A DNA stretch of 64,000 bases, from positions 12,898 through 76,897 of the forward strand of contig CBDBFU010000004.1 of assembly GCA_965205025.1 (NCBI GenBank), in the 5' to 3' direction. Below are positions 1-64,000 of the stretch, piece after piece. Origin of the DNA: Candidatus Poribacteria bacterium. GTDB taxonomy: Bacteria > Poribacteria > WGA-4E > WGA-3G. A program made the position numbers and the translations under genes. The notes under the pieces were generated by a model, which was given only the letters and a program-made list of their open reading frames with translations, did not search any database and was not told the DNA's origin. Numbering within the stretch: the first letter of the stretch is position 1; the number at the start of each line of letters is the position of its first letter.

Positions 1-399
1 TTTGAAGATGGCAGGTTAACACCTTCACAGTTTAAAGGAAATCTCATAATTGACAGAAGTGATGAAAGAGTCTCCTTCTTTAGCACCTATGTCCCTGAGG
101 GTCCAGTAAATCTTGATATCGTCTGGTATGAAGATAATGATAAACAAAGTGGAATCACTGATGCTGGTCTATGTACACAAATGGAACTCTGGTCTGGTAT
201 TGTGGAACCGACCAATAATATCGAATATACTGAAAGTATAACACAGGAAGAATCAGAACGAGAGTTAATACTCCGTTTCTACGAATCAGAACAGATTAAC
301 TGGGTTTCACCAGAGAAAGCAATAGAATTGGCTGAGGAACAGGTAAAGTTAATACATGTGATCTCTATAGATGGTCCATTACATGATGAATCCTGCTGA
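1..399 (+). CDS. cassette protein A, copy 1 (C-terminal ~132 codons; 5' end lies beyond the window edge); unknown function
   Basis: Frame open from nt 1 to TGA 397-399. Translation ...FEDGRLTPSQF...YVPEGPVNLD...HVISIDGPLHDESC is collinear with the C-terminal half of the 254-aa ORF 2059-2823 (...FEDGRFTPSQF...YVPEGPVNFD...HVISIDGPFTDEAC). Confidence 0.6.
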   Translation, partial: FEDGRLTPSQFKGNLIIDRSDERVSFFSTYVPEGPVNLDIVWYEDNDKQSGITDAGLCTQMELWSGIVEPTNNIEYTESITQEESERELILRFYESEQINWVSPEKAIELAEEQVKLIHVISIDGPLHDESC

Positions 400-414
400 G
401 GGAGCGGAAAAGGA

Positions 415-1221
415 TTGAGGGCAGGTGTCCTCTATTGGGATCGATTAATCGAGTATTTAAACCAGAACTTTATTAACACATGGGTATCCAACGTCATATT
501 AGAACGTACACCTCGCAAAAAAGCATACATGGCAAAAAGACCAAAGAGTGAATCCAATCAATTCAATAAAAACCACCCATTAGCAAAAGCAATAATGGAA
601 GGTTGGAAGGAACATTCACCTGTGGATTGTTTAGTTATTGCACCTGAAGGCGATGTAATGGGTAAACTACCACTCAACGACTTCTTCGATGAATGTTATG
701 AAAATAACCTTAAAGAAGATGTCTACCTGCAGTTTCTTAAGGATTCATTAGATGCGAAATTTCCAGGTTTCGATGAGGATACTTCAGATCCGTTCTTAAC
801 GGGTTTGAATGTTATCCTAACTGAAGATAATCCTAAACAAGAAGTAATACACATCTACCGAACACCACGTTACGGATATCAAGATTACAATGTCATCACA
901 ATCGATACCACTACTTTTAAAGACGGTGGCAAGTTGACAATAGATATAAATATTGGAAGTGCAAAAGCAGGTGGTTCATTCGATCTGTATGATGGTGATA
1001 CGGAATTACCAACAAAAGGATATCCAGATGGAGCAATTGCGTCTGCATGGGATATTCCTACCGGACAAAAAGGTAGAATTGAATACGAATTTGAAGAAGG
1101 TAAGCTCTTTAAACTCGGTGCTACCGGTACATGGTTCAGTGGTAAAGGAAACATTAATGCTTTTCAGGCAAAAATTTCTATAGAGCCAGCAGAAAAGAAG
1201 AAAAGAACTTATAATGAGTAA
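415..1221 (+). CDS. cassette protein B, copy 1 (268 aa, one C-terminal ~110-aa beta-rich module); unknown function; possibly a readthrough continuation of A
   Basis: ORF begins with TTG, same frame as A, 15 nt after A's TGA. N-terminal region LxYDxxIEYLNxNFxNTWVSNVxLERTP and module YRTPRYGYQDYNVITIDTTTFKDGG...INAFQAKISIE are conserved with ORF 2839-4011. The first in-frame ATG would delete the conserved N-terminus. Confidence 0.6.
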   Translation: MRAGVLYWDRLIEYLNQNFINTWVSNVILERTPRKKAYMAKRPKSESNQFNKNHPLAKAIMEGWKEHSPVDCLVIAPEGDVMGKLPLNDFFDECYENNLKEDVYLQFLKDSLDAKFPGFDEDTSDPFLTGLNVILTEDNPKQEVIHIYRTPRYGYQDYNVITIDTTTFKDGGKLTIDINIGSAKAGGSFDLYDGDTELPTKGYPDGAIASAWDIPTGQKGRIEYEFEEGKLFKLGATGTWFSGKGNINAFQAKISIEPAEKKKRTYNE

Positions 1222-1298
1222 AACATAAAAATGTTATATTATAGGGATTTGAAAGAATTTATTTATGTCCTATTCTCAACTTCGTATATCTATAACTT

Positions 1299-1589
1299 TT
1301 GAAAGGTGTAGCGATGCCAGACAAGACTCAAAAATCCCTGAAATACAATGGTACTCCTAAGCAGGTTTCGCGTAAAGATTTTAATCATTATATCAAACCC
1401 CATCTCAAGAAACGCATCAAAGGTCCTAAACCGAAACTGTCTTTCTATAAGATATTCAACTATATACTTGATAAACTTTCGGGTTGCTTTCAACGATTCT
1501 TAGATGTTACTCGCTATGAATTCTATATGAAAAATAAATCTCAATTATGCACTTTTTTCACCTTTAAATTGTGTCATGTATTATTGTAA
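1299..1589 (+). pseudogene. IS5-family (DUF4096-type N-terminal domain) transposase fragment, truncated; no DDE domain
   Basis: Translation ...RKDFNHYIKPHLKKRIKGPKPKLSFYKIFNYILDKLSGCFQRFL matches the DUF4096 pattern (W-x-x-I-x-P-L-L-P ... R-G-R-P-x-x ... ILYVLRTGCQWR-L) of IS5/IS1182-group transposases. The ORF stops after 96 aa. Confidence 0.45.
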
Positions 1590-1613
1590 ACATTTTGACT
1601 ATGGAGTAAACTC

Positions 1614-1964
1614 ATGAATAAAACAGATGTTGAACTTATTAACAGTATCCTATCAGGTGATAATACTGCGTTCACTACCTTGGTACAAAAATACCAAAAG
1701 AGTGTCCATACCATCGCTTGGCAGAGGGTTAAGGACTATCACATAGCAGAAGAAATTGCTCAAGATGTCTTTCTACAAGTATACGATAAGTTGTCTACAT
1801 TAAAAGACCCAGATAAGTTTGAAAGATGGCTGTATGTAATTACTAAACGACGATGTACTAACTGGCTCCAGAGGGAGAAAACCAATGTAGAATCGTTAGA
1901 AGCTACGGATAAATTTACACTAGTAAAAGCTGCATATTTTCCTTTTTCTGCTCAATTTGCGTAA
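1614..1964 (+). pseudogene. truncated ECF (sigma-70 family) sigma factor; region 2 only, region 4 missing
   Basis: MNKTDVELINSILSGDNTAF...VHTIAWQRV...DVFLQVYDKL...ERWLYVITKRRCTNWLQREK is a typical sigma-70 region 2.1-2.4. The ORF ends after 116 aa and runs into an unrelated remnant in another frame. Confidence 0.5.
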
Positions 1965-2057
1965 GTCTTGTCTAAATTTGGTGCTACAGAGGACTGGTAC
2001 GGCGAGAAGGGACGTATCAATGCCTTTCAAGCACAAATTTCTGTAGAGGAGAACTGA
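1965..2057 (+). pseudogene. remnant of the C-terminal module of a B-type cassette gene
   Basis: Frame 3 translation VLSKFGATEDWYGEKGRINAFQAQISVEEN* aligns with the ends of B (FKLGATGTWFSGKGNINAFQAKISIE) and B' (INAFYLRISVEEN*). The stop overlaps the ATG of A' (TGAAATG). Confidence 0.45.
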
Positions 2058-2058
2058 A

Positions 2059-2823
2059 ATGGAAACCTTAGAAAACAAAATCACACTTAATCTTGACAGT
2101 GACGCAGAAGTCAACGTCAAAGGCTTCATCACCCCGATTGAATACACCATATCCAATTTCCATGTAAAGTGGGATGCATTGGCGAATCTGCGTGTTGCTG
2201 AACCGGAAAAGCGGTATCCTGAATCCGTTTTCCAAGCCTTCATGCCGAGCGAAACTGTTTCGGTTGGCGAGCATTGGCAGATTGAAAAGGGCAGTGTGCT
2301 AACACTGCTCCGACAACTACACCCCAATCCGAATCTGGATATGAGCATCAATGCCGGTGATTCCCGCGGGTTATGGGCATGCCTGCGCGCGTACAACGAT
2401 AAATTCGCCGACATTGTGTTTCGAATTCACGCCGAGTTCAAGTTTGAAGATGGCAGGTTTACACCCTCACAATTTACCGGACATCTCGTGATGGACCGAA
2501 CCGCAGAGAAGGTTGCTTTTTTCGAAATGTACGTCCCTGAGGGGCCAGTAAATTTTGATGTTAGCTGGAATTCTATTGTCGATGCCGGACTTTGCACGCA
2601 GATGGAACTCCGTGTCGGAACACAGAATCCAGTCCGAGATGCCGAATTCACAGCGGATTCCATCACCCAAGAAGAAGCGGAACGCATCCTGATACAGCGT
2701 TTCTATAAATCCGAACGAATTAACTGGGTGCCGCCAGAGCAGGCGTTAGAAATAGCACAAGCACAACAGAAGCCGATTCATGTTATCTCAATAGATGGAC
2801 CGTTCACCGATGAGGCCTGCTGA
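2059..2823 (+). CDS. cassette protein A, copy 2 (254 aa); unknown function
   Basis: ATG start abuts the B-remnant stop. Full-length paralog of partial ORF 1-399. Ends ...ISIDGPFTDEAC-TGA. GC-richer (~50-58%) than copy 1. Confidence 0.7.
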   Translation: METLENKITLNLDSDAEVNVKGFITPIEYTISNFHVKWDALANLRVAEPEKRYPESVFQAFMPSETVSVGEHWQIEKGSVLTLLRQLHPNPNLDMSINAGDSRGLWACLRAYNDKFADIVFRIHAEFKFEDGRFTPSQFTGHLVMDRTAEKVAFFEMYVPEGPVNFDVSWNSIVDAGLCTQMELRVGTQNPVRDAEFTADSITQEEAERILIQRFYKSERINWVPPEQALEIAQAQQKPIHVISIDGPFTDEAC

Positions 2824-2838
2824 GGGAGCGGTAAAGAT

Positions 2839-4011
2839 TTGAGGGCAGTTGCCCTCTCTTATGATAAAACTATTGAATTCTTGAATGAGAACTTCGTTAA
2901 TACCTGGGTGTCGAATGTCGTATTAGAGCGGACACCCGCAATGCGTGATTATGCGGCACAGAGATTTGAAGACGGCACCAGGGCACTGTTTAATAGAAAA
3001 CACCCTTTGGCAGAAGTCGTCATGAAGGGGTGGAAAGAACACTCACCAGTAGACTGTTTGATTATCTCATCAGATTCTGAATTGATAGGTAGACAACTCG
3101 TCAACGAACTCCACAAAGACGGGCGTCGTAGAGGACTCCTATCGAATGAATATTATCTCACATTCCTTAAGGAAGCCTTGGATGGAAAACACCCCGGATT
3201 GGGGAACCTCATTCTCACTAAAGAGTCTCCTTCACAGAAAGTGTTGGACGTTTTTCGGACCCCTACAGTCGGTTATCAAGATTATACTGTTGTCTTGATT
3301 GATACCACCGAATTTGAAGACGGAGGCACACTCACTATTGACATTGAAGTTGGCAGAGATGGTGGTGAAGGTGCGTTCTATCTGTTTGATGCCGATAGCG
3401 AACTTTCTACAGAAGAAGAGACCCCTAAAGACATGCTTGCTCAGAGATGGGTTGAATCCGGTGCCACAAAGCAGCTCACGCATCGTTTCAATCGCGGCCA
3501 ACGTTTTAAGTTAGGAACCACCGGGGATTACGAGAGAGAGGAACCGTGTATTAACGCTTTTAGCGCAACAGCTTCCGTACAGGAAAATTCAGATGAAGGC
3601 AGTTCAGATACACCTTCACCCGGTGTGCATGTTGTACTCAATAGTCCGCAGTTAACATGGGAGATATTAGATGTCTTTCGCGCCCCCGGAAACGGTTATC
3701 AAGATTACACTGTCGTCAATATTGATACCACCGCGTTTGAAGACGGAGGCACACTCACTATCTATGTCAAGGTTGGGAGTGCAGACGCTGCAGGTTCGTT
3801 TGATCTCTTTGATGGCGATGCCGAACTCCCGACAGAAGGACTACCTGATGCGCTTGTCTCGTTTTGGGGACTTGAACCCGATACAGCGACAACAATCAGA
3901 CACCGTTTTGAGCGAGGCCAAGTTTTTAAACTCGGTGCCACTGGTGATCAGTCCAGTAAACTTGGGGACATAAATGCTTTCTACCTAAGGATTTCTGTGG
4001 AGGAAAATTGA
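2839..4011 (+). CDS. cassette protein B, copy 2 (390 aa) with two tandem copies of the ~110-aa module; unknown function; possibly a readthrough continuation of A'
   Basis: TTG start 15 nt after the in-frame TGA of A'. Conserved N-terminus MRAVALSYDKTIEFLNENFVNTWVSNVVLERTP. Modules FRTPTVGYQDYTVVLIDTTEFEDGGTLTIDIEVG...INAFSATASVQEN and FRAPGNGYQDYTVVNIDTTAFEDGGTLTIYVKVG...INAFYLRISVEEN. Confidence 0.7.
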   Translation: MRAVALSYDKTIEFLNENFVNTWVSNVVLERTPAMRDYAAQRFEDGTRALFNRKHPLAEVVMKGWKEHSPVDCLIISSDSELIGRQLVNELHKDGRRRGLLSNEYYLTFLKEALDGKHPGLGNLILTKESPSQKVLDVFRTPTVGYQDYTVVLIDTTEFEDGGTLTIDIEVGRDGGEGAFYLFDADSELSTEEETPKDMLAQRWVESGATKQLTHRFNRGQRFKLGTTGDYEREEPCINAFSATASVQENSDEGSSDTPSPGVHVVLNSPQLTWEILDVFRAPGNGYQDYTVVNIDTTAFEDGGTLTIYVKVGSADAAGSFDLFDGDAELPTEGLPDALVSFWGLEPDTATTIRHRFERGQVFKLGATGDQSSKLGDINAFYLRISVEEN

Positions 4012-4013
4012 TA

Positions 4014-4058
4014 TGAAAACATTATCAAACAGAATTACGCTTAATCTTGAGTGAGGCA
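4014..4058 (+). pseudogene. stub of a third A-type gene (14 codons then stop)
   Basis: MKTLSNRITLNLE* matches the start of A' (METLENKITLNLDSD). It sits 2 nt after the B' stop, as in the B-remnant/A' junction. Confidence 0.4.
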
Positions 4059-4274
4059 AAAATCAACTCTACCAAAGTTTCATTTTGACTTTTTTCTTGA
4101 AATAAGATATTATTCCAATAATTGTGTATTGTTGTGCGGACACCGAGCTGCTTTCCTATTTCCGTACCAATTGAAGAAGCACACCGATAAAGTTTATCAT
4201 CTGAAATAACTGTGAAGAATGGAAAATTGAATGGAAGGTCTTGTACCTACTACTCCCTCAATAAGGATGAAAAA

Positions 4275-5084
4275 ATGAAAAGTATAAATATCTTTTGCAT
4301 CATCTTAATCCTCGTAACATTGATGTTCATTCCACAAATTCAAGCAAAAATAGACCCTAAAGCCGCCGTTGGCATCTGGCTCTTTGACGAAGGTAAAGGA
4401 AAAACGGTCAGCGATCTATCAGGTAACAGCAATGATGGAGAAATTATGGGTAATCCCTCTTGGGAGAATGGCAAATTCGGAACTGCCCTACAGTTCGGTG
4501 AGCCATCTGATTGGGTTCAGGTCAAAGATCATCCGTCCTTACGGGTTTCCACAGCATACTCCGTTATGGCATGGGTACATGCTGAAAGATATTTCTTTCC
4601 CGGTACACAATGGCAAGGCATTATTGCGAAAGCAAATAATCCAAGATCCTTTAGTTTCTATACCGATACTTCCAAACGACCTTTAATCGCAATACATTTT
4701 GGGGGTGCACACATCGTCGCATTCGGTACTGAGTTCCCTCTCGAAGAGTGGACACATCTCGCTTTTGTTGTAGAATCAGGGAAGAATGGTGGGAAAATTA
4801 CTGCCTACACTAATGGAAAACTTGTAAAGGAAACACAGAGCGCTGCACTAAATGGACTTCCCGGTGATGGCGATACCAAAGATGTCGTTATTGGACGAAC
4901 ACATGAAGGTGCACGCTTTTTCGGGGGTATGATTGACGAAGTTGCCCTTTTCAATACAGCACTAACCGAAGATGACATGGCTGATATTGTAGAGGACGGA
5001 CTTTCACGGATACTCGGGATAACCCCTGTCGAACCAACACAGAAATTAACTACCACTTGGGCAACGCTCAAAACTCACGAGTAA
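4275..5084 (+). CDS. secreted LamG/concanavalin-A-like lectin domain protein (Laminin_G_3-type)
   Basis: AAGGA RBS 7 nt before ATG 4275. Signal peptide MKSINIFCIILILVTLMFIPQIQA. ...GKFGTALQFGEPSDWVQVKDHPSLRVSTAYSVMAWVHAE... fits the LamG_3 pattern (candidate-site/defect-site pairing with W-V at the edge strand). The ORF track start at 4212 is probably too far upstream. Confidence 0.7.
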   Translation: MKSINIFCIILILVTLMFIPQIQAKIDPKAAVGIWLFDEGKGKTVSDLSGNSNDGEIMGNPSWENGKFGTALQFGEPSDWVQVKDHPSLRVSTAYSVMAWVHAERYFFPGTQWQGIIAKANNPRSFSFYTDTSKRPLIAIHFGGAHIVAFGTEFPLEEWTHLAFVVESGKNGGKITAYTNGKLVKETQSAALNGLPGDGDTKDVVIGRTHEGARFFGGMIDEVALFNTALTEDDMADIVEDGLSRILGITPVEPTQKLTTTWATLKTHE

Positions 5085-5215
5085 TTCATAGGGCATGCCT
5101 ATAATTGATCGTTATATAGTAATACCATTTCTATAAATGTTTATCCCATGAACATTTGTAATACATGTTTCTCTAATGTAGTACAAACTGGAAGTTTATG
5201 CTCCATTAAAGAGAC

Positions 5216-5351
5216 TATAATTAACGTGAGTTTGATAATAGGTAAAAATCTTCATTTTTCCCAAAAATATCACTCCTATAGACCCGGTAGGTGCGGTTTC
5301 CTAACCGCACGGTTCATAAGAATCTGATTTATCAAACTCACGTTATAATTA
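5216..5351. repeat. MITE-like element (136 bp) with ~21-bp terminal inverted repeats and an internal REP-type hairpin
   Basis: Left end TATAATTAACGTGAGTTTGATAA (5216-5238). Right end TTATCAAACTCACGTTATAATTA (5329-5351) is its reverse complement (20/23). Internal hairpin GTGCGGTT-TCCTA-AACCGCAC at 5291-5310. A related copy is at 48754-48906; partial copies are at 50355-50410. Confidence 0.5.
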
Positions 5352-5357
5352 TCAGAA

Positions 5358-7295
5358 ATGGTATTACTTGATAATACTATAAAAGATACCATCATGGAAA
5401 GCATACTTCGTTCTCTATTACTACTACTGTTAGTATCAAACATTGTCATCCCTTATGTATTCGCTGAATACGAACCAGGCACTCAACTCGCACTTCCAGA
5501 AGGTGCATTAGCACGGCTGGGCAAAGGACGGGTAGAGAAAATCGCTTTTTCTCCTGATGGAAATACACTTGCAGTTGCAAGTTCAATCGGTATTTGGCTA
5601 TACGATGTACGTACTTATAAAGAAGTCTTCCTCCTGACGGGACACACAGCGGATGTTGATTGTGTCTCCTTCAGTCGAGATGGTAAAACCCTCGCCAGTG
5701 GAAGTCAAGACGATACTGTTCGTTTATGGGATATCCCAACAAGAAAACATATTGCTACCCTGCAACATACAGGTATGGTTTTAAGTGTATCTTTTAGTCC
5801 TGATGGTGATTTACTGGCAACAGGATGTGGTTATATGATGACGGCTGATAGATCAACACCTTTACCCGATCAAGATACTGTTAGATTGTGGAATGTTCAT
5901 ACAAAGAAACATATTGCAACATTCAATGGACATTCTGACTATGTGGAAAGTGTGGTATTTAGTCCAAATGGTGAAATACTCGTTTCAGGCAGTTGGGATA
6001 AGACTATCCGGTTGTGGGATATTAAATCCGGGAAAAACATCGTTACACTCGAAAGACATACCGATTCTGTCCATTGTGTTAGATATAGTCCAAACGGTCA
6101 TTTCATTGCAAGTGCTGGGAGCCTGGAAGACAAAAATATCCTATTATGGAATGCAAAAACCGCACAACACATCAATACGCTGAAAGGACACACAAGCTTT
6201 ATCAGTAGTATCGCATTTACATCAGATGGGAAACTAATCGCAAGTGGGGGTGGTGATAATACCGTACGCGTATGGGATGCCAAAACTGGAAAGAAAAACA
6301 TCACTCTCACAGGACATACAGATTGGGTAATAAGTGTAGCATTCAGTCCAGATAACAACACGCTGGCAAGCGCAAGTCGAGATGGAACTATTCGACTATG
6401 GGATGCATCCACTATTAAAGGATATACTCAAAATATTTCTTGTGTAGCATTCAGTCCAGATAGTTCCACATTAGCAAGTACAGGTTGGGATAAAAAAATA
6501 CATCTATGGGATGTTAACACAGGAAAACATAAGAAAGTACTCACAGGTCATACAGATTCAGTCTCAAGGGTAGCATTCAATCCTATAAACAACACACTTG
6601 TAAGTAGCGGTAACGATAAGACACTACGACTCTGGGATATTACGACTGGTAAAACCATCAAAATACTCAAAGACAATACATTCCCTATAGCAATTAGTCC
6701 CGATGGCAAAATATTGGCATGTGGCAGTCCAGACAACACAATACATTTGTTGGATGCAAACACAACGAATCATAAGCATACACTCAAAGGACATACGGAC
6801 TTTGTCGATAGTGTGGCTTTCAATCCAGATGGTAACATAATTGCTACAGGTAGTTCGGACAATACTGTGAGGCTATGGAATACCAATACAGGGAAACAGA
6901 AGAGAGTATTAAATGCCAATATACCATCCTTCAATCATCTAATGTTTAGTCCAGATGGTAATACAATAGCAAGTAATAACTACAACAATTCAATACTCTT
7001 ATGGGATGTTTCTACAGGTAGTTTGAAGAAAACACTTAAACACAAGCAAAAAGCAAACGGATCTACAGATGGTGCCTTATCTGTTGGGTTCAGTCCTGAT
7101 GGTAAATTCTTAGTGTCTGGCAGTTATTCTGGCAAGGTTCATCTATGGGATATTAAAACTGGAGATTTTAAGAGAATACTCAATGGACATACAGGGAATG
7201 CCACTACTGTAGCAATTAGTCCAAATGGAAAATTCTTGGCTACTGGTAGTACAGACGGCACAATCCTCCTATTTGGTCAAGTATGGAAGGAATAA
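5358..7295 (+). CDS. WD40-repeat protein (>=12 WD repeats) with N-terminal signal/anchor segment
   Basis: Repeated GH-x-x-x-V-x-S-V-x-FSPDG-x-x-LASGS-x-D-x-T-(I/V)RLWD units. N-terminus LLLLLLVSNIVIPYVFA. Shares the N-terminal motif LPEGALARLGKGR with the paralog at 21293-23125. The start could instead be at ATG 5394. Confidence 0.85.
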   Translation: MVLLDNTIKDTIMESILRSLLLLLLVSNIVIPYVFAEYEPGTQLALPEGALARLGKGRVEKIAFSPDGNTLAVASSIGIWLYDVRTYKEVFLLTGHTADVDCVSFSRDGKTLASGSQDDTVRLWDIPTRKHIATLQHTGMVLSVSFSPDGDLLATGCGYMMTADRSTPLPDQDTVRLWNVHTKKHIATFNGHSDYVESVVFSPNGEILVSGSWDKTIRLWDIKSGKNIVTLERHTDSVHCVRYSPNGHFIASAGSLEDKNILLWNAKTAQHINTLKGHTSFISSIAFTSDGKLIASGGGDNTVRVWDAKTGKKNITLTGHTDWVISVAFSPDNNTLASASRDGTIRLWDASTIKGYTQNISCVAFSPDSSTLASTGWDKKIHLWDVNTGKHKKVLTGHTDSVSRVAFNPINNTLVSSGNDKTLRLWDITTGKTIKILKDNTFPIAISPDGKILACGSPDNTIHLLDANTTNHKHTLKGHTDFVDSVAFNPDGNIIATGSSDNTVRLWNTNTGKQKRVLNANIPSFNHLMFSPDGNTIASNNYNNSILLWDVSTGSLKKTLKHKQKANGSTDGALSVGFSPDGKFLVSGSYSGKVHLWDIKTGDFKRILNGHTGNATTVAISPNGKFLATGSTDGTILLFGQVWKE

Positions 7296-7467
7296 AGTAT
7301 GCAGCTGACCCTTGAAGGCATTCAAAAATTATGTTATTCTTTTCTCATAATACGAAAATATTAACAGGAGCATTCACATTTAAAAGACAAGACTCTTAAC
7401 TAAAATAAAACCTATTTGTAGAAGATTCTTGGATTAAGCTTTAACAACATATTTGAAAGGATAAGAA

Positions 7468-8199
7468 ATGCAAAGCCACGAAGTAGATTATGAAATATTT
7501 GGAAATGACATGCAGGTCGTTGAAGTTGAACTTGACAGAGGAGAAACAATTATCGCTGAAGCTGGGGCAATGAACTGGATGGAGGATGACATTTCCTATG
7601 AAGCAAAAATGGGAGATGGTACAAATCCTGACGGTGGATTAATGGGTAAATTCCTGAGTGCCGGAAAAAGAGCATTAACCGGTGAATCCGTATTTTTGAC
7701 GCACTTTACCAATTCCAGTCCAAACAAGAGGCGCGTTGCCTTCGCTGCACCGTATCCCGGGCATATAATGCCAATTAACCTATCCGCAACAGGTGGCGAA
7801 TTGATCTGTCAAAAAGATGCATTCCTTTGTGCAGCCTTTGGTACACAATTAGATATCGCCTTCTCAAAAAGATTAGGTGCTGGTTTCTTTGGTGGAGAGG
7901 GTTTTATTCTACAAAGACTTCGCGGAGATGGTATGGCATTCATACATGCAGGTGGAAGTGTAGTAAAAAAAGAACTCTCTAACGACATGCTCCGCGTAGA
8001 TACAGGCTGTCTTGTCGCATTCTCATCTGGTGTTCAATATGATATTGAAATGACCAAAGGTCTAAAATCCATGTTCTTCGGTGGCGAAGGATTATTCCTT
8101 GCAACATTACAAGGCACTGGAACCGTCTACCTTCAAAGTCTACCGTTTTCTAAATTGGCTGATCGGATCATCGCACAAGTGCCACGTTCCGGTGGATAA
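7468..8199 (+). CDS. TIGR00266/AIM24-family (DUF124) protein
   Basis: N-terminus ...[35 protein letters not shown]... is the characteristic opening of this family. 243 aa. Confidence 0.7.
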
Positions 8200-8337
8200 A
8201 AAGTAGACACACACCGTGTGCCGTTAACCCTATTTAGTTCCGTAAAAATATTATAAAAGAATCAATGTTTAGTTCACTGAATATCAGATATTTCGGAAAT
8301 TCCATATTGTCAGGGTGTGGAAATGTGAATTAACCCA

Positions 8338-8503
8338 TATGCGTCAGTTTAGGAGAAAAATGTTATACCTTGCCTGGTAGGTGCGGTTTCCTGACCGCAC
8401 TGAATTTGTGCTAAACTTTTGATTGAAAGCCTTTCGTATAATCCGCTTCGGTTAGGAAACCGAAGCTACCGTTCCTAAGATATGCACTAAATTGACGCCT
8501 ATG
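8338..8503. mobile_element. IS-derived MITE (~165 bp): degenerate left and right ends of the IS4-family element found at 59038-60492, no transposase, flanked by 22-bp direct repeats
   Basis: Left end TATGCGTCAGTTTAGGAGAAAAATG resembles IS left end TATAGGCGTCAATTTTAGAAAAAGGATG. Right end AAATTGACGCCTATG matches the IS right end. Flanking direct repeats TGTGGAAATGTGAA(T/C)TAACCCA at 8316-8337 and 8502-8523 (21/22). Interior carries two REP hairpins (8380-8402, 8446-8480). Confidence 0.5.
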
Positions 8504-8550
8504 TGGAAATGTGAACTAACCCAAGAATCAGTATAGAATTTGGAGTCTTT

Positions 8551-9654
8551 GTGAAAATCCGTTCCATAAAAGCCTATCAAGTTGACCTACCACTCCACGA
8601 AGGCAGCTATAAATGGTCAGGAGGTAAATCGGTCTCTGTTTTTGACAGTACAATTGTGTCCGTTGAAACAGATGAAGGTATTACAGGATACGGTGAAGTC
8701 TGTCCACTGGGACCATTCTATCTACCAGCCTACGCTAAAGGCACCAGAACCGGCATTGCCGAACTGGCTCCATATTTAATTGGAGAAGATCCAACCCAAC
8801 TCCTACCGTTAAATCAACGTATGGATGCTGCTCTTAAAGGACATCCTTATGTCAAAACCGGAATCGACATAGCATGTTGGGATATTCTTGGAAAAGTGTC
8901 AAATCAATCGGTGTGTACACTACTGGGAGGGAGGTATGGAGAAGACTTCATGCTCTACCGCGCAATCTCCCAACAATCTCCAGATGAGATGGCGGAGAAA
9001 GTCGCAACCTATCGTGCCGAAGGATACCGAAAATTCCAGTTGAAGGTCGGTGGAGATCCAAACACTGATATTGAACGCATTCATGCTGTCTCTGAATTGA
9101 TGGAACCGAGTGATGTGCTCATCGCTGATGCCAATACCGGTTGGCACATGCATCAGGCAGCTCGCGTGGTACGTGGTGTAAGTGATGTGGATGTTTACAT
9201 CGAACAACCATGCCTATCTTATGAAGAATGTCTCTCCATTCGGGAACGGACAGACCATCCTTTTGTCCTTGATGAGACTGTTGACAGCATCAATATGTTG
9301 CTACGCGGACATGCCGATAGGGCAATGGATGTTGTAAACATTAAGATCAGCAAATTTGGTGGTCTGACGAAAGCTAAGCTCGCAAGAGATCTATGTGTTG
9401 AACTGGGAATTGCAATGACGATAGAGGATAGTTGGGGTGGTGATATTACTACTGCAGCAATAGCGCACCTTGCACACAGCACACCAACGGAATTCCTATT
9501 CACTGCAACCGATTTCAATAGTTATGTCACTGTCAGCACAGCAGAAGGAGCACCACAACGGGTTAATGGTAGGATGGCAGCCTCTACACAACCGGGGTTG
9601 GGTATCATCCCAAAAATGGATGTGTTAGGCAAAGCGGTTGTTCATATAGAATAA
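8551..9654 (+). CDS. enolase-superfamily enzyme (mandelate racemase/muconate lactonizing enzyme family); hydroxyproline dehydratase/epimerase-type candidate
   Basis: GTG start. Capping domain then TIM barrel with metal ligands in IADANTGW / YIEQP / VLDETV. The KFQLKVGG strand matches the MR/MLE pattern. Confidence 0.8.
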
Positions 9655-9740
9655 TTTCTTATTTTCTCTTACCATCACCTATTAAATGTGGTACACTATT
9701 TACGATGTGAAAGTCAAGTGAAATAAGTATATCTAAGGAG

Positions 9741-10611
9741 ATGCCGAAAATGACTTACATTTGGAGAAAAGAATATAAAGACCACAGCAGAAGCCTTGAT
9801 AAATTCTACACGAAACAGGAAGTCGTCAAAAGGTGTTTAGATGAAATAACTAAATTACCTTACATATATGATTGTGTGATAGAACCGTCTGCGGGGGATG
9901 GTGCGTTCTATAAGAATATCGAACATGACACTAAGATAGGTATTGATATTGAACCGCAACATGATGACATTATCAAAGGTGACTGGTTCAATTACAAAAT
10001 TAGCAACCAATACGAGCGCGTATTGGTTATTGGGAATCCGCCATTTGGTCAATATCAGAAACTCTCTTCAAAATTTATATCCCACGCTATCTCATTTCGT
10101 AATGTCCAAACAATTGCTTTTATTTTACCAGATGTTTATAGAAAACATACCCGGCAAAAAATATTGCCCAATAATTGGAGAATAGTCTCTATCACTGAAT
10201 TAGGAAGGGACTGTTTTACATTAAAAGGAAAAGCATATCATGTACCTGCAAGTTTTTTTATTTTTGATAAATCAGAGGGAAAAGATCTAAGAGTTAATCC
10301 TAATGCCTACACAGAAACGAATGATTTTAAATTCTCCAATAAAGACGACTTTGACATATTTGTATTTGGTGCTTCTCCAAAAAAGATTACAAAAACGCCG
10401 ACAACAAATAATAGAGGCTACTTCCTTAAGTCAAAAAATTCCAGTCGAAGATTTGATATCTAAGATCAAAGCAGTTGATTGGAATGGAAATTCTTGTGCA
10501 AACGGCGGTGTATATTGGTTAACAAAATTTGAATTTTTGGAACAATATATAAAATGCCATGAACCAGATAGAACTGAAGAAAGCCAATGGAGTTTGTTTG
10601 ATCTCCTTTAA
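9741..10611 (+). pseudogene. TaqI-like (gamma-class) N6-adenine DNA methyltransferase, disrupted by a +1 frameshift in an A6 run (10434-10439)
   Basis: Motif X-like DKFYTKQEVVKRCLD, motif I IEPSAGDGAF, motif IV VIGNPPFG (NPPF). Frame 1 stops at 10463. The +1 frame continues from the A6 tract as KIPVEDLISKIKAVDWNGNSCANGGVYWLTKFEFLEQYIKCHEP... to 10611. Lower GC than the flanks. Confidence 0.55.
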
Positions 10612-10659
10612 CTCAAATGTGTCAAGAAAAGACTACCTACATCTTTACCATAAAATGCC

Positions 10660-11238
10660 ATGAACCAGATAGAACTAAATAAAACACTAAGTTTCATCTT
10701 AGACAACATAGATGAAAGTAGAAAAGTGCTGAATAGCGTAGTAAGTATTCGGAAGAAATTAATTGATTTAACCATTGAAGAACAAGTTATTTCTGAACAA
10801 GACTTCTACAAAATTAGTAGCGTTTTGTCCACACAATCAAGGAGTCCATTGTGGGAAAATTATTTCATAAAAAAGCACCATTGTGAAAGAGTTAATAAAA
10901 GTGAGGATAGAGGGGATTGTAAAAAGAACGGCAGATACTATGAGTATAAAAGTTCTGGTTACAATCAAGAAAATGCTGTTCATATTCTTCAAATTAGACC
11001 GTGGCAGGATTGCGATTACATTATTCAGTCAATCTCCGATGATGGGGCAACTACATTTGTTTTAACCCATGCAGAAATGATGTTAGAAATGAATAGACTT
11101 AAAGCCACTCCCGCACATGGAACTCGAAAAGCATTAGAAGATAACAAAACTATAGAATACATGATGATGCTAAAAAGAAATTCTGCGGGTTGGGATAGGT
11201 GGATTAACAACTATCCCAAAGAGGGTGATATTTTTTAA
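10660..11238 (+). CDS. hypothetical protein (192 aa), candidate partner (restriction/other) of the adjacent methyltransferase
   Basis: ATG within the second copy of a 26-bp direct repeat. No recognisable family; a possible D...D-C-K motif (SEDRGDCKK) is not decisive. AT-rich like the MTase. Confidence 0.45.
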   Translation: MNQIELNKTLSFILDNIDESRKVLNSVVSIRKKLIDLTIEEQVISEQDFYKISSVLSTQSRSPLWENYFIKKHHCERVNKSEDRGDCKKNGRYYEYKSSGYNQENAVHILQIRPWQDCDYIIQSISDDGATTFVLTHAEMMLEMNRLKATPAHGTRKALEDNKTIEYMMMLKRNSAGWDRWINNYPKEGDIF

Positions 11239-11282
11239 TGTTCTACGTCTTTATCGATTGACGAAGGAGACACTGCACAGAC

Positions 11283-12257
11283 ATGATCATTAAGAAAATT
11301 AGAATCCTTACTGCTAAGGATGTCCGAGCAGCCCTCCCTATGTCCAAAGCAATTGACGCAATGCGGCATGCATATGGGCAACTTTCCGCAGGTACAGCAA
11401 TAGCACCACCAAGACAGCATATTACTTCCGATAAAGGTGTCACACTTATCATGCCGGCTTACCTACCCAAACGAAGTGAATTCGGCATAAAAGTTGTATC
11501 CGTCTATGACGAAAACCCAGATATAAACCTACCACGTATCACTGCCACCGTATTAGTACTTGATCCCTATACAGGAGCACCAAAAGCATTTATGGATGGC
11601 ACAAGTCTTACAGCTATTCGAACAGGTGCAGGTGGTGGGTTAGCTGCAGATTTACTTGCACGGAAGAATTCAAAAACGGTTGGACTCTTTGGGGCGGGTG
11701 TTCAAGCAAGAGCACAGTTACAAGCGGTCATGGCAGTCAGAAAAATAGAATGTGTAAATCTCATCAGTCGCACCCAAATATCTGCAGAGAATATTGCTAC
11801 TGAAATCTCTAATTGGACAGATGCCCCAAAAGTGAATCTTGCTACCTCTCCACAAGAAGTAGTAGAAAACGCAGATATTGTTATCTGCGCAACGACATCC
11901 GCAACCCCGCTTTTTGATGGGAACGACATAAAAACTGGTACACATATCACAGCCGTAGGAACATTTGCACCAGAAAAACGTGAAGTGGACACAGAAACCG
12001 TTACACGTGCAAATCGAATCGTCGTGGATTCACGAGAAGCATGTCTTGAGGAAGCAGGAGATCTGATAATTCCAAACGCTCAGATTGACACAGAAATAGG
12101 TGAAATCGTTAACGGAGACAAACAAGGACGGCAGTCAGAAGATGAAATCACTTTCTTTAAATCGGTTGGGGTGGCAGTACAAGATGCAGTCGCAGCATCA
12201 GCTGTCCTGAAAGAAGCAGAAACTGAAGGATTGGGAACTGTTATTGAAATGACATAG
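11283..12257 (+). CDS. ornithine cyclodeaminase/mu-crystallin family protein (candidate Delta1-pyrroline-2-carboxylate reductase or OCD)
   Basis: Family pattern: ...LTAIRTGAGGGLAADLLARKNSKTVGLFGAGVQARAQLQAV... (Rossmann GxGxxA). 324 aa. Confidence 0.85.
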   Translation: MIIKKIRILTAKDVRAALPMSKAIDAMRHAYGQLSAGTAIAPPRQHITSDKGVTLIMPAYLPKRSEFGIKVVSVYDENPDINLPRITATVLVLDPYTGAPKAFMDGTSLTAIRTGAGGGLAADLLARKNSKTVGLFGAGVQARAQLQAVMAVRKIECVNLISRTQISAENIATEISNWTDAPKVNLATSPQEVVENADIVICATTSATPLFDGNDIKTGTHITAVGTFAPEKREVDTETVTRANRIVVDSREACLEEAGDLIIPNAQIDTEIGEIVNGDKQGRQSEDEITFFKSVGVAVQDAVAASAVLKEAETEGLGTVIEMT

Positions 12258-12648
12258 TGTAAACAAAGGTAGAAAATATTCGGCACTGTTTACATTTAGA
12301 TAGAATTGGCATAATACGATACATTTACTGTTGTATCAACATGGAAACTAAAGAAGCAGATGTATCTCAACATTTACTTCATTCAATCAGTGATAACGCT
12401 TGGAAAGTCTATTGCCTTTCCTTGATTCGTATCCAAACATTTATGGCAATAGGGTTTATACCTGTTAATACCGGTGTGTTGAGTGTAAAAAAAACCTACA
12501 GTGGTTCAAAATCCAAAGAAGTTGATACAATCTAATCTAAACTTAGTGACATCATATACCAACCAGACCTTTCATTACGTATTGACATTGACATCCGCAT
12601 ATAAACAGGCTATAATTGTTCACACATTACCAAAGATAACACCATATA

Positions 12649-14952
12649 ATGCGTTTCTCCTATTTTTGGCCTTTGTGGGCTATTATCCTTGCAATCGTAA
12701 TTGCAGTTGGCATTACGATATTCTTTTATTTTAGGCTAAAACACCCATTAAGCAAAATACTAAGAACAACTCTTATAACACTCCGTTTTGTTGCTATCAC
12801 TATCCTACTTTGTTGTTTATTAGCACCGGTTATTATAGAAAAGAAGGATGTTACCCCACCAACACATTTTTCTATTTTAGTTGACACATCCAGTAGTATG
12901 CAGTTAGAAGATAATTACAAGGGGGTTTCTGATATTTCAAGGATGGATCAGGTCAATCAACTACTTTTTAGTGAATCAAATCAATTCCTTCAAAGATTAC
13001 AGAAACAATATAGTATACATCTTCATGGGTTCGATGCTTCGCTCAACCAGAGTCATATAGTAGGAGAAGATTTTGTTGCAGATGGCAAACTTACTGATCT
13101 CTCTAAGGCAATTGCAGAAGCAGATAAAGCCACAAAAGGTCATCCAAATGCTGGAATCCTTCTGATTACAGATGGTTCACACAATACATCTAAGTTTCCA
13201 TTAGAGATAATTGTAGATTTAAGTGTGCCGATTTATGCTATAGGAGTTGGTTCATTAATACCTCCAAAAGACATACAAATTCAGAACATTGAAACACCAC
13301 CCATAGCACATACTGGGCACGAAACTGTCGTGCGGATAACTGTTATTCAATCAGGATATACAACGAAATCCACACGCTTGTCTCTACGAGAAACTAATAC
13401 TAATAAACTAATTGATGCTGAGATACTCACATTTGAAGAGGGATCGTCAAATGAAAACATTACACTAAAAGGACAAGGTGTTATTCAAGGAACAAGACAT
13501 ATTGTCGACATGAAAATTACACCTGATACTGAAGGTACATTTCAATATAAATTAGTTATCCCTGCTTATGAAGATGAGCTAACACCCGAAAATAATGAAA
13601 AGACCTTTTCACTAAAAGTTATAAAAGCAAAACTTAACGTCTTTTATTTAGAAGGACGACCAAGATGGGAATATACATTCCTAAAACGGATATTAGAAAG
13701 AGATCCAGATCTAAACCCAACATTTGCAGTACTGTCAAAAAACATTAGACAGAATACTATACTTTTAAAAGAAGAAGGATATTATCCACAACAAAATGAG
13801 AATATTACCCAATTGCCGGATACTCTGCAAGGATTATCAAAATATGATATAATCATCTTAGGGGACCTAACAGACCAACATCTTACACCTACTCAACAAC
13901 AATCCATAATTGAGTTTATTGAAGTTCGTGGAAAGGCAGTTGTTTTTCTTCCTTCACACAATGCACTTGGCAAAAGTGGGTATAAAAATAGTAAAATTAA
14001 TCAGATTCTACCTATCCAAATTCCATCAAATGGTTGTATGGAACGGGATGTTGACTATACATTGAATCTGACGCAATTCGGCACTTATCATCCAATGATG
14101 CAACTTTCAGAAACTTTAGAAGGCAATTATAATATATGGAATAATCTACCACCATTATCTAAAGTATTCCAAGGTTTTCAGCTGAAAGCAGGTGCAACAC
14201 CACTCATCGAAATACAAGATGTTGGACCTATCCTGATTTTTCAACGCGTTGGATTGGGAAAGAGTCTACTTTTTACAGCTGAAGGTTTATGGAACTGGCA
14301 CTTTGGAGTCAATGCATATAAAAACGAAGCCTTACAGAATACATATCCACGTTTGTGGGCACAAATACTAAGATGGATGGCACAACAATCAGATGATAAT
14401 ACAATCTATATTTCATCTGATGCTCCAACTTATAATCAAGGGAATACCGCAAAAATTAAAGTTAATGCATATTCACCTACATTTCAACCACAAGAAAACG
14501 CAGACATCCAAGTATCTGTAACCGCTCCTAACGGATCACAGTTTCCTCTTCAGATACAACCTGAGATTGATAATGCCATTTCACAAGGGAATAGTTATAT
14601 TACAGAATTAACAGTTGATGAAATAGGAACATACCATCTATCAGCAAAGGGATCACTTGGGAACATACCACTTGGAGAAGATAAAATAGAGATCACTGTT
14701 CAACCTCAGTTAATAGAATTAGAATCCCCACAACTGAATGAAACTCTATTAAAACAATTGGCTCAACAAACAAATGGTGCCTATCTCACAATAGATGATG
14801 CGAACAAATTACCTGACAGCATTAATAGTGAACAAAAACCTGTTTTTGTCGATGAAGAACGCGATTTATGGGCACATCCCCTCGTATTAATTTCAGTTGT
14901 AGGATTGTTAAGCACTGAGTGGTTTTTACGAAAAAGGATAGGTTTGACCTAA
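12649..14952 (+). CDS. BatA-like membrane protein: N-terminal double-transmembrane domain + von Willebrand factor A domain + large C-terminal extension
   Basis: Two N-terminal TM helices (WPLWAIILAIVIAVGITIFFYF; LITLRFVAITILLCCLLAPVII), then MIDAS motif ILVDTSSSMQ. 767 aa. Confidence 0.75.
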   Translation: MRFSYFWPLWAIILAIVIAVGITIFFYFRLKHPLSKILRTTLITLRFVAITILLCCLLAPVIIEKKDVTPPTHFSILVDTSSSMQLEDNYKGVSDISRMDQVNQLLFSESNQFLQRLQKQYSIHLHGFDASLNQSHIVGEDFVADGKLTDLSKAIAEADKATKGHPNAGILLITDGSHNTSKFPLEIIVDLSVPIYAIGVGSLIPPKDIQIQNIETPPIAHTGHETVVRITVIQSGYTTKSTRLSLRETNTNKLIDAEILTFEEGSSNENITLKGQGVIQGTRHIVDMKITPDTEGTFQYKLVIPAYEDELTPENNEKTFSLKVIKAKLNVFYLEGRPRWEYTFLKRILERDPDLNPTFAVLSKNIRQNTILLKEEGYYPQQNENITQLPDTLQGLSKYDIIILGDLTDQHLTPTQQQSIIEFIEVRGKAVVFLPSHNALGKSGYKNSKINQILPIQIPSNGCMERDVDYTLNLTQFGTYHPMMQLSETLEGNYNIWNNLPPLSKVFQGFQLKAGATPLIEIQDVGPILIFQRVGLGKSLLFTAEGLWNWHFGVNAYKNEALQNTYPRLWAQILRWMAQQSDDNTIYISSDAPTYNQGNTAKIKVNAYSPTFQPQENADIQVSVTAPNGSQFPLQIQPEIDNAISQGNSYITELTVDEIGTYHLSAKGSLGNIPLGEDKIEITVQPQLIELESPQLNETLLKQLAQQTNGAYLTIDDANKLPDSINSEQKPVFVDEERDLWAHPLVLISVVGLLSTEWFLRKRIGLT

Positions 14953-15057
14953 TAACTGAAATCATACTGAGTAGGGTGGATTCGACTTACCTATTGAATC
15001 ACAAGATAGAATGATTATATACTGAAAAGCAGATATTGATTTTAGAATACTTCCATT

Positions 15058-15747
15058 ATGAAAAAAACTGTAGTTAATCACATTTATAGAGCATATTTAT
15101 TAATTGTCTGCAGCATACTTTTTTTGAGTATAATTACTATTCCTGATGCTGGTGAAAAATTCACAATAGCACAAATACAATATGGTGGGGGTGGGGATTG
15201 GTATGGTGATCCTTCATCTATAAAAAACTGGCTCCGTATATTACATGAACGTACAGATATCGATACAGGAGATGATAGAGTAATCCTCAAATTAACGGAC
15301 CCAATTCTATTCCAATATCCTATGTTATACATTGTTGGACATGGGAATATACGACTTACTGAAAATGAGGTGGTGAACCTAAAAAGATATCTTGAAAATG
15401 GAGGATTTCTATTCGTAAATGATGATTATGGATTAGACGAAAGTTTCCGAAGAGAAATTAGTAGGGTGTTTCCATCACAGAAACTACAACCTATTCCGAA
15501 TACACATCAGATTTATCACTGTTATTATGATTTACCCGGACTTCCTAAGATTCATGAACATGACTCAGAACCAGCACAAGGATATGGATTATTCCATGAT
15601 GGACGGATGGTTGTATATTATGTATATAGTGCTGATATAGGTGATGGATTAGAAGATCCAAGAGTACATCCAGAAGATACACCAGAGGTTAGAGAACTTG
15701 CTGCGAAGATGGCAGTCAATATTGCCGTGTATGTGCTAACTCATTAA
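15058..15747 (+). CDS. DUF4159-like protein with N-terminal TM anchor
   Basis: 229 aa. TM LLIVCSILFLSIITI, then GGGGDWYGDP...YIVGHGNIRLTENEVVNLKRYLENGGFLFVNDDYG. Position directly after the VWA double-TM gene matches Bat/MoxR-associated operons. Confidence 0.55.
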   Translation: MKKTVVNHIYRAYLLIVCSILFLSIITIPDAGEKFTIAQIQYGGGGDWYGDPSSIKNWLRILHERTDIDTGDDRVILKLTDPILFQYPMLYIVGHGNIRLTENEVVNLKRYLENGGFLFVNDDYGLDESFRREISRVFPSQKLQPIPNTHQIYHCYYDLPGLPKIHEHDSEPAQGYGLFHDGRMVVYYVYSADIGDGLEDPRVHPEDTPEVRELAAKMAVNIAVYVLTH

Positions 15748-15758
15748 AAAGGATTCAA

Positions 15759-18700
15759 ATGTCAAACCAAGATTTTAACAGGAATTATCAATCCATCTTA
15801 TCAAAATTAAATTCTGTTCGTAGAAATTGGAGATGCCTTATATTCTGTGAACGTTTATTGTTCTTATTAAGTGCTTTAGCACTATTATTGACATTTGTCT
15901 TAATCTGTTTCCAATTACCCCTTCCTTATATCATACGCATAAGTATTGTCTCACTATCCACGATTCTCGTAATTTACCTTGTCATCAGGATACTCATTCG
16001 ACCCTTGTTTCGTAAATTAACCTATGTAAATGTGTCCGCGTATCTTGAAAAAACGTATACAAATATCGAAAATCGAATTCTAAGTGCTGTCCAATTGAAA
16101 CCTGTCTTAGAAGACAATAGATTTGGATATGCCCGGGATTTTGTTGAGCAACTTATTACCCAAACATATAATGATATTGAGAATATCAAATCAAGTAAAA
16201 TTTTTAGCAATGAATTCTATAAGATTAAACGGAATGCAGCTTTTATGGGAATATCTTTAGGAATCTTCTTATTATCTTATTTTTTCTTACCATCATCATT
16301 GAAAGGTATTACACGAACATTTGAATCAATTCCTAAAACTACCCAAAACGGTTTTACAATCCAAATTGATGATGTTCAACCCGGTGATATACAAATCAGA
16401 CAAGGTGATGATGTAAGAATAACTGCTTCAGTCAGTGGACATCTGGATGCACCGCTCAATATTTTTTATCAAGTAGCTCATACAAATAGCAATGCTGATG
16501 TAGAAAATATAGAAGCACCATCAATTGATATTAAAGATTGGGAATCTCTTTCAATGGCACGTGAGTCAATAGATTCGCCTTATTCAGCCACTTTACAAAG
16601 TGTAAATAGATCACTCCAATACTATATTTCAACAAAAGATGTGAATTCACCACATTATGAAATTACTGTTGGACATGATCCTCTTGTGAAATCATTTCAA
16701 ATTCAAATCAATTATCCAGAATATACACAGTCACCTTCAAAAGTCCTTGATCAGAATATCGGTGATATACGTACATTATACGGTTCAGAAATTATTTTCT
16801 CAGGTAGTAGCAATAAATCATTGTCTGATGCAAACTTAGTTTTTGAAGATCTTGAACCTGTTAAGTTAGAAATACAGGAAAACACTACCATAAATGGTAG
16901 TTTTATAGCAAAACAAGCAGATAGATATCACATACAATTACTGGATACGACTAATCTTACAAATATTGAACCCTTGATTTATACCCTGGACATATATAAA
17001 GATACACCACCCCAAGTTGCCATCATTGTCCCTGGTGAAGATAGAGTATTAGATGATGATATGTTGGTGGAATTAAAGGTCGAAACAACGGATGATTATG
17101 GCATTCAAGCAGTGGAATTGGTATATGCAATACAAAAAGAGAATGCTACTAACCAAACTATCTCCCTTAAACGAATACCTTCGGATACTTCACCACCACA
17201 TTCATCAATGTTCTTAACATATACTTGGGATATTGATCCAATAGGTCTATTCCCAGGTGAATCTATCTCATACTATGTTCAAGCAATTGATACTGATAAT
17301 GTCTCAGGTCCAAATATAGGTAAATCGCGAACCTATATTCTTAGATTTCCCACCCTTGATGAATTATACGAGGAACTTTCTGCAGATCAGGAAACAGAAC
17401 AAACCGATATAGACGAACTATTTGAGGAACAAACTGAAGCTACGGGAGCGGTTGATCGTATTTTGGATAAAATACGTAAATTCAGAGAGTTTTCAATCAC
17501 CGACAAAAAACAGATGCAACAAGTGATTGAAACACAGAAGGATATTGAACAGAAAGCAAATGAACTCCTAAGTAAAATGCAACAGACCACTTCTGAAATG
17601 GAAAAAAATCAGCTATTTGATCCTGAAACTATACAGAAATATCAAGAACTTCAAGAATTGATGAAAGAGGCACTCTCTGAAGAACATCAAGAACTCCTAA
17701 AGAAATTGTCTGAAGCATTGGCACAACAAGAATTGTCTGAACAAGAAATGGCTGCAACTGAAGCCAATTTCAATCAGGAACAATTTCAACAACAGCTTGA
17801 ACGGTTGAAATCATTATATCAGCAGCTTATTTTACAACAGAAACTTGAAGCAGCAGCAAAGCAGGCGCAAGCACTGGCTGAGGAACAAAAACAACTCATT
17901 GATTCTATAGATCAACCTCCTGATGAGATAAATCAAAACACTTCTGGCATACAAACAGCAAAATTAAATGATGCTGCCAACAATGAAGAGCGTATTCAGA
18001 ACGATTCAAATAACCTTAGTGAAAAATTAGACAATCTCGGTAATGAAATGAGTGGACTGTTTGAATCACAGGATAATGCTGCACCGCAGTTAAAAAAGAT
18101 AGCTGACGAAGTTAAGAGACTCAACCAGTATACTCGTGATGAAAAACTACAGGATAATCTTCAACAAACAAGTAAGAATCTTCGTAATGCAGAAAAACAA
18201 GAGGCTGTTGAAACAGGAAGATATGCAGAACAAACTATGACCGAACTGGCTCAAGGTCTTGATAACGCAATGGAATTCTTTGAAGGGGCAAACAGTAATG
18301 AAGCTTTAACTGCAATGAAAGAGGCAGTAAAAAGTGGACTATCCTTATCACACCTTCATGAAAAGGTCATTGATAATTCAAGAGTTCTCCTTACGACAAA
18401 CCCTGGTGATTATATCAATAGTGAGATATTACAACTTCAACAACTCGCGGCTGATGAACTCAGCGCAGCTAAAGGTATTGAGCAAATTGCAGATAAATTG
18501 TGGGAACTTGGAAAACAGCAGATGCAAGTGGATCCTAAGATTGTTTGGCAAATGAACTCTGGAAGTGATGCTCTTCGGCGCGCTGCACGCGCTCTTGAAG
18601 ATAGACAAGTAATGCTGGCAATTCCTATACAACAGTCTGGTCTTGCAGATATAAATCAAGCTGTATTTGATCTACTTACCGCTATATCACAGATGAATCA

Positions 18701-19277
18701 ACAGATGGGGGGTGGTGGACTTGAAAATATGATGGAGCAACTTGAACAACTCGCACAAAGTCAGGAACAATTGAATCAGATGGCACAAACTCTCAGACAA
18801 CAAATGCGAGAGAGGGGACAAACACCTGGTCTGCAACAAAGATTGGATAGACTCGCATCACAACAACAAATGATACGGGAAGCAACTGAGAAATTGGCTG
18901 AAATTGCTGAGAAAGCAGCAGAAATGCTCGGAAGCTTAGAGAATGTTGCTGAAGAAATGAAAGAGGTTGAACGAAAACTTGAAGAGGGTGTACTGAATGA
19001 TCAGGTGATTAATCAGCAAGAACGAATTGTTACCAGAATGTTAGATAGTTTGAAATCCTTACATCAACGCGATTTAGGTAGAAAAAGAAAAGCACAGGTA
19101 GCAAAGAAAACCACACCAACTGCCCAAGATATACCCGCCCTACATCCTGAGTTGCTGGAAATAGTCCGTAAACTTGAAACAACTCCAAATGCCAAAGAAT
19201 TTGAGAATATACCTTTCCAATATCGTGAAAAACTTAGACAATATTTCAAGGCTTTATCAACAAAAACTGTAAAGTAG
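15759..19277 (+). CDS. large (1172 aa) membrane-anchored protein with extended Q/E-rich coiled-coil C-terminal half (DUF4175-like)
   Basis: Starts 12 nt after the previous gene. Two or three N-terminal TM segments. Central beta-rich region. From ~aa 540 long heptad-like Q/E/L-rich sequence (QQLERLKSLYQQLILQQKLEAAAKQAQALAEEQKQ...). Confidence 0.6.
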   Translation: MSNQDFNRNYQSILSKLNSVRRNWRCLIFCERLLFLLSALALLLTFVLICFQLPLPYIIRISIVSLSTILVIYLVIRILIRPLFRKLTYVNVSAYLEKTYTNIENRILSAVQLKPVLEDNRFGYARDFVEQLITQTYNDIENIKSSKIFSNEFYKIKRNAAFMGISLGIFLLSYFFLPSSLKGITRTFESIPKTTQNGFTIQIDDVQPGDIQIRQGDDVRITASVSGHLDAPLNIFYQVAHTNSNADVENIEAPSIDIKDWESLSMARESIDSPYSATLQSVNRSLQYYISTKDVNSPHYEITVGHDPLVKSFQIQINYPEYTQSPSKVLDQNIGDIRTLYGSEIIFSGSSNKSLSDANLVFEDLEPVKLEIQENTTINGSFIAKQADRYHIQLLDTTNLTNIEPLIYTLDIYKDTPPQVAIIVPGEDRVLDDDMLVELKVETTDDYGIQAVELVYAIQKENATNQTISLKRIPSDTSPPHSSMFLTYTWDIDPIGLFPGESISYYVQAIDTDNVSGPNIGKSRTYILRFPTLDELYEELSADQETEQTDIDELFEEQTEATGAVDRILDKIRKFREFSITDKKQMQQVIETQKDIEQKANELLSKMQQTTSEMEKNQLFDPETIQKYQELQELMKEALSEEHQELLKKLSEALAQQELSEQEMAATEANFNQEQFQQQLERLKSLYQQLILQQKLEAAAKQAQALAEEQKQLIDSIDQPPDEINQNTSGIQTAKLNDAANNEERIQNDSNNLSEKLDNLGNEMSGLFESQDNAAPQLKKIADEVKRLNQYTRDEKLQDNLQQTSKNLRNAEKQEAVETGRYAEQTMTELAQGLDNAMEFFEGANSNEALTAMKEAVKSGLSLSHLHEKVIDNSRVLLTTNPGDYINSEILQLQQLAADELSAAKGIEQIADKLWELGKQQMQVDPKIVWQMNSGSDALRRAARALEDRQVMLAIPIQQSGLADINQAVFDLLTAISQMNQQMGGGGLENMMEQLEQLAQSQEQLNQMAQTLRQQMRERGQTPGLQQRLDRLASQQQMIREATEKLAEIAEKAAEMLGSLENVAEEMKEVERKLEEGVLNDQVINQQERIVTRMLDSLKSLHQRDLGRKRKAQVAKKTTPTAQDIPALHPELLEIVRKLETTPNAKEFENIPFQYREKLRQYFKALSTKTVK

Positions 19278-19292
19278 GAGTAAATACTTGAT

Positions 19293-20963
19293 ATGCGTAA
19301 CTCATTAATTCCTCTTATTTCGCTTAGCCTCGTTGTCTTAACTACATTCTCCGTCAATGCCCAATCACATATTACAAAGGCTGATGCTGATATTGAGGCA
19401 CTTGTGTCTACTATGACAATAGATGAAAAAGTTGGACAACTCCTTATGTTCGGTATTGGAGGTACCAAAGTTGGACAAGTTGCTGAAGCACATATTACAA
19501 AACGCCTTGTCGGTGGTTTAGTACTCTTTGGTAAGAATGTAAAAGATCCTGTACAGTTGGCTAATCTAATTGCTGGCTTACAACAACTTTCATTACAAAC
19601 ACAGAAAGGTATTCCATTGTTAATTGCAATGGACCAAGAAGGTGGAACAGTAGTTCGCATGAAAAAAGGTGCAACTGTACTACCGGGGAATCTTGCATTA
19701 GGGGCTACAAGATCTATTGTATTAGCAGAAAAAGCTGGAAGACTCACCGCGGTAGAATTGTCTGCTGTTGGGGTAAATATGAATTTTGCACCGGTAATTG
19801 ATGTAAATACCAATCCGAAAAATCCGGTTATCGGTGTCCGCTCTTTTGGGGAATCAGCAGATCTTGTCGCGCAAATGGGAACTGCATACATACGTGGACT
19901 TCAACGGAATGGTGTTCTCGCAACTGCTAAACACTTTCCTGGCCACGGGGATACGACTGTTGATTCACACAAAAAACTGCCTATCATAACTCATGACAAT
20001 AAACGTATTGAAACTGTTGAATTACGGCCATTTCGTGCGGCAATAAAAGCAGATGTTGCAGCAATTATGTCCGCACATATCCTTTATCCTGAACTTGATC
20101 CTGAATTACCTTCAACACTATCATACAATATCCTAACAAAACTTCTAAGACAGAAGTTAGGATTCAATGGTGTCATTATTACAGATGACATTGAAATGCA
20201 GGCAATAGATGCAAATTACGAATCTGGTAAAGCAGCTGTGATGGCAATTCAGGCTGGAGCAGATATAGTCCTTGTACCATGGAACTTAAAAAAACAGCAA
20301 CGGGTTTATAATACCTTACGTCAGGCAGTACGGAACGGAAGAATTACCGAAACACGATTAAATCAATCTGTTAGACGCATCCTAAAAAGCAAGAAAAATT
20401 GTAATGCCTTCGAAAAAAGAGAGGAATATAGGTACGCATCAAATCCAATTGACGGTCCAATTGAAATAGTAGGGAATTCAAAGCATCGAGAAACTGCTCA
20501 AATTATTGCATCACAAGCAATAACTCTATTAAAGAATGATGACAATATCCTACCTTTAAGTACTGATTCAAAAGATCCATTACTACTGCTTAGTCCGTCA
20601 CGTTTATTCTCAAACACTTTCCTAAAGGCACATCCGGAATTGGAACACATTACACCAGTTATTATTCCACCAAAAGTTAACCCTGAATATATATTACCTA
20701 TATTATTAAAGAATAATGCCAAGTTAATCGTTGCTGGCATACAAAATGCTCAACAAGCAGATCTAATTCACCAATTTAGCCAGAAAACTGACACACCAAT
20801 CATAGTGATATTGCTTTCATCTCCCTACCTTTTTGGAAAATGTCCTGATGTATCGGCTGCTATCGCAGCCTATGATGACAACTATTATTCATTACTCGGT
20901 GCAATAGAAATCTTGTTAGGAAAGAAACAAGCAGTTGGTAAATTGCCTGTCACAATACCTTAA
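19293..20963 (+). CDS. glycoside hydrolase family 3 N-terminal domain protein (beta-N-acetylhexosaminidase/beta-glucosidase-like), secreted
   Basis: Signal peptide MRNSLIPLISLSLVVLTTFSVNA. GH3 signature KHFPGHGDTTVDSH. 16 nt after the previous gene. Confidence 0.85.
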   Translation: MRNSLIPLISLSLVVLTTFSVNAQSHITKADADIEALVSTMTIDEKVGQLLMFGIGGTKVGQVAEAHITKRLVGGLVLFGKNVKDPVQLANLIAGLQQLSLQTQKGIPLLIAMDQEGGTVVRMKKGATVLPGNLALGATRSIVLAEKAGRLTAVELSAVGVNMNFAPVIDVNTNPKNPVIGVRSFGESADLVAQMGTAYIRGLQRNGVLATAKHFPGHGDTTVDSHKKLPIITHDNKRIETVELRPFRAAIKADVAAIMSAHILYPELDPELPSTLSYNILTKLLRQKLGFNGVIITDDIEMQAIDANYESGKAAVMAIQAGADIVLVPWNLKKQQRVYNTLRQAVRNGRITETRLNQSVRRILKSKKNCNAFEKREEYRYASNPIDGPIEIVGNSKHRETAQIIASQAITLLKNDDNILPLSTDSKDPLLLLSPSRLFSNTFLKAHPELEHITPVIIPPKVNPEYILPILLKNNAKLIVAGIQNAQQADLIHQFSQKTDTPIIVILLSSPYLFGKCPDVSAAIAAYDDNYYSLLGAIEILLGKKQAVGKLPVTIP

Positions 20964-21292
20964 TGTCAATTCTACAGGACACTATCCTTCCCATCCAGAT
21001 TTACCGTTGTTTTTCCATGCCCATATAATCTTCACTTGGTAGATCAGGTCACCTATTATATGCAATACACGCATCTGGTGTTGAATTAATAGAAACCGAA
21101 CCTTTATAGAACAGGTTTGAGGTAAAATATTATCTTTATACTCTTACATTTTGACAACAATTACTTTCTGATTATTGCCAATTTTCCTTATCAATTATAC
21201 GATTTTATCACAAACCTATTTGATAATATTGATATTGACAAATGGAGACATGATCCTTGATTTCATTACATTCTTTAGACTCAAGTACAGCT

Positions 21293-23125
21293 ATGCAAGA
21301 TTACACACAATGGAATCTACCCACAGGTGTGAAAGCCCGTCTGGGGAAGGGTAGGATAAGTGATGTATTAAATCCATCTGAAATAGCATACTCTCCCGAT
21401 GGACAGTGTTTTGCTGTAGCAAGTGCCAATGGTATTTGGATATACGACGCACAGACGGCTAAAGAACTTAACCTCCTAACAGGACATACATCTGATAACA
21501 CAACCGTATCTTTCAGTCCAGATGGGGTTATCTTGGCAAGTGCGAGTGGGGACAATACCATCCGTTTGTGGGAAATTCAAACTGGAGCACATGTCGGAAC
21601 ATTGAAAGAGCATACATCTCGTATTAATAACATCGCATACAGTCCGAGTGGCTTATTATTAGCAAGTGCAGGTGATGACAATACAATTCGTCTGTGGGAT
21701 GTGCAAACACATGATATGATTCGGACACTCAGAGGTCATACAGACAGGGTTACCAATGTTGTATTCAACCCAGACGAATCTATCTTGGTTAGCGCAAGTT
21801 GGGACAATAACATATGTCTTTGGGATGTGCATTCTGGCACCTTGCTTCAAACACTCACAGGGCATACATCTACTGTCAGTAGAGTATCGATCTGTGCAGA
21901 TGGAAAAACACTTGCAAGTTCAAGTTGGGACAAAACTGTGCGTTTGTGGGATATGCAAAAAGCAATGCATATACATACTCTTATAGGACATACGGGGAGG
22001 GTTACCAACGTTCTATTTAGCCCAAATGGTGAATTACTTGCAACCACTGCGATGGATCATGATACAGATTTACGCTTGTGGGACATGCTGACAGGTGGTA
22101 CACCTCTTAAGATACTAAAAGGACATACGAGAAAAGTTACAAGTCTTGTGTTTAGTCCGGATGGGTCTACTTTGGTAACTGGAAGTGGGGACTGCACTGT
22201 CCGTCTGTGGGATGTGGCAAGTGGTACATCACGTCAGATAATTACAGACCATACCTTTCGTGTCGCAAGTATCGCCTACAGTCCGGATGGATCAATGTTA
22301 GCTAGTTCTGGATGGGATGAAACTATACCTATATGGAACACGTATACCGATGAATTACTTCATCGACTTAAAGGACATAAGGCTGATGTCGTAGACCTTG
22401 CGTTTAGTCCTGATGGAAAGACAATCGCAACTTCAAGTTGGGATAGAACAGCACGTTTATGGGATGTGAAGACAGGTACATCTTTACACATACTGACAGA
22501 GCATCGTGACTTTGTCAATTGTGTAATTTTCAGTCCTGATGGCAAGACCCTTGCCACTGGGTGTGCTGGGAGTGCTGACAATGATGTGCGTTTGTGGGAT
22601 GTAGCGAAGGGAAAACTCATATTGACATTGACAGATCATACGCGGAGTATCAATAGCGTAGCGTTCAGTCCTGATGGCAAGACTCTTGTGAGTTCAAGTG
22701 ATGACAGGACAGTCCGTTTTTGGGATGTAGAAACTGGAGCACATATTCGAGTACTTAATGAGCATACGAAATCTGTTTATAGTGTTGCATTCAGTCCTGA
22801 TGGAAAGATACTTGCAAGTTCGAGTGACGACAGGACAATACATTTATGGAATATACAGACTGAAACATATTCACACCGTCTCACAGGACATACCGATGGT
22901 GTAAGGTGCGTTATATTCAGTCCAGATGGAAAAACACTCGCAAGTGGGAGTAGAGACAATGATGTGCGTTTATGGGATACTCAAACAGGTAAACACCTAA
23001 AGACATTGCAGGGTCATACAGGACTGGTTTATACAGTTGTATTCAGTCCAGATGGAAAAACACTCGCAAGCGGGAGTCGTGACGGCAGCTTGCTGTTTTG
23101 GGACCTTGATTCACAAAACCAGTAG
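21293..23125 (+). CDS. WD40-repeat protein (second paralog, ~13 repeats)
   Basis: Repeated GHT-x-x-V-x-S-V-x-FSPDGK-x-LASxS-x-D-x-TVRLWD units. N-terminal LPTGVKARLGKGRISD as in 5358-7295. The ORF track start 21257 is TTG; the first ATG is 21293. Confidence 0.85.
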   Translation: MQDYTQWNLPTGVKARLGKGRISDVLNPSEIAYSPDGQCFAVASANGIWIYDAQTAKELNLLTGHTSDNTTVSFSPDGVILASASGDNTIRLWEIQTGAHVGTLKEHTSRINNIAYSPSGLLLASAGDDNTIRLWDVQTHDMIRTLRGHTDRVTNVVFNPDESILVSASWDNNICLWDVHSGTLLQTLTGHTSTVSRVSICADGKTLASSSWDKTVRLWDMQKAMHIHTLIGHTGRVTNVLFSPNGELLATTAMDHDTDLRLWDMLTGGTPLKILKGHTRKVTSLVFSPDGSTLVTGSGDCTVRLWDVASGTSRQIITDHTFRVASIAYSPDGSMLASSGWDETIPIWNTYTDELLHRLKGHKADVVDLAFSPDGKTIATSSWDRTARLWDVKTGTSLHILTEHRDFVNCVIFSPDGKTLATGCAGSADNDVRLWDVAKGKLILTLTDHTRSINSVAFSPDGKTLVSSSDDRTVRFWDVETGAHIRVLNEHTKSVYSVAFSPDGKILASSSDDRTIHLWNIQTETYSHRLTGHTDGVRCVIFSPDGKTLASGSRDNDVRLWDTQTGKHLKTLQGHTGLVYTVVFSPDGKTLASGSRDGSLLFWDLDSQNQ

Positions 23126-23305
23126 AACTCTACTTTATATGTTCTACTACATAGTGCTATTTTACGGTGATAGTTGCGAAACCACCAAAACGAAAATCGA
23201 ATAAAGTTGACAGTATAAATTTGATTGTGTATACTTAATACATTTAAGGTAAATGGGTTGAATATATTATGTTATGAAATTGAACATCAATACAAATTGA
23301 TTATC

Positions 23306-24346
23306 ATGGCAAAGAAAAAAAGCAGATCTGTTAACGTCGCTCGCAAACGAGAAAAACGGAATAGGGACCGAAAATCAAAGAGCAAGAAAATAGCTGCTGA
23401 AAAACACCATAAATTACCTTTAGAGAGGATGGATGAGGAACGTTTACATTCATATCTATTGAAAAGTTATGATCTGCTTGATGAACCAGAAATTCAAAAG
23501 CTCCATTTTGATCTGGATATGGTAGAAATCGAATTATTAGATTTAATCAGGAAAACAGAACATCAAGGTTCAAATGCGGAAGAAGATGCAGCATTAGTAT
23601 TTCAAACGTTTGAAGTCTATGAAACAGATATCTTATCTCGGTTAATTACCACACAATTCAGAAAACAACTGCTGTGGTCGTTAAATGCATGTGAAAATAG
23701 GTTAAAAAAGTATGGCAAACATGAACGAGCTGAAGTCGCATACGTAGCACGGGCTTTATTTGAAATAGTGCCAGCAGATGTTATGGCAGGACATCCAATC
23801 ATACAATGCATCGGTAAACAGAGCATACAACTACTTGTTGAAGATAGAATTAATTCTGATGATTTGTCTCCAGTGAGTGATTATCTACCAGAAGTACAGG
23901 AAATTGATTATTCTGAATTTCAACAGAATGAATCGTTTCAAAGCCTGTTTTCTGATGCAATATCAAAAAAGTCAAACGATATTGAAGAAAACCAACAGGA
24001 ATCGATCGTTAACATACCATCCTTAGTTCAAGAGCAAGAGAGTGAATTATATCCAGAAACTCTACCAGCGAAGGCTTTATACAAGAATTTTGATGGATTA
24101 AAAATCAGAGATAGTCTAATTAATTGGAAGGGACAATTCCTTGAAAAAGAAACTGAAACTCAACTTGATTTTATCAATAGGGATTGCGAGTTATATATAA
24201 CAGTTACTGAGAATCGATTACAGTTACATGCTGAGAGTGAAGAAAAACTAAATACAGCTATGGCAAATTTAGAGATGCACTGCCAATCGGCGGTGATGTA
24301 TCTTGCTAAGACTTTTGATGAAGGAGGTGAAACCGATGCCACGTAG
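23306..24346 (+). CDS. hypothetical protein with K/R-rich N-terminus
   Basis: ATG 23306 MAKKKSRSVNVARKREKRNRDRKSKSKK... No family recognised. Confidence 0.5.
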   Translation: MAKKKSRSVNVARKREKRNRDRKSKSKKIAAEKHHKLPLERMDEERLHSYLLKSYDLLDEPEIQKLHFDLDMVEIELLDLIRKTEHQGSNAEEDAALVFQTFEVYETDILSRLITTQFRKQLLWSLNACENRLKKYGKHERAEVAYVARALFEIVPADVMAGHPIIQCIGKQSIQLLVEDRINSDDLSPVSDYLPEVQEIDYSEFQQNESFQSLFSDAISKKSNDIEENQQESIVNIPSLVQEQESELYPETLPAKALYKNFDGLKIRDSLINWKGQFLEKETETQLDFINRDCELYITVTENRLQLHAESEEKLNTAMANLEMHCQSAVMYLAKTFDEGGETDAT

Positions 24347-24449
24347 TAAAAGCGGACAGGTTAGACGCAGAACACAAATTCGACAACGTCAATTACGACG
24401 AAAAAAAAGAAAAAAAGCCCAACTTAAAGAACTTTTAGCAAATAAGTAG
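24336..24449 (+). CDS. small highly basic peptide (37 aa)
   Basis: Strong SD AAGGAGGTGA 7 nt upstream of ATG 24336. Overlaps the stop of the upstream ORF out of frame. MPRSKSGQVRRRTQIRQRQLRRKKRKKAQLKELLANK. Confidence 0.4.
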   Translation: MPRSKSGQVRRRTQIRQRQLRRKKRKKAQLKELLANK

Positions 24450-24717
24450 TAAGATTTCATTAATTCATAACGGGTAAACATTGATATCTTCTATTAATAG
24501 TATTCGGGAAAATTACCTATATATCATTTACAAGAATATCTACGGTTTGATATCCGCTGGACAGGAGTTATTCTATTCTGAATAAATGACTTGTTTTTTG
24601 TACACTAATAAACCTTAGATTCATCCAATAAAATAGAAAACATTACAAGAATAATTTGACATTCAATCTATTGTGATATTATAATTACTTCTATAAATTA
24701 AGACCAGCAATATCCAT

Positions 24718-24736
24718 GATATTGAGATACAATATC
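24718..24736. promoter_or_regulatory. Fur-box-like 19-bp palindrome ~100 bp upstream of the OM beta-barrel gene
   Basis: GATATTGAGATACAATATC is a perfect 7-5-7 palindrome with the same architecture as the two GATAATGAGATTCATTATC sites at 31589 and 36345. Confidence 0.35.
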
Positions 24737-24833
24737 ACAACAGATTAAATCTACAAGAAAATTATGTTGAATCAGTCAAAGTAAATATATTTGATATTGT
24801 GTCTCATTATCATATTTTCTTCTGAGATATATT

Positions 24834-26045
24834 ATGAAGTTATTTCGTGTTCTAATATTGATATGGACCTGCTTATACATTACTATCACTGCCAATGCTG
24901 ATGAAAAACCATTTTCTGTATCTGGTTATGGTGTAATAAACTACTCACATTTTAATTGGGACCTTGATCCAGATAGACGGGCTGCATTGGATTTAGAAAG
25001 ATTGGTTGTTGCCCCAAAATACCGCATTAACAACACTATTCGTCTTGAAGCTGAGCTTGAATTTGAACACGGTGGTACTGGTAGTACGATGGAATTTGAT
25101 AAATTTGAGGAATTTGGTGAATTTGAGTTTGAAATAGAAAAAGGTGGGGAAGTTATTGTTGAAAAACTTGCAGCGGTTTTCTCAATAAAACCTTCTTATA
25201 ACTTCCGTATCGGACATATCATCGTCCCTATAGGACTTGTGTCTAAACGTCATCGACCACAACACTATTTTACAACAACCCGTCCAGAAGCCGAAACACA
25301 CATCATTCCGACAATTTGGCACGAAACTGGAGTTGAAGTTTTTGGTTCATTTGGTCCAGTAAGTTACCAAGCACAAATTGTCAATGGATTAGACTCTACT
25401 GGATTTAGTTCAAGGTACTGGATTGTGCGAGGACATCAATTACGATTTGAAACTGTAAATGCTGAAACCCCTGCTTATGTTGGAAGACTCGATTATAACT
25501 TCCAGAAGAATGGAACCATCGGTGTCTCAGGTTATTATGGAGATACCGCTGCAAATCGACCTAAACCTGATGTTGACTTCAATGCAAACGTCGGGATTAT
25601 AGGTCTGCATGGTTTTTATGAGGAAAATGCAATTATACTACGTGGATTGTTCCTAATGGGAACTTTGGAAAATGCACATCTACTTTCAAAAGTCAATCGG
25701 ACATTATCCAATAATCTGAATGTTAAACGCACACCAATAGGTAGTTCAGCAATAGGATGGTATATTGAAGCAGGTTATGATGTCCTCTCTTTCTTAAAGA
25801 AAAATAAAGAAACACACCAAAGACTTGAGGTTTTTGGACGGTACGATTATTACGATACTATGGCAAGTGTGGAAGGCGTTATTTTTGATAATCCCCGATG
25901 GGAACGAAGAACTTGGACAATGGGTTTAAACTACCATGTCCACCCGCAATTAGTTTTCAAGAGTCATTATTCTTTACGAAGGTTAGCTACCAAGGAGAAA
26001 AACAAAGAAGATACATTTTCACTTGGTTTCGGTTTTCAATATTAA
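24834..26045 (+). CDS. outer-membrane beta-barrel (porin-like) protein
   Basis: Signal peptide MKLFRVLILIWTCLYITITANA. Alternating amphipathic beta strands. C-terminal ...FSLGFGFQY (terminal aromatic). Confidence 0.55.
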   Translation: MKLFRVLILIWTCLYITITANADEKPFSVSGYGVINYSHFNWDLDPDRRAALDLERLVVAPKYRINNTIRLEAELEFEHGGTGSTMEFDKFEEFGEFEFEIEKGGEVIVEKLAAVFSIKPSYNFRIGHIIVPIGLVSKRHRPQHYFTTTRPEAETHIIPTIWHETGVEVFGSFGPVSYQAQIVNGLDSTGFSSRYWIVRGHQLRFETVNAETPAYVGRLDYNFQKNGTIGVSGYYGDTAANRPKPDVDFNANVGIIGLHGFYEENAIILRGLFLMGTLENAHLLSKVNRTLSNNLNVKRTPIGSSAIGWYIEAGYDVLSFLKKNKETHQRLEVFGRYDYYDTMASVEGVIFDNPRWERRTWTMGLNYHVHPQLVFKSHYSLRRLATKEKNKEDTFSLGFGFQY

Positions 26046-26089
26046 TTTTTCAATTACTGAATAAAATGGAAATTCATAAGGAGGATATA

Positions 26090-27178
26090 ATGAATTTCAA
26101 TAAATGGATATCAATGTTGTCATGCCTGTGTGTTTTGGTATTTCTTTTGGGTTGTGGCGCTGAAGATGATACAGATGGAGACGACGAACCAAAGGCTGAA
26201 GCATTCCAATCCAGTACAATGCTAAATGATTTCGCGAATACTGTCGTTTTAGCAACCTATACGGAATTGGATAAGAAAGCAGGAGAACTATTGGATGCAG
26301 TTAAGGTATTGGAAAGTGATACCACACAATCAAATCTTGTGAAAGCACAAGAGGCATGGAAAGCCACACGTACACCGTGGGAACAGAGCGAAGCATTCTT
26401 GTTCGGACCGGTTGATACACAAGGTCTCGACCCCGCATTGGATAGTTGGCCAGTTGACCACGTTAACCTACAATCTGTGTTAGATAGCAATGACAACCTA
26501 ACAGTAGATTATGTCAATGGCTTAGAGGATACACAAAAAGGTTTTCATACAATTGAATTTTTATTATTCCGAGATGGAGATCAACGGAAAGCCTCAGATA
26601 TAACGGATCGTGAATTGGAATATCTTGTCTCAACAACAGAAAACCTTAAGGCAAGTACTTCACAACTACGATTAGCATGGGCACCAGAAGGTGAGAATTT
26701 CAGTAGTTCTGTTGCTCAAGCTGGAACAGGAAGTATTATTTACACATCTCAGAGCGCGGCTGTTCAGGAAATGGTTAACGGTATGATTACAATCGCCGAT
26801 GAAGTCGCAAACGGGAAAATATCCGACCCCTATAATGAATCAAACACCACACTTGTGGAATCACAATTCAGTTTTAATTCTATCTCTGATTTTCAAGATA
26901 ATATTAGAGGTATTCAAAATGTCTATCTCGGTAAATATATGAATGATGGACAAGGATTAAATGAATTTGTAAATACCAAAAATGCAGAATTAGATTCACG
27001 GTTTCAATCTGAAATACAAAATGCGATTGACACCATTGGGGCAATCCCTGATCCTTTCCGGGATTCTATTACTAAGAGTCGAAGTTCTGTACAGGCAGCA
27101 ATTGATGCCGTAAGTAAAGTTCAGTTAACTTTGGAACAAGATATTCTTCCACTTGTACAATCAAGTGAGTTCAATTAG
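26090..27178 (+). CDS. imelysin (Peptidase_M75/IrpA-like) family lipoprotein
   Basis: AGGAGG 6 nt before ATG 26090. Lipobox LLGCG. ...KAQEAWKATRTPWEQSEAFLFGP... matches the conserved imelysin core. The ORF track start 25898 overlaps the previous gene and is unlikely. Confidence 0.6.
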   Translation: MNFNKWISMLSCLCVLVFLLGCGAEDDTDGDDEPKAEAFQSSTMLNDFANTVVLATYTELDKKAGELLDAVKVLESDTTQSNLVKAQEAWKATRTPWEQSEAFLFGPVDTQGLDPALDSWPVDHVNLQSVLDSNDNLTVDYVNGLEDTQKGFHTIEFLLFRDGDQRKASDITDRELEYLVSTTENLKASTSQLRLAWAPEGENFSSSVAQAGTGSIIYTSQSAAVQEMVNGMITIADEVANGKISDPYNESNTTLVESQFSFNSISDFQDNIRGIQNVYLGKYMNDGQGLNEFVNTKNAELDSRFQSEIQNAIDTIGAIPDPFRDSITKSRSSVQAAIDAVSKVQLTLEQDILPLVQSSEFN

Positions 27179-27212
27179 ATAGATTTCAATACCCAAAACT
27201 CTATGACTATTA

Positions 27213-27254
27213 CTATTGTTGGGAATAGATTTTCTACTTTCCAACAATAGTTTT
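27213..27254 (+). terminator. rho-independent terminator candidate after the imelysin gene
   Basis: CTATTGTTGG ...18 nt... CCAACAATAG followed by TTTT. Confidence 0.45.
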
Positions 27255-27315
27255 AAAACAAAATCTTATATTTTCACTTGTTTTAGAACTAAGATTCAGC
27301 AGTTTTTAAAATTAT

Positions 27316-28718
27316 ATGAAGTATTTCAATGTAGTATTACTTTTTTCTATGATTTTCTTCATCAGTGGTTGTGAAACAGACCGTGAGACAGACAATTTAA
27401 ACAACACACAAACGAATTCAACCATTCCTCTGGCTGGAGGGGAAACAACTGTTTTTGATGCATCAAGTCATGCATTCTCCATCCCAGCACCAAATCTCTC
27501 AGCGGATGCTTTGAATAAACACCTTGAAGGGGATGTAGAATTTGAAGCTGTCTTTGTTACCTCCCCAGCAGTTGTGAATCCGGGATTGGGACCAATATAT
27601 AATAACGTCTCTTGTATTAATTGTCATTCTCGTGATGGACGTGGACGACCTCCCACTGTTAATGAAGAACTCGTTTCTTTACTATTCAGACTTAGTCTTC
27701 CCAATCCAAATAACATTGTAAATGGAAAACAACCTATACCTGTCCCCGGGTATGGCACCCAACTGAATAATCGGGCAATTTACGGAACACCTGCTGAAGG
27801 AAATGTTGACATTACCTATACAGAACAACCTATAGTAACATCAGATGGAACGAAAATACATCTACGATATCCAAGTTATTCTATAACAGATGCTTATCAT
27901 CCACTACCTGAAGACATTGAGGTATCCCCACGAGTAGCTCCAGTGGTATTTGGTCTCGGTTTGTTGGAAGCTATCCCTCAGGAAGTTATCCTTTCAAACG
28001 CAGATGAATCAGATGTTAATCAGGATGGTATATCAGGAAAACCTAATTTTGTTTGGGATGTAGTAAAAAAGCAATACGTCTTAGGACGATTCGGTTGGAA
28101 AGCAAACCAGCCAAACCTACTACAACAAGTAGCTTCAGCCTATCATGATGATATGGGGTTAACAACTTCACTGTTCCAGATGGAAAATTCAAAAGGACAA
28201 TCACAACATACTGAAGTAAGTACATCACCAGAAATAAGCGATGAGATATTGGATGTAGTGACATTTTATGTTCAAACATTAGCAGTACCAGCACGACGTA
28301 ATGTGGATGATCCTAAAGTAATTCAAGGAGAACAACTTTTTACACAAGCACAATGTGGTACATGTCACACCCCAACACACAGAACTGGTTTATTCCAGGG
28401 TATACCATCAGTAAGTAATCAAACAATTCATCCATACACCGACCTATTACTTCACGATATGGGACCCAGATTTAGCAGACAATCGTCCTGATTTTCAAGC
28501 AACTGGTACGGAATGGCGAACACCACCCTTATGGGGAATAGGTTTAGTACGGACTGTCAATGGCCACACCAATTTCCTACATGATGGTAGAGCTCGTGAT
28601 CTTATGGAAGCTGTTCTTTGGCACGGTGGTGAAGCTGAAAAATCTCGCAATATTACATTAGAGATGTCCCAAACTGAACGAAATGCATTAATTGCATTCT
28701 TAAATTCATTGTAATTCA
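27316..28718 (+). pseudogene. DUF1111 di-heme cytochrome c peroxidase-like (thiol oxidoreductase) lipoprotein, frameshifted near 28455-28465
   Basis: Lipobox FFISGCETD. Two CxxCH heme motifs (CINCHSRDG, CGTCHTP). Frame 1 ends ...LLHDMGPRFSRQSS*. The -1 frame continues DPDLADNRPDFQATGTEWRTPPLWGIGLV...HGGEAEKSR... to TAA 28716-28718, i.e. the normal DUF1111 C-terminus. The shift lies at GGGACCC. Confidence 0.65.
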
Positions 28719-28733
28719 ATTCCACAAAAGGAT

Positions 28734-28991
28734 ATGGGAATGAATCTAACTATAATGACCATTAATTGCAGTATATTAATAATAATGTTTTTAATTGGAC
28801 TTTGCTTTTGTGGTTGTGAAAGCGACCCAATACTATCTCCTCAAGTTGAAGTATCTGAGGAATCGGGTAGTTACGGAAATACAAACATTGAGATTAATGA
28901 ATCTGAAACCAGTTCAAATAAAGTGAATAATCAACAGAAAAGAAGAATTCGTAGCAAGTTTAACAAGAATACAAACCCTAAACTCTTCTAA
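28734..28991 (+). CDS. small putative lipoprotein (85 aa)
   Basis: Hydrophobic N-terminus with LIGLCFCGCESD lipobox-like motif. Confidence 0.35.
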   Translation: MGMNLTIMTINCSILIIMFLIGLCFCGCESDPILSPQVEVSEESGSYGNTNIEINESETSSNKVNNQQKRRIRSKFNKNTNPKLF

Positions 28992-29009
28992 GGTACAGGA
29001 TTATCTTTT

Positions 29010-31520
29010 ATGTATATTTTTACAGGTGTAGTTAACATATCAAAAACATGGAATAGATCCGTAATAATGATCTTGATGGTTACACTTCTCATGTGTATAG
29101 TCCATAGTTCCGAGGGAACAAACATAATTAGTGGTAAGGTCGTAAATAAAGAAACAAAACTCCCAATTTATGGAGCGACTGTTAAAATTGATTCAAAAGG
29201 ACATACCATACAAGAAACTTCAACCGATAGAGAAGGCAACTTTCATTTTACGCAAGATTGGCATGAGGATCAACAACTTCATGTCAATTCAGAAGGTTTT
29301 AATTTCTACAAGCAAGTACTATCATCTACTGGAGAGTTAGATGGTTTGGAAATAATGTTAACACAACAGCCTTTTGAGCTTGCACCCATCGAAATCATAG
29401 GTCAATCTTTACTGGAACATAAGAAATTACCGGGTACAATGACTAAGTTAGAACCAGAGACTGTTAATTTAATCAATCCTGTAGGAACCCAAGAATTACT
29501 TGAACTAATACCTGGAATCAATGGATATGCAGATGATGGTTTCGGGAACTCACGATTGAGTATTGGCATACGTGGTTTAAACCCGCGAAGAAGTGCCCGT
29601 GTGCTTTTGCTTGAAGATGGTGTCCCAATTCAACCCGCCGTATATATCTATCCAAATGCTTATTACAACCCACCAGCAGACCGTATTGATGCAGTCGAAG
29701 TTATTAAGGGTAGTGGAGCTATCCGCTATGGTCCACAGACTATGGGGGGTGTGATAAACTATACAACCCGAAAACCAACAGGAATACAAGGCTTAGCTAA
29801 TCAAATTACTTTGGGAAACAATGGATATTATAGTGGATTCTCAGAAATCAGAGGAATTGGAAGTCCTGATATCGTTGTCTCAGATGTACAACTTCTATAT
29901 AAACATGGGGATGGATTTAGAGATAATAATACTTTTGATCAATTCAATGGTACAGTGAAGACATTATTCCAATTGACTGAAGAAAAAACACTATACATGA
30001 AATTAAATGGGAATTATGAAAATTCAAATGCAACATATACAGGATTGACAGAGTATTCTTTTAGGACAAATCCGAATTTCAATCCAAAGAATGATGACAA
30101 TTTTAAAGTCATACGTACTTCACTTGACCTAATTTATACCAACAAGATATCAGATAACATAGTTAGTAATTCGACCCTATATTCAAGTCTTTTTGATCGT
30201 AGATGGTGGCGTGAGGATGATATTTTTGTTCGACCATCCTCATTTGACACAGGTAAATTAACACCAGTACCGTATTTCCAAAACGGAGACCTTATCAGAA
30301 CTGGTAATGGAAAGAGTAATTTTGGTATTCTGCGTACATTCTATGTTGGTGGAGTGGAGCAAAATTACGCATGGAAACATGGAATTGGTAGCAATTCAGC
30401 AAATGTAGACATTGGGGGCAGATTACATTGGGAAAGGTTTATTGACGATAGGAAAGTTGGTAATGCCCCTGATGCACGAGATGGAGTTTACTATACTGGT
30501 GTACAGGATTCAACTAAAGACCCTGTGAAGATTGTTGGACAAAGTCATCATTACGAAACTACTGCATTGGCACTCTACGCAGAAGAACAGATTGAATTTC
30601 AAAACTTGACTCTGATAACCGGTGTTCGGTATGAGCTATTTAAACAAGACCGTGTTGATAGATTACGCGGGTCAGTACTCGCTGATAAAGTATCTTCTGT
30701 ATTATTACCAGGTATTGGCGTAAATTATGAAGTAGGACATTTCAACTTTTTTGGGGGTATTCATAGAGGTTATACTGCACCTTCCAGCGGGGCATTAAAG
30801 ATAACTAATTTTGGACAGAATGTGGAATCTGGTGGACTTGACCTTGAACCTGAGAAAAGCTGGAATATGGAAGTTGGTGTTAGATCCTGGATACCGGGGA
30901 TTATCCTAGAGACATCCACCTTTTTGATTCAGATTGAAGATTTAGTCGCAGCGGGAAGAGGTACGGCATTTAAGAATTTAGGTAAGGTCAATCTATCTGG
31001 ACTCGAATTTGCAATGAAATTAGGTATATCAGAATTATCTTCAATTCTTCCAGATTTCAACTTTACATATACATACCTTCAAACAGAAATTATTGATGGA
31101 ATTATAAAGTCTGCTACTATAGCAGGTAATGTTGATGTAGATATAAATGGTAATGAATTACCCTATGCTCCACAACACACCTTTACAATAGGTTTGTCAA
31201 AATATTTATGGGATTCTATCCGTATGCGTGCAGATATGCGGTTTGTTGATGAAGTATTTACTGATTTTGAGAATCTACAACAAACCTTTAACCGAGGAGA
31301 CACTGGACCTATTCCAAGTTATTCAATTGTTAATGCAAGTATAGATTACAAAGTTTCACAACAATGGCAGCTATTTTTTACTGTCAAAAACCTATTAGAT
31401 CAAGTTTATATCGGGTCACGACTGCATTCAAATGCTGGTCAACCTGAAGCAAATCTAAGCTCAGGAATCTTAATTGGTCCGAGAAGACAGATATTATTTG
31501 GTATAAAACAAGGTATATAA
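29010..31520 (+). CDS. TonB-dependent outer-membrane receptor with N-terminal carboxypeptidase-regulatory-like domain
   Basis: ISGKVVNKETKLPIYGATVKIDSKGHTIQETSTDREGNFHF (CarbopepD_reg-like), then plug domain. Long beta-barrel. 836 aa. The real start is possibly ATG 29067. Confidence 0.8.
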   Translation: MYIFTGVVNISKTWNRSVIMILMVTLLMCIVHSSEGTNIISGKVVNKETKLPIYGATVKIDSKGHTIQETSTDREGNFHFTQDWHEDQQLHVNSEGFNFYKQVLSSTGELDGLEIMLTQQPFELAPIEIIGQSLLEHKKLPGTMTKLEPETVNLINPVGTQELLELIPGINGYADDGFGNSRLSIGIRGLNPRRSARVLLLEDGVPIQPAVYIYPNAYYNPPADRIDAVEVIKGSGAIRYGPQTMGGVINYTTRKPTGIQGLANQITLGNNGYYSGFSEIRGIGSPDIVVSDVQLLYKHGDGFRDNNTFDQFNGTVKTLFQLTEEKTLYMKLNGNYENSNATYTGLTEYSFRTNPNFNPKNDDNFKVIRTSLDLIYTNKISDNIVSNSTLYSSLFDRRWWREDDIFVRPSSFDTGKLTPVPYFQNGDLIRTGNGKSNFGILRTFYVGGVEQNYAWKHGIGSNSANVDIGGRLHWERFIDDRKVGNAPDARDGVYYTGVQDSTKDPVKIVGQSHHYETTALALYAEEQIEFQNLTLITGVRYELFKQDRVDRLRGSVLADKVSSVLLPGIGVNYEVGHFNFFGGIHRGYTAPSSGALKITNFGQNVESGGLDLEPEKSWNMEVGVRSWIPGIILETSTFLIQIEDLVAAGRGTAFKNLGKVNLSGLEFAMKLGISELSSILPDFNFTYTYLQTEIIDGIIKSATIAGNVDVDINGNELPYAPQHTFTIGLSKYLWDSIRMRADMRFVDEVFTDFENLQQTFNRGDTGPIPSYSIVNASIDYKVSQQWQLFFTVKNLLDQVYIGSRLHSNAGQPEANLSSGILIGPRRQILFGIKQGI

Positions 31521-31588
31521 TTTAGTGTATACAGATATAGAAATGTATTATAACATTTCTATATCTTGTATCTTCAAACTTAATTTTG

Positions 31589-31607
31589 GATAATGAGATT
31601 CATTATC
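31589..31607. promoter_or_regulatory. Fur box (17/19 match to consensus GATAATGATAATCATTATC) 21 bp upstream of gene 31628
   Basis: GATAATGAGATTCATTATC, perfect palindrome, identical to the site at 36345-36363. Confidence 0.6.
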
Positions 31608-31627
31608 CAAAAAATGTAAGGTGATTT

Positions 31628-32944
31628 ATGATAAATATTTCAAATAAACTACAATGGTTAACAGTTTTTCTAACAATTTCAATCCTATTTATTTGCGGAT
31701 GCGGTAGTGACGAAGATGATGATACTATAGATCAAACTGGTGAAGGGAAAATCCAAGTTCCTCAAGCGTATGTATTTGACAGTCGTTTCCAAGAGGGAGA
31801 AAGTAGTGTATCCTATTCTGGACAAGTTGTTCGAAATTTACTACTACAGGATCTGAAAGCAGTTACAGATAGTGTCGGAAAAGATAGTGGGAAAGCTGCA
31901 TCTGTAGATGATATGTTACAATTATATGAATACGACGATGCTTTGAACCTAAAAACAATTACTACCACTGGATCCGTACCTGCCCTTGAAAGTCAGTACT
32001 CTTCTCTATCAACTGGTAAGAATCTCGTTGGTAAAATCTCCGATGCTCCTGTTATCGGTTATAACCGGTCTGCCGATGATTTAGTACGAGAATGGTTCAA
32101 AGGAATATCGGACAACTCACAAGATTCGGATAAACTCGGTACTGCAATGGCTTATACTACCGAAGATGGTGTTGACATGTCTCAGATGATAAACAAAGTC
32201 CTTATTGGTGCTGTTCCCTACTATCAAGCAACTGGCGTTTACCTTGATACTCTACTTGAACGTGATAATAGTGAAGCAAGGGATGGTACAAAACCGTATA
32301 CTGCAATGGAACATGCATGGGATGAAGCTTTTGGTTATTTCGGGGCAGCTCGGGATTATGCTCGATATACCGATATACAACTGGCTGGATCAGTTGATGA
32401 TTTTACTTTTGATTCTAATGGTGATGGATCAATAGATTTCAATTCCGAGTACAATTTCGGTCTATCCAGAAATGCTGCTAAACGGGATAAAGGAGGTACA
32501 GGCGTTGATTTTACTACTGAAATCTTCAATGCATTCCTTGCCGGTCGGACTGCTATCACAAATCAAGGATCTGTCTCAGAAATAAGTGCACACAGACAAG
32601 CTGCTGCAAATGGCATGGAAAAAGTAATCGCCGCAACTGTTGTTCATTACATCAATGATACACTTAGTGATATGTCAAAGTTAGGGACAGACGAAGAGAA
32701 TCTTGCTAATCTAAATAAACATTGGGCAGAAATGAAAGGATATACAGTTGCATTACAGTATAATCCTTTCAAGTTAATTAGTGATGGTCAACTTAGGGAG
32801 TTACATGGTATCATGGGAACGGCTCCGAAGTACGATACACCCGGAACAGATGCCTATAAAACTCAGGTCACTAATTATCAACGAGCAAAAGATGTAATGC
32901 AGGCTGCTTACGGATTCTCAAATTCAAACATGGAGAACTGGTAG
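31628..32944 (+). CDS. lipoprotein, DUF4856-like (family often linked to imelysin/DUF1111 iron clusters)
   Basis: Lipobox LFICGCGSDEDDD. 438 aa. Preceded by a Fur box. Confidence 0.45.
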   Translation: MINISNKLQWLTVFLTISILFICGCGSDEDDDTIDQTGEGKIQVPQAYVFDSRFQEGESSVSYSGQVVRNLLLQDLKAVTDSVGKDSGKAASVDDMLQLYEYDDALNLKTITTTGSVPALESQYSSLSTGKNLVGKISDAPVIGYNRSADDLVREWFKGISDNSQDSDKLGTAMAYTTEDGVDMSQMINKVLIGAVPYYQATGVYLDTLLERDNSEARDGTKPYTAMEHAWDEAFGYFGAARDYARYTDIQLAGSVDDFTFDSNGDGSIDFNSEYNFGLSRNAAKRDKGGTGVDFTTEIFNAFLAGRTAITNQGSVSEISAHRQAAANGMEKVIAATVVHYINDTLSDMSKLGTDEENLANLNKHWAEMKGYTVALQYNPFKLISDGQLRELHGIMGTAPKYDTPGTDAYKTQVTNYQRAKDVMQAAYGFSNSNMENW

Positions 32945-33051
32945 GTAATACTCTAAGTTCGGACCCATATAAGGTTGAGTAGTTAAACAAAGGAAGATTA
33001 TCCACGTAATGGTTAATCTTCCTTTTTACATCTCTTGAAACGTCCAAAAAG

Positions 33052-34542
33052 ATGAACAAACAGGAACAAACAAACCATCTATTCACATGGGGATTTATCT
33101 TACTCTGTTGTATTGTTTCCCGTTTGTTAAGTACTATCTATTACATTGAAGATATAGACAGTCTAAGATTTGCATTGAGTATGCTGGAATATGATGTAGA
33201 AAAGTTACAACCTCATTTTCCAGCATATCCCGTCTTCTGTTTCCTAGCAAAATTCATTTATATCTTGACTGGACGGTACTCTATAGCATTTTCAATTATA
33301 GGAGGTATATCCACTTTTCTGATAATCTTCTTTACCTTAAAGATTGTTAAGATCAAATGCACTTCTCAATTGGGAATAATCGCTATCTTGATTTTATTCA
33401 TGAACCCTTTATTGTGGTTAATGAGTAATCGTTATATGCCAGATATTTTAGGTCTTGCATGTCTATTAGGAGCATTCTATTACATCTTAAAATCTATACA
33501 CAAGGATGGAAACAACTCATCATTTTATGGTTACATTGGATATTTTCTTGCAGCAATTTTGTCGGGAATAAAAATCTCATATATCCCATTATTGATACCA
33601 GTCCTATTAATCGGATTAAAAAACAATAATAGAATAAAGTTAATTATCGTAGGATGCATAGGGCTATTATTGTGGCTAATACCATTATTGTGGATGACAG
33701 GGTGGAAGACACTCTTAGGAAGTGCTCTGAACCAGACACAAGGGCACTTTACAGATTTTGGGGGTACAGTTTCAACAAATCCGGATTTATGGCTCCGTTT
33801 GAGTAAAATTATCGAGAGTATCGTTGCTGATGGGTTTGGATTATATTGGCTGGGACGTCATCTCATAACAGCTGTAAGCACTATCCTTCTCTTAGTTATA
33901 ATTTTCTCAAATTGGAAATCAATAGTAGGTAGAACTGAACAGAGTCTGTTTGGACAGAATCATATATACCACCAATCACTATTGATTGGTTGCATAATTT
34001 ATTCTGTCTGGTTATTTGTAGGACAGAATGTGATATATAAGAGTCGACATATAATACCATTATTACCTTTTTTCTCTATAGGAATAGCCATCGCATGTAA
34101 TCAAATGTTAATAAATGCGAAGAAGCAGACTGATTCAATACGTATGGTATTGAAAAGATGGTATCAATACAGCATTGGAATTCTTGTATGCTTTCTTCTT
34201 TGTTATAGTTTCGTTACAATACATACCGTCATTCAACATACAAGACCTACCGCAATAGCACAAATACAAAGATACTTACTCGAAAAAACATCTCAATCTA
34301 ACCATGAACTCAAAATTGTATCTGTTCCACTAATTAAATATTATTTGGTGTCCCAAGGAGTGAAAGCAGAATATATACCTATAAAATCTCCAAAAGATAT
34401 ACAACAACTTAATGATCTGAACAGTAAATATGTAGCAATTGGAACAAATTTACCTAATCGCAATCCAAAAAAGGAATTTACGTTTTACCATAACCCTTAT
34501 GTGAACAGAATGTGGTCAGAATTACATGTATATGAATACTAA
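33052..34542 (+). CDS. polytopic membrane protein, GT-C-fold glycosyltransferase-like (DUF2723/ArnT/PMT-type)
   Basis: >=10 predicted TM helices. First loop IEDIDSLRFALSMLEYD...QPHFPAYPVF resembles the D-x-x-E...HPPGYP motif of DUF2723 proteins. Confidence 0.45.
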   Translation: MNKQEQTNHLFTWGFILLCCIVSRLLSTIYYIEDIDSLRFALSMLEYDVEKLQPHFPAYPVFCFLAKFIYILTGRYSIAFSIIGGISTFLIIFFTLKIVKIKCTSQLGIIAILILFMNPLLWLMSNRYMPDILGLACLLGAFYYILKSIHKDGNNSSFYGYIGYFLAAILSGIKISYIPLLIPVLLIGLKNNNRIKLIIVGCIGLLLWLIPLLWMTGWKTLLGSALNQTQGHFTDFGGTVSTNPDLWLRLSKIIESIVADGFGLYWLGRHLITAVSTILLLVIIFSNWKSIVGRTEQSLFGQNHIYHQSLLIGCIIYSVWLFVGQNVIYKSRHIIPLLPFFSIGIAIACNQMLINAKKQTDSIRMVLKRWYQYSIGILVCFLLCYSFVTIHTVIQHTRPTAIAQIQRYLLEKTSQSNHELKIVSVPLIKYYLVSQGVKAEYIPIKSPKDIQQLNDLNSKYVAIGTNLPNRNPKKEFTFYHNPYVNRMWSELHVYEY

Positions 34543-34855
34543 TAGAAATGCAGAAGAGAATTAGTAGGTATGTGGTTCTCTAAACGACTATATAATAGTG
34601 TAATTTAAGACATATACACTTACATACCTCGGTAGGTGCTGTTTCCCGACGAATTCCTATCGGGAATACCTTAATGGCATTCATACCGTTGATTTGACGG
34701 ATTCGGTGTTGATTCCCCGCATTGGTTTTTAGTGTATCATAAACTTAAAATCTACCATATTATGACTTAATCACACAAACTGATTTTGTGAATCATTGTT
34801 CAGAAATAACATAAGACATTATCAATCTATTTTTGGTATCGGAGAAAAATTCATA

Positions 34856-36187
34856 ATGGAAATTCCTGATCTTCATATACTCGGTGGTGGGCCTGCAGGT
34901 TTAACGACAGGATATTATGCCAAGAAACACAATATCAATTTCCTTATATATGAAGCGGGGGAACAAGTTGGAGGGAACTGTCGTACACTTCAAATTGATA
35001 ACTTTTTGTTTGATACTGGAGCACACAGATTTCATGATAAAGACCAAGAAGCAACAAAAATAGTTAAAGAATTACTTGGAAATGATCTACAAAAGGTTGA
35101 TGCCCCAAGCCAGATTTACTTTAAGAGTAAATATTATTGCTTTCCATTGGTACTAAGTGATCTGGTTCAGAAACTGGATAGAAAAACTCTACTAAAAATC
35201 ATTTTTGAGAAACTGCAAAGTGGACAGATAAGGCATTTAGATAATTTTAAACAACTTGCACTGAAAAAGTATGGCAGTACGTTAGCAAACAATTTTCTAC
35301 TTAATTACTCTGAAAAACTATGGGGTGAGACACCAGAAAAACTATCTACATCAATTACTGGCAACAGACTAAAAGGATTAAACCTTTGGAGTTTTCTACA
35401 ATCTACCGTTCTGGGTACTCCAAAGAATCCAAAACACTTAGACGGAACATTTTTCTATCCAAAATACGGGATTGGAATGATTCCTAATAAACTCTCTGAA
35501 TTTATAGGTAAAGAACGGATTCACTTAAATCATAGAATTAGTCGTATTAATCATAATTATGAAAAAATTGAAAGTGTAATATTAAATGATGATCTGGAGA
35601 CACAGATTAAGTATGTTGTGAATACATTACCTTTAACATTATCAATTCGTTTGATGAATCCAAAACCCCCATCTGAATTATGTGAAGTAGCAAATTCAAT
35701 AAAATTTCGACATCTTGTTCTTTCAATATTCTGCTTAAATCGAGAATATTACACACACAATGCTTCACTTTATTTTCCAAGTGAAGACTTTCCATTTACA
35801 CGTTTGTATGAACCAAAAAACAGAAGCATTCACATGGCACCAGTTGGACAAACAGTAATTGTATTGGAAATCCCATGTTACACAGAAGATCCAATCTGGT
35901 CAATGGAAGACAATACTATTGAAAAAATAGTATGGGACGCTTTAAGTAAAGTTAAGACAATAGATGCAGAGGAGGTAATCCACAGTCAAATATATAGACT
36001 TCCTTTCGCTTATCCTGTTCTTGAAGTAGATTTCGAAGATAAAGTTAAGCAGCTGGTGTCTTATTTCGACCAATTTAATAATTTACTTCTGACCGGCAGG
36101 AGTTCGCTGTTCAGGTATCTACATCTACATGACCTTTTTCATGCAGGCAAAGATGTAATAAGTAAATTGCAACAATCAAACATATAA
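34856..36187 (+). CDS. FAD-dependent oxidoreductase (amine-oxidase/protoporphyrinogen-oxidase-like Rossmann family)
   Basis: GGAG RBS. N-terminal dinucleotide-binding motif HILGGGPAGLTTGYYA...YEAGEQVGGNCRT. Confidence 0.75.
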   Translation: MEIPDLHILGGGPAGLTTGYYAKKHNINFLIYEAGEQVGGNCRTLQIDNFLFDTGAHRFHDKDQEATKIVKELLGNDLQKVDAPSQIYFKSKYYCFPLVLSDLVQKLDRKTLLKIIFEKLQSGQIRHLDNFKQLALKKYGSTLANNFLLNYSEKLWGETPEKLSTSITGNRLKGLNLWSFLQSTVLGTPKNPKHLDGTFFYPKYGIGMIPNKLSEFIGKERIHLNHRISRINHNYEKIESVILNDDLETQIKYVVNTLPLTLSIRLMNPKPPSELCEVANSIKFRHLVLSIFCLNREYYTHNASLYFPSEDFPFTRLYEPKNRSIHMAPVGQTVIVLEIPCYTEDPIWSMEDNTIEKIVWDALSKVKTIDAEEVIHSQIYRLPFAYPVLEVDFEDKVKQLVSYFDQFNNLLLTGRSSLFRYLHLHDLFHAGKDVISKLQQSNI

Positions 36188-36344
36188 ATAATAATATAGA
36201 TAATAAATACCAATTTAAGTTGTAAATTACAAATTAAACTGAGAATATTGAAAAATAAATTTGACATTAATTAATAATTATAGTATTCTATCAATGCAGC
36301 AACCGTAATAAAGCATCTACTGCTTCAAAAACAGCCTCTATTAT

Positions 36345-36363
36345 GATAATGAGATTCATTATC
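36345..36363. promoter_or_regulatory. Fur box upstream of heme-degrading monooxygenase-like gene
   Basis: GATAATGAGATTCATTATC, identical to 31589-31607. Confidence 0.6.
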
Positions 36364-36537
36364 ATAATTAAAGGTTCTTTTGAATACTCCTTAGGAACAG
36401 ACGGTATAATACGAGGATAGGATTCTAACTACAACCGACTATACCTTAACTCGAATTTACCTTTGTTGAACAATGGTTCTGTTAGATGAATATGTCACAG
36501 AATCTACAAGGTCGTTTATTCAGTACATATTCACTAC

Positions 36538-36567
36538 GTTTGGTAGGGAGGTATATCCCTACCAAAC
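36538..36567. repeat. perfect 12-bp-arm inverted repeat (GGTAGG-type palindrome)
   Basis: GTTTGGTAGGGA-GGTATA-TCCCTACCAAAC, 48 bp upstream of ATG 36615. Confidence 0.5.
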
Positions 36568-36614
36568 CTACTGACATGTCATTATAATCTATTTACTAAT
36601 GTAGGAGACAGTTA

Positions 36615-36980
36615 ATGATTACTGTAGCAAATCGTATTTATGTAGCAGAAGACTATAAGGACGAATTTGAAAAAAGGTTTCGAAATCGAGCTAAACTTGT
36701 TGATGGAATGCCAGGGTTCATCTCAAATCAGGTGTTGCGACCTGTGAATGATGGTGATCCTTATATTGTCTTTACACTCTGGGAATCACGCAAAGATTTT
36801 GAGAACTGGGTTGATTCTGAGGAATTTCGGAAAGGGCATGCACAATCAGGAACGCTACCAAATGAAGCCTTCACACAATCAAACAAACTGGAACTACATG
36901 AGGTGTTTTTATATTCTGAGGAACCAGATTTGAAGGATGAACCATCAGGTGGTCCCTTCAAGATTCACCAAGAAGGATAA
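36615..36980 (+). CDS. antibiotic-biosynthesis-monooxygenase (ABM) domain protein, IsdG/HmoB-like heme-degrading monooxygenase candidate
   Basis: 121 aa. ...PGFISNQVLRPVNDGDPYIVFTLWESRKDFENWVDSEEFRKGH... is typical of ABM/IsdG. Preceded by a Fur box. Confidence 0.65.
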   Translation: MITVANRIYVAEDYKDEFEKRFRNRAKLVDGMPGFISNQVLRPVNDGDPYIVFTLWESRKDFENWVDSEEFRKGHAQSGTLPNEAFTQSNKLELHEVFLYSEEPDLKDEPSGGPFKIHQEG

Positions 36981-37199
36981 TTATACGCAGAAAAAGCGGC
37001 GAGTAGAACAAGGCATGCTCCAACTGGCAATTGATAGCAAATGCCGATGTTTCTAATGGAAATGATACATCTGGACTGATGATCTACAATCTCTCGCGTT
37101 TGATGGATCACACGCACAAGGTATGAACGTAGTCACCCTATGCCTTTTCTGCATTTATAAGAATACAACATTAGTATCTCAACTGTCAAGGGGAATTCA

Positions 37200-37922
37200 A
37201 TGGACAACAATGTAAATACTTCAAATAGGCATTCTGTAGGTAAAGATAGTAAAAAACCTGTAAAACGTAGAAGACGTTCACCATATTCCTTCTTACCGCT
37301 TAGATGGAGTCGAGGGAGTTTCCTAAAATGGCTTCGGAGAACGCATGCATGGTTAGGTCTTTGGGGAGCAGCATTAGGAATTCTGTTTGGTGTGACCGGG
37401 ATCCTTCTTAATCATAGAGGAAAGTTACAGATCAACGCAGCCCATACCGAACAGACAGAGCATGAATTGACTCTTCCCAAACAAAAACCAGAAAATATCG
37501 AAGAATTCGCATTATGGTTGAAGACAGAACTTAATATCAATAAGGAATGGAGTCGTATTCGTTCACAAAAGCCTCGTGAAATAAGTTGGGGTGGAAAATC
37601 TGTGACACAACCGGCAAGATGGAGTGTCAGTTTTAGTAATCCTAAAGGAGGTTACAGTGCAGATTATTGGGTCGGTAATACCTATACATCAGTACGACAT
37701 TTTAATAGGAATATATTTGCTTTTCTAAACCGATTACATATGGCAAGTGGATTAGGAGTCGGTTGGATTCTTCTTGCCGATACAATCGCAGGGAGCTTAA
37801 TTATCCTATCACTCTCAGGCATATTACTTTGGACCCGTTTACATGGTCCAAGACTTCTGGCAGCCAGCCTTGGTATAGGATCTATATGTATGGCAGTATA
37901 CTTCGTCTGGAGAGCCTTCTAA
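37200..37922 (+). CDS. PepSY-associated TM helix protein (PiuB-like)
   Basis: WLRRTHAWLGLWGAALGILFGVTGILLNHR is a PepSY_TM signature. 240 aa. Directly upstream of a TonB receptor. Confidence 0.7.
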   Translation: MDNNVNTSNRHSVGKDSKKPVKRRRRSPYSFLPLRWSRGSFLKWLRRTHAWLGLWGAALGILFGVTGILLNHRGKLQINAAHTEQTEHELTLPKQKPENIEEFALWLKTELNINKEWSRIRSQKPREISWGGKSVTQPARWSVSFSNPKGGYSADYWVGNTYTSVRHFNRNIFAFLNRLHMASGLGVGWILLADTIAGSLIILSLSGILLWTRLHGPRLLAASLGIGSICMAVYFVWRAF

Positions 37923-37940
37923 AAAGAAAAGGATCAACAC

Positions 37941-39935
37941 ATGCATTCAAGCAATTCGCTATATTTCTCAGGAGTAAATCGTCTTCAAAATTATGTTTCA
38001 GTAATATTGGTGAATTTATTCGTTGGAATGATTTTTTCCGTATCACCTATTATCGCAGAAATTGAATCCAATTCCTCAGAAGATATTGCTGTTGAATTAG
38101 ATCCTGTGGTCGTTACAGCAACAAAAACACCGCATCGTCTATCAGATTCACCTGTTATTACAGAACTAATTACTCGCGAAGAAATTGAAGCAACTGGCGC
38201 AGAAAACGTTGGTGAAGTATTAGAGTACAAATCAGGGGTAATCATACATCGAGATGGACATGGGGATGGTGTACAACTTCAGGGACTTGATTCTGAGTAT
38301 GTATTAATTCTCATAGATGGTGAACCACAGATTGGACGTATAGCTGGCAAACTGGATTTGGCACGACTCAGTATTGAAAATGTCGAAAGAATTGAAATAG
38401 TCAAAGGGGCAACTTCATCACTATTTGGCAATGCTGCACTCGCAGGAGTCATAAATATAATCACTCGAAAAGCTACCGGACCATTGGCAATTCAAATCTC
38501 TCAAAATATAGAACAATACAATAATTATGATAGTAGAGGAACTATTGAATTACATCAAGGGAATCTCAATGGGTTACTTTCATTAAGTGCCAATAGCAGA
38601 AATCCTATAGATTTTGATACATCTGATCTTACAACAACAATTGACGGATATGCCAATATCACAGGTTCATTACGCACAGAATATACCGTAACACCTACTA
38701 CAAATATACTGTTATCAGGACAATACTTTATTCAAGACCAAGAAGGTATTAGTGAGAACGGTCCAATTGTATTTGACAGACTGGGTGATATCGAGAACAT
38801 AAGTGCAACTTTAGGTATAATACGAGAATTTGACTTTGTGAGTATTGAAAATGTGGCTACTTCATTTTTCACAGGGAAAATATATTTAACACGATATGAT
38901 GATGTATCTACAGTAATCAATAGGAATACAGAGGAAACAACATCACAAAATATTAATATCCAAGATCTTATCAAAGGTGAAATCCAATTCGACACAACAC
39001 TATGGCAGAAACATCAATTGACCTTTGGTAGTGAGATAATTCTTGAGAATTTACAGTCGCAACGTATAAATGGAGGCGAACGTGAAATACTAACAAATTC
39101 GCTCTTCCTACAAAATGAGTATAGACCCTTCACTCCGGTTGCTGTTGTCATCGGAGGACGTTTAGATCATCACTCAGAATTCGGTAGTCATTTCAGTCCA
39201 AAATTGAGTTCGTTGTATAAAATCACAGATAATCTTCGGATACGTGCTTCCTATGGACAGGGTTTTCGAGCACCAGATTTTAAGAATCTATATCTCAACT
39301 TTACAAATGTCACATCCGGATATCAGGTATTAGGAAATGCATACCTACAACCCGAATCATCACATAACTGGAATATCGGGATTGACTATCATTTCTCAAG
39401 AGTCCTTATGGGTAGAATACACATGTATAGAAATGACTTACATAACCTGATTGAGGCAGAACGTATAGGTCAGAGTGTGTTAGGTGGAAGTAAATTTGAA
39501 TACCAAAATATTAACCAAGCATATACAGAAGGTGTTGATGTTGAAATCCTGTTAGGTAGTCTTGGGGGGTTCACATCAACAGTGGGTTATGCCTATCTCA
39601 GAGGGGCAGATAAAAACACAGGACTTCCTCTGCTCAACCGTTCTACACATAGCACAACCCTTAAATTTTCATATTTCCATCTCAAAAGTGGTTTTCGTGT
39701 TGACTTACGTGGCCGATATGCAAGCAAATGGGGTTTCTATGATGATGGGGACAAAATACTTGAACCCGAAGAACTCGCCCCAAGTTACTGGTTATGGAAC
39801 GTCCGAACTTCAAAAAGCCTTTTCAAATTGTTAAAAGTTTCAATAGGAATAAACAATGTTTTTGACTTCAAAATTCCCAGATATTATACATTTATCGGCC
39901 GTTCATTCTATGGTGGTTTATCACTGGATTATTAA
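37941..39935 (+). CDS. TonB-dependent receptor (heme/siderophore/cobalamin type)
   Basis: Signal peptide, TonB box DPVVVTATK, plug then beta-barrel. 664 aa. Confidence 0.8.
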   Translation: MHSSNSLYFSGVNRLQNYVSVILVNLFVGMIFSVSPIIAEIESNSSEDIAVELDPVVVTATKTPHRLSDSPVITELITREEIEATGAENVGEVLEYKSGVIIHRDGHGDGVQLQGLDSEYVLILIDGEPQIGRIAGKLDLARLSIENVERIEIVKGATSSLFGNAALAGVINIITRKATGPLAIQISQNIEQYNNYDSRGTIELHQGNLNGLLSLSANSRNPIDFDTSDLTTTIDGYANITGSLRTEYTVTPTTNILLSGQYFIQDQEGISENGPIVFDRLGDIENISATLGIIREFDFVSIENVATSFFTGKIYLTRYDDVSTVINRNTEETTSQNINIQDLIKGEIQFDTTLWQKHQLTFGSEIILENLQSQRINGGEREILTNSLFLQNEYRPFTPVAVVIGGRLDHHSEFGSHFSPKLSSLYKITDNLRIRASYGQGFRAPDFKNLYLNFTNVTSGYQVLGNAYLQPESSHNWNIGIDYHFSRVLMGRIHMYRNDLHNLIEAERIGQSVLGGSKFEYQNINQAYTEGVDVEILLGSLGGFTSTVGYAYLRGADKNTGLPLLNRSTHSTTLKFSYFHLKSGFRVDLRGRYASKWGFYDDGDKILEPEELAPSYWLWNVRTSKSLFKLLKVSIGINNVFDFKIPRYYTFIGRSFYGGLSLDY

Positions 39936-39939
39936 GACC

Positions 39940-39972
39940 TTCGGTAGGACGTGTCATGGCGTTCCTACCGAA
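39940..39972. repeat. GGTAGG-type REP-like hairpin after the receptor gene
   Basis: TTCGGTAGGACG-TGTCATGG-CGTTCCTACCGAA. No T-tract follows, so it is not a classic terminator. Confidence 0.45.
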
Positions 39973-40032
39973 TAATAGGGCGAAAAAACTACATTCAATA
40001 GTTATTTGCCTAAACACAAAAGGAGCAACTTG

Positions 40033-40680
40033 ATGAAAAGGTTAATGTGCATACACAACTTCATTCTTAGCACAACCACTCTTTTTATCTTAACATTCAG
40101 TATTTCACAATTAAATGTAAGTGCTGAAATTAACCACAAATCTTTGACTGTTGATGCGACTGATCGAGAGCAATGGGTATATTTTAACCTGTCTGAATCA
40201 GATGTTGTTGACATCAAAGATCCAACCACATCCCTCAAATGGGATATCGGATTTAAAAGGACTGCCATTATTACAAATGGTGGTATTAATGGTCCAGGAG
40301 AATCCGCTACATTGATATTAACTGACACATCCTTTGAAAGTGTTGATGTTGCCCCTGAGGGAGATTACATCTCAGATACCGATCAGATTGCTACATTTGC
40401 TCGTGGTGATGGGTGGTATACCTATACTGGTCCGCCAAATCACTGGATATTGGTAAATGATAAAATCTATATACTACGGACTGCTGCAGGTAATTATGCA
40501 AAACTCCGTTTTATCGGATATTATGAAAATAATGATACAAAAGAAGGTTCAGGATATATCAGTTTTGAATATGTCCTGCAGAATAATGGAAGTCGATTTT
40601 TTATTGACATATCCCCAGCTGATATAAACGCTATAAAGAAGTTAACTATCACGTGGGCAGAAGTTAAGAAAAATCGATAA
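40033..40680 (+). CDS. HmuY-like heme-binding lipoprotein candidate, copy 1
   Basis: AGGAG RBS then ATG 40033. Signal peptide. ...REQWVYFNLSESDVVDIKDPTTSLKWDIGFKRT...GWYTYTGPPNHWIL...YAKLRFIGYYENN... Paralogous to 41081-41767. Confidence 0.5.
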   Translation: MKRLMCIHNFILSTTTLFILTFSISQLNVSAEINHKSLTVDATDREQWVYFNLSESDVVDIKDPTTSLKWDIGFKRTAIITNGGINGPGESATLILTDTSFESVDVAPEGDYISDTDQIATFARGDGWYTYTGPPNHWILVNDKIYILRTAAGNYAKLRFIGYYENNDTKEGSGYISFEYVLQNNGSRFFIDISPADINAIKKLTITWAEVKKNR

Positions 40681-40803
40681 GTCTATATGTGCGAGGAATA
40701 ACTACAACTCCTCGCACATCTCAAATATGTCTTACATTAGTTTCAATAGAGGAATTAAACGAATTATCTAATTTACAACTTATCCCGTAAACAGGAGTGA
40801 CTT

Positions 40804-41034
40804 ATGGGTCAGAAAACAAAATACCTATCACATGACGAAATCTGTGCAGTTTATTCATGTCTTCAAGGTCATATACACGTTAGATTCCGATCCTTGGATA
40901 TTACAATGGAACCGGAAGAATTTTCTCAATTTACGAGTGTATTGTTTGATGCTTTCAAAACCCTGCGTGAGGCAAACAAACCTATTAACGAAGAGGTTAA
41001 TTTGGAAGATATTGAAGTCTTACCTAAAGTCTAA
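40804..41034 (+). CDS. small hypothetical protein (76 aa) between the two HmuY-like genes
   Basis: Protein-like composition (HVRFRSLDITMEPEEFSQFTSVLFDAFKTLREANKPINEE). No homology recognised. Confidence 0.3.
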   Translation: MGQKTKYLSHDEICAVYSCLQGHIHVRFRSLDITMEPEEFSQFTSVLFDAFKTLREANKPINEEVNLEDIEVLPKV

Positions 41035-41080
41035 ATTTTATTTGACGGTCAAAGTATCGTCCATTAGAGGTTATTTAATC

Positions 41081-41767
41081 ATGGATATTATCAAAGATTA
41101 CTTCACTTGGCGAATTGTTGTTTGGATTATGTTATTTCTGGGTATATTCATTCTCTTTAGTTGCAGGGCAGCTGATAACGAAGGACTTGAGCAAGTCCTT
41201 ATAGATTCAAAGGCAACCGATGATACAAACAATATTTCTGTAACCCCAGATAATAATGAACCATTGGATGAACCAATTAAGTTAGATACATTGACATTTA
41301 CCGTTGATGCAACCAGTAGAGAACAATGGTCATACTTCTCTTTTCAGTCAGGAAATATCGTAGATATTGAGGATCCACTCAATTCGGAAGAATGGGATAT
41401 CGGTTTTAAACTAACACAGGTTAAATTAAATGGTGGAGTCAGTGGTCCAGGAATGGGAAGTGTTGTCATGCTTACAGAGACTACCTTTGAAGAGGTAACA
41501 ATTGCCCCAGAAGATGGATACCGTTCCGACTCAGAAGACACCCTCGCTATCGTACCACAGAGTGAGAAAGGTTGGTACGTTTATACTGGACCACCTACAC
41601 ATTGGGTATTACCGCTTGAGGATCGTGTATTTGTAATGAAAACTGCAGATGGTACATATGCGAAAGTTCGTTTCGTTGGATACTATAAAGATAACGAAAA
41701 AAAAGAAGACAGCGGATTCGTTACCTTGGATTATGTACATCAACCAGATGGAAGTCGGAACTTTTAA
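41081..41767 (+). CDS. HmuY-like heme-binding lipoprotein candidate, copy 2
   Basis: AGAGG RBS then ATG 41081. Lipobox ILFSC. ...REQWSYFSFQSGNIVDIEDPLNSEEWDIGFKLT...GWYVYTGPPTHWVL...YAKVRFVGYYKDN... Confidence 0.5.
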   Translation: MDIIKDYFTWRIVVWIMLFLGIFILFSCRAADNEGLEQVLIDSKATDDTNNISVTPDNNEPLDEPIKLDTLTFTVDATSREQWSYFSFQSGNIVDIEDPLNSEEWDIGFKLTQVKLNGGVSGPGMGSVVMLTETTFEEVTIAPEDGYRSDSEDTLAIVPQSEKGWYVYTGPPTHWVLPLEDRVFVMKTADGTYAKVRFVGYYKDNEKKEDSGFVTLDYVHQPDGSRNF

Positions 41768-41974
41768 AATTAATCCATTTAGTGATTAATACATATGTAA
41801 GAGGGAAGAAGCATAGGTCTTTACTTAGTATATACAGAAAAACTGAACAATGAGTTCATGAAGGGTTGGATATGAAACTTGTATAAAACAATATGCTGTA
41901 GCATATTGGCGCACAAAATCTCCTTAATTAAAACAGATTTCATATCCAATCAATCATCTTCAAGAGGAATAGAA

Positions 41975-42943
41975 ATGGATATAATAAAATCTGATTTGTT
42001 CAAAGTATGGATATTAACTGTTTTCATTTACATTCTATTAACATTTGTACTTTGTTTCGTTGTTGCCGATACACTTGAGGTGACAGATGCAGAGGGCAAA
42101 ACCATCGTTATTGATTCTTCTGCCCGTATAGTAAGTCTAAATGGTAGTACAACAGAGATTCTTTTCGCACTTGGTGTCGGTGAAAAAGTCGTTGGATGTG
42201 ATGCTTCATCAACATATCCAAAAGGTGTAAGAGAAAAACTACCAAGTGTTGGATACCAATACGGTCTTAATGCTGAAGGAATCTTATCTTTGAAACCAAC
42301 ATTAGTCATTGGTAGGAATGATGTCAAACCACCACAAGTTGTAAAACAGCTACGTATGGCAGGTGTAACGGTATTATTGCTTGAGGAGCCTCGTAGTTTT
42401 GAGACTGCAAAAAAGAGATTACACATTATTGGTAAAGTGGTTGGAAAAGAGAAAAAGGCTAAGGAGTTAATAAAAATATTAGATGCCGATATCAAAAAAT
42501 TAGAAACTAAACTTGCATCACGTAAAGATAAAACCAAGCAAAAAGCACTGTTTCTCTATCTCCGTGGAACCCAAACTACATTGGTATTAGGTAAGGATAC
42601 TGCTCAAGCTGCAATGTTAGAAATAGTAGGTGCAGAAAACGCTGCAGGTAATATAAAAGGTAACAAACCTATGACAGCTGAAGCGGTAATTGCAGCACAG
42701 CCAGATGTGTATGTATTATTCACAACTGGTTTAGAATCAGTTGGCGGAGTGGAAGGGTTACTAAAATTACCTGGATTAGCTCATACACCTGCGGGGAAGA
42801 ATAAACGGGTGGTTGCAATGTCAGGACAGTACATATCTGGGTTTGGCCCTCGAAGTGGTAAGGCTGCGCTTGATTTATTCCAAGGTATCCATGAGGAAGT
42901 AGGAACTTTCATTGCTGAAGGTGAAGAAAGAGAATTAGAATAA
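41975..42943 (+). CDS. ABC transporter periplasmic substrate-binding protein, heme/Fe-siderophore/cobalamin class (HmuT/BtuF-like, Peripla_BP_2)
   Basis: AAGAGGA RBS then ATG 41975. TM/signal. ...RIVSLNGSTTEILFALGVGEKVVGCDASSTYP... is the typical opening of this class. Confidence 0.75.
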   Translation: MDIIKSDLFKVWILTVFIYILLTFVLCFVVADTLEVTDAEGKTIVIDSSARIVSLNGSTTEILFALGVGEKVVGCDASSTYPKGVREKLPSVGYQYGLNAEGILSLKPTLVIGRNDVKPPQVVKQLRMAGVTVLLLEEPRSFETAKKRLHIIGKVVGKEKKAKELIKILDADIKKLETKLASRKDKTKQKALFLYLRGTQTTLVLGKDTAQAAMLEIVGAENAAGNIKGNKPMTAEAVIAAQPDVYVLFTTGLESVGGVEGLLKLPGLAHTPAGKNKRVVAMSGQYISGFGPRSGKAALDLFQGIHEEVGTFIAEGEERELE

Positions 42944-42957
42944 GAACATTCCAGAAC

Positions 42958-43953
42958 ATGCAAAAACGTACAAAGCTAATTCTATTACTCACCATCTTAC
43001 TCCCGGCATCAATTTGTGTTGCAGCTGGAATTGGGGCATATCGTATATTACCATGGAAAATACCAAAAATACTACTCTTCAAAGAGGAAGGTTTTCCAAT
43101 CTTGCTATACGTGCGGTTTCCACGCGTCCTGTTAGCTGCTCTCGTTGGTTCTATGTTAGCTATTTCGGGAACTACTCTCCAAGGTATCTTTCGTAATCCA
43201 CTCGCAGATCCTGGACTCATCGGAATAACAGCAGGTGCTGGTTTAGGAGCTTCAATATGGATAGTTTTAGTTGGTGGTGGTAAAATAGGGTTATGGGGAC
43301 TACCTATCGCAGCTTTTGGCTGTGGGATGTTTGTAACCTTAGCAGTCTGGAAAGTATCAGAAATACAAGGTAAAGTCCATACTGTAACCTTACTGTTAGC
43401 AGGAATTGCGCTCAACAGTCTCGCCGGATCAGGTATCGGGTTAATGACCTTTCTTGCTGACGATGAACAACTGAGGAGTCTTACTTTCTGGCTACTTGGA
43501 GGGTTTGGCGGAGCAACATGGACGGTTCTATTAGTAACACTACCGATAGGTATTATTGGCTTATTCTTATTATTAGGACAAGGTTCGGCACTCAACACAT
43601 TAAACCTTGGTGAATCTGAAGCATACCATCTCGGTGTTCCCACAGAATCAATAAAACGTGTATCAGTTTTTGGTGTTGCTTTAACTGTTGGAGCAGCGGT
43701 TTCTGCAGCTGGGGGAATTGGGTTTGTTGGACTTGTTGTCCCTCACCTTCTACGACTTTTGGGAGGGGCAGATCATCGGTTTGTCTTACCAGGTTCGGCA
43801 CTTGGTGGAGCAATTTTGTTGATTTTAGCAGACCTATTTTCACGGACTATTGTAGTTCCCGCAGAATTACCGGTTGGCATTGTTACTGCACTACTCGGCG
43901 GACCTTTCTTCTTATGGCTTCTAATCAGATTTAAACGACAGATTCTTCTTTAG
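42958..43953 (+). CDS. FecCD-family ABC transporter permease (HmuU-like)
   Basis: Nine predicted TM helices. Conserved ...ALVGSMLAISGTTLQGIFRNPLADPGLIGITAGAGLGA... Confidence 0.8.
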   Translation: MQKRTKLILLLTILLPASICVAAGIGAYRILPWKIPKILLFKEEGFPILLYVRFPRVLLAALVGSMLAISGTTLQGIFRNPLADPGLIGITAGAGLGASIWIVLVGGGKIGLWGLPIAAFGCGMFVTLAVWKVSEIQGKVHTVTLLLAGIALNSLAGSGIGLMTFLADDEQLRSLTFWLLGGFGGATWTVLLVTLPIGIIGLFLLLGQGSALNTLNLGESEAYHLGVPTESIKRVSVFGVALTVGAAVSAAGGIGFVGLVVPHLLRLLGGADHRFVLPGSALGGAILLILADLFSRTIVVPAELPVGIVTALLGGPFFLWLLIRFKRQILL

Positions 43954-44005
43954 ATAAATGTCAGTAATTGGATTTAAATTTAATTTAGTACATTGAGGTG
44001 CTTTC

Positions 44006-44692
44006 ATGATAGAGCTGGAAGATGTCGGATACAAGGTCAATGAAAAATGGTTAGTCCGCGACATTAACCTTACAATAAAAAACGGTGTGTTTTGGGGATT
44101 TATTGGACCAAATGGTGCTGGGAAATCAACCCTCTTACGACTAATCTCAGGCGAACTTACACCAACAAATGGTGAAATTCGATTTTTTGGCAAACCAATA
44201 AATAGTTATCAACCCACAGAACTCGCACGACTCCGAGCATATTTACAGCAACAAAGAGAAGTTAATTTTCCTTTCACTTCATTAGAGATAGTGTTGTTTG
44301 GACGATACCCATATTTAAATGGAACAAAAGAGTCTGAGAGTGATATAGGAATTGCACGAAAATCATTAAAACGGGTTGAAGCTGAAATGTTTGAAGATAG
44401 ACATTATCCAACCTTATCTGGAGGTGAGGCAGGTCGTATTGACATAGCTCGAATTCTCGCTCAAGCTCCAGGGTTATTGTTATTAGATGAACCAACGAAT
44501 CATCTTGATCCAAGACACCAAGTACAAATATTAAACCTATGCAAAGGTATCTGTGAACAAGGTAAGACCGTAATTACCGCAATACACGATCTTAACCTCG
44601 CATCAATGTATGCTGATCAAATATTAATGTTGAAAAATGGAGTTTCTATAACGTCTGGTCCTCCAGAAGATGTATTTAAAAAAACATGTTAA
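44006..44692 (+). CDS. ABC transporter ATP-binding protein (HmuV-like)
   Basis: Walker A GPNGAGKST, signature LSGGE, Walker B LLLLDEPTNHLD. Confidence 0.85.
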   Translation: MIELEDVGYKVNEKWLVRDINLTIKNGVFWGFIGPNGAGKSTLLRLISGELTPTNGEIRFFGKPINSYQPTELARLRAYLQQQREVNFPFTSLEIVLFGRYPYLNGTKESESDIGIARKSLKRVEAEMFEDRHYPTLSGGEAGRIDIARILAQAPGLLLLDEPTNHLDPRHQVQILNLCKGICEQGKTVITAIHDLNLASMYADQILMLKNGVSITSGPPEDVFKKTC

Positions 44693-44861
44693 CCAAAACC
44701 TATGGTATATCGTTTAATATTCTAAAGCATCCTGATGGATATCCATGGGTGATGCCGAATCTCAATTGTCTATAGATTCATTTACTATTATCATCTTTAG
44801 ATTTGTTGATTCTATAGATGATTGATTTGCGGACGTTCAACATATTAAGATTGGAGACAGA

Positions 44862-45317
44862 ATGGAACAAGCGAAAATAGATACAATCATAGAGGAACTT
44901 ATTAAAGCATATTGGTTAGAATTAGAGGCTACAATTAATTTTTTGGCAATATCCGTTGATTTGGATGGAATCCGAGCGGAAGAGATTAAGAAATCTTTGG
45001 CAGCTGATATTCAAACAGAAATTGATCATGCACAGCAGCTTGCTGCACGTATCAAAGAGATAGGCGGACGTGTTCCGGGTTCATACGATTTTGAACCGAG
45101 ACAGGCTTCACTTCAACCACCTGAAGATACAACAGATGTCGTAGTGGCTATACATGGCGTTATTGAGGCTGAAAATAGTGCAATAGAACAATACAACAAA
45201 ATTATCCGTTTATGTGATGGGTTAGACTACGTCACACAAGACCTTTGTATTAGACTTCTTGCAGACGAAGAAACACATCGAAGAGAATTTAGAGGATTCC
45301 TTAAAGAATACGAATAG
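44862..45317 (+). CDS. ferritin-like / bacterioferritin-like protein
   Basis: 151 aa four-helix-bundle-type sequence. ELEATINFL...IDHAQQLAARIKEIGG...AIEQYNKIIRLCDGLDYVTQDLCIRLLADEETH resembles Bfr di-iron ligand helices. Confidence 0.5.
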   Translation: MEQAKIDTIIEELIKAYWLELEATINFLAISVDLDGIRAEEIKKSLAADIQTEIDHAQQLAARIKEIGGRVPGSYDFEPRQASLQPPEDTTDVVVAIHGVIEAENSAIEQYNKIIRLCDGLDYVTQDLCIRLLADEETHRREFRGFLKEYE

Positions 45318-45408
45318 GATTTCACATTTATACAGATATAAAAAGAGAGCATCGGATTTATTATTCGATGCTCTTCTTTTATGTTATGTTTTATTGATGT
45401 ACATATTA

Positions 45409-46047
45409 CTATTTCTCAAGCACCATGCTCGATTCTGCTGTACCCGTGGATTTAAGAGTAAGTGTTCCATCAGTCACAGTAAAATTAGTTTTTTCGAATG
45501 CCTTTAGAAGATGCATATTGAACTTATCCATCAGGTCTTTTCTCGCAGCAATTTCTCCACCTTCAGCAAACTCATCCAAAAATTCAGGTGGGCTAGAAAT
45601 TAACTTTATATCTTTTTCCAATGTAATCAAGGATAAGACAGAATTGTTAATCGTATAGTTCCCAGACCATGCACCTGTCACTTCAATCTTACCAGCCTTC
45701 TCAGCGTCCCCTCTATTCGGATCTTCAGGAAAATCAAACATTTCAAATTCAAGGTTTACGATCCAAGAACCCTCATCAGCAAAATCATAAGTAAATACAG
45801 ATATTTCTTCTTTCGGTCTATCTTCTATATCCGGTTCCTCAGCATTAATAAAGGCTAAAGGAGGACCGTCATTGATGGATATAACATCCCAGATGCCAAG
45901 TAATTCGGTAGGTGCAACCTCAGGTTCCGGTATTACGGGTTCGGTTATCTCCTTATCCGGTTCTACTTCAGCACTTCCACAACCGCTGATGATTAATATA
46001 GATATTAAAATTAGTATAAACAGACTTGGATATGTCTTTCTATTCAT
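45409..46047 (-). CDS. hypothetical lipoprotein (212 aa)
   Basis: Lipobox LIISGCGSAEVEPD. Acidic and Pro-rich linker. Confidence 0.45.
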   Translation of the reverse strand: MNRKTYPSLFILILISILIISGCGSAEVEPDKEITEPVIPEPEVAPTELLGIWDVISINDGPPLAFINAEEPDIEDRPKEEISVFTYDFADEGSWIVNLEFEMFDFPEDPNRGDAEKAGKIEVTGAWSGNYTINNSVLSLITLEKDIKLISSPPEFLDEFAEGGEIAARKDLMDKFNMHLLKAFEKTNFTVTDGTLTLKSTGTAESSMVLEK

Positions 46048-46131
46048 AATATCCTTAAATAATCTGAAATCTGGATTAAAAGATGCTGTAAATAGGAACT
46101 AAAGAATTAGAATGAAACAGTTAAAGAAACA

Positions 46132-47196
46132 TCACTTTGTCTGATAAACCTTGTCACGGGAATGGAATCCATCCGTAATCACGACTTCATCAAGATTGGC
46201 TTTGTCAACTTGGATTGGTGTAAGTAGAATAGAAGAGACGTCAACTTTTCCATTATTTACTTTCTGCTTCGCTTTTTCAATTGTCTCACCCTTTGCTAAA
46301 GCTACAGCAGCGATCGCAGCTTCCTTGGCAATGAGACGTATCGGTTTATATACAGTCATCGTCTGTGTACCTTTAACAATCCGTTGACATGCAGCAAGTT
46401 CAGCATCCTGTCCAGAAACAAGTACAGTTCCAGCTAAATTTTGCCCTTCAAGTGCCTGAATCACACCGCCTGCAGTTCCATCATTCGAAGCAACAACAGC
46501 ATCTATCTGGTTATTTGTTAGCGTCAATACCTGTTCAGCTTTGTTAAGAGCATCATTCGGATCCCAATTTACCGCCCAATGCTTACCATCTGCAACTAAT
46601 TTTATATCTCCATTATCAATTGCGGGTTGTAAGGCACGGAGTTGACCTTCACGAAGAAGTTGAGCATTATTATCACTGGGGGCACCACCAAGTAAGAAGT
46701 AATTCCCTTTCGGTTTATGTCGAAGGATATATTCGGCTTGCAAATAACCGACCTGTTCATTATCAAAAGAAATGTAGAGATCAGGTTCACTTTCACGAAT
46801 TAATCGATCATAAGCGACAACTTTAATCCCCTCAGCATGTGCAGAGTTTACTATTTGGGATGCAGCCACACTGTCCTTCGGTATCACAACCAGAACATCT
46901 ACCCCTTGTGTGATCATATTCTCTGCCTGTTCGTTCTGTTTGCGCTCATCCCCATCAGCAGATTGTACAATGACTTCTGCACCCAGTTTTTCTGCCTCTT
47001 CAATAAATATATCTCTATCCTTCTGCCAACGTTCAACACGCAATGAATCCATGGACAATCCAATTTTAATTTTCTGGGATGAGTCATCACAACTAAAGAT
47101 TAGAATAGTGCAAAATGCTATCATCAGCAGATGAAATGATAGTTTAAGAACTGGATACTTTGGGATAATCAGACCAAGACTTATTTTTATTTTCAT
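46132..47196 (-). CDS. periplasmic sugar-binding protein of ABC-transporter type (XylF/RbsB-like, Peripla_BP_4); orphan, no adjacent permease or ATPase
   Basis: ...KIGLSMDSLRVERWQKDRDIFIEEAEKLGAEVIVQSADGDERKQNEQAENMITQGVDVLVVIP... is the typical N-lobe of D-xylose/ribose binding proteins. Confidence 0.7.
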   Translation of the reverse strand: MKIKISLGLIIPKYPVLKLSFHLLMIAFCTILIFSCDDSSQKIKIGLSMDSLRVERWQKDRDIFIEEAEKLGAEVIVQSADGDERKQNEQAENMITQGVDVLVVIPKDSVAASQIVNSAHAEGIKVVAYDRLIRESEPDLYISFDNEQVGYLQAEYILRHKPKGNYFLLGGAPSDNNAQLLREGQLRALQPAIDNGDIKLVADGKHWAVNWDPNDALNKAEQVLTLTNNQIDAVVASNDGTAGGVIQALEGQNLAGTVLVSGQDAELAACQRIVKGTQTMTVYKPIRLIAKEAAIAAVALAKGETIEKAKQKVNNGKVDVSSILLTPIQVDKANLDEVVITDGFHSRDKVYQTK

Positions 47197-47211
47197 ACGA
47201 CTTCTCCAACG

Positions 47212-48510
47212 TTATTCTTCCATTTGATCTTCATCTGTCGTTACCACTTTCAGTAAATCACCACGCTTAATATCTCTACTCTTATCAATAACCTTAACTA
47301 TAGAAAGTCTGTCGTTTCGGATTTCAATAACTGCCACAGTTGCAATTTTGACAGGGATATAATCAAGTACTTCACCTGTGTCAATATCACGGATAGGTTT
47401 TCCGTCTGTAAAAACATCAAACTCTTGATTAATTGCTAATCCACGTGCGGAACCCGCATTGATATATATCATGTCGGGATTTTCACTATCGACATAGGTA
47501 ATCTTAATCGGTTTGTCAGAAACCTGTTTTACAACTTTTTCTTCATTCTTATCAGAGACGACTGCTGCCTCCCAAGGTGTAATAAAGTTTGGACCATAGT
47601 TGTCTCTTAGTGCTAAAATAACCTTAATAAGAGCGTCATTGGTTACCATTCCAAAAAGTGTTCTGTCGTATTCTGCGGATGCGAATTTTATTTTATTTAG
47701 TTCTGTAGGTTTTACAATTGGTCGCGTGTTTTTGCCATGTTGTTCTGACATCTGTCCAAATCTCAGGTGTGAACCAGTTTCAGTTATACTTGCTTCTAAA
47801 CCAGAGACTTGTGTCCCGGCAAGACTATGATAGCGCGTAGAAGAAACTGGAACAGTTGCTATTTCATTACCAGAGTCATCATATATTTCCATTTTTAATT
47901 CTACTACTGCCCGATGTCGATAGCCAATAACCCCTATACCCGTCATATAACTTGCAGTTATTGATGTAGACGGTGCTTCTCTTCCTCCCTCTCTCAAACT
48001 ACGGGATGCATTTGCTTTCATTCGTGAGAGTGAAAACTTCTTAATCTCTCCTAAAACAAGGACATCAGCATTTAGATGCTTTGCTAATGCAGAACGTTGC
48101 TCTTGATTTAGTTTCTTCAACCTATGACGAGGTAAGGTCAACTCTGCCATCGCATCCAACAATTCATCCTGCGAAACAGGAACATAGACTACGGTTTCGG
48201 CGAGTTTACGATTAAGCATTGTTTGAAACCCAACTTCCAAATCCCACTTTTTTTTTGTCCCGAAGATCGCGCCAATAAAGTTAGGGACGCAACCACACCC
48301 AGTTGAGGAGTCAAAACGGCTGTTATCCTCGAAATATAAAACCCCCACTCTTTTTGCTGATGGGTGTTGTTCTTCTGTATTTGAATAGCAATTTGATATA
48401 TTTCCGTATAAGAAACTTATAGAGAAAACGATAATAATTATTCGTATAATATCTCGCACCATATTCCTCCTTGATATATTGAGTTCTCTTTCACTTATAA
48501 CGAAAATCAC
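47212..48510 (-). CDS. lipoprotein with CsgG-like N-terminal region and C-terminal beta domain
   Basis: ...VGVLYFEDNS...LAETVVYVPVSQDELLDAMAEL...ADVLVLGEIKKFS... follows the CsgG-family pattern. Low certainty. Confidence 0.35.
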   Translation of the reverse strand: MIFVISERELNISRRNMVRDIIRIIIIVFSISFLYGNISNCYSNTEEQHPSAKRVGVLYFEDNSRFDSSTGCGCVPNFIGAIFGTKKKWDLEVGFQTMLNRKLAETVVYVPVSQDELLDAMAELTLPRHRLKKLNQEQRSALAKHLNADVLVLGEIKKFSLSRMKANASRSLREGGREAPSTSITASYMTGIGVIGYRHRAVVELKMEIYDDSGNEIATVPVSSTRYHSLAGTQVSGLEASITETGSHLRFGQMSEQHGKNTRPIVKPTELNKIKFASAEYDRTLFGMVTNDALIKVILALRDNYGPNFITPWEAAVVSDKNEEKVVKQVSDKPIKITYVDSENPDMIYINAGSARGLAINQEFDVFTDGKPIRDIDTGEVLDYIPVKIATVAVIEIRNDRLSIVKVIDKSRDIKRGDLLKVVTTDEDQMEE

Positions 48511-48753
48511 TCATCAATAGTTTACCAACTAATTGGATTTTACTCAATGTAAAACAATGAACGTGGGGTGTAATGTTTTTGGCATGAATACCACGAATCA
48601 TATAGTTTTAGTTTATAGTTTTTAGTTGTTTCAGAGTAACAGTGTAATTTTCAGAGCAAATGCTGTTAGATGATGTTTTATATTTTCTATAAAGTGAGTT
48701 ATAGTCTGGATTCCTATGTATTTTCTAAATAGGTCATACCTCATAATTATTAT

Positions 48754-48906
48754 ATTAACGTGTGTTTGATAAGACACATTGTAACCCGAACTTTTAGTTA
48801 ACACCAGAGTGCACAAACTGGAAAGTTTGTGCTACAAAGACTATTTTCAAGACAAAATTCTGTTTATCGATCTGACATTTTTTATTATCAAACTGACGTT
48901 ATATTA
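48754..48906. repeat. second copy of the MITE-like element (TIR AACGTGtGTTTGATAA ... TTATCAAACTgACGTTATAtTA)
   Basis: Ends match the 5216-5351 element. Interior contains palindrome GCACAAACT-GGAA-AGTTTGTGC. Confidence 0.45.
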
Positions 48907-49287
48907 AGAGTACTTTGTTCCTTACGATGTACTATATATTGAACCCAGTATTATTCTGTAAATTTACTGTTTTTTAGTTGTTCACAATAGTAATATAATT
49001 ATTATCTAATCGTTTAAAATGTTACACTTTTTGTCACATCGTGTGACATTGATAAAATCCCTCTCTCGTTAGTACTACACTATGTTTACAGCCGCTTTTT
49101 TAAGGTTACAAGAATTTACAAAAATGAAGAATTTGTGTCTTTTTTCTATTCTTCTGGTCCATTGAATTGGTATTGTATGGATGTGAAATATCTTGTCTAT
49201 CCATTTTGATAAGATATTGAAATATATCCCATAAATCATATATTTGGAGGATTCTTTGGACGTGCCATTTGCTATATTTTGAACCAA

Positions 49288-49345
49288 CGGGGAGATCCCG
49301 TTTTTACGAAGATTCGGACGGGGAGACCCCGTCCCTACGAAGAGG
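49288..49345 (+). repeat. tandem pair of GC hairpins; first is terminator-like
   Basis: ACGGGGAGATCCCGT-TTTTTACGAAGA then ACGGGGAGACCCCGT-CCCTACGAAGA, 30-bp period. Confidence 0.4.
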
Positions 49346-50290
49346 AACTGTCTTAATATGATACTCTTTAGTAAAACGAAAGAGAGTAAAATGAAAAAGT
49401 TACACTTTTCGTTACATGGTGTAACTTTGTAATATTGCTCTAATCCCTGTGGTGGACTGGGTTTATTGTAATTATCTTGAAATTTTAGAATTTTGAGTTT
49501 TGTGTCATTTTCTGGTTTTTCTGAATTTTCTGAGCACTGAAGCCATTCGCTATTTTTTCTATGTCTAATTGTATTTTTATGAATATTTTGGATTGTCATT
49601 TTTCATCTTCCTATTTATTGCTCTATGCTCTATCTTCTTTCTGTAGATGTGAATAACGATTCATATTTATGAGATACACCATAGTTTTATTTTCATAACA
49701 CAATTTTTAGATGCAAGATTTCAAACTGGTTTAAAATCAGTCCCAGAAAGGGTTTATAGATAATCCTGAAAATTGCGTTATTTTTATTTTTTTTTTAATA
49801 TTTTCATACTATGCACTTGTTTAAACTACTCTAAACCTTGTTCTGGTATGGGTTTGTAGGCATATCAGATTTTAATTTTACTTGCATAACTGTTATGCAA
49901 GTTTCATAACAACAATTTAGCTATGCTTTTACTGTGATATGTATAGTAACATAATAAGATGTATGTGTGAAGACAAAAATTATATATTGTGATATATTTA
50001 ATTATTTTATTTACTATTGTCATTTTGAAATTATGGATATTTCTATAATATTATATCTTTAGTTGTGTTATGGTTTGGTTTTCTTCAATAATTCTTCAAT
50101 TATTATTGGTTATTATATTTTTTGTTTTATTTCTCTATGTGTTATGTCATTAATTCTGAATTATGGATGGTGGGTTGTGTATGATGAATGGGAGGGTGGA
50201 AGGATGGAAGAGGAGAGGGATGTTTTGTTTTTTTGATTCTATAAATGTCTATTCCATGAATTGTTGTTATACATGTCTTTAAAATATACT

Positions 50291-50352
50291 GCCCACACTG
50301 GAAGTTTATGCTACATAAAAGAACTGCCCACACTGGAAGTTTATGCTACATG
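50291..50352. repeat. two tandem copies of a 29-bp direct repeat
   Basis: ACTGCCCACACTGGAAGTTTATGCTACAT x2 with a 4-bp spacer. Related GGAAGTTTATGCTCCAT at 5195-5211 sits next to the other MITE copy. Confidence 0.5.
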
Positions 50353-50605
50353 AAACGCGAGTTTGATAACTTATAACTTTGGATTAGGTGTAGTCAGAAA
50401 CCCTACCTAACGTGTAAGAAAGTGTATAATATTTTCAATATTCATCATAGTAAAGTTTACACGCCCTGATAACTCCAAACACCTTGATTCTCATTGTAAA
50501 ATGTGTTAAAATATCCACTTATTATTGCTCATTCGTTACACTGATTATTGTAAGATCTCTCCGTTCTGTCACACAACTTCCTACTAACCTTCAAGGAAAA
50601 CTGAG

Positions 50606-53600
50606 ATGAGAAAAGTATTATCAGACTATATAAAAACACAGGAAGATTTCGAACGATTCTGTAATTTGTTCTTGAAAAAGGAAATATCTCCCCTTGTAAA
50701 GGTTTACAACACATCAGGACCTGATGGGGGTATTGATGCGGAATACTGTGGGACATACGCCGGGAAAAATGGTCGTTGGGTGTTTCAGTGCAAATTCCGT
50801 AACTTACCAAATACAGAGAAAACGCGACGCAACATCATTTCTGTTATGAAAGGTGACAAGAGAAGAAAAGACAAAAGAGGGGAGTTAGACAAAGCAAATG
50901 AATCGAAATGTGATCATTATATCCTAATAACCAACGTCTCGCTGACTTCAGGGAACATTGGTGAAATCAAGGGTATTCAAAGTCAGAAAGGCTATACTTT
51001 TTCATTAGACGTTTGGGATGCTGAAGACCTGATTACAATGATCGATGAATTTCCCTACATACTAAATTCATTCCGAGATCCGCATCTACCTGTATTCCTT
51101 TCTTATGAAGACATGTTCCGCGATCAAATCAAAGGCGACCATAGACTCTTGAGGTACGACTACGATACCTTTGGACGAGAGGAGGAGATTGACCAATTTA
51201 GATCCTTTGTCCAAGACACTGACAAAAGATTGTTCGTTATGTCTGGGAGTGGCGGCATCGGCAAAACTAAACTTGCAATTGAATTCGCAAAAATGGTCGA
51301 ACAAGAACACCATGACTATGAACCCTTATTTGTTCAAATTGCCGAAGATAGTTTTGAAAATGCGTTGGCAGATATTCCACCAAATAGAAAGTACATCTTC
51401 TTTGTAGATGACGCGCATGACTATATAGACAACCTTGGCGGTATTAAAATATTGCTTAAAAGTTCTGGATATAGTGAATCGAAAGCAGTCCTTATAACAC
51501 GAAAGCCGTTTAAAGCATCTTTGAGAGGGATTTTCTTATCTGCGTTACCAGAACAAGCCATTCACGAAATGGAAATTCCAAGACTATCGTTTGAGAAAAC
51601 CAAAGATTTTATCAATTCACATATACATATCCAAGACAGTGTCCGTTTGAATGACTTGGCAAAAATTGGAAAAGATACACCTTTAATTACTGTAATGGTG
51701 ATAGATCTATTCAATAAAGGAAATGATCTTAGTAAATTAACAGAAGATAAATCGATAGAACGTGTTTTTGAATCCTATATAAATGACATATTTAGTAAAC
51801 ACCTTCGTAAATATGACAAACAACACAGAACATTACTTAACTGGTTCAGTGGAATCGAACCAGTAGACATTGAAGATAACAGAACACTCGAAAAATTGGC
51901 TGAACTCTTAAAACTGGAAATCTATGAGATAGAAAGATACCGTGATGATCTTATAGGATCCGGTTTACTTGTTCAGTATGGAAGGAAGTCAAGGGTTTTC
52001 CCTGGTCCACTCAGCGATTATATTTTACGGAATGCATGTTTTTTATCCGATAGGAATACTTCCTCTTTTCACAAGTCATTGTTAGAAGAGTTTCTACCGA
52101 TCTGCCCTATCAATGTTGTTAAAAACTTAGCACGGGTAGAAATCACAGCTGGTAAAACAGAACTTCTTGACGAGTACGTAAATAAGCTTCAATTACTGGC
52201 ACAATCAGGTGATAACGCTGATCGGATGCTTATTCTACTTCAAATGGAAGGCATCTGTTATTTTCGACCAGATGATGCAATTGAGATCTTTAATATCATC
52301 CTGGATAATCCGCATTCTGAAGCCACTGAAGTGGTGGACAAGTTTTGGGGGAAATTCACGGTGACACATCAAGCGTTAGTAGAAAAGATAGCGAATGAAG
52401 CACAAAAGACTGTTTACACGCTTTCAGGATTCCGCGGAACGTTAAATGTTATTCGAAAACTTTTCCAGGCGGATAACCTGGATTCCCCTAATGTTCGTAG
52501 ACCAGAATGGTTACTAAGGGATATAGTCCGTTTCCGAAATGGTAAATCCTTTGTATTTCAAGAGGAAACTCTTGAAGCATTTGAGATGTGGAAAAATGAA
52601 GATATACCAAAGCTCAGTATAGCACTGCTCAACGCACTTGATTCTTTACTTGTAATGGATTTTCAAGAAACTGTCAGTGAAGGATTTACATTGAAGATTT
52701 CTTGGCACTCATTAAAATACACTCCAGCATTAATCCAGATTAGAGAGCGTTCTATCAATCTCATAGCAGATTGTATGAAAGTAACTCAGTATACTAAAGT
52801 TAAATTGAAAGCGATAGATTGTATTAATAAAGCTCTAAGACCGTTTGAGGGTCCTCGTAGGAACCCTGATTTGATGGATGAAGAAGAACAATTATTTCTA
52901 CAAGCAGAGCAAGAACGGCTTTTTCAAATACTTACCAATCAATTATCAGAAGAATCTGATTTCAATATCCTCAATGCCATAGATGAGTGTTTACATGTAT
53001 ACACGGAAAATCCACCCGGCTACTTAAAACAACGTGCTACACAATTGTTAGAAAAATTTGAGAAACAAGATAACTATAATCACTATCTTTTTTATAGGCA
53101 ATTTACTGGAAAATATCGACAGTGGACAACCCCAGAAGAAAAAACAAAAATTCGTTGAAAAGTATATAGAAGAATATCCAGCTAAACGTCTTGCAGAATT
53201 AATGAGTGCATTCCTGGGCTCAAGTGTGTACGAAACGAATACTTTGGCAGTAACTGAACATCTATGGACTATTGGTAAACTTAACCCAGTTTATGGATCT
53301 GAATTGTTAGATTATATTCTTTCTTTGCAGACTGATGTAAAAGATTACGCAGCAGGGTTACTTGGTGGTATTCGTTATTCCAATAACGATAAGGCATTAA
53401 AAATAGAACACCAATTATTGAAACAAGACAATATATCTGTCAAAAGAATCGTTGTAAAGAGTTTTTTATGGGTCATGGAAGGACAATCTTTAGATAAAGA
53501 TAATCTGCAAATTTTACTTCAATTGGTAGATATACCAGATGAAGGCTTAAATTCAGACATTGTTAAAACTCTACCTAATTTCTATAACGTGGACGTAGAA

Positions 53601-54450
53601 TCCGTTCGGGAGATATTACTACGATTATCAACCAATGAATCATCATTGATTAAATCGGAGACTATAAAAGTTCTTTTGAGATTCCCATCACAGAAATACT
53701 TGGACACTTACAAACAGGTAATGCACAATTGTGTGAAATTAGAACACCTTGATTATCATTCTGAGGAAGTCCTACATGCCATATTTATGTCTGATCCGAT
53801 ATGGGTTATTACGTTTTTTGAGAAACGAATTGTATACCAAGAGATGGAATTTAAGAGGAATGCTACAAATTATGAGGCAATTCCAATTCGAACTAACAAT
53901 CTGTTTAGGGAAATTGACTGGAATGACAATAACGTTATGAATGCTTTAAGGCGGGTTAGAGATTGGGGTTTAGGACCTCCGAGTTATCGTAAATGGCTGG
54001 CTCCCGGATTATTGTCATCTATGGTTGATGGGAACAGTTCTCAAATTGAAGGCACTAAAATCAACAAAACGGTGCAAACAATCCTTGAAGAATGGATTGA
54101 CTCAGAAGATTCAGATAAGATGTGGTGGGTAGCTTGTTTGTTGAGAAATTTTGATAAAGACAAAAACTTTTTACTCTCTTGTAGAATCACTTCTTATAAA
54201 AAGTAAAGGAAATGCAAAGATATTAACCGAAATTGAAGTTTCTATTGGTAATGTAGGTGCTTATTCCGGACCTCTTGGTGAACCGCTACCTCACCATGTA
54301 AAACGCCTCGAATACCTTAAGGCATTGCAAGACAAAACTGAATCCTCAATTGTCAAACAGTTTGCAGATCGCCTCATAGATAGAACAAAACAGGAAATCG
54401 AAAGAGAACAGCAAAGGGATGAAGAATTTCTTGAAGGAGAGGAATGGTAA
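50606..54450 (+). pseudogene. Avs-like antiviral STAND NTPase with N-terminal Mrr-type PD-(D/E)xK nuclease domain; interrupted by two +1 frameshifts at A-runs (~53140 and ~54160)
   Basis: N-terminal ...GPDGGIDAEYCG...WVFQCKFRN (Mrr_cat motif), then P-loop MSGSGGIGKTKLAIEFA (NB-ARC/STAND-like), then long helical-repeat region. ORFs 50606-53158, 53058-54206 and 54151-54450 are successive +1 frames. Their joins fall in GAAAAAACAAAAATT and ACAAAAACTTTTTAC. Confidence 0.5.
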
Positions 54451-54647
54451 ACCTAACGCACGAACAAGACCTCCTTGACGAAATTGACAACCTTAATTCA
54501 CAAAACCAAATTCAAAATTCTGTCGGTTTACCCCCACAAGAAGTTAAATCAAAAATTGAGAGACTAATTAAAACGACCCAACAGCGGATTAACGCCACAG
54601 AATTACATCTGAACTTAATAAAAAAAATAGATTCAGAAATCAGTTAA
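54444..54647 (+). CDS. small hypothetical protein (67 aa), start overlaps preceding stop (ATGGTAA)
   Basis: Translational-coupling-type overlap. No homology recognised. Confidence 0.3.
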   Translation: MVNLTHEQDLLDEIDNLNSQNQIQNSVGLPPQEVKSKIERLIKTTQQRINATELHLNLIKKIDSEIS

Positions 54648-55623
54648 TACATGATGACATAGATAGTGTAGTTCATCCAATATCTCCTCTTTCAGGTCTT
54701 ACATCTGATCCAAAATTGAATTTCTACAATTCATTCTTTCCTACTAATACCTCCCCAACCAGTCCTACTACAGAAGTAATCACTTTCTGCAAATATGTTT
54801 TTCAAGAGACTGTCAATTTTATAGATGTATGTTATAAGTTGACTTATGATGACCTACAACAAAGCGGAAGTCTTCCAGTTTAGTATTCTCAGATTTCTAA
54901 TGTCAGAGAACTTGAAAAAGTGATAGCATTCATGGCAGGATTGCACTGCAAATTTCGCATTTTTGACATTGAGTAAGTCAAAATATGCTGATTCAATCCT
55001 TAATTCAATTTTTTCTTGCACAATTTTTGTATAATTGATACAATACCTGCTGACGTTAATAATTCGCGAAGCGCGCGTGGGTTACGTCAGGAAGCTGCCT
55101 AAGTTTGCTTAGGTGCGTCACCGGTGCAGCAACACCAGCGACGCTTAGCACTGACATAAACGGACTATGACAGCGCTGGTTTCTATTATAGCATATAGCA
55201 TAAAGTTTTTCTTTCTGTTAGTTCTAAGATGGGAACCAGCTTCCTATAGGGATGAGTTGCCTGAAAATACTTCTCTTTTATTGACAGATATGTCTGTCAA
55301 CCCACCCTGTAGACTGTCAAGACTATATACACAACCCTGGTGTAATTTTGATACAGTCTAAATTCAAATACACCCATAAATTACTATATATCACAATCGG
55401 TTTGTTTCTATTCACAAATTCTCATATTCTGTCGTAGCGATTTTCGATTCACGACATACTATCGAGAATCGGAATCTTCTCCTATTTTGTATGATGTTGT
55501 GAATTGAGAAGTTTTGATATTCAAAACTCAAACGAGACCAACGGGTGTAATATAAATATGTCAAGTGTTAACTGTCATAACGCATAAAATTAAGAAAATC
55601 TAATTTTTTCATAAGAGTTCCAC

Positions 55624-58600
55624 TTGATGCAACAAGATCAGAACAGAACATCAGAATCCCTACAAAAACTACAAGACCTACTCCAAAAACTTTTCCGTGC
55701 AGATGCCGCCGACCTTGACTTCGGCATCTACCGTGTCATTAACCAACGACGCAATCTAATCCAAGCTTATATTGACCAAGAACTTCCCACCGAAATAAAT
55801 GATGCGCTTAACGCAAACGCCGAAATTGAATCAGATCGCGAAAAACTTGAAGAGCTAAAAAAAGGAGTCGTAGATGCTTTTGGTAATGATGTGTTAGATG
55901 TAGAGGGAAATCTAATTGATGAATCCATTAAAGAGCGTCCTGGAGTTAAGAAATACCTTGAGGAGAAAGAACGAATTGGCTCCCCGCAAACTCGTGATCA
56001 GCGCGCAGATGTCGTTTTCAATCATCTTTACACCTTCTTCTCACGATATTACGATAACGGAGACTTTATCCCACGCAGACGTTATTCACAAACCGAACGT
56101 TACGCTGTTCCATATAACGGTGAAGAGGTATATCTCCATTGGGCAAACCGAGATCAATACTATGTCAAGAGTGGAGAGCACTTCTCCGATTACAGATTTA
56201 AGTCTCAAGAAATTACCGTTATCTTTGACCTTCAAAATGTAGATATTGAAAAAGACAATGTCCAAGGCGTTAAACGTTTCTTTATTCCTATAGCAGCAGA
56301 GACTAAATATAACTCAGAAACCGACAAGGTGTGCATCCCTTTTGAATACCGTCCCCTTACCGATGACGAAAAATCACGCTACGGCACCCGCGACCAACAG
56401 GACAAAATCATTGATGCTGCAGAACCTGAAATCTTGGAAAAACTGTCAAACCATTATAATGCATTATCTGCCCTTGAGCATCAAACAGAGGATGTAACCA
56501 TCCTCAAGAAACACCTCCGAACCTATACACGCCGCAACAATGCCGACTTTTTCATTCACAAGAACCTTGGGCAGTTTTTTAATCAAGAATTGGATGTCTT
56601 CATCAAAAACGAAGTGATACCGATGTCCTCACTCATTTTTGATGATGTTAATTTCAATTTAGAGAATCTAAACAAGGTAAATTGGATTGAAACAGCAAAT
56701 CTCGTTCTCACCATCGCTTCTAAGATTATTGATTTCTTGGCACACATTGAAGAATTCCAAAAACGTCTTTGGCTAAAAAAGAAGTTTGTTCTTTCTACCG
56801 ATTACTGCTTTACGCTTGACCGTGTCCCAGAAGAACTCTATCCCGATATAGCGGAGAACGATGCACAACTTGAGGAGTGGAAAGACCTTTTTTCTATTCA
56901 CGAAATAGACCACGACCTTATCCATACCGATTACTCCGAGCCGCTCTCCGTTAACTTTCTCAAAGAAAATCCGAACCTTGTTTTGGATACCTGCCACTTC
57001 GACTCTGACTTCAAAGATCGCCTCTTGACACATTTTAACGATCTGGATAACGAGACAGACGGCTTGTTAATTCATGGGGAGAACTTTCAAGGATTGAATC
57101 TGCTGACTGAGAAATACCGAGAATCTGTAAAGTGTATCCACATTGATCCACCGTATAATACTCAAACAAGTGGGTTTCTCTATAAAAACTCATACCAGCA
57201 TTCAAGTTGGTTATCAATGATGGCAGATAGATTGACTTTATCTGAATATTTTATGGCCCAGGATAGTTGTTTCTTCTCTCATATTGACGAGAGCGAATAT
57301 GAGAAACTTTTCTTGTTTTTTAAAACATTATCAATGGATGATCAAGGGACAGTTGTGTGGGATAAAAGGAACCCCATTGGAGCATCAAATACGATAGCGA
57401 CACAACACGAATATACTATTTGTCATTCTAAGGGAAATGTAAAATTAAAGTCACAACATGCTAATGGTGAAATAATATTAAAAAAAGCATCGTCATTAAT
57501 GAAAGCACATAGTGGAGTTACAGTCCAATGCCGTAAAGAATTTAAAACTTGGATTAACACAAATACAGAGTTAAGCGGAATGGAACGATCCTATTCTGCA
57601 ATTGACGATAATGGACATGTTTATACAACTGTCCATATGGGAGCTGGAGATGTCCGAACAGATCCTAAATACTTTAGACATTTAATTCATCCTATTACTA
57701 AGAAACCTTGTCCTGTGCCGAAAAATGGTTGGTCAAGTACTCCAGAATACATAGATGGTTTATTACAGAATAATGAAGTTAGCTTCGGCGTTGATGAAAC
57801 AACTCAACCACGCCGAAAGTGTTATTTGAAAGATAATCTGACAGGTGAATTAACGTCTGTAATTTCAACTGGTGAACGGGGCAAACACCAACTGGATGCG
57901 TTTGGTTTAGATTTTCCGTATTCTCACCCCGTAGGTTTGTATGAAAAACTTGCTTGGTCAGTTACACCTGATGGAGAAGGTATAATACTTGACTTTTTTG
58001 CAGGTAGTGGTACTAATGCCCACGCAGTTATTAATCTCAATCGTAAAGATCATGGAAACCGAAAATACATCCTTATTGAGATGGGACACCACTTTGATAC
58101 TGCACTGATGCCTCGCGTCAAAAAAGCTGTTTATGCAGAAAAATGGAAGGATGCAAAACCTGTCTCTCGTGATAGTAGACTTTCCCACATCATTAAATAC
58201 CAGCGTATTGAATCTTATGAAGATGCCCTCAATAACATAGAATTCAACGAAACTGATTATCAAAATCTGTTAGTTAACGAACACCAATTGAGTTATATGT
58301 TGGAAAGCGATACAAAGGAATGTCCAACGTTTCTAAACATCTCGGAACTCCAAAACCCGTTCAGTTATCAACTTGATATTGTCAAAGATATGCAGACACA
58401 TACACAGACAGTGGATTTACCCGAAACCTTCAACTATCTTCTCGGTTTATCAGTCAAGACTCGTCAGTGCTTGTACGATGATGACAGACGTTATCTTGTC
58501 TACAGAGGAACAGTTGGGCAAAAGTTGGTCGTCATTATCTGGCGTGAAACTTCAGGGTGGGAACAAGAAGATTATGAACGTGATTATCGTTTCATTCAGG

Positions 58601-58710
58601 AGAATGAACTCACAGAAGGTGCAGCAGAGGTGTATGTCAACACAGATAGCAATGTCCCGGAGGCAAAATCTTTAGATCCGCTTTTTAAACGGTTAATGTT
58701 TTCACAATAA
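55624..58710 (+). CDS. Type III restriction-modification Mod-like N6-adenine (beta-class) DNA methyltransferase with ~480-aa N-terminal extension of unknown function
   Basis: LIHGENFQGLNLLTEKYRESVKCIHIDPPYNT (motif IV DPPY preceded by the Type III Mod I-x-GDNL-x-L box), ATQHEYTICHSKGN, motif I ILDFFAGSGTNAHAV. 1028 aa. Confidence 0.8.
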   Translation: MMQQDQNRTSESLQKLQDLLQKLFRADAADLDFGIYRVINQRRNLIQAYIDQELPTEINDALNANAEIESDREKLEELKKGVVDAFGNDVLDVEGNLIDESIKERPGVKKYLEEKERIGSPQTRDQRADVVFNHLYTFFSRYYDNGDFIPRRRYSQTERYAVPYNGEEVYLHWANRDQYYVKSGEHFSDYRFKSQEITVIFDLQNVDIEKDNVQGVKRFFIPIAAETKYNSETDKVCIPFEYRPLTDDEKSRYGTRDQQDKIIDAAEPEILEKLSNHYNALSALEHQTEDVTILKKHLRTYTRRNNADFFIHKNLGQFFNQELDVFIKNEVIPMSSLIFDDVNFNLENLNKVNWIETANLVLTIASKIIDFLAHIEEFQKRLWLKKKFVLSTDYCFTLDRVPEELYPDIAENDAQLEEWKDLFSIHEIDHDLIHTDYSEPLSVNFLKENPNLVLDTCHFDSDFKDRLLTHFNDLDNETDGLLIHGENFQGLNLLTEKYRESVKCIHIDPPYNTQTSGFLYKNSYQHSSWLSMMADRLTLSEYFMAQDSCFFSHIDESEYEKLFLFFKTLSMDDQGTVVWDKRNPIGASNTIATQHEYTICHSKGNVKLKSQHANGEIILKKASSLMKAHSGVTVQCRKEFKTWINTNTELSGMERSYSAIDDNGHVYTTVHMGAGDVRTDPKYFRHLIHPITKKPCPVPKNGWSSTPEYIDGLLQNNEVSFGVDETTQPRRKCYLKDNLTGELTSVISTGERGKHQLDAFGLDFPYSHPVGLYEKLAWSVTPDGEGIILDFFAGSGTNAHAVINLNRKDHGNRKYILIEMGHHFDTALMPRVKKAVYAEKWKDAKPVSRDSRLSHIIKYQRIESYEDALNNIEFNETDYQNLLVNEHQLSYMLESDTKECPTFLNISELQNPFSYQLDIVKDMQTHTQTVDLPETFNYLLGLSVKTRQCLYDDDRRYLVYRGTVGQKLVVIIWRETSGWEQEDYERDYRFIQENELTEGAAEVYVNTDSNVPEAKSLDPLFKRLMFSQ

Positions 58711-58785
58711 TACCAATTTTGCTTAATTAGTTTACATTAATAGCAAATCGGAGAAGCTAATTTAGTTCAAAAGGATTCTATAAAC

Positions 58786-58856
58786 ATTCCGTCCCTACGG
58801 GACTCAAGATAATGGATAAGCACGTTTTCTATAGACATTTCGTCCCTACGGGACTC
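58786..58856. repeat. two ~35-bp direct repeats each containing hairpin GTCCC-TAC-GGGAC
   Basis: TCTATAAACATTCCGTCCCTACGGGACTCAAGATA / TCTATAGACATTTCGTCCCTACGGGACTCATAATA. Confidence 0.45.
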
Positions 58857-59037
58857 ATAATATCTATATGATAAACCTTATATCACGTAAGTCACGTAAG
58901 TCATAATGTAAATTTATCAATTGAAAATGGTATTATATGGTCTTAATTATTTCAAGGGAAATGACCCATGAAACTCGAAGAAAATAAAAGAATCTGTTGT
59001 TCAAGGAAACGGAGTGAGTTTGTTGAATACCTAACAC

Positions 59038-60492
59038 TATAGGCGTCAATTTTAGAAAAAGGATGTCTGATTTTTCAATAATAATTATTGTTAAGTGAAA
59101 ACATCTCCTATATAATGTATAAAAATATTACCTTTTACTTTATACAAGAGGTGTTTCCAATGAATACATTATCACAGGTTCCTGAAAAAATGCAACAGAT
59201 TCTAACAACCATTGCTGATGAAGCAGCCCTTGAAACAGGATTTTGCAAAAGAAATCGAAAACTTGCGGGGAGTCATTTTGCTCAGACACTTATTTATAGT
59301 TGGTTAGAAAATCCTGATGCCACCTATACTCAACTTACACATACTGCTGCTTCTCTCGGTACTCCAATCTCACGACAAGCGATTGAACAACGATTTACTG
59401 CTGAAGCTGCACAAACCCTCAAAGCAATCCTTGACGCGGCTGCGTCCGAAGTGATTTCTGCGGATCCACAAGTTCTCCCACTCCTTGAACAGTTCAACGG
59501 TATCTATATACAAGATAGTTCTTGGATAACACTCCCTGATACGCTTCACGATATTTGGGAAGGTGCCAGTAAAAAGGATTATCCGAACAAATCCGAACTG
59601 AAACTCCATCTACGCTTCGATGTTGCTACAGGGACATTCGAACACTTTCAACTCACCAACGGCATCACCGCTGATAGCACTGTAGAAAAACAGATTGACC
59701 GGCTCCCCCAAGGGAGTTTACGCCTTGCGGATCTCGGTTATTTTTCGCTACAAACCCTTCAAGAACTTACGGACGAAGGGGTCTTTTGGATTTCACGGTA
59801 TAAAGTTAGGTGTTCGGTTTTTGACAATACAGGAAAGCCTCTTTGTTTACATAAATGGCTCAAGTTTCAGACCGAAAACATTATCGAAACAGATATTTTC
59901 ATAGGTTCAAAAAAGCGGATGAAAGTAAGATTAGTAGCTCAGAGACTCTCCGAAGAAGAAACCGAAAAACGACGACGAGATATCAACTATCGTGCTAAAC
60001 GAAAGCATACACAAGCATCACAGGCACGACTCCAACTCGCAGGTTGGAATATCTACATTACAAATATTGGAACGGATCAACTCACCGCTGAACAGATATG
60101 TGTCATTGCGCGGATTCGATGGCAGATCGAGTTGATATTTAAGTGCTTTAAAAGCCTTGGAAAAGTAGACACATCACGAAGTAAAAAACCGTATCGTATT
60201 CTATGTGAAATATATGCTAAACTGATCGCTGCAATCATTCGGCATTGGGTGATGTTGGTCATAGGATGGCGATGTTTACGGCATAGTTTATCGAAAACAG
60301 TAGAGCTTATTACGTCCTACACACGCACAATCACAATAAGCTTTCGCAAGTCAAAGAGACATCTTAGAGAGACATTTGATGAGATAAAACAAGTATTCGA
60401 AAACGGGTGCTACATTGAAAGAAGAGCTAATAGAAAAACAACATTGGAATATCTTGAAAATGCTACAAAAAACCGCTAAATTGACGCCTATG
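59038..60492 (+). mobile_element. complete IS4-family insertion sequence (1455 bp) with 15-bp terminal inverted repeats, flanked by a perfect 20-bp direct repeat
   Basis: IRL TATAGGCGTCAATTT (59038-59052); IRR reverse complement CATAGGCGTCAATTT (60478-60492). Flanking direct repeats GTTTGTTGAATACCTAACAC at 59018-59037 and 60493-60512. Single transposase ORF. Confidence 0.75.
59160..60479 (+). CDS. IS4-family DDE transposase
   Basis: AAGAGGTG RBS then ATG 59160 (MNTLSQV...). C-terminal Y-x-x-R-W-x-I-E-x-x-F-K motif (IARIRWQIELIFKCFKSLGK) is typical of IS4/DDE_Tnp_1. Confidence 0.8.
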   Translation: MNTLSQVPEKMQQILTTIADEAALETGFCKRNRKLAGSHFAQTLIYSWLENPDATYTQLTHTAASLGTPISRQAIEQRFTAEAAQTLKAILDAAASEVISADPQVLPLLEQFNGIYIQDSSWITLPDTLHDIWEGASKKDYPNKSELKLHLRFDVATGTFEHFQLTNGITADSTVEKQIDRLPQGSLRLADLGYFSLQTLQELTDEGVFWISRYKVRCSVFDNTGKPLCLHKWLKFQTENIIETDIFIGSKKRMKVRLVAQRLSEEETEKRRRDINYRAKRKHTQASQARLQLAGWNIYITNIGTDQLTAEQICVIARIRWQIELIFKCFKSLGKVDTSRSKKPYRILCEIYAKLIAAIIRHWVMLVIGWRCLRHSLSKTVELITSYTRTITISFRKSKRHLRETFDEIKQVFENGCYIERRANRKTTLEYLENATKNR

Positions 60493-60570
60493 GTTTGTTG
60501 AATACCTAACACCCAGAAGGCACCAACAACGCAACTCAAAAAAGAGACACGGCAACTCACAGAACACACG

Positions 60571-63500
60571 GTGAACGCAATGCCTAACGCACGACAGCAA
60601 CGCAAACTTGACAACCATCTCACCCTTCACGGATGGTTAAATAGCCACTTCAAGTACAAAACAACACAAGACCTTCTTAACGCAGTAAAAAACGAAGAGG
60701 AAGGCTTCAATCCAGATGGACACTCTCCCATCTGTGAATTTCTTATCTCCCGTGCAGAGCCAGATTCAGCAATTGAGAATGCCCTACCAACCTACGACAG
60801 TAACATCAAACGACACCTGTCCGCTATAAACAGTAAACGTACACAACCGATTGTTCTCCGCTATTTCCAATACCTTTCCCTGATCTATACCGAAATATTC
60901 CTTGATTGGAAATTCAACAAAAGTGGTGAATTCTTACGTCAACTCAATGATTTTGTCCAAACACGTAACGATGCGCGAGCACCGAGTGACGCGATGGATA
61001 CACCTTTTTCAGAAGCAGACGTTGAAAAACTCGCCTTCTGGATGGCAACGGGTGCTGGCAAAACACTTATTATGCACATCAATTATCACCAGTTCCTGCA
61101 TTACTGCAAAGAAAAGTTAGACCACATTGTGCTTATCACACCTAACGAAGGATTAAGCGAACAGCACATGCGTGAACTCGCAAACTCGGATATCCGATGC
61201 GAACGGTTTAACGTTGAAGGTAATCGTCTGTCGCACGCGGACGATACGATGCAAGTCATTGAAATTACAAAGTTAGTAGAGGAAAAAACAGGTAGCGGGG
61301 TAAGTGTTCCAGTTGAGGCATTTGAGGGAAATAATCTTATTCTTGTTGATGAAGGACATAAAGGCAGCGGTGGTAAAGTTTGGCGTGAATACCGAGAAGC
61401 ACTTGCCGAAACAGGTTTCACTTTTGAATACAGTGCGACCTTCGGACAGGCACTCGCTGCTGCAAGCAATGCTGATCTCATTGATGAGTACGGTAAATCC
61501 ATTGTATTTGATTATTCCTACCGATATTTCTATGGTGATGGATACGGTAAGAACTTCCGCATTCTCAACGTCAAACATGACGACGCAACCCAAACGGAGA
61601 TGCTACTTTTAGGCAATCTTCTGAGCTTCTATGAACAGAGACGTTATTTCAGTCAAAATACTGAGGTAGTGTGTGATTACGGTTTAGACTCGCCACTGTG
61701 GGCATTTGTCGGTAGTAGGGTGAATGCCGTTTATTCCGAAAACAAACAATCACGTTCTGATGTTCTTAACGTTATAAGCTTTCTGCATCAGTTCCTGAGA
61801 AATGAAAAAGGATGGGCAATTGATACTATTGAGAAAATCCTCAACAACGATTCCGGATTAAAAGATGACAACGGTAGCGATGTTTTTTACAATAGACTTA
61901 GTTATCTCAAAGAATCCAGAGATACACCAGCGCAAATTTACACCGCTATTCTCAACGAGGTATTTCACACTGATTCAAGTGGGGAATTACACCTGAGTGA
62001 CGTCCGTAATGCTCCTGGTGAAATCGCTTTAAAAACAACACATGGTAGTAAGGAATTCGGACTCATTTACATCGGTGACACGTCTGCCTTCAAAAAACTT
62101 GTTGAAAATGACGATGCAGGTATTAAAACGGATTCTGAAGATGTTCTCACCGAGAGTCTCTTTAACGGCATTAACACCGTTGACAGTCCAATTAATATTC
62201 TCATTGGCGCGAAAAAGTTCATTGAAGGATGGGACAGTTGGCGTGTCACCGCTATGGGACTATTGAACATTGGTAAGCAAGAAGGCTCTCAGATCATTCA
62301 GCTTTTCGGCAGAGGGGTTCGCCTACGTGGCAATGATATGTGTCTTAAACGAAGTAGTGCCGTTGGTGGTGAACATCCGCCTAATCTTCCACTTTTAGAA
62401 ACACTTAACATTTTTGCTGTCCGTGCCAATTTCATGGTACAATTCCGAGATTACCTTATGCGTGAGGGTGTCCCACCCGACGAACCTGTCCAATTGGAAT
62501 TACCCATCAAACCGAACATAAATTACCTTTCGAATCAACTTTTTGTTCCAAAAGTGTTGGAATATAACAAAGCTGCGAAAGGAAAGTGTGTAATGCTTAA
62601 AGCAGATCCAGCTGCTATTATTTCCCATACGACCCAAAGCGTTGAGATTATTGGGAGTAGTTCACAGAGTGGTATCCAAGGGGATCGAGCGGATGCGGCA
62701 CTCCAAACTCATATTGAAGATAAATACTTGAAATTAGTAGACTGGGAGAACATTTACTTGCAACTCCTTGAGTACAAGCAAGAAAAAGAATTTCATAATC
62801 TGATTTTTAATACCGAGATTCTTCAACAGATACTTAATCCAAACAAAGGTTTATATGAACTTTATGTCATGGATGAGTCTGAAGTTATGCCGAAATCATT
62901 TGTTGAATTGGAACGATTAGAGGAATTAGTACTAACACTCCTCCGCAAATATATTGCTAAATTTTATCGTATTATTCAAAAACGTTGGAATGATGAAGCA
63001 GTACGCTTAGATAAGTTGAAAAAAGAGAACCCTAACTTCACTAATTGGAAAGTTTCCATCCCTCGAGAGGATGCAAGTGAACTTGAGCCACAAATAAAAC
63101 ATCTCATAGAAAATGGCGTTATATATGGACCTGATTTAACCCATCTTCCCAATATCTATAATGACCGTCATCTCTACCAACCCCTTCTCACTGTAGGTGA
63201 AGTAGACACGGTGTTACGTACAACCCCGCCAGCCTTAGAGGAAAGTGAAAAACACTTTGTCGAAGATCTTCGTCGTTACGTACGTAATCAAGATGAGACA
63301 CTCCTTGCCAAAAAGGAGATTTACCTCTTACGTAACCAGAGCCGTGGCAAAGGAATGGGTTTTTTCGTAAATGAAGGCTTTTACCCCGACTTCATCCTCT
63401 GGATACTTGAAGGTGTGAAACAGCGGATCGTTTTCATAGAACCCCACGGTATGATCTATGAAGTCATAAATGAACACAACGACAAAATTACTCTTTTCAA

Positions 63501-63720
63501 GAGACTGCGATCCCTCTCCCATGAACGTTTCCGTGGTGAACACGTGCAAATGGATGCCTATATGATTTCAAGAACCAGTATGTCTAATCTTATACGTAAA
63601 TATCAAGACGAGGACAGAGATACATTTGCAGAAAAATGGCATATCCTTTTCCGCACCGATACCGATCCCACCTACCTTTCCCCAATCTTTCAAGATCCAG
63701 ATTCAGATTTTTCTGCCTGA
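60571..63720 (+). CDS. Type III restriction enzyme Res-like subunit: SF2 helicase/ATPase with C-terminal nuclease-like region
   Basis: Motif I MATGAGKTLIM, motif II LILVDEGHKG (DEAH-type), motif III YSATFGQA, motif VI QLFGRGVRL. C-terminal YPDFILW...RIVFIEPHG resembles PD-(D/E)xK with K replaced by H. 1049 aa. The start is GTG 60571 or ATG 60580. Confidence 0.75.
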   Translation: MNAMPNARQQRKLDNHLTLHGWLNSHFKYKTTQDLLNAVKNEEEGFNPDGHSPICEFLISRAEPDSAIENALPTYDSNIKRHLSAINSKRTQPIVLRYFQYLSLIYTEIFLDWKFNKSGEFLRQLNDFVQTRNDARAPSDAMDTPFSEADVEKLAFWMATGAGKTLIMHINYHQFLHYCKEKLDHIVLITPNEGLSEQHMRELANSDIRCERFNVEGNRLSHADDTMQVIEITKLVEEKTGSGVSVPVEAFEGNNLILVDEGHKGSGGKVWREYREALAETGFTFEYSATFGQALAAASNADLIDEYGKSIVFDYSYRYFYGDGYGKNFRILNVKHDDATQTEMLLLGNLLSFYEQRRYFSQNTEVVCDYGLDSPLWAFVGSRVNAVYSENKQSRSDVLNVISFLHQFLRNEKGWAIDTIEKILNNDSGLKDDNGSDVFYNRLSYLKESRDTPAQIYTAILNEVFHTDSSGELHLSDVRNAPGEIALKTTHGSKEFGLIYIGDTSAFKKLVENDDAGIKTDSEDVLTESLFNGINTVDSPINILIGAKKFIEGWDSWRVTAMGLLNIGKQEGSQIIQLFGRGVRLRGNDMCLKRSSAVGGEHPPNLPLLETLNIFAVRANFMVQFRDYLMREGVPPDEPVQLELPIKPNINYLSNQLFVPKVLEYNKAAKGKCVMLKADPAAIISHTTQSVEIIGSSSQSGIQGDRADAALQTHIEDKYLKLVDWENIYLQLLEYKQEKEFHNLIFNTEILQQILNPNKGLYELYVMDESEVMPKSFVELERLEELVLTLLRKYIAKFYRIIQKRWNDEAVRLDKLKKENPNFTNWKVSIPREDASELEPQIKHLIENGVIYGPDLTHLPNIYNDRHLYQPLLTVGEVDTVLRTTPPALEESEKHFVEDLRRYVRNQDETLLAKKEIYLLRNQSRGKGMGFFVNEGFYPDFILWILEGVKQRIVFIEPHGMIYEVINEHNDKITLFKRLRSLSHERFRGEHVQMDAYMISRTSMSNLIRKYQDEDRDTFAEKWHILFRTDTDPTYLSPIFQDPDSDFSA

Positions 63721-63817
63721 TAACTGTCCATTTTATTGATTGGTTGTATTAACACAATATCTTAGCCAATTATTCTGTATTTATAGTAAACTTTAGATTT
63801 AATTAGACACTTTACTT

Positions 63818-63859
63818 GTAGGAGCGACCTCCTGGTCGCGACCGGGAGGTCGCTCCTAC
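63818..63859. repeat. 42-bp near-perfect palindrome (15-bp perfect arms, palindromic centre)
   Basis: GTAGGAGCGACCTCC-TGGTCGCGACCG-GGAGGTCGCTCCTAC, 98 bp after the Res stop. Confidence 0.6.
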
Positions 63860-63957
63860 AGAAGAGGTGTGGGACGCGAACGTAAGTTGAGCCAATAGAA
63901 AATGTAGTATTCATTTTATTGTTTACTATAGTTCTGGCTGTGTGATGAATTGCACCG

Positions 63958-64000
63958 TAGGCGTCAATTTAGTGAGATTCGTATATTTTTAGGTTGGTTT
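63958..64000 (+). mobile_element. probable left end of another copy of the IS4-family element or its MITE derivative, running off the window edge
   Basis: GTAGGCGTCAATTTAGTGAG matches IRL TATAGGCGTCAATTTTAG. Preceding TGATGAATTGCACC resembles the target/direct-repeat sequence seen at the other two insertions. Confidence 0.4.

What the first reader, a model, noticed from the sequence alone, without database searches (positions are those of the whole stretch)
1..4058. Tandemly amplified two-gene cassette (A-B, scar, A'-B', A'' stub) of unknown function
Two complete copies of a gene pair occur in tandem: A (~254 aa) followed by B (268-390 aa with 1-2 copies of a ~110-aa beta-rich module ending ...INAF-x-A-x-IS-(I/V)-EEN). 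Remnants of further copies are present: a B C-terminal stub at 1965-2057 whose stop overlaps the ATG of A', and a 14-codon A stub at 4014-4058. The proteins are only ~50% identical, so the amplification is old, yet junction architecture is conserved (B stop overlapping or abutting A start; A stop then 15 nt then B). I recognise neither family. Arrays of diverged paralogous pairs like this are typical of polymorphic toxin/immunity cassettes, phage-interaction or surface-variation loci, so this is a candidate for a new accessory system.
Basis: seen in the sequence. Interest (0 to 1): 0.75.

Follow-up and report, generated by a model that had tools for sequence, protein, structure and literature searches.

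The report
Undescribed selenoprotein family misread as gene pairs
The "A-B gene pair" is one gene whose in-frame UGA most likely encodes selenocysteine in a thioredoxin-like active site; it belongs to an apparently undescribed protein family that sponge-symbiont Poribacteria carry in tandem arrays and that public annotations split into two ORFs.

Summary
The repeats, stubs and coordinates are real, but A and B are not two genes. In both copies B lies in A's frame, separated only by TGA (397-399; 2821-2823) and 15 conserved coding bases: ...DGPLxDE(S/A)C-UGA-GSGK-x-LRA.

All 168 family copies recovered from 77 Poribacteria loci and the window carry this in-frame stop. It is always TGA and always preceded by TGC. 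A 5-9 bp hairpin follows, with its apical loop 22-24 nt after UGA. G occupies loop position 1 or 2 in 140 of 141 distinct sequences. The hairpin is far more stable than synonymous recodings of the same peptide.

Pfam, NCBIfam, PADLOC and Rfam give no significant match. Relatives are repeatedly adjacent to, or fused with, ECF sigma factors. Nothing supports a toxin/immunity reading.

Verdict: a new selenoprotein family, lineage-expanded; biochemical function unknown.

The parts
1..1221 (+). Family copy 1, one ORF read through UGA. It is cut at its 5' end by the window edge. It has a thioredoxin-like domain and one C-terminal beta-module, and stops at TAA 1219-1221.
   Evidence: Frame-1 translation is continuous except for TGA 397-399. 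It is 52% identical to copy 2 and 94.4% identical to L085 289-1495.
397..399 (+). In-frame UGA of copy 1, the proposed selenocysteine codon (context TGC-TGA-GGG AGC GGA AAA)
   Evidence: TGA in 168 of 168 family copies, always preceded by TGC.
417..432 (+). SECIS-type hairpin of copy 1: GAGGGC-AGGU-GUCCUC. The stem starts 17 nt after UGA and the loop 23 nt after.
1614..1964 (+). Remnant of an ECF sigma factor gene: region 2 only, 116 aa. Intact versions in relatives are about 440-aa sigma-TM-module fusions lying 24-113 nt downstream of a family copy.
   Evidence: Pfam Sigma70_r2 E=5e-14. tblastn gives 53% identity to L065 residues 2-115, and residues 116-416 are absent from the window. Synteny.
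1965..2057 (+). Stub of the last ~30 codons of a C-terminal beta-module (...GEKGRINAFQAQISVEEN*). It is part of the 1963-4067 block and is in frame with the sigma remnant.
1963..4067 (+). Compositionally foreign block holding the stub, copy 2 and the next-gene stub. Its GC is 46.6% against 38% for the whole window. It is 82-83% identical as one piece to arrays of ~47% GC Poribacteria, and 2055-4050 is 98.1% identical to L084/L085.
2059..4011 (+). Family copy 2, a complete gene of 650 codons including UGA. It has no signal peptide and stops at TGA 4009-4011.
2821..2823 (+). In-frame UGA of copy 2, the proposed selenocysteine (residue 255; ...FTDEAC-U-GSGKDLRA...)
2841..2856 (+). SECIS-type hairpin of copy 2: GAGGGC-AGUU-GCCCUC
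2659..3204 (+). Thioredoxin-like alpha/beta domain of copy 2 (approximate limits). C-U lies at the N-cap of helix alpha1.
3205..3588 (+). C-terminal beta-sandwich module 1 of copy 2
   Evidence: Fold resembles collagen-binding domain/PliG.
3625..4008 (+). C-terminal beta-sandwich module 2 of copy 2
4014..4058 (+). 14-codon stub (MKTLSNRITLNLE*) of the start of the next array gene
   Evidence: blastn homology to arrays runs to 4050-4067. N-termini of array copies read MKTLxNKITLNLD.

Best explanation
Each 'A-B pair' is one gene for a multidomain selenoprotein.

How the gene is read (inferred from sequence):
- The ribosome reaches UGA directly after a Cys codon.
- A short hairpin in the mRNA, with its stem starting 17 nt downstream and its G-containing apical loop at +23, acts as a bacterial SECIS.
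- This recruits SelB carrying Sec-tRNA(Sec), so selenocysteine is inserted and translation continues into 'B'.

The product (architecture from a model of a paralog):
- an N-terminal beta-rich domain;
- a thioredoxin-fold domain with a vicinal Cys-Sec pair at the N-cap of helix alpha1. On the helix register Sec takes the place of the nucleophilic Cys of Trx WCGPCK (C-U-G-S-G-K), and the resolving Cys is replaced by Gly;
- 0-2 beta-sandwich modules resembling collagen-binding domains or PliG.

Likely chemistry (inferred): a selenol/thiol redox centre, cycling through a Cys-Sec selenenylsulfide, or possibly a soft-metal-binding centre. The substrate is unknown.

In many lineages the gene is adjacent to or fused with an ECF sigma factor, so it probably works in, or is controlled by, an ECF stress-signalling module.

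Poribacteria have amplified the gene into tandem arrays that recombine. In the window this left one native low-GC copy, a degraded sigma gene, and an imported higher-GC block holding copy 2 with stubs of its two array neighbours.
For: 1. Frame and coding of the 'spacer': A, TGA, the 15 nt and B share one frame in both copies. In the four G-S-G-K codons, first positions are invariant, and summed entropy is 1.0 at second positions against 3.45 at third positions. Replacements are conservative: G to A, S to T, K to R.
2. Conservation of the stop: 168 of 168 copies in 77 Poribacteria loci plus the window have the in-frame stop. It is always TGA, while the terminal stops of 158 complete copies are TGA 71, TAA 65, TAG 22. 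Two distant lineages (L082, L083) have the same TGC-TGA-(G/A)SGK.
3. Truncated database entries: in an exhaustive profile search, 72 of the 149 new hits among the 150 listed end exactly at that Cys.
4. Sec/Cys pair: P0130, P0134, P0142 and P0148 have DESC-C-GSGK, and P0181 has DEAC-C-ATGK.
5. Hairpin: 95.5% of cells pair, against 44-81% in slid controls. 18 cells changed on both sides, a value reached by 0 of 500 shuffles. RNAalifold finds the same hairpin.
6. Hairpin per sequence: all 141 distinct sequences fold into 5-9 bp with the loop 22-24 nt after UGA, and 140 of 141 have G in loop position 1 or 2. Mean MFE is -8.85 against -3.58 kcal/mol for synonymous recodings, and 134 of 141 beat at least 45 of their 50 recodings. 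L082 and L083 have GAGAGCG-GGUC-CGCUCUC.
7. Control: Cys homolog L081 encodes the same LRAGPLS with other codons and lacks the hairpin.
8. Synonymous-site constraint: Cys is TGC in 168 of 168 here against 40% elsewhere in the same genes. Arg is always AGR against 28% elsewhere. The Ala/Thr/Ser codon always ends in A.
9. UGA is still a stop in this genome: long window ORFs end TAA 25, TAG 11, TGA 8. Copy 2 itself ends with TGA, and no other gene shows an in-frame TGA between long ORFs.
10. Sec machinery: Table S4 of PMC5649159 lists SelA, SelB and SelD for Poribacteria bins 70 and 44 and for SAG WGA-3G, the source of family loci L009 and L016. Poribacteria are among the phyla with Sec-type hydrogenases (PMC13582414).
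12. ECF link: sigma-TM-module genes lie 24-113 nt downstream of a copy in 17 loci, counting the window's sigma remnant. A sigma gene lies directly upstream of the Gly paralogs and of the Cys homolog P0130. L082 has sigma, then a zf-HC2 anti-sigma, then the family gene. P0134 is sigma + TM + family domain in one protein.
Against: - No experiment shows selenium in the protein.
- selA, selB, selC and selD could not be checked in the window's own genome. The window and the fetched loci hold no tRNA or SelD.
- The full-length paralogs in Poribacteria carry Gly or Trp, not Cys, at the Sec position, and one also lacks the neighbouring Cys. That is unusual for a catalytic Sec.
- Covariation in the hairpin is modest because four of the six pairs hardly vary.
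- The GGGAG after the UGA resembles a Shine-Dalgarno sequence.
- The structural model is of a Gly paralog, with lower confidence (pLDDT 64) in the active-site loop.
- The redox function and the role with ECF sigma factors are inferred from fold and gene neighbourhood only.
- Most array copies lack a signal peptide, whereas the sigma-fused and Cys forms are extracytoplasmic. The compartment is therefore not uniform across the family.
Confidence: 0.85

Rival explanations
1. A and B are two separate genes (two subunits) that are translationally coupled. TGA ends A, GGGAG serves as the ribosome-binding site, and TTG 15 nt later starts B. The full-length homologs would then be gene fusions.
For: A GGGAG motif lies 8-12 nt upstream of the TTG. 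Public gene callers annotate A-only and B-only proteins.
Against: - The 'start' is CTG in 67 of 141 copies.
- The 15 nt show codon-periodic variation and encode the same G-S-G-K found in full-length homologs.
- The stop is TGA in 168 of 168 copies, whereas the terminal stops of the same genes use all three codons.
- The split would cut a thioredoxin fold between strand beta1 and helix alpha1.
- Cys homologs align exactly at the stop.
- The hairpin constraint is absent in a Cys homolog with the same peptide.
Confidence: 0.04
2. The UGA is recoded, but not to selenocysteine. It could be read as Cys by a SelB-dependent tRNA(ReC)-type tRNA, or as Trp, Gly or Cys by near-cognate read-through stimulated by the hairpin.
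For: tRNA(ReC) reads UGA as Cys in the presence of a SECIS (cited in PMC13582414). Paralogs carry Gly or Trp at this position. The tRNA set of this genome is unknown.
Against: - The hairpin meets the bacterial SECIS rules for distance from UGA and for G in the loop.
- SelA and SelD, which are needed only to make Sec, are reported in Poribacteria genomes, including one that carries this family.
- A Sec/Cys pair at an active-site position of a thioredoxin fold is the classic selenoprotein signature.
Confidence: 0.07
3. It is a polymorphic toxin/immunity, phage-interaction or surface-variation cassette.
For: Diverged tandem paralogs, stubs of further copies, varying array content, and a TA pair (UPF0175/DUF3368) inside the array of a close relative.
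Against: - There is one gene per unit, so no toxin/immunity pairing.
- No hits in Pfam, NCBIfam, PADLOC or PHROGs.
- The core is a thioredoxin fold.
- The scanned neighbours include no secretion or delivery genes.
- The conserved partner is an ECF sigma factor.
Confidence: 0.02
4. The copies are pseudogenes inactivated by a nonsense mutation.
For: An in-frame stop; the window copy 2 lies in an apparently imported block next to gene remnants.
Against: The same stop sits at the same codon in 168 copies and in distant lineages. Both halves remain intact open frames in every complete copy and are conserved at the protein level on both sides of the stop, and the RNA hairpin is conserved as well.
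Confidence: 0.01

Closest known systems
Bacterial thioredoxin-fold selenoproteins decoded through SelB and SECIS (Trx-like, Prx-like, DsbA-like and UGSC-containing families of the marine selenoproteome; PMC2398784, PMC13188914)
   Same: In-frame UGA with a downstream hairpin. Sec sits at the CxxC position of a Trx fold. Cys-containing homologs exist. Gene callers split or truncate the gene.
   Different: - The motif is C-U-G-S-G-K (vicinal Cys-Sec with no CxxU or UxxC partner).
- No match to any NCBIfam selenoprotein model, including NF041046 UGSC, or to Pfam.
- The architecture is large and multidomain.
- Arrays hold up to 6 tandem copies per locus, and two fetched loci of one genome together hold up to 5 copies (a lower bound).
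- The paralogs that lost Sec carry Gly or Trp rather than Cys.
Periplasmic Trx-like domains: DsbD-gamma and DsbD-like (1vrs, 3f9u), DsbH (2ju5), Thioredox_DsbH/DUF255 (3ira, 7tkv)
   Different: No sequence-level membership. There is no CxxC: the second Cys position is Gly. Most Poribacteria array copies lack a signal peptide.
C-terminal Gly-Cys-Sec-Gly redox centre of mammalian thioredoxin reductase (own knowledge)
   Same: Adjacent Cys-Sec followed by Gly, able to form a selenenylsulfide ring.
   Different: In TrxR the motif sits on a flexible C-terminal tail of a flavoenzyme. Here it is at the N-cap of helix alpha1 of a Trx fold. The two are unrelated by descent.
ECF sigma factors with fused or adjacent extracytoplasmic sensor / anti-sigma domains
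   Same: A sigma gene lies directly next to the family gene. There are sigma-TM-module fusions, and one sigma-TM-family-domain fusion, P0134.
   Different: No known ECF group is reported with a selenoprotein partner (literature search). In the window only a 116-aa sigma remnant is left.
Collagen-binding domain (ColG/ColH), PPC domains and PliG beta-sandwiches
   Different: No sequence similarity. The binding partner is unknown. The module is also found at the extracytoplasmic end of the neighbouring sigma fusion proteins.

Membership tests
Bacterial selenoprotein gene (SelB/SECIS-dependent UGA recoding) | In-frame UGA conserved among homologs, with protein-level conservation on both sides | tested here: met
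   168 of 168 copies, TGA only. Distant lineages L082 and L083 have it too. The 15-nt 'spacer' varies with codon periodicity.
Bacterial selenoprotein gene (SelB/SECIS-dependent UGA recoding) | Homologs with Cys aligned to the UGA | tested here: met
   P0130, P0134, P0142, P0148 and P0181 have C-C at this point. Poribacteria full-length paralogs have Gly or Trp instead.
Bacterial selenoprotein gene (SelB/SECIS-dependent UGA recoding) | Stem-loop shortly downstream of UGA with G in the first or second loop position (the G rule as quoted in PMC13582414; the UGA-to-loop distance range is from my own knowledge of bSECISearch) | tested here: met
   141 of 141 distinct sequences form the hairpin, with the loop 22-24 nt after UGA. 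G rule met in 140 of 141. The hairpin beats synonymous recodings, and pair counts and RNAalifold support it.
Bacterial selenoprotein gene (SelB/SECIS-dependent UGA recoding) | selA, selB, selC and selD present in the same genome | not testable with these tools
   Only 64 kb of this genome is available, and it holds no tRNA. The literature reports SelA, SelB and SelD COGs in Poribacteria bins 70 and 44 and in SAG WGA-3G, which carries family loci L009 and L016.
Bacterial selenoprotein gene (SelB/SECIS-dependent UGA recoding) | Selenium shown in the protein (75Se labelling or mass spectrometry) | not testable with these tools
   The organisms are uncultured and no experiment was possible.
Thioredoxin-fold thiol:disulfide oxidoreductases (DsbD-gamma / DsbH / Thioredoxin_7 type) | Thioredoxin fold | tested here: met
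Thioredoxin-fold thiol:disulfide oxidoreductases (DsbD-gamma / DsbH / Thioredoxin_7 type) | CxxC (or CxxU/UxxC) motif at the N-terminus of helix alpha1 | tested here: not met
   The motif is C-U-G-S-G-K, and the fourth position after U is Gly. The redox pair, if there is one, is the vicinal C-U.
Thioredoxin-fold thiol:disulfide oxidoreductases (DsbD-gamma / DsbH / Thioredoxin_7 type) | Match to the family's sequence profile | tested here: not met
   No significant Pfam, NCBIfam or PDB-sequence match: Pfam and NCBIfam were scanned to E = 1 and the PDB profile search to E = 10; the best hits are DUF3485 at E 0.18 and PU.1 at E 0.17.
UGSC-containing selenoprotein (NF041046) | U-G-S-C motif and a match to the NCBIfam model | tested here: not met
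   The motif here is C-U-G-S-G. NCBIfam gives no hit.
Polymorphic toxin / immunity cassette | Separate toxin and immunity genes, a recognisable toxin domain, and a delivery system nearby | tested here: not met
   There is one gene per unit. No Pfam, PADLOC or PHROGs hits. The scanned neighbours include no secretion or delivery genes.
ECF sigma / anti-sigma signalling module | Conserved adjacency or fusion with an ECF sigma factor | tested here: met
   17 loci, counting the window's sigma remnant, have a sigma gene 24-113 nt downstream of a copy. Further cases: L078, L079, L081, L082 and the P0134 fusion. The window keeps only a remnant at 1614-1964. A functional link was not tested.

The most novel reading that the evidence does not exclude
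The family is an ECF-sigma-coupled sensor or effector that uses a vicinal Cys-Sec pair to detect or detoxify an oxidant, electrophile or soft metal(loid) in the sponge host. If so, Poribacteria hold one of the largest single-family selenoprotein expansions in bacteria, with at least 3-5 UGA-containing copies in each genome sampled at two loci (a lower bound) and up to 6 in one tandem array. Sec has then been swapped repeatedly for Gly or Trp in regulatory 'dead' paralogs.
Probability: 0.25. Interest if true: 0.8.

Novelty: new member of a known kind. Interest (0 to 1): 0.62.

Why it matters
1. Annotation. In every public Poribacteria genome sampled here this gene is annotated as two hypothetical ORFs. 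Recognising the UGA as a sense codon corrects hundreds of gene models. A profile of the full-length protein finds 754 representatives of 50%-identity clusters at E ≤ 1e-3. These include A-halves, B-halves and some proteins that match only the C-terminal module.

2. Selenoprotein biology. The family has no model in Pfam or NCBIfam. Its active-site motif is unusual, a vicinal C-U at the CxxC site of a thioredoxin fold. It has also been amplified in a way that is unusual for bacterial selenoproteins.

3. Sponge symbiosis. Earlier work noted that SelA and SelB are enriched in sponge symbionts without naming the client proteins. This family is a candidate major client in Poribacteria.

4. Function. 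The recurrent link to ECF sigma factors gives a testable handle on what the protein does.

Tried and rejected
- Two-gene cassette: rejected on frame, the codon-periodic 'spacer', CTG 'starts', and the fact that the split would cut a thioredoxin fold.
- Global UGA reassignment (code 4 or 25): rejected. TGA ends 8 of 44 long ORFs in the window and ends copy 2 itself.
- Pseudogene: rejected on conservation.
- Toxin/immunity or defence system: no hits.
- Unconstrained MFE of the 45 nt after UGA: only weakly better than recodings (-12.5 against -9.6) because alternative folds compete. Restricting the fold to the hairpin region gave the clear result.
- The 'unpaired' cells: explained by a +2 register of the same hairpin.
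- Search for tRNA(Sec) and SelD in the window and fetched loci: nothing found. This is uninformative.
- Rfam on 1-4400: no match.
- PDB sequence-profile search: only chance hits.
- AF2 model of the A part alone: pLDDT 54, too poor to search with.
- The fused window protein could not be submitted for structure prediction. The Gly paralog P0002 was modelled instead.
- The afdb50 library was unavailable.
- ORF 1299-1589 looked like an IS5-type transposase N-terminus from memory, but Pfam gives no hit.
- Literature searches for Poribacteria or sponge selenoproteins, or for selenoproteins tied to ECF sigma factors, found no description of this family.

Full report
**1. What is in the sequence**

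The region holds two paralogous units, at 1-1221 and 2059-4011, that are 52% identical. Copy 1 runs off the left edge of the window.

- a C-terminal stub at 1965-2057, whose TGA lies one base before the ATG of copy 2;
- a 14-codon N-terminal stub at 4014-4058;
- one C-terminal module in copy 1 and two in copy 2.

'B' lies in the same frame as 'A'. The two are separated only by TGA (397-399; 2821-2823) and 15 nt that are nearly identical in both copies. These 15 nt encode G-S-G-K-(G/D), giving ...IHVISIDGP(L/F)xDE(S/A)C-TGA-GSGK-x-LRA....

**2. The stop is conserved and read through**

A protein search found A-only hits, B-only hits and about 15 full-length hits of 404-606 aa. The full-length proteins run through the junction as DEAC-G-(G/A)SGK.

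A scan of one genome per species returned 235 related stretches. The 77 loci kept are all Candidatus Poribacteria apart from two records titled only 'uncultured bacterium'. In these loci plus the window I found 168 family copies:
- every copy has an in-frame stop at this codon;
- the stop is always TGA;
- it is always preceded by TGC.

The real ends of 158 complete copies use TGA 71, TAA 65 and TAG 22.

Within the four G-S-G-K codons, first positions never vary, and third positions carry most of the variation. Replacements are conservative. The supposed start of B is TTG in 68 copies, CTG in 67 and ATG in 3.

UGA is still a normal stop in this genome. Long window ORFs end TAA 25, TAG 11 and TGA 8. 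Copy 2 itself ends with TGA. No other window gene has an in-frame TGA between long ORFs.

**3. A SECIS-type hairpin**

Both window copies have GAGGGC-AG(G/U)U-G(U/C)CCUC starting 17 nt after the UGA. The test set was 141 distinct 51-nt segments.
- 95.5% of cells pair, against 44-81% when the 3' arm is slid.
- 18 cells changed on both sides, for example GAGAGC/GCUCUC and GAGAAC/GUUCUC. None of 500 shuffles reaches this.
- RNAalifold predicts the same hairpin independently.
- Folded one by one, all 141 form a 5-9 bp hairpin with the loop 22-24 nt after UGA.
- G occupies loop position 1 or 2 in 140 of 141.
- Mean MFE is -8.85 kcal/mol, against -3.58 for synonymous recodings drawn from the family's own codon usage.
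- 134 of 141 beat at least 45 of their 50 recodings.

Variants that looked unpaired use a +2 register, for example GAGGGCA-CGUG-UGCUCUC.

Synonymous sites are frozen. Cys is TGC in 168 of 168 copies, against 40% elsewhere in the same genes. Arg is always AGR, against 28% elsewhere. The third base of the Ala/Thr/Ser codon is always A.

G in the first or second loop position is the bacterial SECIS consensus as quoted in PMC13582414.

**4. Sec/Cys pair and controls**

A profile of the full-length paralogs was searched against 1.84 billion cluster representatives. It gave 754 hits at E ≤ 1e-3. Of the 149 new hits among the 150 listed, 72 end exactly at the Cys before the UGA. B-halves start at profile position 315.

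A few distant proteins cross the junction and carry Cys there:
- P0130, P0134, P0142 and P0148: DESC-C-GSGK;
- P0181: DEAC-C-ATGK.

Two distant Sec-type members (L082, L083) have TGC-TGA-(G/A)SGK-x-LRAGPLS. Their hairpin is GAGAGCG-GGUC-CGCUCUC, a 7-bp stem.

Cys homolog L081 encodes the same LRAGPLS with different codons and lacks the hairpin.

The Poribacteria Gly paralogs keep a partly decayed hairpin, and in L078 the Cys codon is TGT. This suggests they descend from Sec forms.

**5. Sec machinery**

The machinery could not be tested in the window genome.

Table S4 of Slaby et al. 2017 (PMC5649159) lists SelA, SelB and SelD COGs for Poribacteria bins 70 and 44. It also lists them for SAG WGA-3G (ASZN01), the source of family loci L009 and L016.

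PMC13582414 lists Poribacteria among the phyla with Sec-type group 4 hydrogenases.

**6. The protein**

Pfam, NCBIfam, PADLOC and PHROGs recognise nothing. NCBIfam includes the named selenoprotein models reviewed in PMC13188914. A PDB sequence-profile search gave only chance hits.

An AF2 model of the Gly paralog P0002 has pLDDT 74 and pTM 0.66. It shows three parts:
- an N-terminal beta-rich domain, residues 29-242;
- a thioredoxin-like alpha/beta domain, residues 258-412;
- a C-terminal beta-sandwich, residues 432-556.

Strand beta1 is IHVVST (294-299). C308 and position 309, the Sec position, precede the helix that starts at S311. On that register C-U-G-S-G-K lines up with W-C-G-P-C-K of thioredoxin. 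Sec would then take the place of the nucleophilic Cys and Gly that of the resolving Cys. This alignment is my inference.

Most array copies lack a signal peptide (MKTLxNKITLNLD). One subfamily and the Gly paralogs have one.

**7. Link to ECF sigma factors**

- The window ORF 1614-1964 is only region 2 of an ECF sigma factor.
- Intact relatives (L065, L056) are ~444-aa proteins: sigma, a TM helix, and a C-terminal module homologous to the family's own module.
- Such a sigma gene lies 24-113 nt downstream of a family copy in 17 loci, counting the window's own sigma remnant.
- A sigma gene directly precedes the Gly paralogs and the Cys homolog P0130.
- L082 has sigma, then a zf-HC2 anti-sigma, then the family gene.
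- P0134 joins sigma, a TM helix and the family's N-terminal and Trx domains in one polypeptide.

This is consistent linkage across lineages. The function behind it is not tested.

**8. The array in the window**

Tandem arrays of up to 6 copies, typically with 1-nt gaps, are the rule in Poribacteria.

The block 1963-4067 has 46.6% GC, against 38% for the window as a whole (GC3 0.45 against 0.30-0.37 for the three other window genes measured). It matches arrays of ~47% GC Poribacteria as one piece at 82-83% identity.

Two independent sponge-metagenome contigs (L084, L085) carry copy 2 at 98.1% identity, and L085 also carries copy 1 at 94.4%. L085 has another family copy and a UPF0175/DUF3368 pair between them. 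The contigs continue into a different downstream context.

So the linkage of copy 1 and copy 2 also appears in another assembly, and array content differs between close relatives. The window version looks like a recombination or transfer product that also destroyed the sigma gene. An assembly chimera at the two block borders cannot be fully excluded.

**9. Verdict**

The best explanation is a single selenoprotein gene, which I put at about 0.85. The family appears undescribed, is expanded in one lineage and is split by annotators in every genome sampled.

Its chemistry (a selenol/thiol redox or metal-binding centre) and its role with ECF sigma factors are inferred. The toxin/immunity idea has no support.

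Noticed in passing
L065 6815-8149; L056 8351-9685; L078 4710-6032; L079 1636-2952: ECF sigma factors fused through a TM helix to an extracytoplasmic copy of the same ~110-aa beta-module that ends the family proteins. They lie directly next to family genes.
   Followed up: partly
P0134 (668 aa, Logan contig of 2.6 kb): A single polypeptide made of an ECF sigma (regions 2 and 4), a TM helix, and the family's N-domain and Trx domain, with Cys-Cys in place of Cys-Sec. This is a 'Rosetta stone' fusion tying the family to sigma signalling.
   Followed up: partly
window 1963-4067 against its flanks; L084, L085: The block holding copy 2 has 46.6% GC in a 38% GC window. It is 98% identical to contigs from other samples that have a different downstream context. 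This points to transfer or recombination between co-resident Poribacteria, though an assembly chimera is not fully excluded.
   Followed up: partly
L085 3390-4177; L084 1801-2588: A UPF0175/DUF3368 (antitoxin / PIN-like) pair sits inside the family array of the closest relative, where the window has the sigma remnant and the stub.
   Followed up: no
L078 around 7060; L079 around 3925; proteins P0002-P0018, P0037, P0045: Full-length paralogs carry Gly (GGC/GGT) or Trp at the Sec position, and some also lack the neighbouring Cys. The two Gly paralogs read at DNA level (L078, L079) keep a partly decayed hairpin, so they look like Sec-loss derivatives. These two lie between an ECF sigma fusion and ABC-2 permease genes.
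   Followed up: partly
L065 1083-2102 and 3968-5020; L049 1960-2982 and 4857-5906; L060 4850-5896: In the signal-peptide-bearing subfamily, each family gene is preceded by a ~340-350-aa secreted protein of unknown function. That may be a genuine two-gene unit.
   Followed up: no
window 1614-2057: The sigma remnant and the module stub are in the same reading frame, separated only by TAA 1962-1964. The stub also matches the last 25 residues of the L065 sigma fusion (44% identity). It could therefore be read as an internally deleted sigma-TM-module gene, although blastn ties the stub to the imported block.
   Followed up: partly
window 4275-5084 and 5358-7295: A secreted LamG (Laminin_G_3) protein and a 645-aa WD40 beta-propeller protein lie just downstream. 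LamG genes also end the sigma-containing loci L065 and L049.
   Followed up: no
window 1299-1589: A 96-aa ORF between copy 1 and the sigma remnant, in the lowest-GC stretch (33.5%). From memory it resembles an IS5-type transposase N-terminus, but Pfam gives no hit.
   Followed up: partly
alignment A2, columns 1-16 (TGC-TGA-GGGAGCGGC-A): RNAalifold also draws a small 5-bp stem that includes the UGA itself (UGCUG/CGGCA). It shows no covariation and may simply reflect coding constraint.
   Followed up: no

What the first reader, a model, noticed from the sequence alone, without database searches (positions are those of the whole stretch)
394..445. In-frame TGA with conserved codon-like 15-nt spacer joins A to B in both cassette copies; B has no ATG start (selenocysteine or programmed-readthrough candidate)
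A and B lie in the same reading frame in both copies (ORFs 1..399 / 415..1221 and 2059..2823 / 2839..4011, all frame 1). They are separated only by TGA plus 15 nt: ...DESC-TGA-GGGAGCGGAAAAGGA-TTGAGGGCAGGT and ...DEAC-TGA-GGGAGCGGTAAAGAT-TTGAGGGCAGTT. Read through, the spacer encodes GSGKG / GSGKD, conserved as protein. The two nucleotide differences are a synonymous third-position change (GGA to GGT) and a Gly to Asp change, which is the pattern expected for coding sequence, not for an intergenic spacer between 50%-identical paralogs. B's conserved N-terminus (L-x-YD-x-x-IE(Y/F)LN-x-NF-x-NTWVSNV-x-LERTP) precedes the first ATG in both copies, so B must either start at TTG immediately after the spacer or be translated as a continuation of A. 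The UGA is preceded by Cys (C-U dyad, reminiscent of redox Cys-Sec pairs) and followed 18 nt later by a conserved hairpin (GAGGG-CAGGUG-UCCUC; GAGGGC-AGUU-GCCCUC in copy 2) with compensatory stem changes. TGA is otherwise a rare stop in this window (TAA dominates).
Basis: partly seen in the sequence, partly recalled or inferred. Interest (0 to 1): 0.7.

Follow-up and report, generated by a model that had tools for sequence, protein, structure and literature searches.

The report
Bacterial selenoprotein N gene, split by annotation
The two "genes" A and B are one gene whose in-frame TGA most likely encodes selenocysteine, and the protein is a bacterial relative of animal selenoprotein N (the human muscle-disease protein SELENON), a family that the papers I could search call animal-specific.

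The parts
1..396 (+). Copy 1, N-terminal part (A), cut by the window edge. It holds the SelN-like beta-rich domain and strand beta1 of the thioredoxin fold, and ends ...IDGPLHDESC.
   Evidence: BLASTP of copy 1 read through against SELENON homologues gives E 2e-18.
394..399 (+). TGC-TGA, the Cys-Sec dyad of the S-C-U-G motif in copy 1.
   Evidence: TGC-TGA in 161/161 distinct junctions. Cys-Cys in homologues P0124, P0126, P0127, P0145, P0148, P0180. SCUG motif of SELENON: PMC8584023.
400..414 (+). 15 nt read as G-S-G-K-G. This is coding sequence, the N-terminal end of helix alpha1, not an intergenic spacer.
   Evidence: No indels in 161 junctions. Variation is mostly synonymous: GGC/GGT/GGA/GGG, AGC/AGT, AAA/AAG. 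GSGK is also present in the full-length non-Sec and Cys forms.
417..432 (+). Bacterial SECIS-like hairpin of copy 1: stem GAGGGC/GUCCUC, loop AGGU.
   Evidence: 96.7% of cells paired over 145 sequences, with G-C to A-U double changes in 9. Synonymous entropy is 0-0.43 bits at codons +7 to +11, against about 0.4-2.0 bits at most other codons and 0 at the Cys codon -1. The apex GCAGGU is the same as in E. coli fdhF.
415..1221 (+). Copy 1, C-terminal part (B): the rest of the thioredoxin fold (alpha1 to alpha3, HSPVD cis-Pro region) and one C-terminal beta-sandwich domain.
   Evidence: Folds come from models of homologues.
2059..2820 (+). Copy 2, N-terminal part (A), 254 codons from ATG. No signal peptide. 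Ends ...IDGPFTDEAC.
   Evidence: 100% identical to P0001.
2818..2823 (+). TGC-TGA, the Cys-Sec dyad of copy 2 (A-C-U-G).
2824..2838 (+). 15 nt read as G-S-G-K-D.
2841..2856 (+). Bacterial SECIS-like hairpin of copy 2: stem GAGGGC/GCCCUC, loop AGUU.
2839..4011 (+). Copy 2, C-terminal part (B): the rest of the thioredoxin fold and two tandem beta-sandwich domains (3244-3582 and 3667-3999).
1614..2045 (+). Deletion remnant of the ECF sigma / TM / beta-sandwich gene that follows A-B pairs in relatives. Residues 1-108 and 416-439 of the 440-aa homologue remain.
   Evidence: Pfam Sigma70_r2. tblastn with the L078 sigma protein. A gene of about 439 aa is present in 25/77 loci.
4013..4054 (+). 13-codon stub (MKTLSNRITLNLE*) of a further A gene.

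Best explanation
A and B are one gene for a selenocysteine-containing protein. The UGA at 397-399 (and at 2821-2823) is decoded as selenocysteine. The selenocysteine elongation factor SelB, carrying Sec-tRNA(Sec), binds the small hairpin 17 nt downstream, inside the coding sequence, and delivers Sec to the ribosome paused at UGA. Translation then continues through G-S-G-K into what annotation calls B. The product is a bacterial homologue of animal selenoprotein N. It has a beta-rich N-terminal domain, then a thioredoxin-fold domain with a vicinal Cys-Sec pair (S/A-C-U-G) at the position where thioredoxins carry CxxC, then one or two beta-sandwich domains. The Cys-Sec pair probably cycles between selenol/thiol and a selenenylsulfide, so the protein would act as a thiol oxidoreductase. 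The frequent neighbour is an ECF sigma factor tethered to the membrane and carrying the same beta-sandwich domain, which suggests a role in redox sensing or signalling. Shown here: the invariance of the UGA, the missing start codon, the nucleotide-level constraint on the hairpin, the Cys homologues, the homology to SELENON, and the fold in models of homologues. Inferred: actual Sec insertion, the redox chemistry, and the link to the sigma factor.
Against: No selA, selB, selC or selD and no tRNA lie in the 64-kb window, and I could not scan this genome itself. About 15 full-length Poribacteria paralogues carry Gly, Thr or Trp, not Cys, at the position, which is not the usual Sec/Cys pattern within a lineage. 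Covariation in the hairpin is modest: one pair has double changes and most pairs are invariant. The fold rests on models of homologues 34-54% identical to the window protein, because the window protein itself could not be submitted. No selenium or proteomic evidence was available.
Confidence: 0.9

Rival explanations
1. A and B are two separate proteins. TGA is the stop of A. The conserved GGGAG in the spacer is a ribosome-binding site, and B restarts at the TTG 15 nt downstream by translational coupling.
For: GGGAG lies 10 nt before the TTG in both window copies. Gene callers annotate B from this codon (P0017). Public records list both halves as separate hypothetical proteins.
Against: The codon is CTG, TTT or TTC in 98/161 paralogues. 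The stop is never TAA or TAG, although TAA is the common stop. The spacer never changes length or frame and varies mostly synonymously. The split would cut a thioredoxin fold between beta1 and alpha1, at its active site. Full-length homologues, including animal SELENON, run through this point.
Confidence: 0.03
2. UGA is read through or recoded with a standard amino acid instead of selenocysteine. Candidates are Cys via a SelB-dependent tRNA(ReC)-type tRNA, or Trp or Gly by near-cognate decoding.
For: Full-length paralogues have Gly, Trp or Thr, and distant homologues have Cys, at this position. tRNA(ReC) that recodes UGA with a SECIS is described (PMC13582414). No selenium data exist.
Against: The hairpin has the features of a SelB-binding SECIS. 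SelA and SelD, which make Sec, are reported for a Poribacteria genome with this gene. The homologous animal protein has Sec at exactly this residue. If Cys, Gly or Trp were wanted, a sense codon would be simpler, and some paralogues do use one.
Confidence: 0.05
3. The TGA marks decaying pseudogenes or an assembly error in repeated cassettes.
For: The window does contain decayed relatives next to the copies: a sigma gene remnant at 1614-2045 and a stub at 4013-4054.
Against: The same TGA is found in 161 distinct genes from dozens of independent assemblies. Amino-acid sequence is conserved on both sides while synonymous sites have diverged.
Confidence: 0.01

Closest known systems
Animal selenoprotein N (SELENON / SEPN1)
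   Same: Significant similarity over about 340-410 residues, spanning both the N-terminal domain and the thioredoxin-like domain (E 2e-29 to Nematostella, 3e-26 to wombat). The local motif is the same, S-C-U-G-S-G-(K/R)-x-L-R, with Sec at the identical column. Shared blocks include FRIHAEF, (T/S/C)PSQFTG and LNExF(V/I)(N/S)TW.
   Different: No EF-hand and no N-terminal membrane anchor or ER context. One or two extra C-terminal beta-sandwich domains. Sec insertion is directed by a hairpin inside the ORF, not by a 3'-UTR SECIS. Many tandem paralogues per genome. Only about 24-31% identity to animal SELENON. Often followed by an ECF sigma factor gene.
Bacterial selenoprotein genes with an in-ORF SECIS (type case: E. 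coli fdhF)
   Same: In-frame UGA followed by a short hairpin whose apex reads GCAGGU in both. G at loop position 1 or 2. Cys-containing homologues exist.
   Different: The apex lies 6 nt further from the UGA than in fdhF. The stem is a simple 6-bp helix with no obvious lower stem or bulged U. The protein family is unrelated.
Thioredoxin-fold proteins of the DsbD-C / DsbH / Thioredoxin_7 type
   Different: A vicinal C-U (or C-C) pair instead of CxxC. Pfam matches are only sub-threshold (E 0.04-0.2).
C-terminal GCUG redox centre of mammalian thioredoxin reductase
   Same: An adjacent Cys-Sec followed by Gly, a resemblance already noted for SELENON (PMC8584023).
   Different: Here the dyad is internal, within a thioredoxin fold. 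It is not on a flexible C-terminal tail of a flavoenzyme.

Membership tests
Bacterial selenoprotein gene (UGA-Sec recoding) | In-frame UGA conserved among orthologues and paralogues, with coding sequence on both sides | tested here: met
   161/161 junctions, same frame, no indels.
Bacterial selenoprotein gene (UGA-Sec recoding) | Homologues with Cys aligned to the UGA | tested here: met
   CC forms P0124, P0126, P0127, P0145, P0148, P0180. Some paralogues have Gly, Thr or Trp instead.
Bacterial selenoprotein gene (UGA-Sec recoding) | SECIS hairpin shortly downstream of UGA with a conserved G in the apical loop | tested here: met
   6-bp stem 17 nt after UGA. 158/161 loops have G at position 1 or 2. 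Synonymous sites are frozen. The apex equals that of fdhF. bSECISearch itself was not available.
Bacterial selenoprotein gene (UGA-Sec recoding) | selA, selB, selC and selD in the same genome | tested here: inconclusive
   None in the window. Published COG table: SelA, SelB and SelD present in Poribacteria WGA-3G, which carries the gene. tRNA-Sec was not checked.
Bacterial selenoprotein gene (UGA-Sec recoding) | Selenium in the protein | not testable with these tools
   Needs 75Se labelling or mass spectrometry.
Selenoprotein N (SELENON) family | Sequence homology over the conserved core | tested here: met
   BLASTP E 2e-29, 3e-26 and 2e-22 to P0205, P0196 and P0253. P0253 is named selenoprotein N.
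Selenoprotein N (SELENON) family | SCUG motif with Sec | tested here: met
   Copy 1 reads S-C-TGA-G and copy 2 A-C-TGA-G. Across the family the residue before Cys is S 108, A 52, G 1. Motif per PMC8584023.
Selenoprotein N (SELENON) family | Thioredoxin-like domain carrying the Sec | tested here: met
   Models of homologues P0002 and P0126. The window protein itself was not modelled.
Selenoprotein N (SELENON) family | EF-hand calcium-binding domain | tested here: not met
   No Pfam hit. The bacterial sequences have no counterpart of the EF-hand-like stretch (LDxxxDxYIxPEEF) seen in P0196 and P0253.
Selenoprotein N (SELENON) family | Type II membrane anchor and ER lumen location | tested here: not met
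   Copy 2 has no hydrophobic N-terminus. 38/98 relatives have a cleavable-type signal peptide and 60/98 have none.
Thioredoxin superfamily oxidoreductases | CxxC (or CxxS / UxxC) active-site motif | tested here: not met
   The motif is a vicinal C-U or C-C pair, with no second Cys two residues later.
Thioredoxin superfamily oxidoreductases | Thioredoxin fold | tested here: met

The most novel reading that the evidence does not exclude
Selenoprotein N, regarded as an animal-specific selenoprotein of unclear biochemistry, has Sec-containing bacterial homologues with the same SCUG active site. In the sponge symbionts Poribacteria they form one of the largest expansions of a single selenoprotein family: at least 8 Sec-encoding paralogues in one genome bin, often followed by a membrane-tethered ECF sigma factor gene. 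On this reading the animal protein descends from (or shares ancestry with) a bacterial redox-signalling module, and bacteria could serve as a tractable model for SELENON chemistry.
Probability: 0.55. Interest if true: 0.8.

Novelty: new member of a known kind. Interest (0 to 1): 0.72.

Why it matters
SELENON mutations cause congenital myopathies, yet its catalytic mechanism is poorly defined and I found no solved structure for its redox domain. One paper in the searchable library calls it animal-specific (PMC2375036), and the prokaryotic selenoproteome reviews and databases I could read do not list it. A bacterial homologue with the same Cys-Sec centre, natural Cys-Cys variants and a confident predicted fold gives a route to biochemical and structural study. 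It also bears on the origin of the animal gene. In practice, hundreds of Poribacteria genes are now annotated as two hypothetical proteins and should be merged. The selenoproteomes of sponge symbionts are therefore underestimated. The conserved pairing with an ECF sigma factor that shares a domain suggests a testable redox-signalling function.

Tried and rejected
- Pfam and NCBIfam scans of the read-through proteins found nothing above threshold. The domain alone gave only sub-threshold Thioredox_DsbH, DIM1 and Thioredoxin_7 hits.
- A profile search of PDB sequences found nothing.
- Rfam and ARAGORN found nothing in the window.
- A Pfam scan of the other 37 non-overlapping ORFs of at least 90 aa (all but the one at 5358-7295) found no sel genes.
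- A small upstream hairpin that includes the U of the UGA (alignment columns 6-10 with 16-20) is only 83% paired and shows no double changes. I do not count it as part of the element.
- Alternative genetic code (TGA as Gly or Trp): rejected, because ordinary genes in the window end in TGA and no other long ORF is interrupted by TGA.
- Recent transfer from the sponge host: no support, since all bacterial forms are about equally distant from animal SELENON.
The afdb50 fold library was unavailable.
- The exact contig of the window could not be looked up.
- Literature searches for bacterial SelN homologues found none. Several apparent hits were word artefacts such as 'selenoprotein name' and 'selenonucleoside'.

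Full report
**The observation.**
- TGA lies at 397-399 and at 2821-2823, both in frame 1. Open frames of 132+273 and 258+395 codons flank them.
- The 15 nt after each TGA read GSGKG and GSGKD. They are followed by TTG and by a 6-bp hairpin at 417-432 and 2841-2856.
- Folding energy alone is unremarkable for these two copies (z -0.6 and -1.2). The case therefore rests on comparison with other sequences.
- The window holds only these two copies. No other sense-strand TGA has long open frames on both sides.
- TGA is also an ordinary stop in the window. Six of 42 non-overlapping ORFs of at least 90 aa end in TGA: one is the in-frame TGA ending A of copy 2, one is the stop of B of copy 2, and four belong to other genes. 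The genetic code is therefore standard.

**Comparative test of the junction.**
- A protein search with A+B gave 1715 relatives. Named sources call them hypothetical proteins of Candidatus Poribacteria. Most are A-only proteins (about 250-280 aa) or B-only proteins (about 390 aa).
- A scan of species-representative genomes gave 296 relatives. I fetched 77 loci, all but three from records titled Poribacteria. They carry tandem arrays of up to four A-B pairs per 6.7 kb.
- In 161 distinct junctions the codon is always TGA. The preceding Cys codon is always TGC, the frame is always kept, and the spacer is always 15 nt.
- The spacer varies as coding sequence does: Gly GGC/GGT/GGA/GGG, Ser AGC/AGT, Lys AAA/AAG, and a variable fifth residue.
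- The codon taken as B's start is CTG in 96 junctions, TTG in 58, ATG in 4, and GTG, TTT and TTC in one each. So 61% have no start codon there.
- In 83 genes the first in-frame ATG/GTG/TTG is codon +20, inside the conserved helix. Most paralogues therefore cannot translate B on its own.

**The hairpin.**
- Over 145 distinct sequences the stem is 96.7% paired. One pair switches G-C to A-U on both sides in 9 sequences, and another moves among G.U, G-C and A-U.
- Synonymous sites give stronger evidence. Codon entropy is 0-0.43 bits at codons +7 to +11 and 0 at the Cys codon. At most other codons around it is about 0.4-2.0 bits.
- Arg is only AGG/AGA, Ala is GCA in 151/153, Gly is GGT in 110/110, and Leu is CTC in 157/161.
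- The loop is AGGU (107), AGUU (48), GGGU (3) or ACGU (3). A G occupies loop position 1 or 2 in 98% of cases. A recent survey reports this as invariant in bacterial SECIS elements (PMC13582414).
- The apex GCAGGU is identical to the apex of the E. coli fdhF SECIS, read from NC_000913.3. It lies 6 nt further from the UGA here.

**Homologues without the TGA.**
- About 15 Poribacteria paralogues are full-length and carry Gly, Thr or Trp at the position.
- Their DNA uses TGT for the Cys. P0008 keeps the stem but has loop AACU. P0058 has no hairpin.
- A profile of the junction domain searched against 1.84 billion representative proteins found 144 relatives. Many end exactly at the Cys. Many others begin six residues after the UGA position.
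- Those that span the junction include seven proteins with Cys-Cys (DES-CC-GSGK): P0121, P0124, P0126, P0127, P0145, P0148 and P0180. This is the classical Sec/Cys pair.
- The distant Cys forms P0126 and P0180 encode the residues at the hairpin position with other codons and form no hairpin. The hairpin is therefore not a by-product of the protein sequence.
- P0121 looks like a recent Sec-to-Cys conversion that still has the hairpin.
- Two GC-rich non-Poribacteria contigs (L082, L083) repeat the architecture...DDQSC-TGA-P(T/S)G..., a 15-nt gap between the called genes, and a hairpin with loop GGUC.

**Identity of the protein.**
- The junction-spanning hits also include animal proteins. P0253 is named selenoprotein N (Sarcophilus). 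P0196 (wombat) and P0205 (Nematostella) are EF-hand proteins of the same family.
- Copy 2 read through aligns to P0205 over its residues 13-351, across the UGA at residue 255, with E 2e-29. Against P0196 E is 3e-26 at 31% identity.
- SELENON carries Sec in an SCUG motif (PMC8584023). Window copy 1 reads S-C-UGA-G-S-G-K-G-L-R, against animal S-C-U-G-S-G-R-T-L-R.
- Translated fragments of vertebrate-like SELENON DNA from unnamed assemblies show SC-W-G at the end of an exon. The W most likely stands for TGA read under another code.
- All bacterial forms are about equally distant from the animal proteins. Nothing points to recent transfer from the sponge host.

**Fold.**
- A model of the Poribacteria full-length homologue P0002 is moderate overall (pLDDT 63.5) but confident over residues 270-415. 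There it shows beta1, Cys307-Gly308, alpha1, beta2, alpha2, beta3, beta4, alpha3.
- Foldseek matched DsbH-type thioredoxin domains at E about 1e-4, and matched the C-terminal domain to beta-sandwich modules.
- A model of the Cys-Cys form P0126, built on a broader alignment, is confident (pLDDT 89.7, pTM 0.85). C307-C308 sit just before alpha1 and Pro370 sits just before beta3.
- The TGA thus falls at the active-site position of a thioredoxin fold, and the A/B split would cut that fold in two. The window protein itself could not be submitted.

**Selenocysteine machinery.**
- The window has no tRNA, no Rfam hit and no sel gene.
- Slaby et al. 2017, Table S4, lists COG1921 SelA (2), COG3276 SelB (1) and COG0709 SelD (1) for Ca. 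Poribacteria WGA-3G.
- Locus L009 is a WGA-3G contig and carries the TGA junction.
- Sec-type hydrogenases have also been reported from Poribacteria.
- tRNA-Sec was not checked, and I could not scan the source genome.

**Context and function.**
- In 25 of 77 loci an A-B pair is followed on the same strand by a gene of about 439 aa. That gene encodes an ECF sigma factor, a transmembrane segment, and a C-terminal domain 50-70% identical to the beta-sandwich of B.
- The window keeps a deletion remnant of such a gene at 1614-2045.
- The Cys form P0126 lies next to an ECF sigma gene. P0127 is itself an ECF sigma / TM / SelN-like fusion. The non-Sec form P0008 follows such a gene.
- Of 98 A-type N-termini, 38 look like signal peptides and 60 do not; copy 2 does not.
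- My inference is a Cys-Sec (selenenylsulfide) oxidoreductase that may feed redox information to the sigma factor. This is not shown.

**Novelty.**
- In the searchable literature SelN is called specific to animals (PMC2375036).
- It is absent from the prokaryotic selenoproteome reviews, the GOS survey and the BSepDB paper text.
- 'Poribacteria' with 'selenoprotein' retrieves only the hydrogenase paper.
- Pfam and NCBIfam have no model that reaches threshold on these proteins.
- Public records call both halves hypothetical proteins.
- The recoding mechanism and the protein family are both known. What appears new is a bacterial, Sec-containing, greatly expanded branch of the family: at least 8 paralogues in bin PCPOR1 and at least 6 in OZ241378.1, counted only from the fetched loci.
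- I cannot exclude a description in papers or databases outside the held library.

Noticed in passing
window 1614-1937 and 1974-2045 (+): Remnant of an ECF sigma / TM / beta-sandwich gene (residues 1-108 and 416-439 of a 440-aa homologue). About 307 codons are deleted and a stop lies between the two pieces.
   Followed up: yes
L016-L075 (25 of 77 loci); L078 4710-6032: The roughly 439-aa ECF sigma factor downstream of A-B pairs ends in a domain 50-70% identical to the C-terminal beta-sandwich of B. A membrane-tethered sigma factor and the selenoprotein therefore share a module.
   Followed up: partly
window 4013-4054 (+): MKTLSNRITLNLE*, a 13-codon stub of a further A gene directly after the stop of B in copy 2.
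   Followed up: partly
window 2059-4011 versus 1-1221: Copy 2 has 47% GC (GC3 45%). Copy 1 has 38% (GC3 30%) and the whole window 38%. Copy 2 looks compositionally foreign, which suggests exchange between lineages.
   Followed up: no
window 3244-3582 and 3667-3999 (+): B of copy 2 carries the C-terminal beta-sandwich domain twice, whereas copy 1 has it once.
   Followed up: partly
window 394-396 and 2818-2820; all 161 junctions: The Cys codon before the UGA is TGC in 161/161 Sec forms but TGT in the non-Sec forms P0008 and P0058. This may be a codon-context requirement for Sec insertion.
   Followed up: partly
L084 4001-4429: P0121 reads TGC-TGT-AAA followed by an intact GAGGGC-AGUU-GCUCUC hairpin. 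It appears to be a recent Sec-to-Cys conversion with a relic SECIS, in a short (142 aa) and probably decayed gene.
   Followed up: partly
P0282 (NCBI 'selenoprotein N [Sigmodon hispidus]'): This animal entry starts with SGRTLRE a few residues in, i.e. just after the Sec. It is the same truncation artefact as B here.
   Followed up: no
window 1222-1613 (+), ORF 1299-1589: AT-rich (35% GC) stretch between copy 1 and the sigma remnant, with a 96-aa ORF that has no Pfam hit. Possibly a remnant of a mobile element.
   Followed up: no
window 25898-45317: Haem/iron uptake cluster: imelysin, di-haem oxidoreductase, two TonB-dependent receptors, two HmuY proteins, an ABM monooxygenase, a PepSY_TM protein, Peripla_BP_2/FecCD/ABC transporter genes, and ferritin.
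   Followed up: no
window 55624-63720: A DNA methylase gene (55624-58710) and a ResIII/SNF2 helicase gene (60571-63720) are separated by a DDE transposase gene (59088-60479).
   Followed up: no
window 5358-7295 and 21257-23125: Two large WD40-repeat proteins, the kind of eukaryote-like repeat protein for which a published COG table shows high counts in Poribacteria WGA-3G.
   Followed up: no

What the first reader, a model, noticed from the sequence alone, without database searches (positions are those of the whole stretch)
9655..11282. AT-rich 1.6-kb islet carrying a TaqI-like N6-adenine methyltransferase and a partner ORF, bounded by a 26-bp direct repeat
The segment is visibly AT-richer (~35% GC) than the flanking metabolic genes (~47%). 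The MTase has clear motifs I and IV (EPSAGDGAF, GNPPFG). The 26-bp sequence TAAAATGCCATGAACCAGATAGAACT occurs twice, at 10550-10575 and 10651-10676. The second copy provides the ATG of the 192-aa downstream gene. The first copy lies in the MTase tail and starts a 34-codon abortive ORF (MNQIELKKANG...), i.e. the 5' end of the downstream gene is duplicated. The arrangement suggests a horizontally acquired, partly decayed small R-M-like module.
Basis: partly seen in the sequence, partly recalled or inferred. Interest (0 to 1): 0.55.

Follow-up and report, generated by a model that had tools for sequence, protein, structure and literature searches.

The report
Mobile restriction-modification cassette, methylase gene frameshifted
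This is an ordinary two-gene bacterial DNA-defence cassette (a DNA methylase plus a DNA-cutting enzyme) that hops between sponge-symbiont genomes and has landed between two proline-metabolism genes. In this genome the methylase gene is broken by one extra base, and the 27-base repeat is an old duplication of the spot where the two genes once overlapped.

Summary
The islet 9655-11282 is 34.2% GC against 46% and 44% in its flanks. The methylase motifs are real. An exact 27-bp direct repeat lies at 10549-10575 and 10650-10676. A 34-codon ORF starts in copy 1.

The run at 10433-10438 is A6, where a 97%-identical relative has A5. This cuts off the most conserved C-terminal part of the protein.

The two genes form a Type II restriction-modification cassette: a gamma-class N6-adenine methyltransferase followed by a 192-aa PD-(D/E)xK nuclease with a PvuII/NhoI-like predicted fold. 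The pair stays adjacent in 36 of the 38 related loci that hold DNA upstream of the nuclease gene. Most of the 47 loci found are Candidatus Poribacteria; others are Latescibacterota, Rhodothermales and Arenicellales.

The cassette sits in many genomic contexts. Two empty sites have the flanking genes 4 to about 13 nt apart. Cassette synonymous divergence is 2 to 7 times lower than that of its flanks, so it is mobile.

More distant relatives have overlapping genes, with the nuclease ATG inside the methylase tail. In the Poribacteria-type cassette about 34 nt of that junction is duplicated. The 34-codon ORF is not conserved.

This is a new member of a known kind, of modest interest. The recognition sequence is unknown.

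The parts
8551..9654 (+). Left flank: cis-3-hydroxy-L-proline dehydratase gene (enolase superfamily). It is not part of the cassette.
   Evidence: NCBIfam NF043002 scores 627.6 bits against a cut-off of 500. Pfam finds MR_MLE_N and MR_MLE_C. In L004 and L049 this gene lies directly next to the OCD-family gene, which marks the empty site.
9655..9749 (+). Cassette leader. It carries the Shine-Dalgarno sequence AAGGAG at 9735-9740. A weak promoter-like site is possible: TTACCA at 9669-9674, a 17-nt spacer, then TGgTACACT at 9689-9697.
   Evidence: Cassette homology in unrelated contexts starts at about 9734, and at 9677 in L017 and L021. 'ctctaaaggag' is conserved upstream of the ATG in most loci. 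The promoter is my reading of the sequence; the consensus scan did not list it.
9750..10463 (+). Methyltransferase gene, 5' part, ending at the premature TAA at 10461-10463. It holds motif I (EPSAGDGAF) and motif IV (GNPPFG). The annotated ORF starts at 9741.
   Evidence: ORF list. PADLOC MTase_II PDLC03255 at E 1e-35. Invariant motif residues in 43 homologues. Rossmann methyltransferase model with pLDDT 87.4, with M.BseCI and M.TaqI among the structural matches.
10433..10438 (+). Frameshift site: an A6 run where intact relatives have A5 (TCA AAA ATT = S-K-I).
   Evidence: Alignment with L001, which is 97% identical and encodes an intact 286-aa methyltransferase. This is the only coding frameshift in 7.4 kb compared between the two.
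10439..10611 (+). Methyltransferase gene, 3' part, now in the +1 frame. It encodes IPVEDL...DWNGNSCANGGVYWLTKFEFLEQY plus the tail IKCHEPDRTEESQWSLFDLL, and ends at the TAA at 10609-10611.
   Evidence: Frame-corrected translation of 289 aa. The C-terminal block is the best conserved part of the family: W247, G249, S251, A253, G255, G256, W259, L260, E264 and Y269 are invariant.
10549..10582 (+). Repeat copy 1: 27 nt exact and 34 nt at 94%. It is the ancestral start region of the nuclease gene, now coding for I-K-C-H-E-P-D-R-T-E-E in the methyltransferase frame.
   Evidence: Repeat finder. In more distant loci the nuclease ATG sits exactly here, 10 nt after the Q-Y codons. Variation across 25 loci is concentrated at third positions of the methyltransferase frame: 36, 30 and 96 changes at positions 1, 2 and 3.
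10559..10663 (+). Incidental 34-codon ORF. It starts at the ATG in copy 1, and its TGA overlaps the nuclease ATG as ATGA.
   Evidence: ORF list. It is not conserved. The copy-1 ATG is absent from 14 of 32 loci with the duplicated junction (ACG in its place). The ORF stops early or runs in frame into the nuclease gene in others. Variation falls on its second codon positions.
10650..10683 (+). Repeat copy 2, which supplies the present start of the nuclease gene.
10660..11238 (+). Restriction endonuclease gene (192 aa), a PD-(D/E)xK nuclease with G85-D86 ... E95-x-K97. It is intact.
   Evidence: More than 200 homologues at 71-94% identity. The family holds 500 clusters at 50% identity. G85, K97, Q111 and H153 are invariant, and D86, E95 and R113 are at least 90% conserved, over 110 distant members. 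The model has pLDDT 84.6. Top structural matches are NhoI, the Eco15I N-terminal domain, PvuII, NaeI and DpnI. dN/dS is 0.13-0.27.
11239..11282 (+). Spacer before the right-flank gene. It contains one copy of a 21-nt unit (TCTTTATCGATTGACGAAGGA, 11248-11268) that is present three times in L001.
   Evidence: Alignment with L001.
11283..12257 (+). Right flank: ornithine cyclodeaminase/mu-crystallin family gene, probably a pyrroline-2-carboxylate reductase and so the pathway partner of the left flank. It is not part of the cassette.
   Evidence: Pfam PF02423 at E 6e-74. NCBIfam matches are all below their cut-offs. The pathway assignment is inferred.

Best explanation
Window positions ~9734-11239 (or 9677-11239) hold a self-contained Type II restriction-modification cassette.

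**Components**
- A gamma-class N6-adenine DNA methyltransferase, about 286 aa when intact, comes first.
- A small PD-(D/E)xK restriction endonuclease of 192 aa follows on the same strand.
- The methyltransferase would protect the host's own sites. The nuclease would cut unmethylated incoming DNA at the same sites. The recognition sequence is not known.

**Mobility**
- The cassette circulates horizontally among bacteria, mostly Candidatus Poribacteria.
- In this lineage it was inserted into the very short spacer between two co-oriented hydroxyproline-pathway genes.

**The repeat**
- In the older arrangement the nuclease ATG lies inside the last codons of the methyltransferase gene.
- In the ancestor of the Poribacteria-type cassette about 34 nt around that ATG became duplicated, 72 or about 101 nt apart.
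- Copy 1 stayed as methyltransferase tail coding sequence. Copy 2 became the nuclease start. The two genes therefore no longer overlap.
- The 27-bp identity in this window is what remains of that event. Both copies are held by coding constraints, and occasional gene conversion may have helped.

**The frameshift**
- In this genome one extra A (A5 to A6 at 10433-10438) truncates the methyltransferase before its most conserved C-terminal block.
- As sequenced, the cassette is therefore a decaying module whose nuclease gene is still intact.

**What is shown and what is inferred**
- Shown: gene identities by motif and fold, adjacency, mobility, the junction history and the frameshift.
- Inferred: the enzymatic activities, the loss of methyltransferase function, and how the cell tolerates the intact nuclease gene.
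- Possible reasons for that tolerance are weak translation after loss of upstream coupling (there is no Shine-Dalgarno sequence before 10660), another methyltransferase of the same specificity elsewhere in the genome, or a very recent mutation.
For: **Methyltransferase**
- PADLOC MTase_II at E 1e-35.
- Motif I and NPPF motif IV are invariant in 43 homologues.
- The Rossmann model matches M.BseCI, M.TaqI and CamA.

**Nuclease**
- GD...ExK is conserved across 110 members that share only 24-46% identity with the window protein.
- The predicted fold is closest to NhoI (probability 0.99, TM 0.44/0.51), Eco15I-N, PvuII, NaeI, DpnI, Hjc and RecU.

**Linkage**
- The methyltransferase gene lies directly upstream on the same strand in 36 of the 38 genome loci that hold DNA upstream of the nuclease gene. 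These span Poribacteria, Arenicellales, Rhodothermales and other Gammaproteobacteria. The exceptions are L034 (a 25-codon remnant only) and L044 (the gene is split by an insert).
- Both genes are under purifying selection, with dN/dS of 0.08-0.27.

**Mobility**
- DNA homology in other contexts ends within about 10 nt of the two ORFs.
- Neighbours differ between genomes.
- In L004 and L049 the two flanking genes are 4 to about 13 nt apart with no cassette between them.
- Synonymous divergence of window versus L001 is 0.043 (methyltransferase) and 0.129 (nuclease) against 0.26-0.31 in the flanks. For window versus L028 it is 0.80-0.97 against 1.5-3.0.
- In 14 loci the cassette sits next to a MjaI-like restriction-modification pair.

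**Junction**
- In six more distant loci the nuclease ATG is 10 nt after the Q-Y codons and the ORFs overlap.
- In all 32 Poribacteria-type loci whose junction could be read it is 82-111 nt after them, with the old start retained in the tail.
- The tail evolves as coding sequence in the methyltransferase frame.

**Frameshift**
- A6 in the window against A5 in L001.
- The region lost includes ten invariant residues.
- The window otherwise has long intact ORFs, up to 1194 codons.
Against: - No enzymatic or methylome data exist for any member, and the recognition site could not be inferred.
- The nuclease has no Pfam, NCBIfam, PADLOC or PHROG family and no PDB sequence match. The structural match is moderate, with E 7.6e-3 and TM about 0.45-0.5.
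- An intact nuclease gene beside a broken methyltransferase gene is the combination expected to be lethal for a classical system. Either the frameshift is an assembly error or some compensation exists that I could not see.
- The frameshift is seen in one contig only.
- No mobility gene, terminal repeat or target duplication explains how the cassette moves.
Confidence: 0.8

Rival explanations
1. The cassette is fully functional here. Under this reading the extra A at 10433-10438 is an assembly or consensus error in a homopolymer, or a minority allele, and the cell makes the normal 286-aa methyltransferase.
For: - Loss of the methyltransferase with the nuclease intact should be lethal for a classical system.
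- The nuclease shows no deviant residue at conserved positions.
- The change is a single base in a homopolymer and is seen in a single public contig.
- L001, at 97% identity, is intact.
Against: - A6 is a short run.
- It is the only coding frameshift in 7.4 kb compared with L001.
- The window has many long uninterrupted ORFs, so the assembly is not error-prone.
- Decay of this cassette is common elsewhere, as in L032, L046, L043, L048 and L044. L034 keeps an intact nuclease gene beside only a 25-codon methyltransferase remnant.
Confidence: 0.25
2. The 27-bp repeat is a working regulatory device rather than a relic. One version has the copy-1 short ORF (10559-10663, ATGA overlap) deliver ribosomes to the nuclease start, setting nuclease expression. 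Another has recombination between the repeats delete 101 bp and switch the cassette back to the overlapping arrangement.
For: - In the window, L001, L002, L021 and L043 the short ORF ends exactly on the nuclease ATG.
- The nuclease start has no Shine-Dalgarno sequence.
- In loci with the ~101-nt spacing the two copies are slightly more alike within a genome than between genomes: 27.5 against 26.9 of 34 nt, permutation p 0.004 without phylogenetic correction.
- L002 carries the same T-to-C change in both copies.
- Deleting one repeat plus the spacer would give MTase ...HEPDRTK* overlapping the nuclease start, as in the more distant relatives.
Against: - The copy-1 ATG is lost in 14 of 32 loci with the duplicated junction.
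- The short ORF ends early in L004, L017, L019, L020, L027 and L032, and runs in frame into the nuclease gene in loci with the 72-nt spacing.
- Variation falls on its second codon positions, so it is not selected as an ORF.
- Loci with the 72-nt spacing show no excess similarity within genomes.
- The RNA of 10530-10700 is less structured than shuffled sequence, z +1.8.
- No compact variant was seen among the 32 Poribacteria-type loci whose junction could be read.
Confidence: 0.08
3. The 192-aa protein is not a classical methylation-blocked restriction enzyme. Under this reading it is a methylation-dependent or otherwise non-toxic PD-(D/E)xK nuclease, and the pair is not a standard restriction-modification system.
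For: - The best structural matches, NhoI and Eco15I-N, are nucleases solved bound to methylated target DNA.
- The gene is intact here beside a broken methyltransferase gene, and in L034 beside a deleted one.
- It matches no known REase family model.
Against: - A methyl-dependent nuclease encoded in an overlapping operon with a methyltransferase would attack its own host.
- Tight methyltransferase-then-nuclease linkage across several phyla, and frequent nuclease-only decay with the methyltransferase kept (L032, L046, L043), are the classical pattern.
- PvuII, NaeI and DpnI-type folds also appear among the matches, and fold does not determine methyl-dependence.
Confidence: 0.06
4. The two genes are old, vertically inherited residents of the hydroxyproline operon rather than an acquired element.
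For: The same HypD-methyltransferase-nuclease-OCD arrangement occurs in L001, L028, L032, L046 and, with extra DNA, L041.
Against: - Most loci have other neighbours.
- Empty sites exist.
- Cassette synonymous divergence is 2- to 7-fold lower than in the flanks of the same genome pairs.
- Related cassettes occur in other phyla.
Confidence: 0.03

Closest known systems
Classical two-gene Type IIP restriction-modification systems with a small PD-(D/E)xK nuclease, such as PvuII
   Same: - One amino-methyltransferase and one small nuclease (under 200 aa) with a GD...ExK active-site signature and an alpha-beta-beta-beta-alpha-beta core.
- PvuII is among the structural matches.
- The genes are adjacent, co-inherited and mobile.
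   Different: - No detectable sequence similarity to PvuII or any catalogued REase family.
- No controller (C) protein gene.
- The order is methyltransferase then nuclease on one strand, overlapping in the older arrangement.
- The methyltransferase is an NPPF adenine enzyme, whereas M.PvuII is an N4-cytosine enzyme (from my own knowledge).
- Specificity is unknown.
NhoI / Eco15I N-terminal domain (PDB 8rpx, 8q5n, 8q5o)
   Same: These are the best structural matches to the predicted nuclease: probability 0.96-0.99, TM 0.40-0.51, over about 150-170 aligned columns.
   Different: - Only 12-18% identity, with E-values of 0.008-0.1.
- Those entries are nucleases solved bound to methylated target DNA.
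- The protein here is always encoded with a methyltransferase, which argues for the opposite dependence.
Gamma-class N6-adenine DNA methyltransferases M.TaqI and M.BseCI
   Same: - The motif order is the same: FxGxG-type motif I, then NPPF/Y motif IV, then a C-terminal recognition region.
- The catalytic domain superposes on them (7qw7, 2adm, 1aqj; 18-20% identity).
   Different: - The profile-to-PDB sequence match is not significant (E 0.07) and covers motifs I-IV only.
- There is no Pfam hit.
- The protein is about 140 residues shorter than M.TaqI.
- Its conserved C-terminal block DW.GNSCANGGVYWLTK.EF..QY has no counterpart in the matches.
[quoted passage not shown] 2016, PMC4760077; Takahashi et al. 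2011, PMC3031569) and their enrichment in sponge symbionts (Slaby et al. 2017, PMC5649159)
   Same: - A bare restriction-modification unit is found in different chromosomal contexts and interrupts an operon.
- It is younger than its flanks.
- It clusters with another restriction-modification pair, and its hosts are mostly a sponge-symbiont candidate phylum (my own knowledge).
   Different: No IS element, long target duplication or other signature of the published movement modes was found at this site.

Membership tests
Type II restriction-modification system | A DNA methyltransferase with a SAM-binding motif I and a catalytic (D/N)PP(Y/F) motif IV | tested here: met
   EPSAGDGAF and GNPPFG are invariant in 43 homologues. 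PADLOC MTase_II at E 1e-35. Rossmann methyltransferase fold.
Type II restriction-modification system | A separate endonuclease with a recognised nuclease active site | tested here: met
   G85-D86...E95-x-K97 is conserved over 110 distant members. The predicted fold matches PD-(D/E)xK restriction enzymes. The match strength is moderate.
Type II restriction-modification system | The two genes are adjacent and inherited together | tested here: met
   The methyltransferase gene is directly upstream of the nuclease gene on the same strand in 36 of the 38 loci that hold upstream DNA, across several phyla.
Type II restriction-modification system | Site-specific cleavage that is blocked by the cognate methylation | not testable with these tools
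   No biochemical or methylome data are available. Palindrome depletion did not single out a site.
Type II restriction-modification system | Both genes are intact in this genome, so the system is functional | tested here: not met
   The methyltransferase gene carries a +1 insertion (A6 at 10433-10438) that removes the conserved C-terminal 57 residues. An assembly error is not excluded.
TaqI-like (gamma-class) N6-adenine methyltransferases | Motif I precedes motif IV, with the target-recognition domain at the C-terminus | tested here: met
   Motif I lies at residues 48-56 and motif IV at 98-103. The C-terminal 130 residues lie outside the catalytic-domain matches.
TaqI-like (gamma-class) N6-adenine methyltransferases | Significant sequence similarity to M.TaqI or to its Pfam families | tested here: not met
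   No Pfam family at E 0.1 or below. The profile against the M.TaqI sequence gives E 0.07. Only the fold of the catalytic domain matches.
PD-(D/E)xK nuclease superfamily | An alpha-beta-beta-beta-alpha-beta core with D at the start of one strand and (D/E)xK in the next | tested here: met
   In the model, helix 58-72 is followed by strands 87-89, 92-99 and 106-112. D86 precedes the first strand, and E95 and K97 lie in the second. Structural matches are NhoI, PvuII, NaeI, Hjc and RecU.

The most novel reading that the evidence does not exclude
This reading holds that the nuclease can be kept without its methyltransferase, as in this window's frameshift and the L034 deletion. The junction duplication would have changed how the nuclease is translated. 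The near-identical 27-34-nt repeats would then act as a reversible switch, through short-ORF coupling or a 101-bp deletion and re-duplication, that tunes or silences restriction. On this reading the cassette is a self-regulating restriction-modification unit of a kind not yet described, built around a nuclease family absent from current catalogues.
Probability: 0.07. Interest if true: 0.55.

Novelty: new member of a known kind. Interest (0 to 1): 0.27.

Why it matters
- **An uncatalogued nuclease family.** This restriction-nuclease family has at least 500 clusters at 50% identity. It has no Pfam, NCBIfam or PADLOC model and always comes with its methyltransferase. It is a ready candidate for a new specificity and for annotation in sponge-symbiont genomes, where defence genes are known to be enriched (PMC5649159).
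- **A clean example of cassette behaviour.** A bare 1.5-kb restriction-modification cassette moves between genomes and phyla and splits a metabolic operon.
- **How overlapping genes become separated.** Duplication of the overlap region separated the two genes here.
- **No change to current understanding.** None of this alters how these systems are thought to work.

Tried and rejected
- **Sequence searches for the nuclease.** Pfam, NCBIfam, PHROGs, PADLOC and PDB sequence searches found nothing, whether run with the single sequence or with profiles of 33 and 110 members.
- **Plasmid collection.** The nuclease has no match. The methyltransferase has only distant matches to its N-terminal domain.
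- **Exact look-up of the window's truncated methyltransferase.** It was not on record, so no independent contig could confirm the frameshift.
- **Recognition site from palindrome depletion.** In 358 kb of Poribacteria DNA, CTAG has an observed/expected ratio of 0.05, which fits the neighbouring MjaI-like systems. GGCC is at 0.28, and TCGA and GATC at 0.61. CATATG and GATATC are low. Nothing can be assigned to this cassette.
- **A tandem duplication longer than 34 nt.** The spacer after copy 1 shows no similarity to the nuclease 5' coding region (mean z -0.09).
- **RNA structure around the nuclease start.** None was found (z +1.8).
- **Rfam and tRNA scans of the window.** Both were empty.
- **Promoter and terminator scan.** Counts were no better than in shuffled sequence.
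- **Terminal repeats or target duplication at the insertion site.** None was seen.
- **Metagenome scan with the OCD-family protein for more empty sites.** Only one additional informative locus, L049, was found.
Full report
**1. What is in the sequence**

The segment 9655-11282 lies between two co-oriented genes.

- On the left is a cis-3-hydroxy-L-proline dehydratase gene (8551-9654). It matches NCBIfam NF043002 at 627.6 bits against a cut-off of 500.
- On the right is an ornithine cyclodeaminase/mu-crystallin family gene (11283-12257). It matches PF02423 at E 6e-74.

By established biochemistry the dehydratase product, pyrroline-2-carboxylate, is reduced by enzymes of the second family. The islet therefore splits a likely operon; this is an inference.

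The islet holds three ORFs:

- ORF 9741-10463 (240 aa), with EPSAGDGAF and GNPPFG.
- ORF 10303-10611 in the +1 frame.
- ORF 10660-11238 (192 aa).

The direct repeat is exact over 27 nt (10549-10575 and 10650-10676) and 94% identical over 34 nt. The 34-codon ORF 10559-10663 starts in copy 1. Its TGA overlaps the ATG of the 192-aa gene.

GC content is 34.2% in the islet, against 46.0% and 44.2% in the flanks. The window mean is 37.9%. The islet is only at the 10th percentile of equal-sized windows.

**2. The methyltransferase is frameshifted**

ORFs 9741-10463 and 10303-10611 are two halves of one gene. Removing one A from the A6 run at 10433-10438 gives a 289-aa protein. Its full length matches hundreds of 270-296-aa homologues.

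A contig that is 97% identical over the islet (L001) has the same gene order, A5 at this site and an intact 286-aa gene.

The frameshift removes the block DW.GNSCANGGVYWLTK.EF..QY. This is the most conserved part of the family and contains ten invariant residues.

Several results bear on whether the frameshift is real:

- It is the only coding frameshift in 7.4 kb shared with L001.
- The window has uninterrupted ORFs of up to 1194 codons, so the assembly is not noisy.
- The allele is seen in one public contig only, so an error cannot be excluded.

The likely true start is the ATG at 9750. It lies 9 nt after AAGGAG, and homologues begin MTHIWRK.

**3. What the two proteins are**

*Methyltransferase.* It has no Pfam or NCBIfam hit. 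It matches PADLOC Type II methyltransferase models at E 1e-35 and PHROG 5172. Its model (pLDDT 87.4) is a Rossmann methyltransferase. The DNA-methyltransferase matches are M.BseCI, M.TaqI and CamA, at 14-20% identity over the catalytic domain only. A profile search against PDB sequences finds M.TaqI only at E 0.07, over motifs I-IV. It is therefore a gamma-class NPPF adenine methyltransferase. 'TaqI-like' holds at that level and no closer.

*The 192-aa protein.* It has no family in any library searched and no PDB sequence match. It does have:

- more than 200 homologues at 71-94% identity;
- a wider family of 500 clusters at 50% identity;
- G85, K97, Q111 and H153 invariant, and D86, E95 and R113 at least 90% conserved, across 110 members that share only 24-46% identity with it. 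This is a GD...ExK signature.

Its model (pLDDT 84.6) places D86 before one strand and E95-x-K97 in the next. The best PDB matches are restriction enzymes and relatives of the PD-(D/E)xK class: NhoI (probability 0.99), the Eco15I N-terminal domain, PvuII, NaeI, DpnI, Hjc and RecU. The window copy has no unusual residue at conserved positions.

**4. Linkage and mobility**

A scan of one genome per species found 47 loci. Most are Candidatus Poribacteria MAGs. Latescibacterota, Arenicellales, Rhodothermales and another gammaproteobacterium carry copies whose nuclease is about 50% identical. Some of these come from the same binning projects as Poribacteria MAGs.

The methyltransferase gene lies directly upstream on the same strand in 36 of the 38 loci that hold DNA upstream of the nuclease gene.

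DNA homology to the window in other contexts runs only from about 9734 to 11239. In a few loci it starts at 9677. The neighbours differ:

- The cassette sits between the same two proline-pathway genes only in L001, L028, L032, L046 and, with extra DNA, L041.
- In L004 it sits upstream of the dehydratase gene, and the two pathway genes are 4 nt apart.
- L049 has them about 13 nt apart with no cassette between them.
- In 14 loci it abuts a MjaI-like restriction-modification pair (PF01555 plus PF09568), on either side.

Synonymous divergence of the cassette is far lower than that of its flanks in the same genome pairs:

| Genome pair | Cassette genes | Flanking genes |
|---|---|---|
| Window vs L001 | 0.043 (methyltransferase), 0.129 (nuclease) | 0.26-0.31 |
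| Window vs L028 | 0.80-0.97 | 1.5-3.0 |

Both cassette genes are under purifying selection, with dN/dS of 0.08-0.27.

The surrounding window is ordinary chromosome: WD40-repeat proteins, Laminin_G_3, GH3 and DUF4159, with no mobility genes. How the cassette moves is not shown.

**5. The repeat explained**

In six more distant loci the nuclease ATG lies 10 nt after the conserved Q-Y codons of the methyltransferase. These loci are L034, L035, L037, L038, L040 and L042. The ATG sits inside cATGAAcc, which reads H-E-P in the methyltransferase frame. Where the methyltransferase gene is intact, the two ORFs overlap.

All 32 Poribacteria-type loci whose junction could be read keep that sequence in the methyltransferase tail (IKCHEP(D/N)RTEE...). 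In them the nuclease starts at a second copy, either 72 nt (17 loci) or about 95-101 nt (15 loci, including the window) downstream. Only about 34 nt is detectably duplicated. The spacer is not similar to the nuclease 5' coding region.

Across 25 loci the tail varies mainly at third positions of the methyltransferase frame: 36, 30 and 96 changes at positions 1, 2 and 3. It is therefore selected as methyltransferase coding sequence. In the frame of the short ORF the changes fall on second positions.

The short ORF is incidental:

- The copy-1 ATG is missing in 14 of 32 loci.
- Where it is present, the ORF stops early, ends on the nuclease ATG, or reads in frame into the nuclease gene, depending on the locus.

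The exact 27-nt identity here, shared with L001 and L002, is the upper end of a range of 17-32 matches out of 34. There is a weak hint of concerted evolution:

- L002 has the same T-to-C change in both copies.
- Loci with the longer spacing have a permutation p of 0.004, not corrected for phylogeny.

The RNA around the start is unstructured.

**6. State of the cassette here and elsewhere**

Decay is frequent:

- nuclease frameshifts in L032 and L046;
- a 162-nt nuclease deletion in L043;
- remnants only in L048;
- a methyltransferase gene split by about 1.9 kb in L044;
- an intact nuclease gene beside only a 25-codon methyltransferase remnant in L034.

The window is unusual in pairing a broken methyltransferase gene with an intact nuclease gene. 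The possible reasons are all inferences:

- a very recent mutation;
- an assembly error;
- another protecting methyltransferase elsewhere in the genome;
- low nuclease translation. The start at 10660 has no Shine-Dalgarno sequence. The frameshift makes upstream translation stop about 200 nt before it, instead of 48 nt.

**7. Comparison and verdict**

This is a Type II restriction-modification cassette. Its methyltransferase belongs to a catalogued Type II group. Its nuclease belongs to a sizeable but uncatalogued PD-(D/E)xK family.

It behaves as the literature describes for restriction-modification units as mobile elements (PMC4760077, PMC3031569). It also fits the reported enrichment of such systems in sponge symbionts (PMC5649159).

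It is a new member of a known kind, of modest interest. The recognition sequence is unknown. Palindrome statistics show extreme CTAG depletion (observed/expected 0.05), which fits the MjaI-like neighbours, but nothing can be assigned to this cassette.

Noticed in passing
window 11248-11268; L001 about 6595-6657: A 21-nt unit (TCTTTGCCGATTGACGAAGGG) lies just upstream of the OCD-family gene. It is present once in the window and three times in tandem in the 97%-identical relative L001. Copy number therefore varies in the leader of the right-flank gene.
   Followed up: partly
L004 1319-3073; L006 4606-6374; also L005, L008, L011, L016, L018, L021, L024, L026, L030: A second restriction-modification pair lies directly next to the cassette in 14 Poribacteria loci, upstream in some and downstream in others. 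It consists of a 383-aa PF01555 methyltransferase and a 193-aa PF09568 MjaI-type nuclease. The 64-kb window has none.
   Followed up: partly
whole window plus Poribacteria loci (358 kb): CTAG is almost absent, with an observed/expected ratio of 0.05 (0.04 in the window alone). GGCC is at 0.28. CATATG (0.26) and GATATC (0.47) are also depleted. This fits heavy restriction pressure in these genomes.
   Followed up: partly
L034 3952-6696: In a Latescibacterota genome the nuclease gene is intact, but only about 25 codons of the methyltransferase gene remain, directly after gatB. A 690-aa ORF with a DPPY methyltransferase motif follows. This is a second case of the nuclease kept without its usual partner.
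   Followed up: partly
L044 1246-3972; L041 3878-6411: In L044 (Rhodothermales) the methyltransferase gene is split by about 1.9 kb of inserted DNA. In L041 the methyltransferase-nuclease junction is replaced by unrelated sequence, and 1.8 kb separates the nuclease gene from the OCD-family gene. Neither insert was identified.
   Followed up: no
window 4212-5084, 5358-7295, 21257-23125: There are two large WD40-repeat proteins (645 and 622 aa) and a Laminin_G_3 protein. These are eukaryote-like repeat proteins of the kind often reported in sponge symbionts. The WD40 genes contain three of the window's seven exact repeats of 20 nt or more.
   Followed up: no
window 3313/3736, 50288/50323, 59018/60493: Three other exact direct repeats of 20-29 nt are present. 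One is a near-tandem pair 35 nt apart at 50288-50351. None was examined.
   Followed up: no
window 24343-25892 and 53155-55615: Two stretches of 1.5 and 2.5 kb have no stop-free run of 120 codons or more on either strand, in an otherwise densely coding window. No Rfam family or tRNA was found there.
   Followed up: no
window 9750-10611 compared with L001: Between the window and L001 the methyltransferase gene has synonymous divergence of 0.043. The nuclease gene is at 0.129 and the flanking genes at 0.26-0.31. Nuclease differences cluster in its 3' third. This suggests a recombination boundary inside the cassette.
   Followed up: partly

Follow-up and report, generated by a model that had tools for sequence, protein, structure and literature searches.

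Which regulator controls the iron and haem genes of Candidatus Poribacteria, and do its binding sites stand out in the DNA around those genes? The window analysed here, a stretch of 64,000 nucleotides from a Poribacteria contig, contains a block from 24.8 to 45.3 kb in which every gene is encoded on the + strand and relates to iron or haem according to Pfam and NCBIfam. A sequence-only reading had pointed to two identical 19-mers and a third variant within this block as Fur boxes. We conclude that four palindromes in the block are most probably operators of a Fur-family iron-sensing repressor, as judged from sequence and its conservation. The regulon is conceptually of the standard Fur type and is newly delineated in an uncultured sponge-symbiont phylum. 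None of the literature that we searched described regulatory sites of Poribacteria, and searches for Poribacteria together with Fur, and for the exact motif, returned no prior description.

Palindromes and genes of the iron and haem block

The sequence GATAATGAGATTCATTATC is present in two exact copies on the + strand, at 31589–31607 and 36345–36363, just as the sequence-only reading had stated. The third variant, GATATTGAGATACAATATC, lies on the + strand at 24718–24736. That list was one site short: a fourth palindrome, GATAATGAGACACAATATC, is found on the − strand at 24793–24811. The sites are as follows.

24718–24736, + strand: box A, GATATTGAGATACAATATC, 22.6 bits; candidate distal operator of the porin-like operon
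24793–24811, − strand: box B, GATAATGAGACACAATATC, 27.1 bits; 22 nt 5' of the ATG at 24834, overlapping a weak promoter-like site at 24791–24818
31584–31612 with core 31589–31607, unstranded: DUF4856 box, 25.7 bits; 20 nt separate its end from the ATG at 31628
36340–36368 with core 36345–36363, unstranded: ABM box, TGATAATGAGATTCATTATCA, 30.8 bits; 251 nt separate its end from the ABM ATG

Both exact copies agree with the Fur consensus GATAATGATAATCATTATC at 17 of 19 positions, which reproduces the match reported earlier and leaves two positions that differ; the palindromes at 24718 and 24793 agree at 14–15 of 19. A 7-5-7 symmetry had been ascribed to all three sites then known. It applies to the palindrome at 24718 only, whereas the exact copies have the symmetry 8-3-8 (GATAATGA-GAT-TCATTATC), one base pair short of 9-1-9. 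Together with their flanks, the exact copies form perfect 13-3-13 palindromes at 31584–31612 and 36340–36368. The five flanking bases differ between the two copies, and a segmental duplication as their common source was rejected because the flanks show no similarity; the identity of the copies is therefore not a trace of duplication.

Allowing up to three mismatches to GATAATGAGATTCATTATC on both strands gave 6 matches in the window, against 0.04 expected from dinucleotide-preserving shuffles. A symmetrized position weight matrix returned four matches in the 64-kb window, at 22.6–30.8 bits, followed by a next-best score of 8.8 bits, and no match of 14 bits or more in shuffled sequence; the matrix was trained on the same Poribacteria loci in which it counted, which inflates the bit scores and leaves the positional statistics unaffected. 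A Fur-like 19-mer at 53069–53087, inside a STAND-NTPase gene, reached 6.2 bits and was rejected as a chance match. All four palindromes are intergenic and are located in the three largest intergenic gaps of the block, whose genes are arranged as follows.

24834–31520, + strand: operon 1, from Pfam and NCBIfam matches; gene order kept in all relatives
24834–26045, + strand: porin-like beta-barrel (operon 1)
about 26030–27178, + strand: imelysin/EfeO-like protein (operon 1)
27316 to about 28714, + strand: di-haem DHOR gene with a 1-nt frameshift near 28466–28468 (operon 1)
28734–28991, + strand: 85-aa lipoprotein-like ORF (operon 1)
29010–31520, + strand: TonB-dependent receptor with a CarboxypepD_reg domain (operon 1)
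31533–31566, + strand: AT-rich hairpin of 14 bp just 3' of the TonB-receptor stop codon, with hairpins at the equivalent place in relatives
31628–36187, + strand: operon 2, putatively co-transcribed
31628–32944, + strand: DUF4856 lipoprotein-like protein (operon 2)
33052–34542, + strand: polytopic membrane protein of 496 aa with a weak PMT_2/GT-C-like match (operon 2)
34796–36187, + strand: FAD amine-oxidase or UDP-galactopyranose-mutase-like oxidoreductase (operon 2)
36615–44692, + strand: operon 3; gene order kept in relatives, no internal boxes
36615–36980, + strand: ABM/HmuQ-IsdG-like haem-degrading protein (operon 3)
37200–37922, + strand: PepSY_TM protein (operon 3)
37941–39935, + strand: TonB receptor (operon 3)
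40006–40680 and 40832–41767, + strand: two HmuY-domain proteins (operon 3)
41879–42943, + strand: Peripla_BP_2 protein (operon 3)
42958–43953, + strand: FecCD permease (operon 3)
44006–44692, + strand: ABC ATPase (operon 3)
44862–45317, + strand: Dps/ferritin-like gene closing the cluster, with no box of its own

The genes named earlier as lying behind the boxes are indeed the porin-like gene at 24834, the DUF4856 gene at 31628 and the ABM gene at 36615; the last, however, does not directly follow its box, which is 251 nt away. The AT-rich hairpin at 31533–31566 likely ends operon 1. Within operon 2, the genes are separated by gaps of 108 and 254 nt that contain neither a box nor a terminator-like element. 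Whether the Dps/ferritin-like gene belongs to the regulon is uncertain.

Several of the gene assignments are weak. The best NCBIfam matches of the ABM protein are HmuQ and IsdG, at scores below the family cutoffs (59.6 bits versus 130). The membrane protein at 33052–34542 matches PMT_2 in Pfam with an E value of 7.7e-4 and 20.2 bits, below the cutoff of 26.1, and has no NCBIfam match and no sequence relative in the PDB. A PDB sequence search with the DUF4856 protein returned nothing, and an exact-protein look-up of its product found no record. The small ORF at 28734–28991 has a signal- or lipobox-like N-terminus (...LIGLCFCGCESD...) and belongs to no known family; every Poribacteria locus has it immediately 5' of the TonB receptor, and in 21 of 43 it has its own box. 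In the DHOR gene, a 1-nt insertion at 28466–28468 relative to three Poribacteria loci (L001, L002 and L028; GGGACCCAGATTT versus GGGACC[C/G]-GATTT) shifts the last ~72 codons (28493–28714, ...HDGRARDLMEAVLWHGGEA...) into another frame, which reflects either a pseudogene or an assembly error.

Elsewhere in the window, an N6_N4_Mtase DNA methylase (55624–58710), a DDE_Tnp_1 transposase (59088–60479) and a ResIII/SNF2 helicase (60571–63720) together look like a type III-like restriction–modification locus interrupted by an IS element (55624–63720). Two large WD40-repeat proteins and an 850-aa STAND-type NTPase are encoded at 5358–7295, 21257–23125 and 50606–53158; WD40-repeat proteins are typical 'eukaryote-like' proteins of Poribacteria, and their abundance agrees with the origin of the window.

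Boxes in relatives and in unrelated metagenomes

To follow the boxes beyond the window, we used a search of the genome collection with the DUF4856 protein, which yielded 57 loci; 44 of these are MAGs or chromosomes of Candidatus Poribacteria, with 71–94% identity. At a threshold of at least 12 bits, the 44 Poribacteria loci contain 208 boxes, all of them outside mapped coding sequence, which makes up 66% of the DNA. The sequence-only reading had named many copies at non-promoter locations as the result that would speak against it; there are none in the window and none among the 208 in the relatives' mapped coding DNA. Boxes recur at orthologous promoters, being found before the porin-like gene in 40 of 40 loci, before the DUF4856 gene in 36 of 43, before the ABM gene in 28 of 32 (one or two boxes) and before the small lipoprotein or TonB-receptor gene in 21 of 43. 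No box precedes an internal operon gene in any of the 44 loci. When the 44 regions upstream of the DUF4856 gene were aligned, the box, the Shine–Dalgarno sequence and the ATG emerged as the only conserved islands in otherwise unalignable DNA.

The Poribacteria consensus, TGATAATGAGACTCATTATCA, is a perfect 9-1-9 palindrome in which only positions 9 and 11, the innermost of the two arms, depart from the E. coli Fur box. Both arms are invariant at G1, A2, T6, G7 and A8. The central base alternates between A and T among orthologous boxes, as expected for recognition by a symmetric dimer. The most divergent Poribacteria, with a GC content of ~0.5, keep the core TGAGnCTCA, while their outer GATAAT arms are degenerate. 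In two of these, L038 and L040, a different palindrome, GGTTAAATTTTTAACC, takes the place of the box ~30 nt before the DUF4856 gene (around position 9960); in both, a Fur-type box remains at a more distant upstream position, ahead of the gene for the small lipoprotein. Extra boxes in other Poribacteria (L013:1339, L005:231 and L036:752/853) precede genes for a WD40 beta-propeller, a DUF5916/CBM9 protein and a methyltransferase–nitroreductase pair, which are candidates for unexpected members of the regulon.

These data bear on the idea that the palindromes act as RNA or DNA hairpins, such as terminators, attenuators or REP-like repeats, and not as protein-binding sites. Both exact copies are perfect 13-3-13 palindromes, a terminator scan flags 31584–31612, and the box at 36345 is probably transcribed from an upstream promoter, all of which would suit a hairpin. 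The stems, however, are rich in AT, enclose a loop of 3 nt and are not followed by a U-tract, where a terminator or REP element calls for a GC-rich stem with a U-tract at gene 3' ends or for dispersed copies. All copies are found ahead of iron genes, and none occurs elsewhere at the 3' end of a gene. What is kept at four to five positions in 44 genomes is the sequence itself and not pairing alone, with arm positions that do not vary. We regard a purely structural role as extremely improbable.

The boxes also bear on the genes that the sequence-only reading had tied to iron or haem metabolism despite their lack of functional assignment. For DUF4856 this link is direct, with a box in 36 of 43 genomes. 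The membrane protein and the FAD enzyme can be connected to iron only by inference, because they share a strand and an invariant synteny with the TonB receptor and DUF4856 and because no box or terminator-like site intervenes. The module of TonB receptor, DUF4856, membrane protein and FAD enzyme is syntenic in the 44 Poribacteria loci and in eight loci assigned to other phyla. The latter (L041–L047 and L050) are MAGs labelled Gemmatimonadaceae, Latescibacterota and Rhodothermales, with a GC content of 0.49–0.70 and DUF4856 proteins up to 71% identical to that of Poribacteria; horizontal transfer among sponge symbionts could account for their four-gene module, as could mis-binning. Neither a Poribacteria-type nor a classical box was found at these outgroup loci or at Bacteroidota DUF4856 loci.

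Exact matches to the pattern GATAATGAGAYTCATTATC were found in 90 metagenome stretches, corresponding to 47 independent sequence contexts, of which at least 29 are intergenic. The neighbours of the intergenic copies are enriched in Peripla_BP_2, ZnuA, FUR, FecCD, NEAT and FeoB, and one organism carries the identical 21-mer upstream of a Fur-family gene, 12 nt from its start. Several copies that had been called coding turned out to sit in over-extended ORF calls before a P-type ATPase or flavodoxin-like gene. Copies within family-2-like glycosyltransferase genes were set aside as a coding coincidence: there the 19-mer encodes a conserved peptide, TEDNEIHYRM, containing the DNEIHY/DNESHY motif, and is not an operator. 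One such gene of a gut bacterium accounts for 23 of the 90 stretches (L064, L084 and 21 further gut loci).

A subsurface metagenome carries, in this order, a Fur gene, the identical 21-mer box and a porin-like homologue (L099:7535–8004, and likewise L130), with a second box of 7-1-7 type (TGATAACAATTATCA) upstream of fur. The porin-like homologue shares 24% identity with the window protein (E value 9e-12). A poribacterial origin of the Fur-family genes beside the 19-mer in metagenome contigs could not be demonstrated: the relatives of the L099 Fur are subsurface and Desulfobacterota-like proteins and not those of Poribacteria, and the likeness of the L099 proA gene to a Poribacteria locus proved unspecific.

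A regulator of an unrelated family, of the DtxR/IdeR, Rrf2 or Xre type, might instead read a palindrome that merely resembles a Fur box. A tblastn search with E. coli Fur of the window and of the 21-kb loci from the 44 relatives found no Fur-family gene, and the divergent Poribacteria preserve TGAGnCTCA best while the GATAAT arms degenerate, both of which would be compatible with such a regulator. Yet the cluster encodes no transcription factor of any kind, the window sites agree with the Fur consensus at all 16 outer positions, and in other bacteria the same 19-mer stands directly before Fur-family genes, as expected for autoregulation. Known DtxR/IdeR and Rrf2 operators, moreover, differ in sequence and are unlike the Fur-type palindrome. 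Recognition by one of these families thus appears very unlikely.

Somewhat less remote, although still unlikely, is binding by another Fur-family paralogue, such as a PerR-like, Zur/Mur-like or Irr-like haem sensor, in place of Fur proper. Operators of the Fur family are all variants of one AT-rich inverted repeat, and the central GAG/CTC is unlike the E. coli Fur consensus. Some metagenomic 19-mers precede ZnuA-type genes, which possibly belong to Zur or Mur regulons, so that the 19-mer alone does not discriminate among Fur paralogues. The cluster also includes a di-haem protein of peroxidase-like type, and its last gene is Dps-like. Against this, no separate box accompanies the Dps-like gene, and most targets are those of a typical Fur regulon: TonB receptors, HmuY, a haem ABC importer, a haem-degrading enzyme and imelysin (PMC3143127). 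No catalase, AhpC, ribosomal-protein paralogue or ZnuABC component is annotated in the boxed operons. Targets in TonB-dependent and haem uptake are not those of PerR or Zur, and only the di-haem peroxidase-like gene is ambiguous in this respect.

The assignment to Fur therefore remains our preferred reading. As in known Fur boxes, the sites are 19–21-bp AT-rich inverted repeats close to GATAATGATAATCATTATC; they lie 5' of iron genes (4 of 4 in the window, with 208 of 208 in relatives outside mapped coding sequence) and are conserved at orthologous promoters at the frequencies given above. A sequence close to the window box, GATAATGAGAATCATTATT, has been listed in the literature among Gram-negative iron boxes (PMC10665472). 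Those parts of the earlier proposal that could be tested computationally have held: the 17-of-19 sequence match, the intergenic position before iron genes, the conservation across ~44 genomes and the Fur and metal-related neighbours in metagenomes.

Promoters and the leader of the ABM gene

Two promoter matches precede boxes in the window.

24656–24685, + strand: sigma-70-type promoter of operon 1 (TTGACA, 18-nt spacer, TATAAT; 12 of 12 positions match)
36261–36289, + strand: conserved promoter 5' of the ABM box (A-tract, TTGACA, 17-nt spacer, TATTCT)

In the window, the operon 1 promoter ends 32 nt before box A; in most relatives, a TTGACA-17-TATAAT promoter ends 5–8 nt before it. At the ABM promoter, TTGACA is invariant in the alignment of relatives and the −10 element is TATAAT in most of them, with the box starting 55 nt downstream of the −10 hexamer in the window. 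The DUF4856 box itself begins with GATAAT, which could be the −10 element. For two of three window operators, the best promoter matches thus end 32 and 55 nt upstream of the box and do not overlap it, which makes the geometry of repression uncertain. Near-perfect TTGACA-N17/18-TATAAT elements with upstream A-tracts are kept across Poribacteria (24656–24685, 36261–36289 and the alignments), and this indicates a canonical sigma-70 promoter architecture in the phylum.

The ~250 nt that separate the ABM box from its gene contain the following elements.

36364–36614, + strand: conserved non-coding leader, from the 36345 box to the ABM gene
36387–36397, + strand: C/U-rich anti-Shine–Dalgarno-like motif, CTCCTTAGGAA
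36538–36567, + strand: GC-rich hairpin of 12 bp
about 36580–36600, + strand: decayed remnant of a proximal box
36603–36607, + strand: Shine–Dalgarno sequence AGGAG

Leaders at this position fall into three types. Type A comprises ~155 nt between a distal and a proximal box and is found in 20 genomes with 74% column identity. Type B occurs in four genomes and type C in the clade of the window, where the proximal box has been lost; only B and C are mutually alignable, with 72% column identity over seven genomes. Counterparts of the window leader are found, for example, at L004:14436–14589 and L014:15638–15912, and a type-A profile did not detect the window leader. All types, in 27 genomes, share the C/U-rich anti-Shine–Dalgarno motif and a GC-rich hairpin just upstream of the ABM gene. 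The hairpin core shows compensatory changes across these 27 genomes, alternating among GGCGGGG/CCCCGCC, GGCGAGG/CCTCGCC, GGTGAGG/CCTCACC and GGTAGGG/CCCTACC.

Folding of the window leader gives a z-score of −3.39, and the minimum-free-energy structure pairs CUCCU with the ABM Shine–Dalgarno sequence. For type A, 89.8% of cells are paired in the consensus structure versus 40–53% in slid controls, and 26 cells carry double changes versus 8–14 in the controls, with two more robust measures not reaching significance. Small ORFs in the leader were rejected as coding, since the indels are not multiples of three. The window gave no Rfam match at gathering thresholds, and the best hits in an E-value scan of 36200–36660 scored 14–20 bits, far below the cutoffs. 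The leader at 36364–36614 is probably a structured RNA. We propose only tentatively, and with doubts, that it is an iron-gated regulatory RNA, either a cis leader in which CUCCU sequesters the ABM Shine–Dalgarno sequence or a small RNA under Fur control with its end at the GC hairpin. For the window clade, a cis leader of the ABM operon is the more likely of these two forms. If true, the leader RNA would add a second, post-transcriptional layer to the control of haem uptake in Poribacteria.

Proposed mechanism and comparison with known systems

When iron is sufficient, metal-loaded Fur dimers would bind the 19–21-bp boxes (consensus TGATAATGAGACTCATTATCA) and block the three co-directional units, operons 1, 2 and 3. 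The block could arise by occlusion of the −10 and start region, or as a roadblock just downstream of the sigma-70-type promoters. Upon iron scarcity, the repressor would be released and the whole ~20-kb iron and haem acquisition island expressed. These steps are taken over from Fur as established elsewhere; the identity of the binding protein, its iron dependence, the choice of occlusion or roadblock and the operon boundaries are likewise inferred.

As an ordinary iron-control system, this arrangement will not surprise a specialist. The operator model TGATAATGAGAYTCATTATCA can be used to predict the iron regulon of Poribacteria from MAGs, and predicted iron control beside a TonB receptor provides a functional hint for DUF4856, the small lipoprotein, the membrane protein and the UDP-galactopyranose-mutase-like flavoenzyme.

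The ABM leader resembles the small RNAs RyhB, PrrF/PrrH, FsrA and HrrF in being conserved non-coding DNA behind a Fur-type box and near haem-uptake genes, and in having a C/U-rich anti-Shine–Dalgarno motif and a terminal GC hairpin. Unlike these Fur-controlled RNAs, it has no Rfam match and no U-tract after the hairpin; the HrrF model reaches 17 bits in this region, against a cutoff of 77, and does so on the wrong strand.

Operon 3 recalls the HmuY/HmuR loci of Bacteroidota and IsdG/HmuQ, with HmuY beside a TonB receptor, a Peripla_BP_2/FecCD/ABC importer and an ABM protein. The window differs in its two HmuY paralogues, its PepSY_TM gene, its long, probably structured leader and an ABM protein that scores below the family cutoffs.

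Imelysin and di-haem operons are Fur-regulated in Pseudomonas aeruginosa and Vibrio cholerae (PMC3143127). In P. aeruginosa PA4370–4373 and V. cholerae VC1264–1266, as in operon 1, imelysin-like and DUF1111/DHOR di-haem genes are adjacent behind a Fur-type operator. Compared with these operons, the window adds a porin-like gene before this pair and a small lipoprotein and a TonB receptor after it, has only one imelysin paralogue and carries a frameshift in the di-haem gene.

Finally, the boxes can be set against the E. coli and Gram-negative Fur box (GATAATGATAATCATTATC), which is described as 9-1-9 or as two overlapping 7-1-7 motifs. The innermost arm positions are G/C in Poribacteria (TGAGnCTCA) instead of T/A (TGATnATCA). 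In contrast to the classical box, several Poribacteria boxes are downstream of the best promoter match, and these putative operators come from an uncultured candidate phylum. Both are 19-bp AT-rich repeats with 8+8 identical outer positions, both extend to a 21-mer through a flanking T and A, and both are found at iron-uptake promoters, often as tandem pairs.
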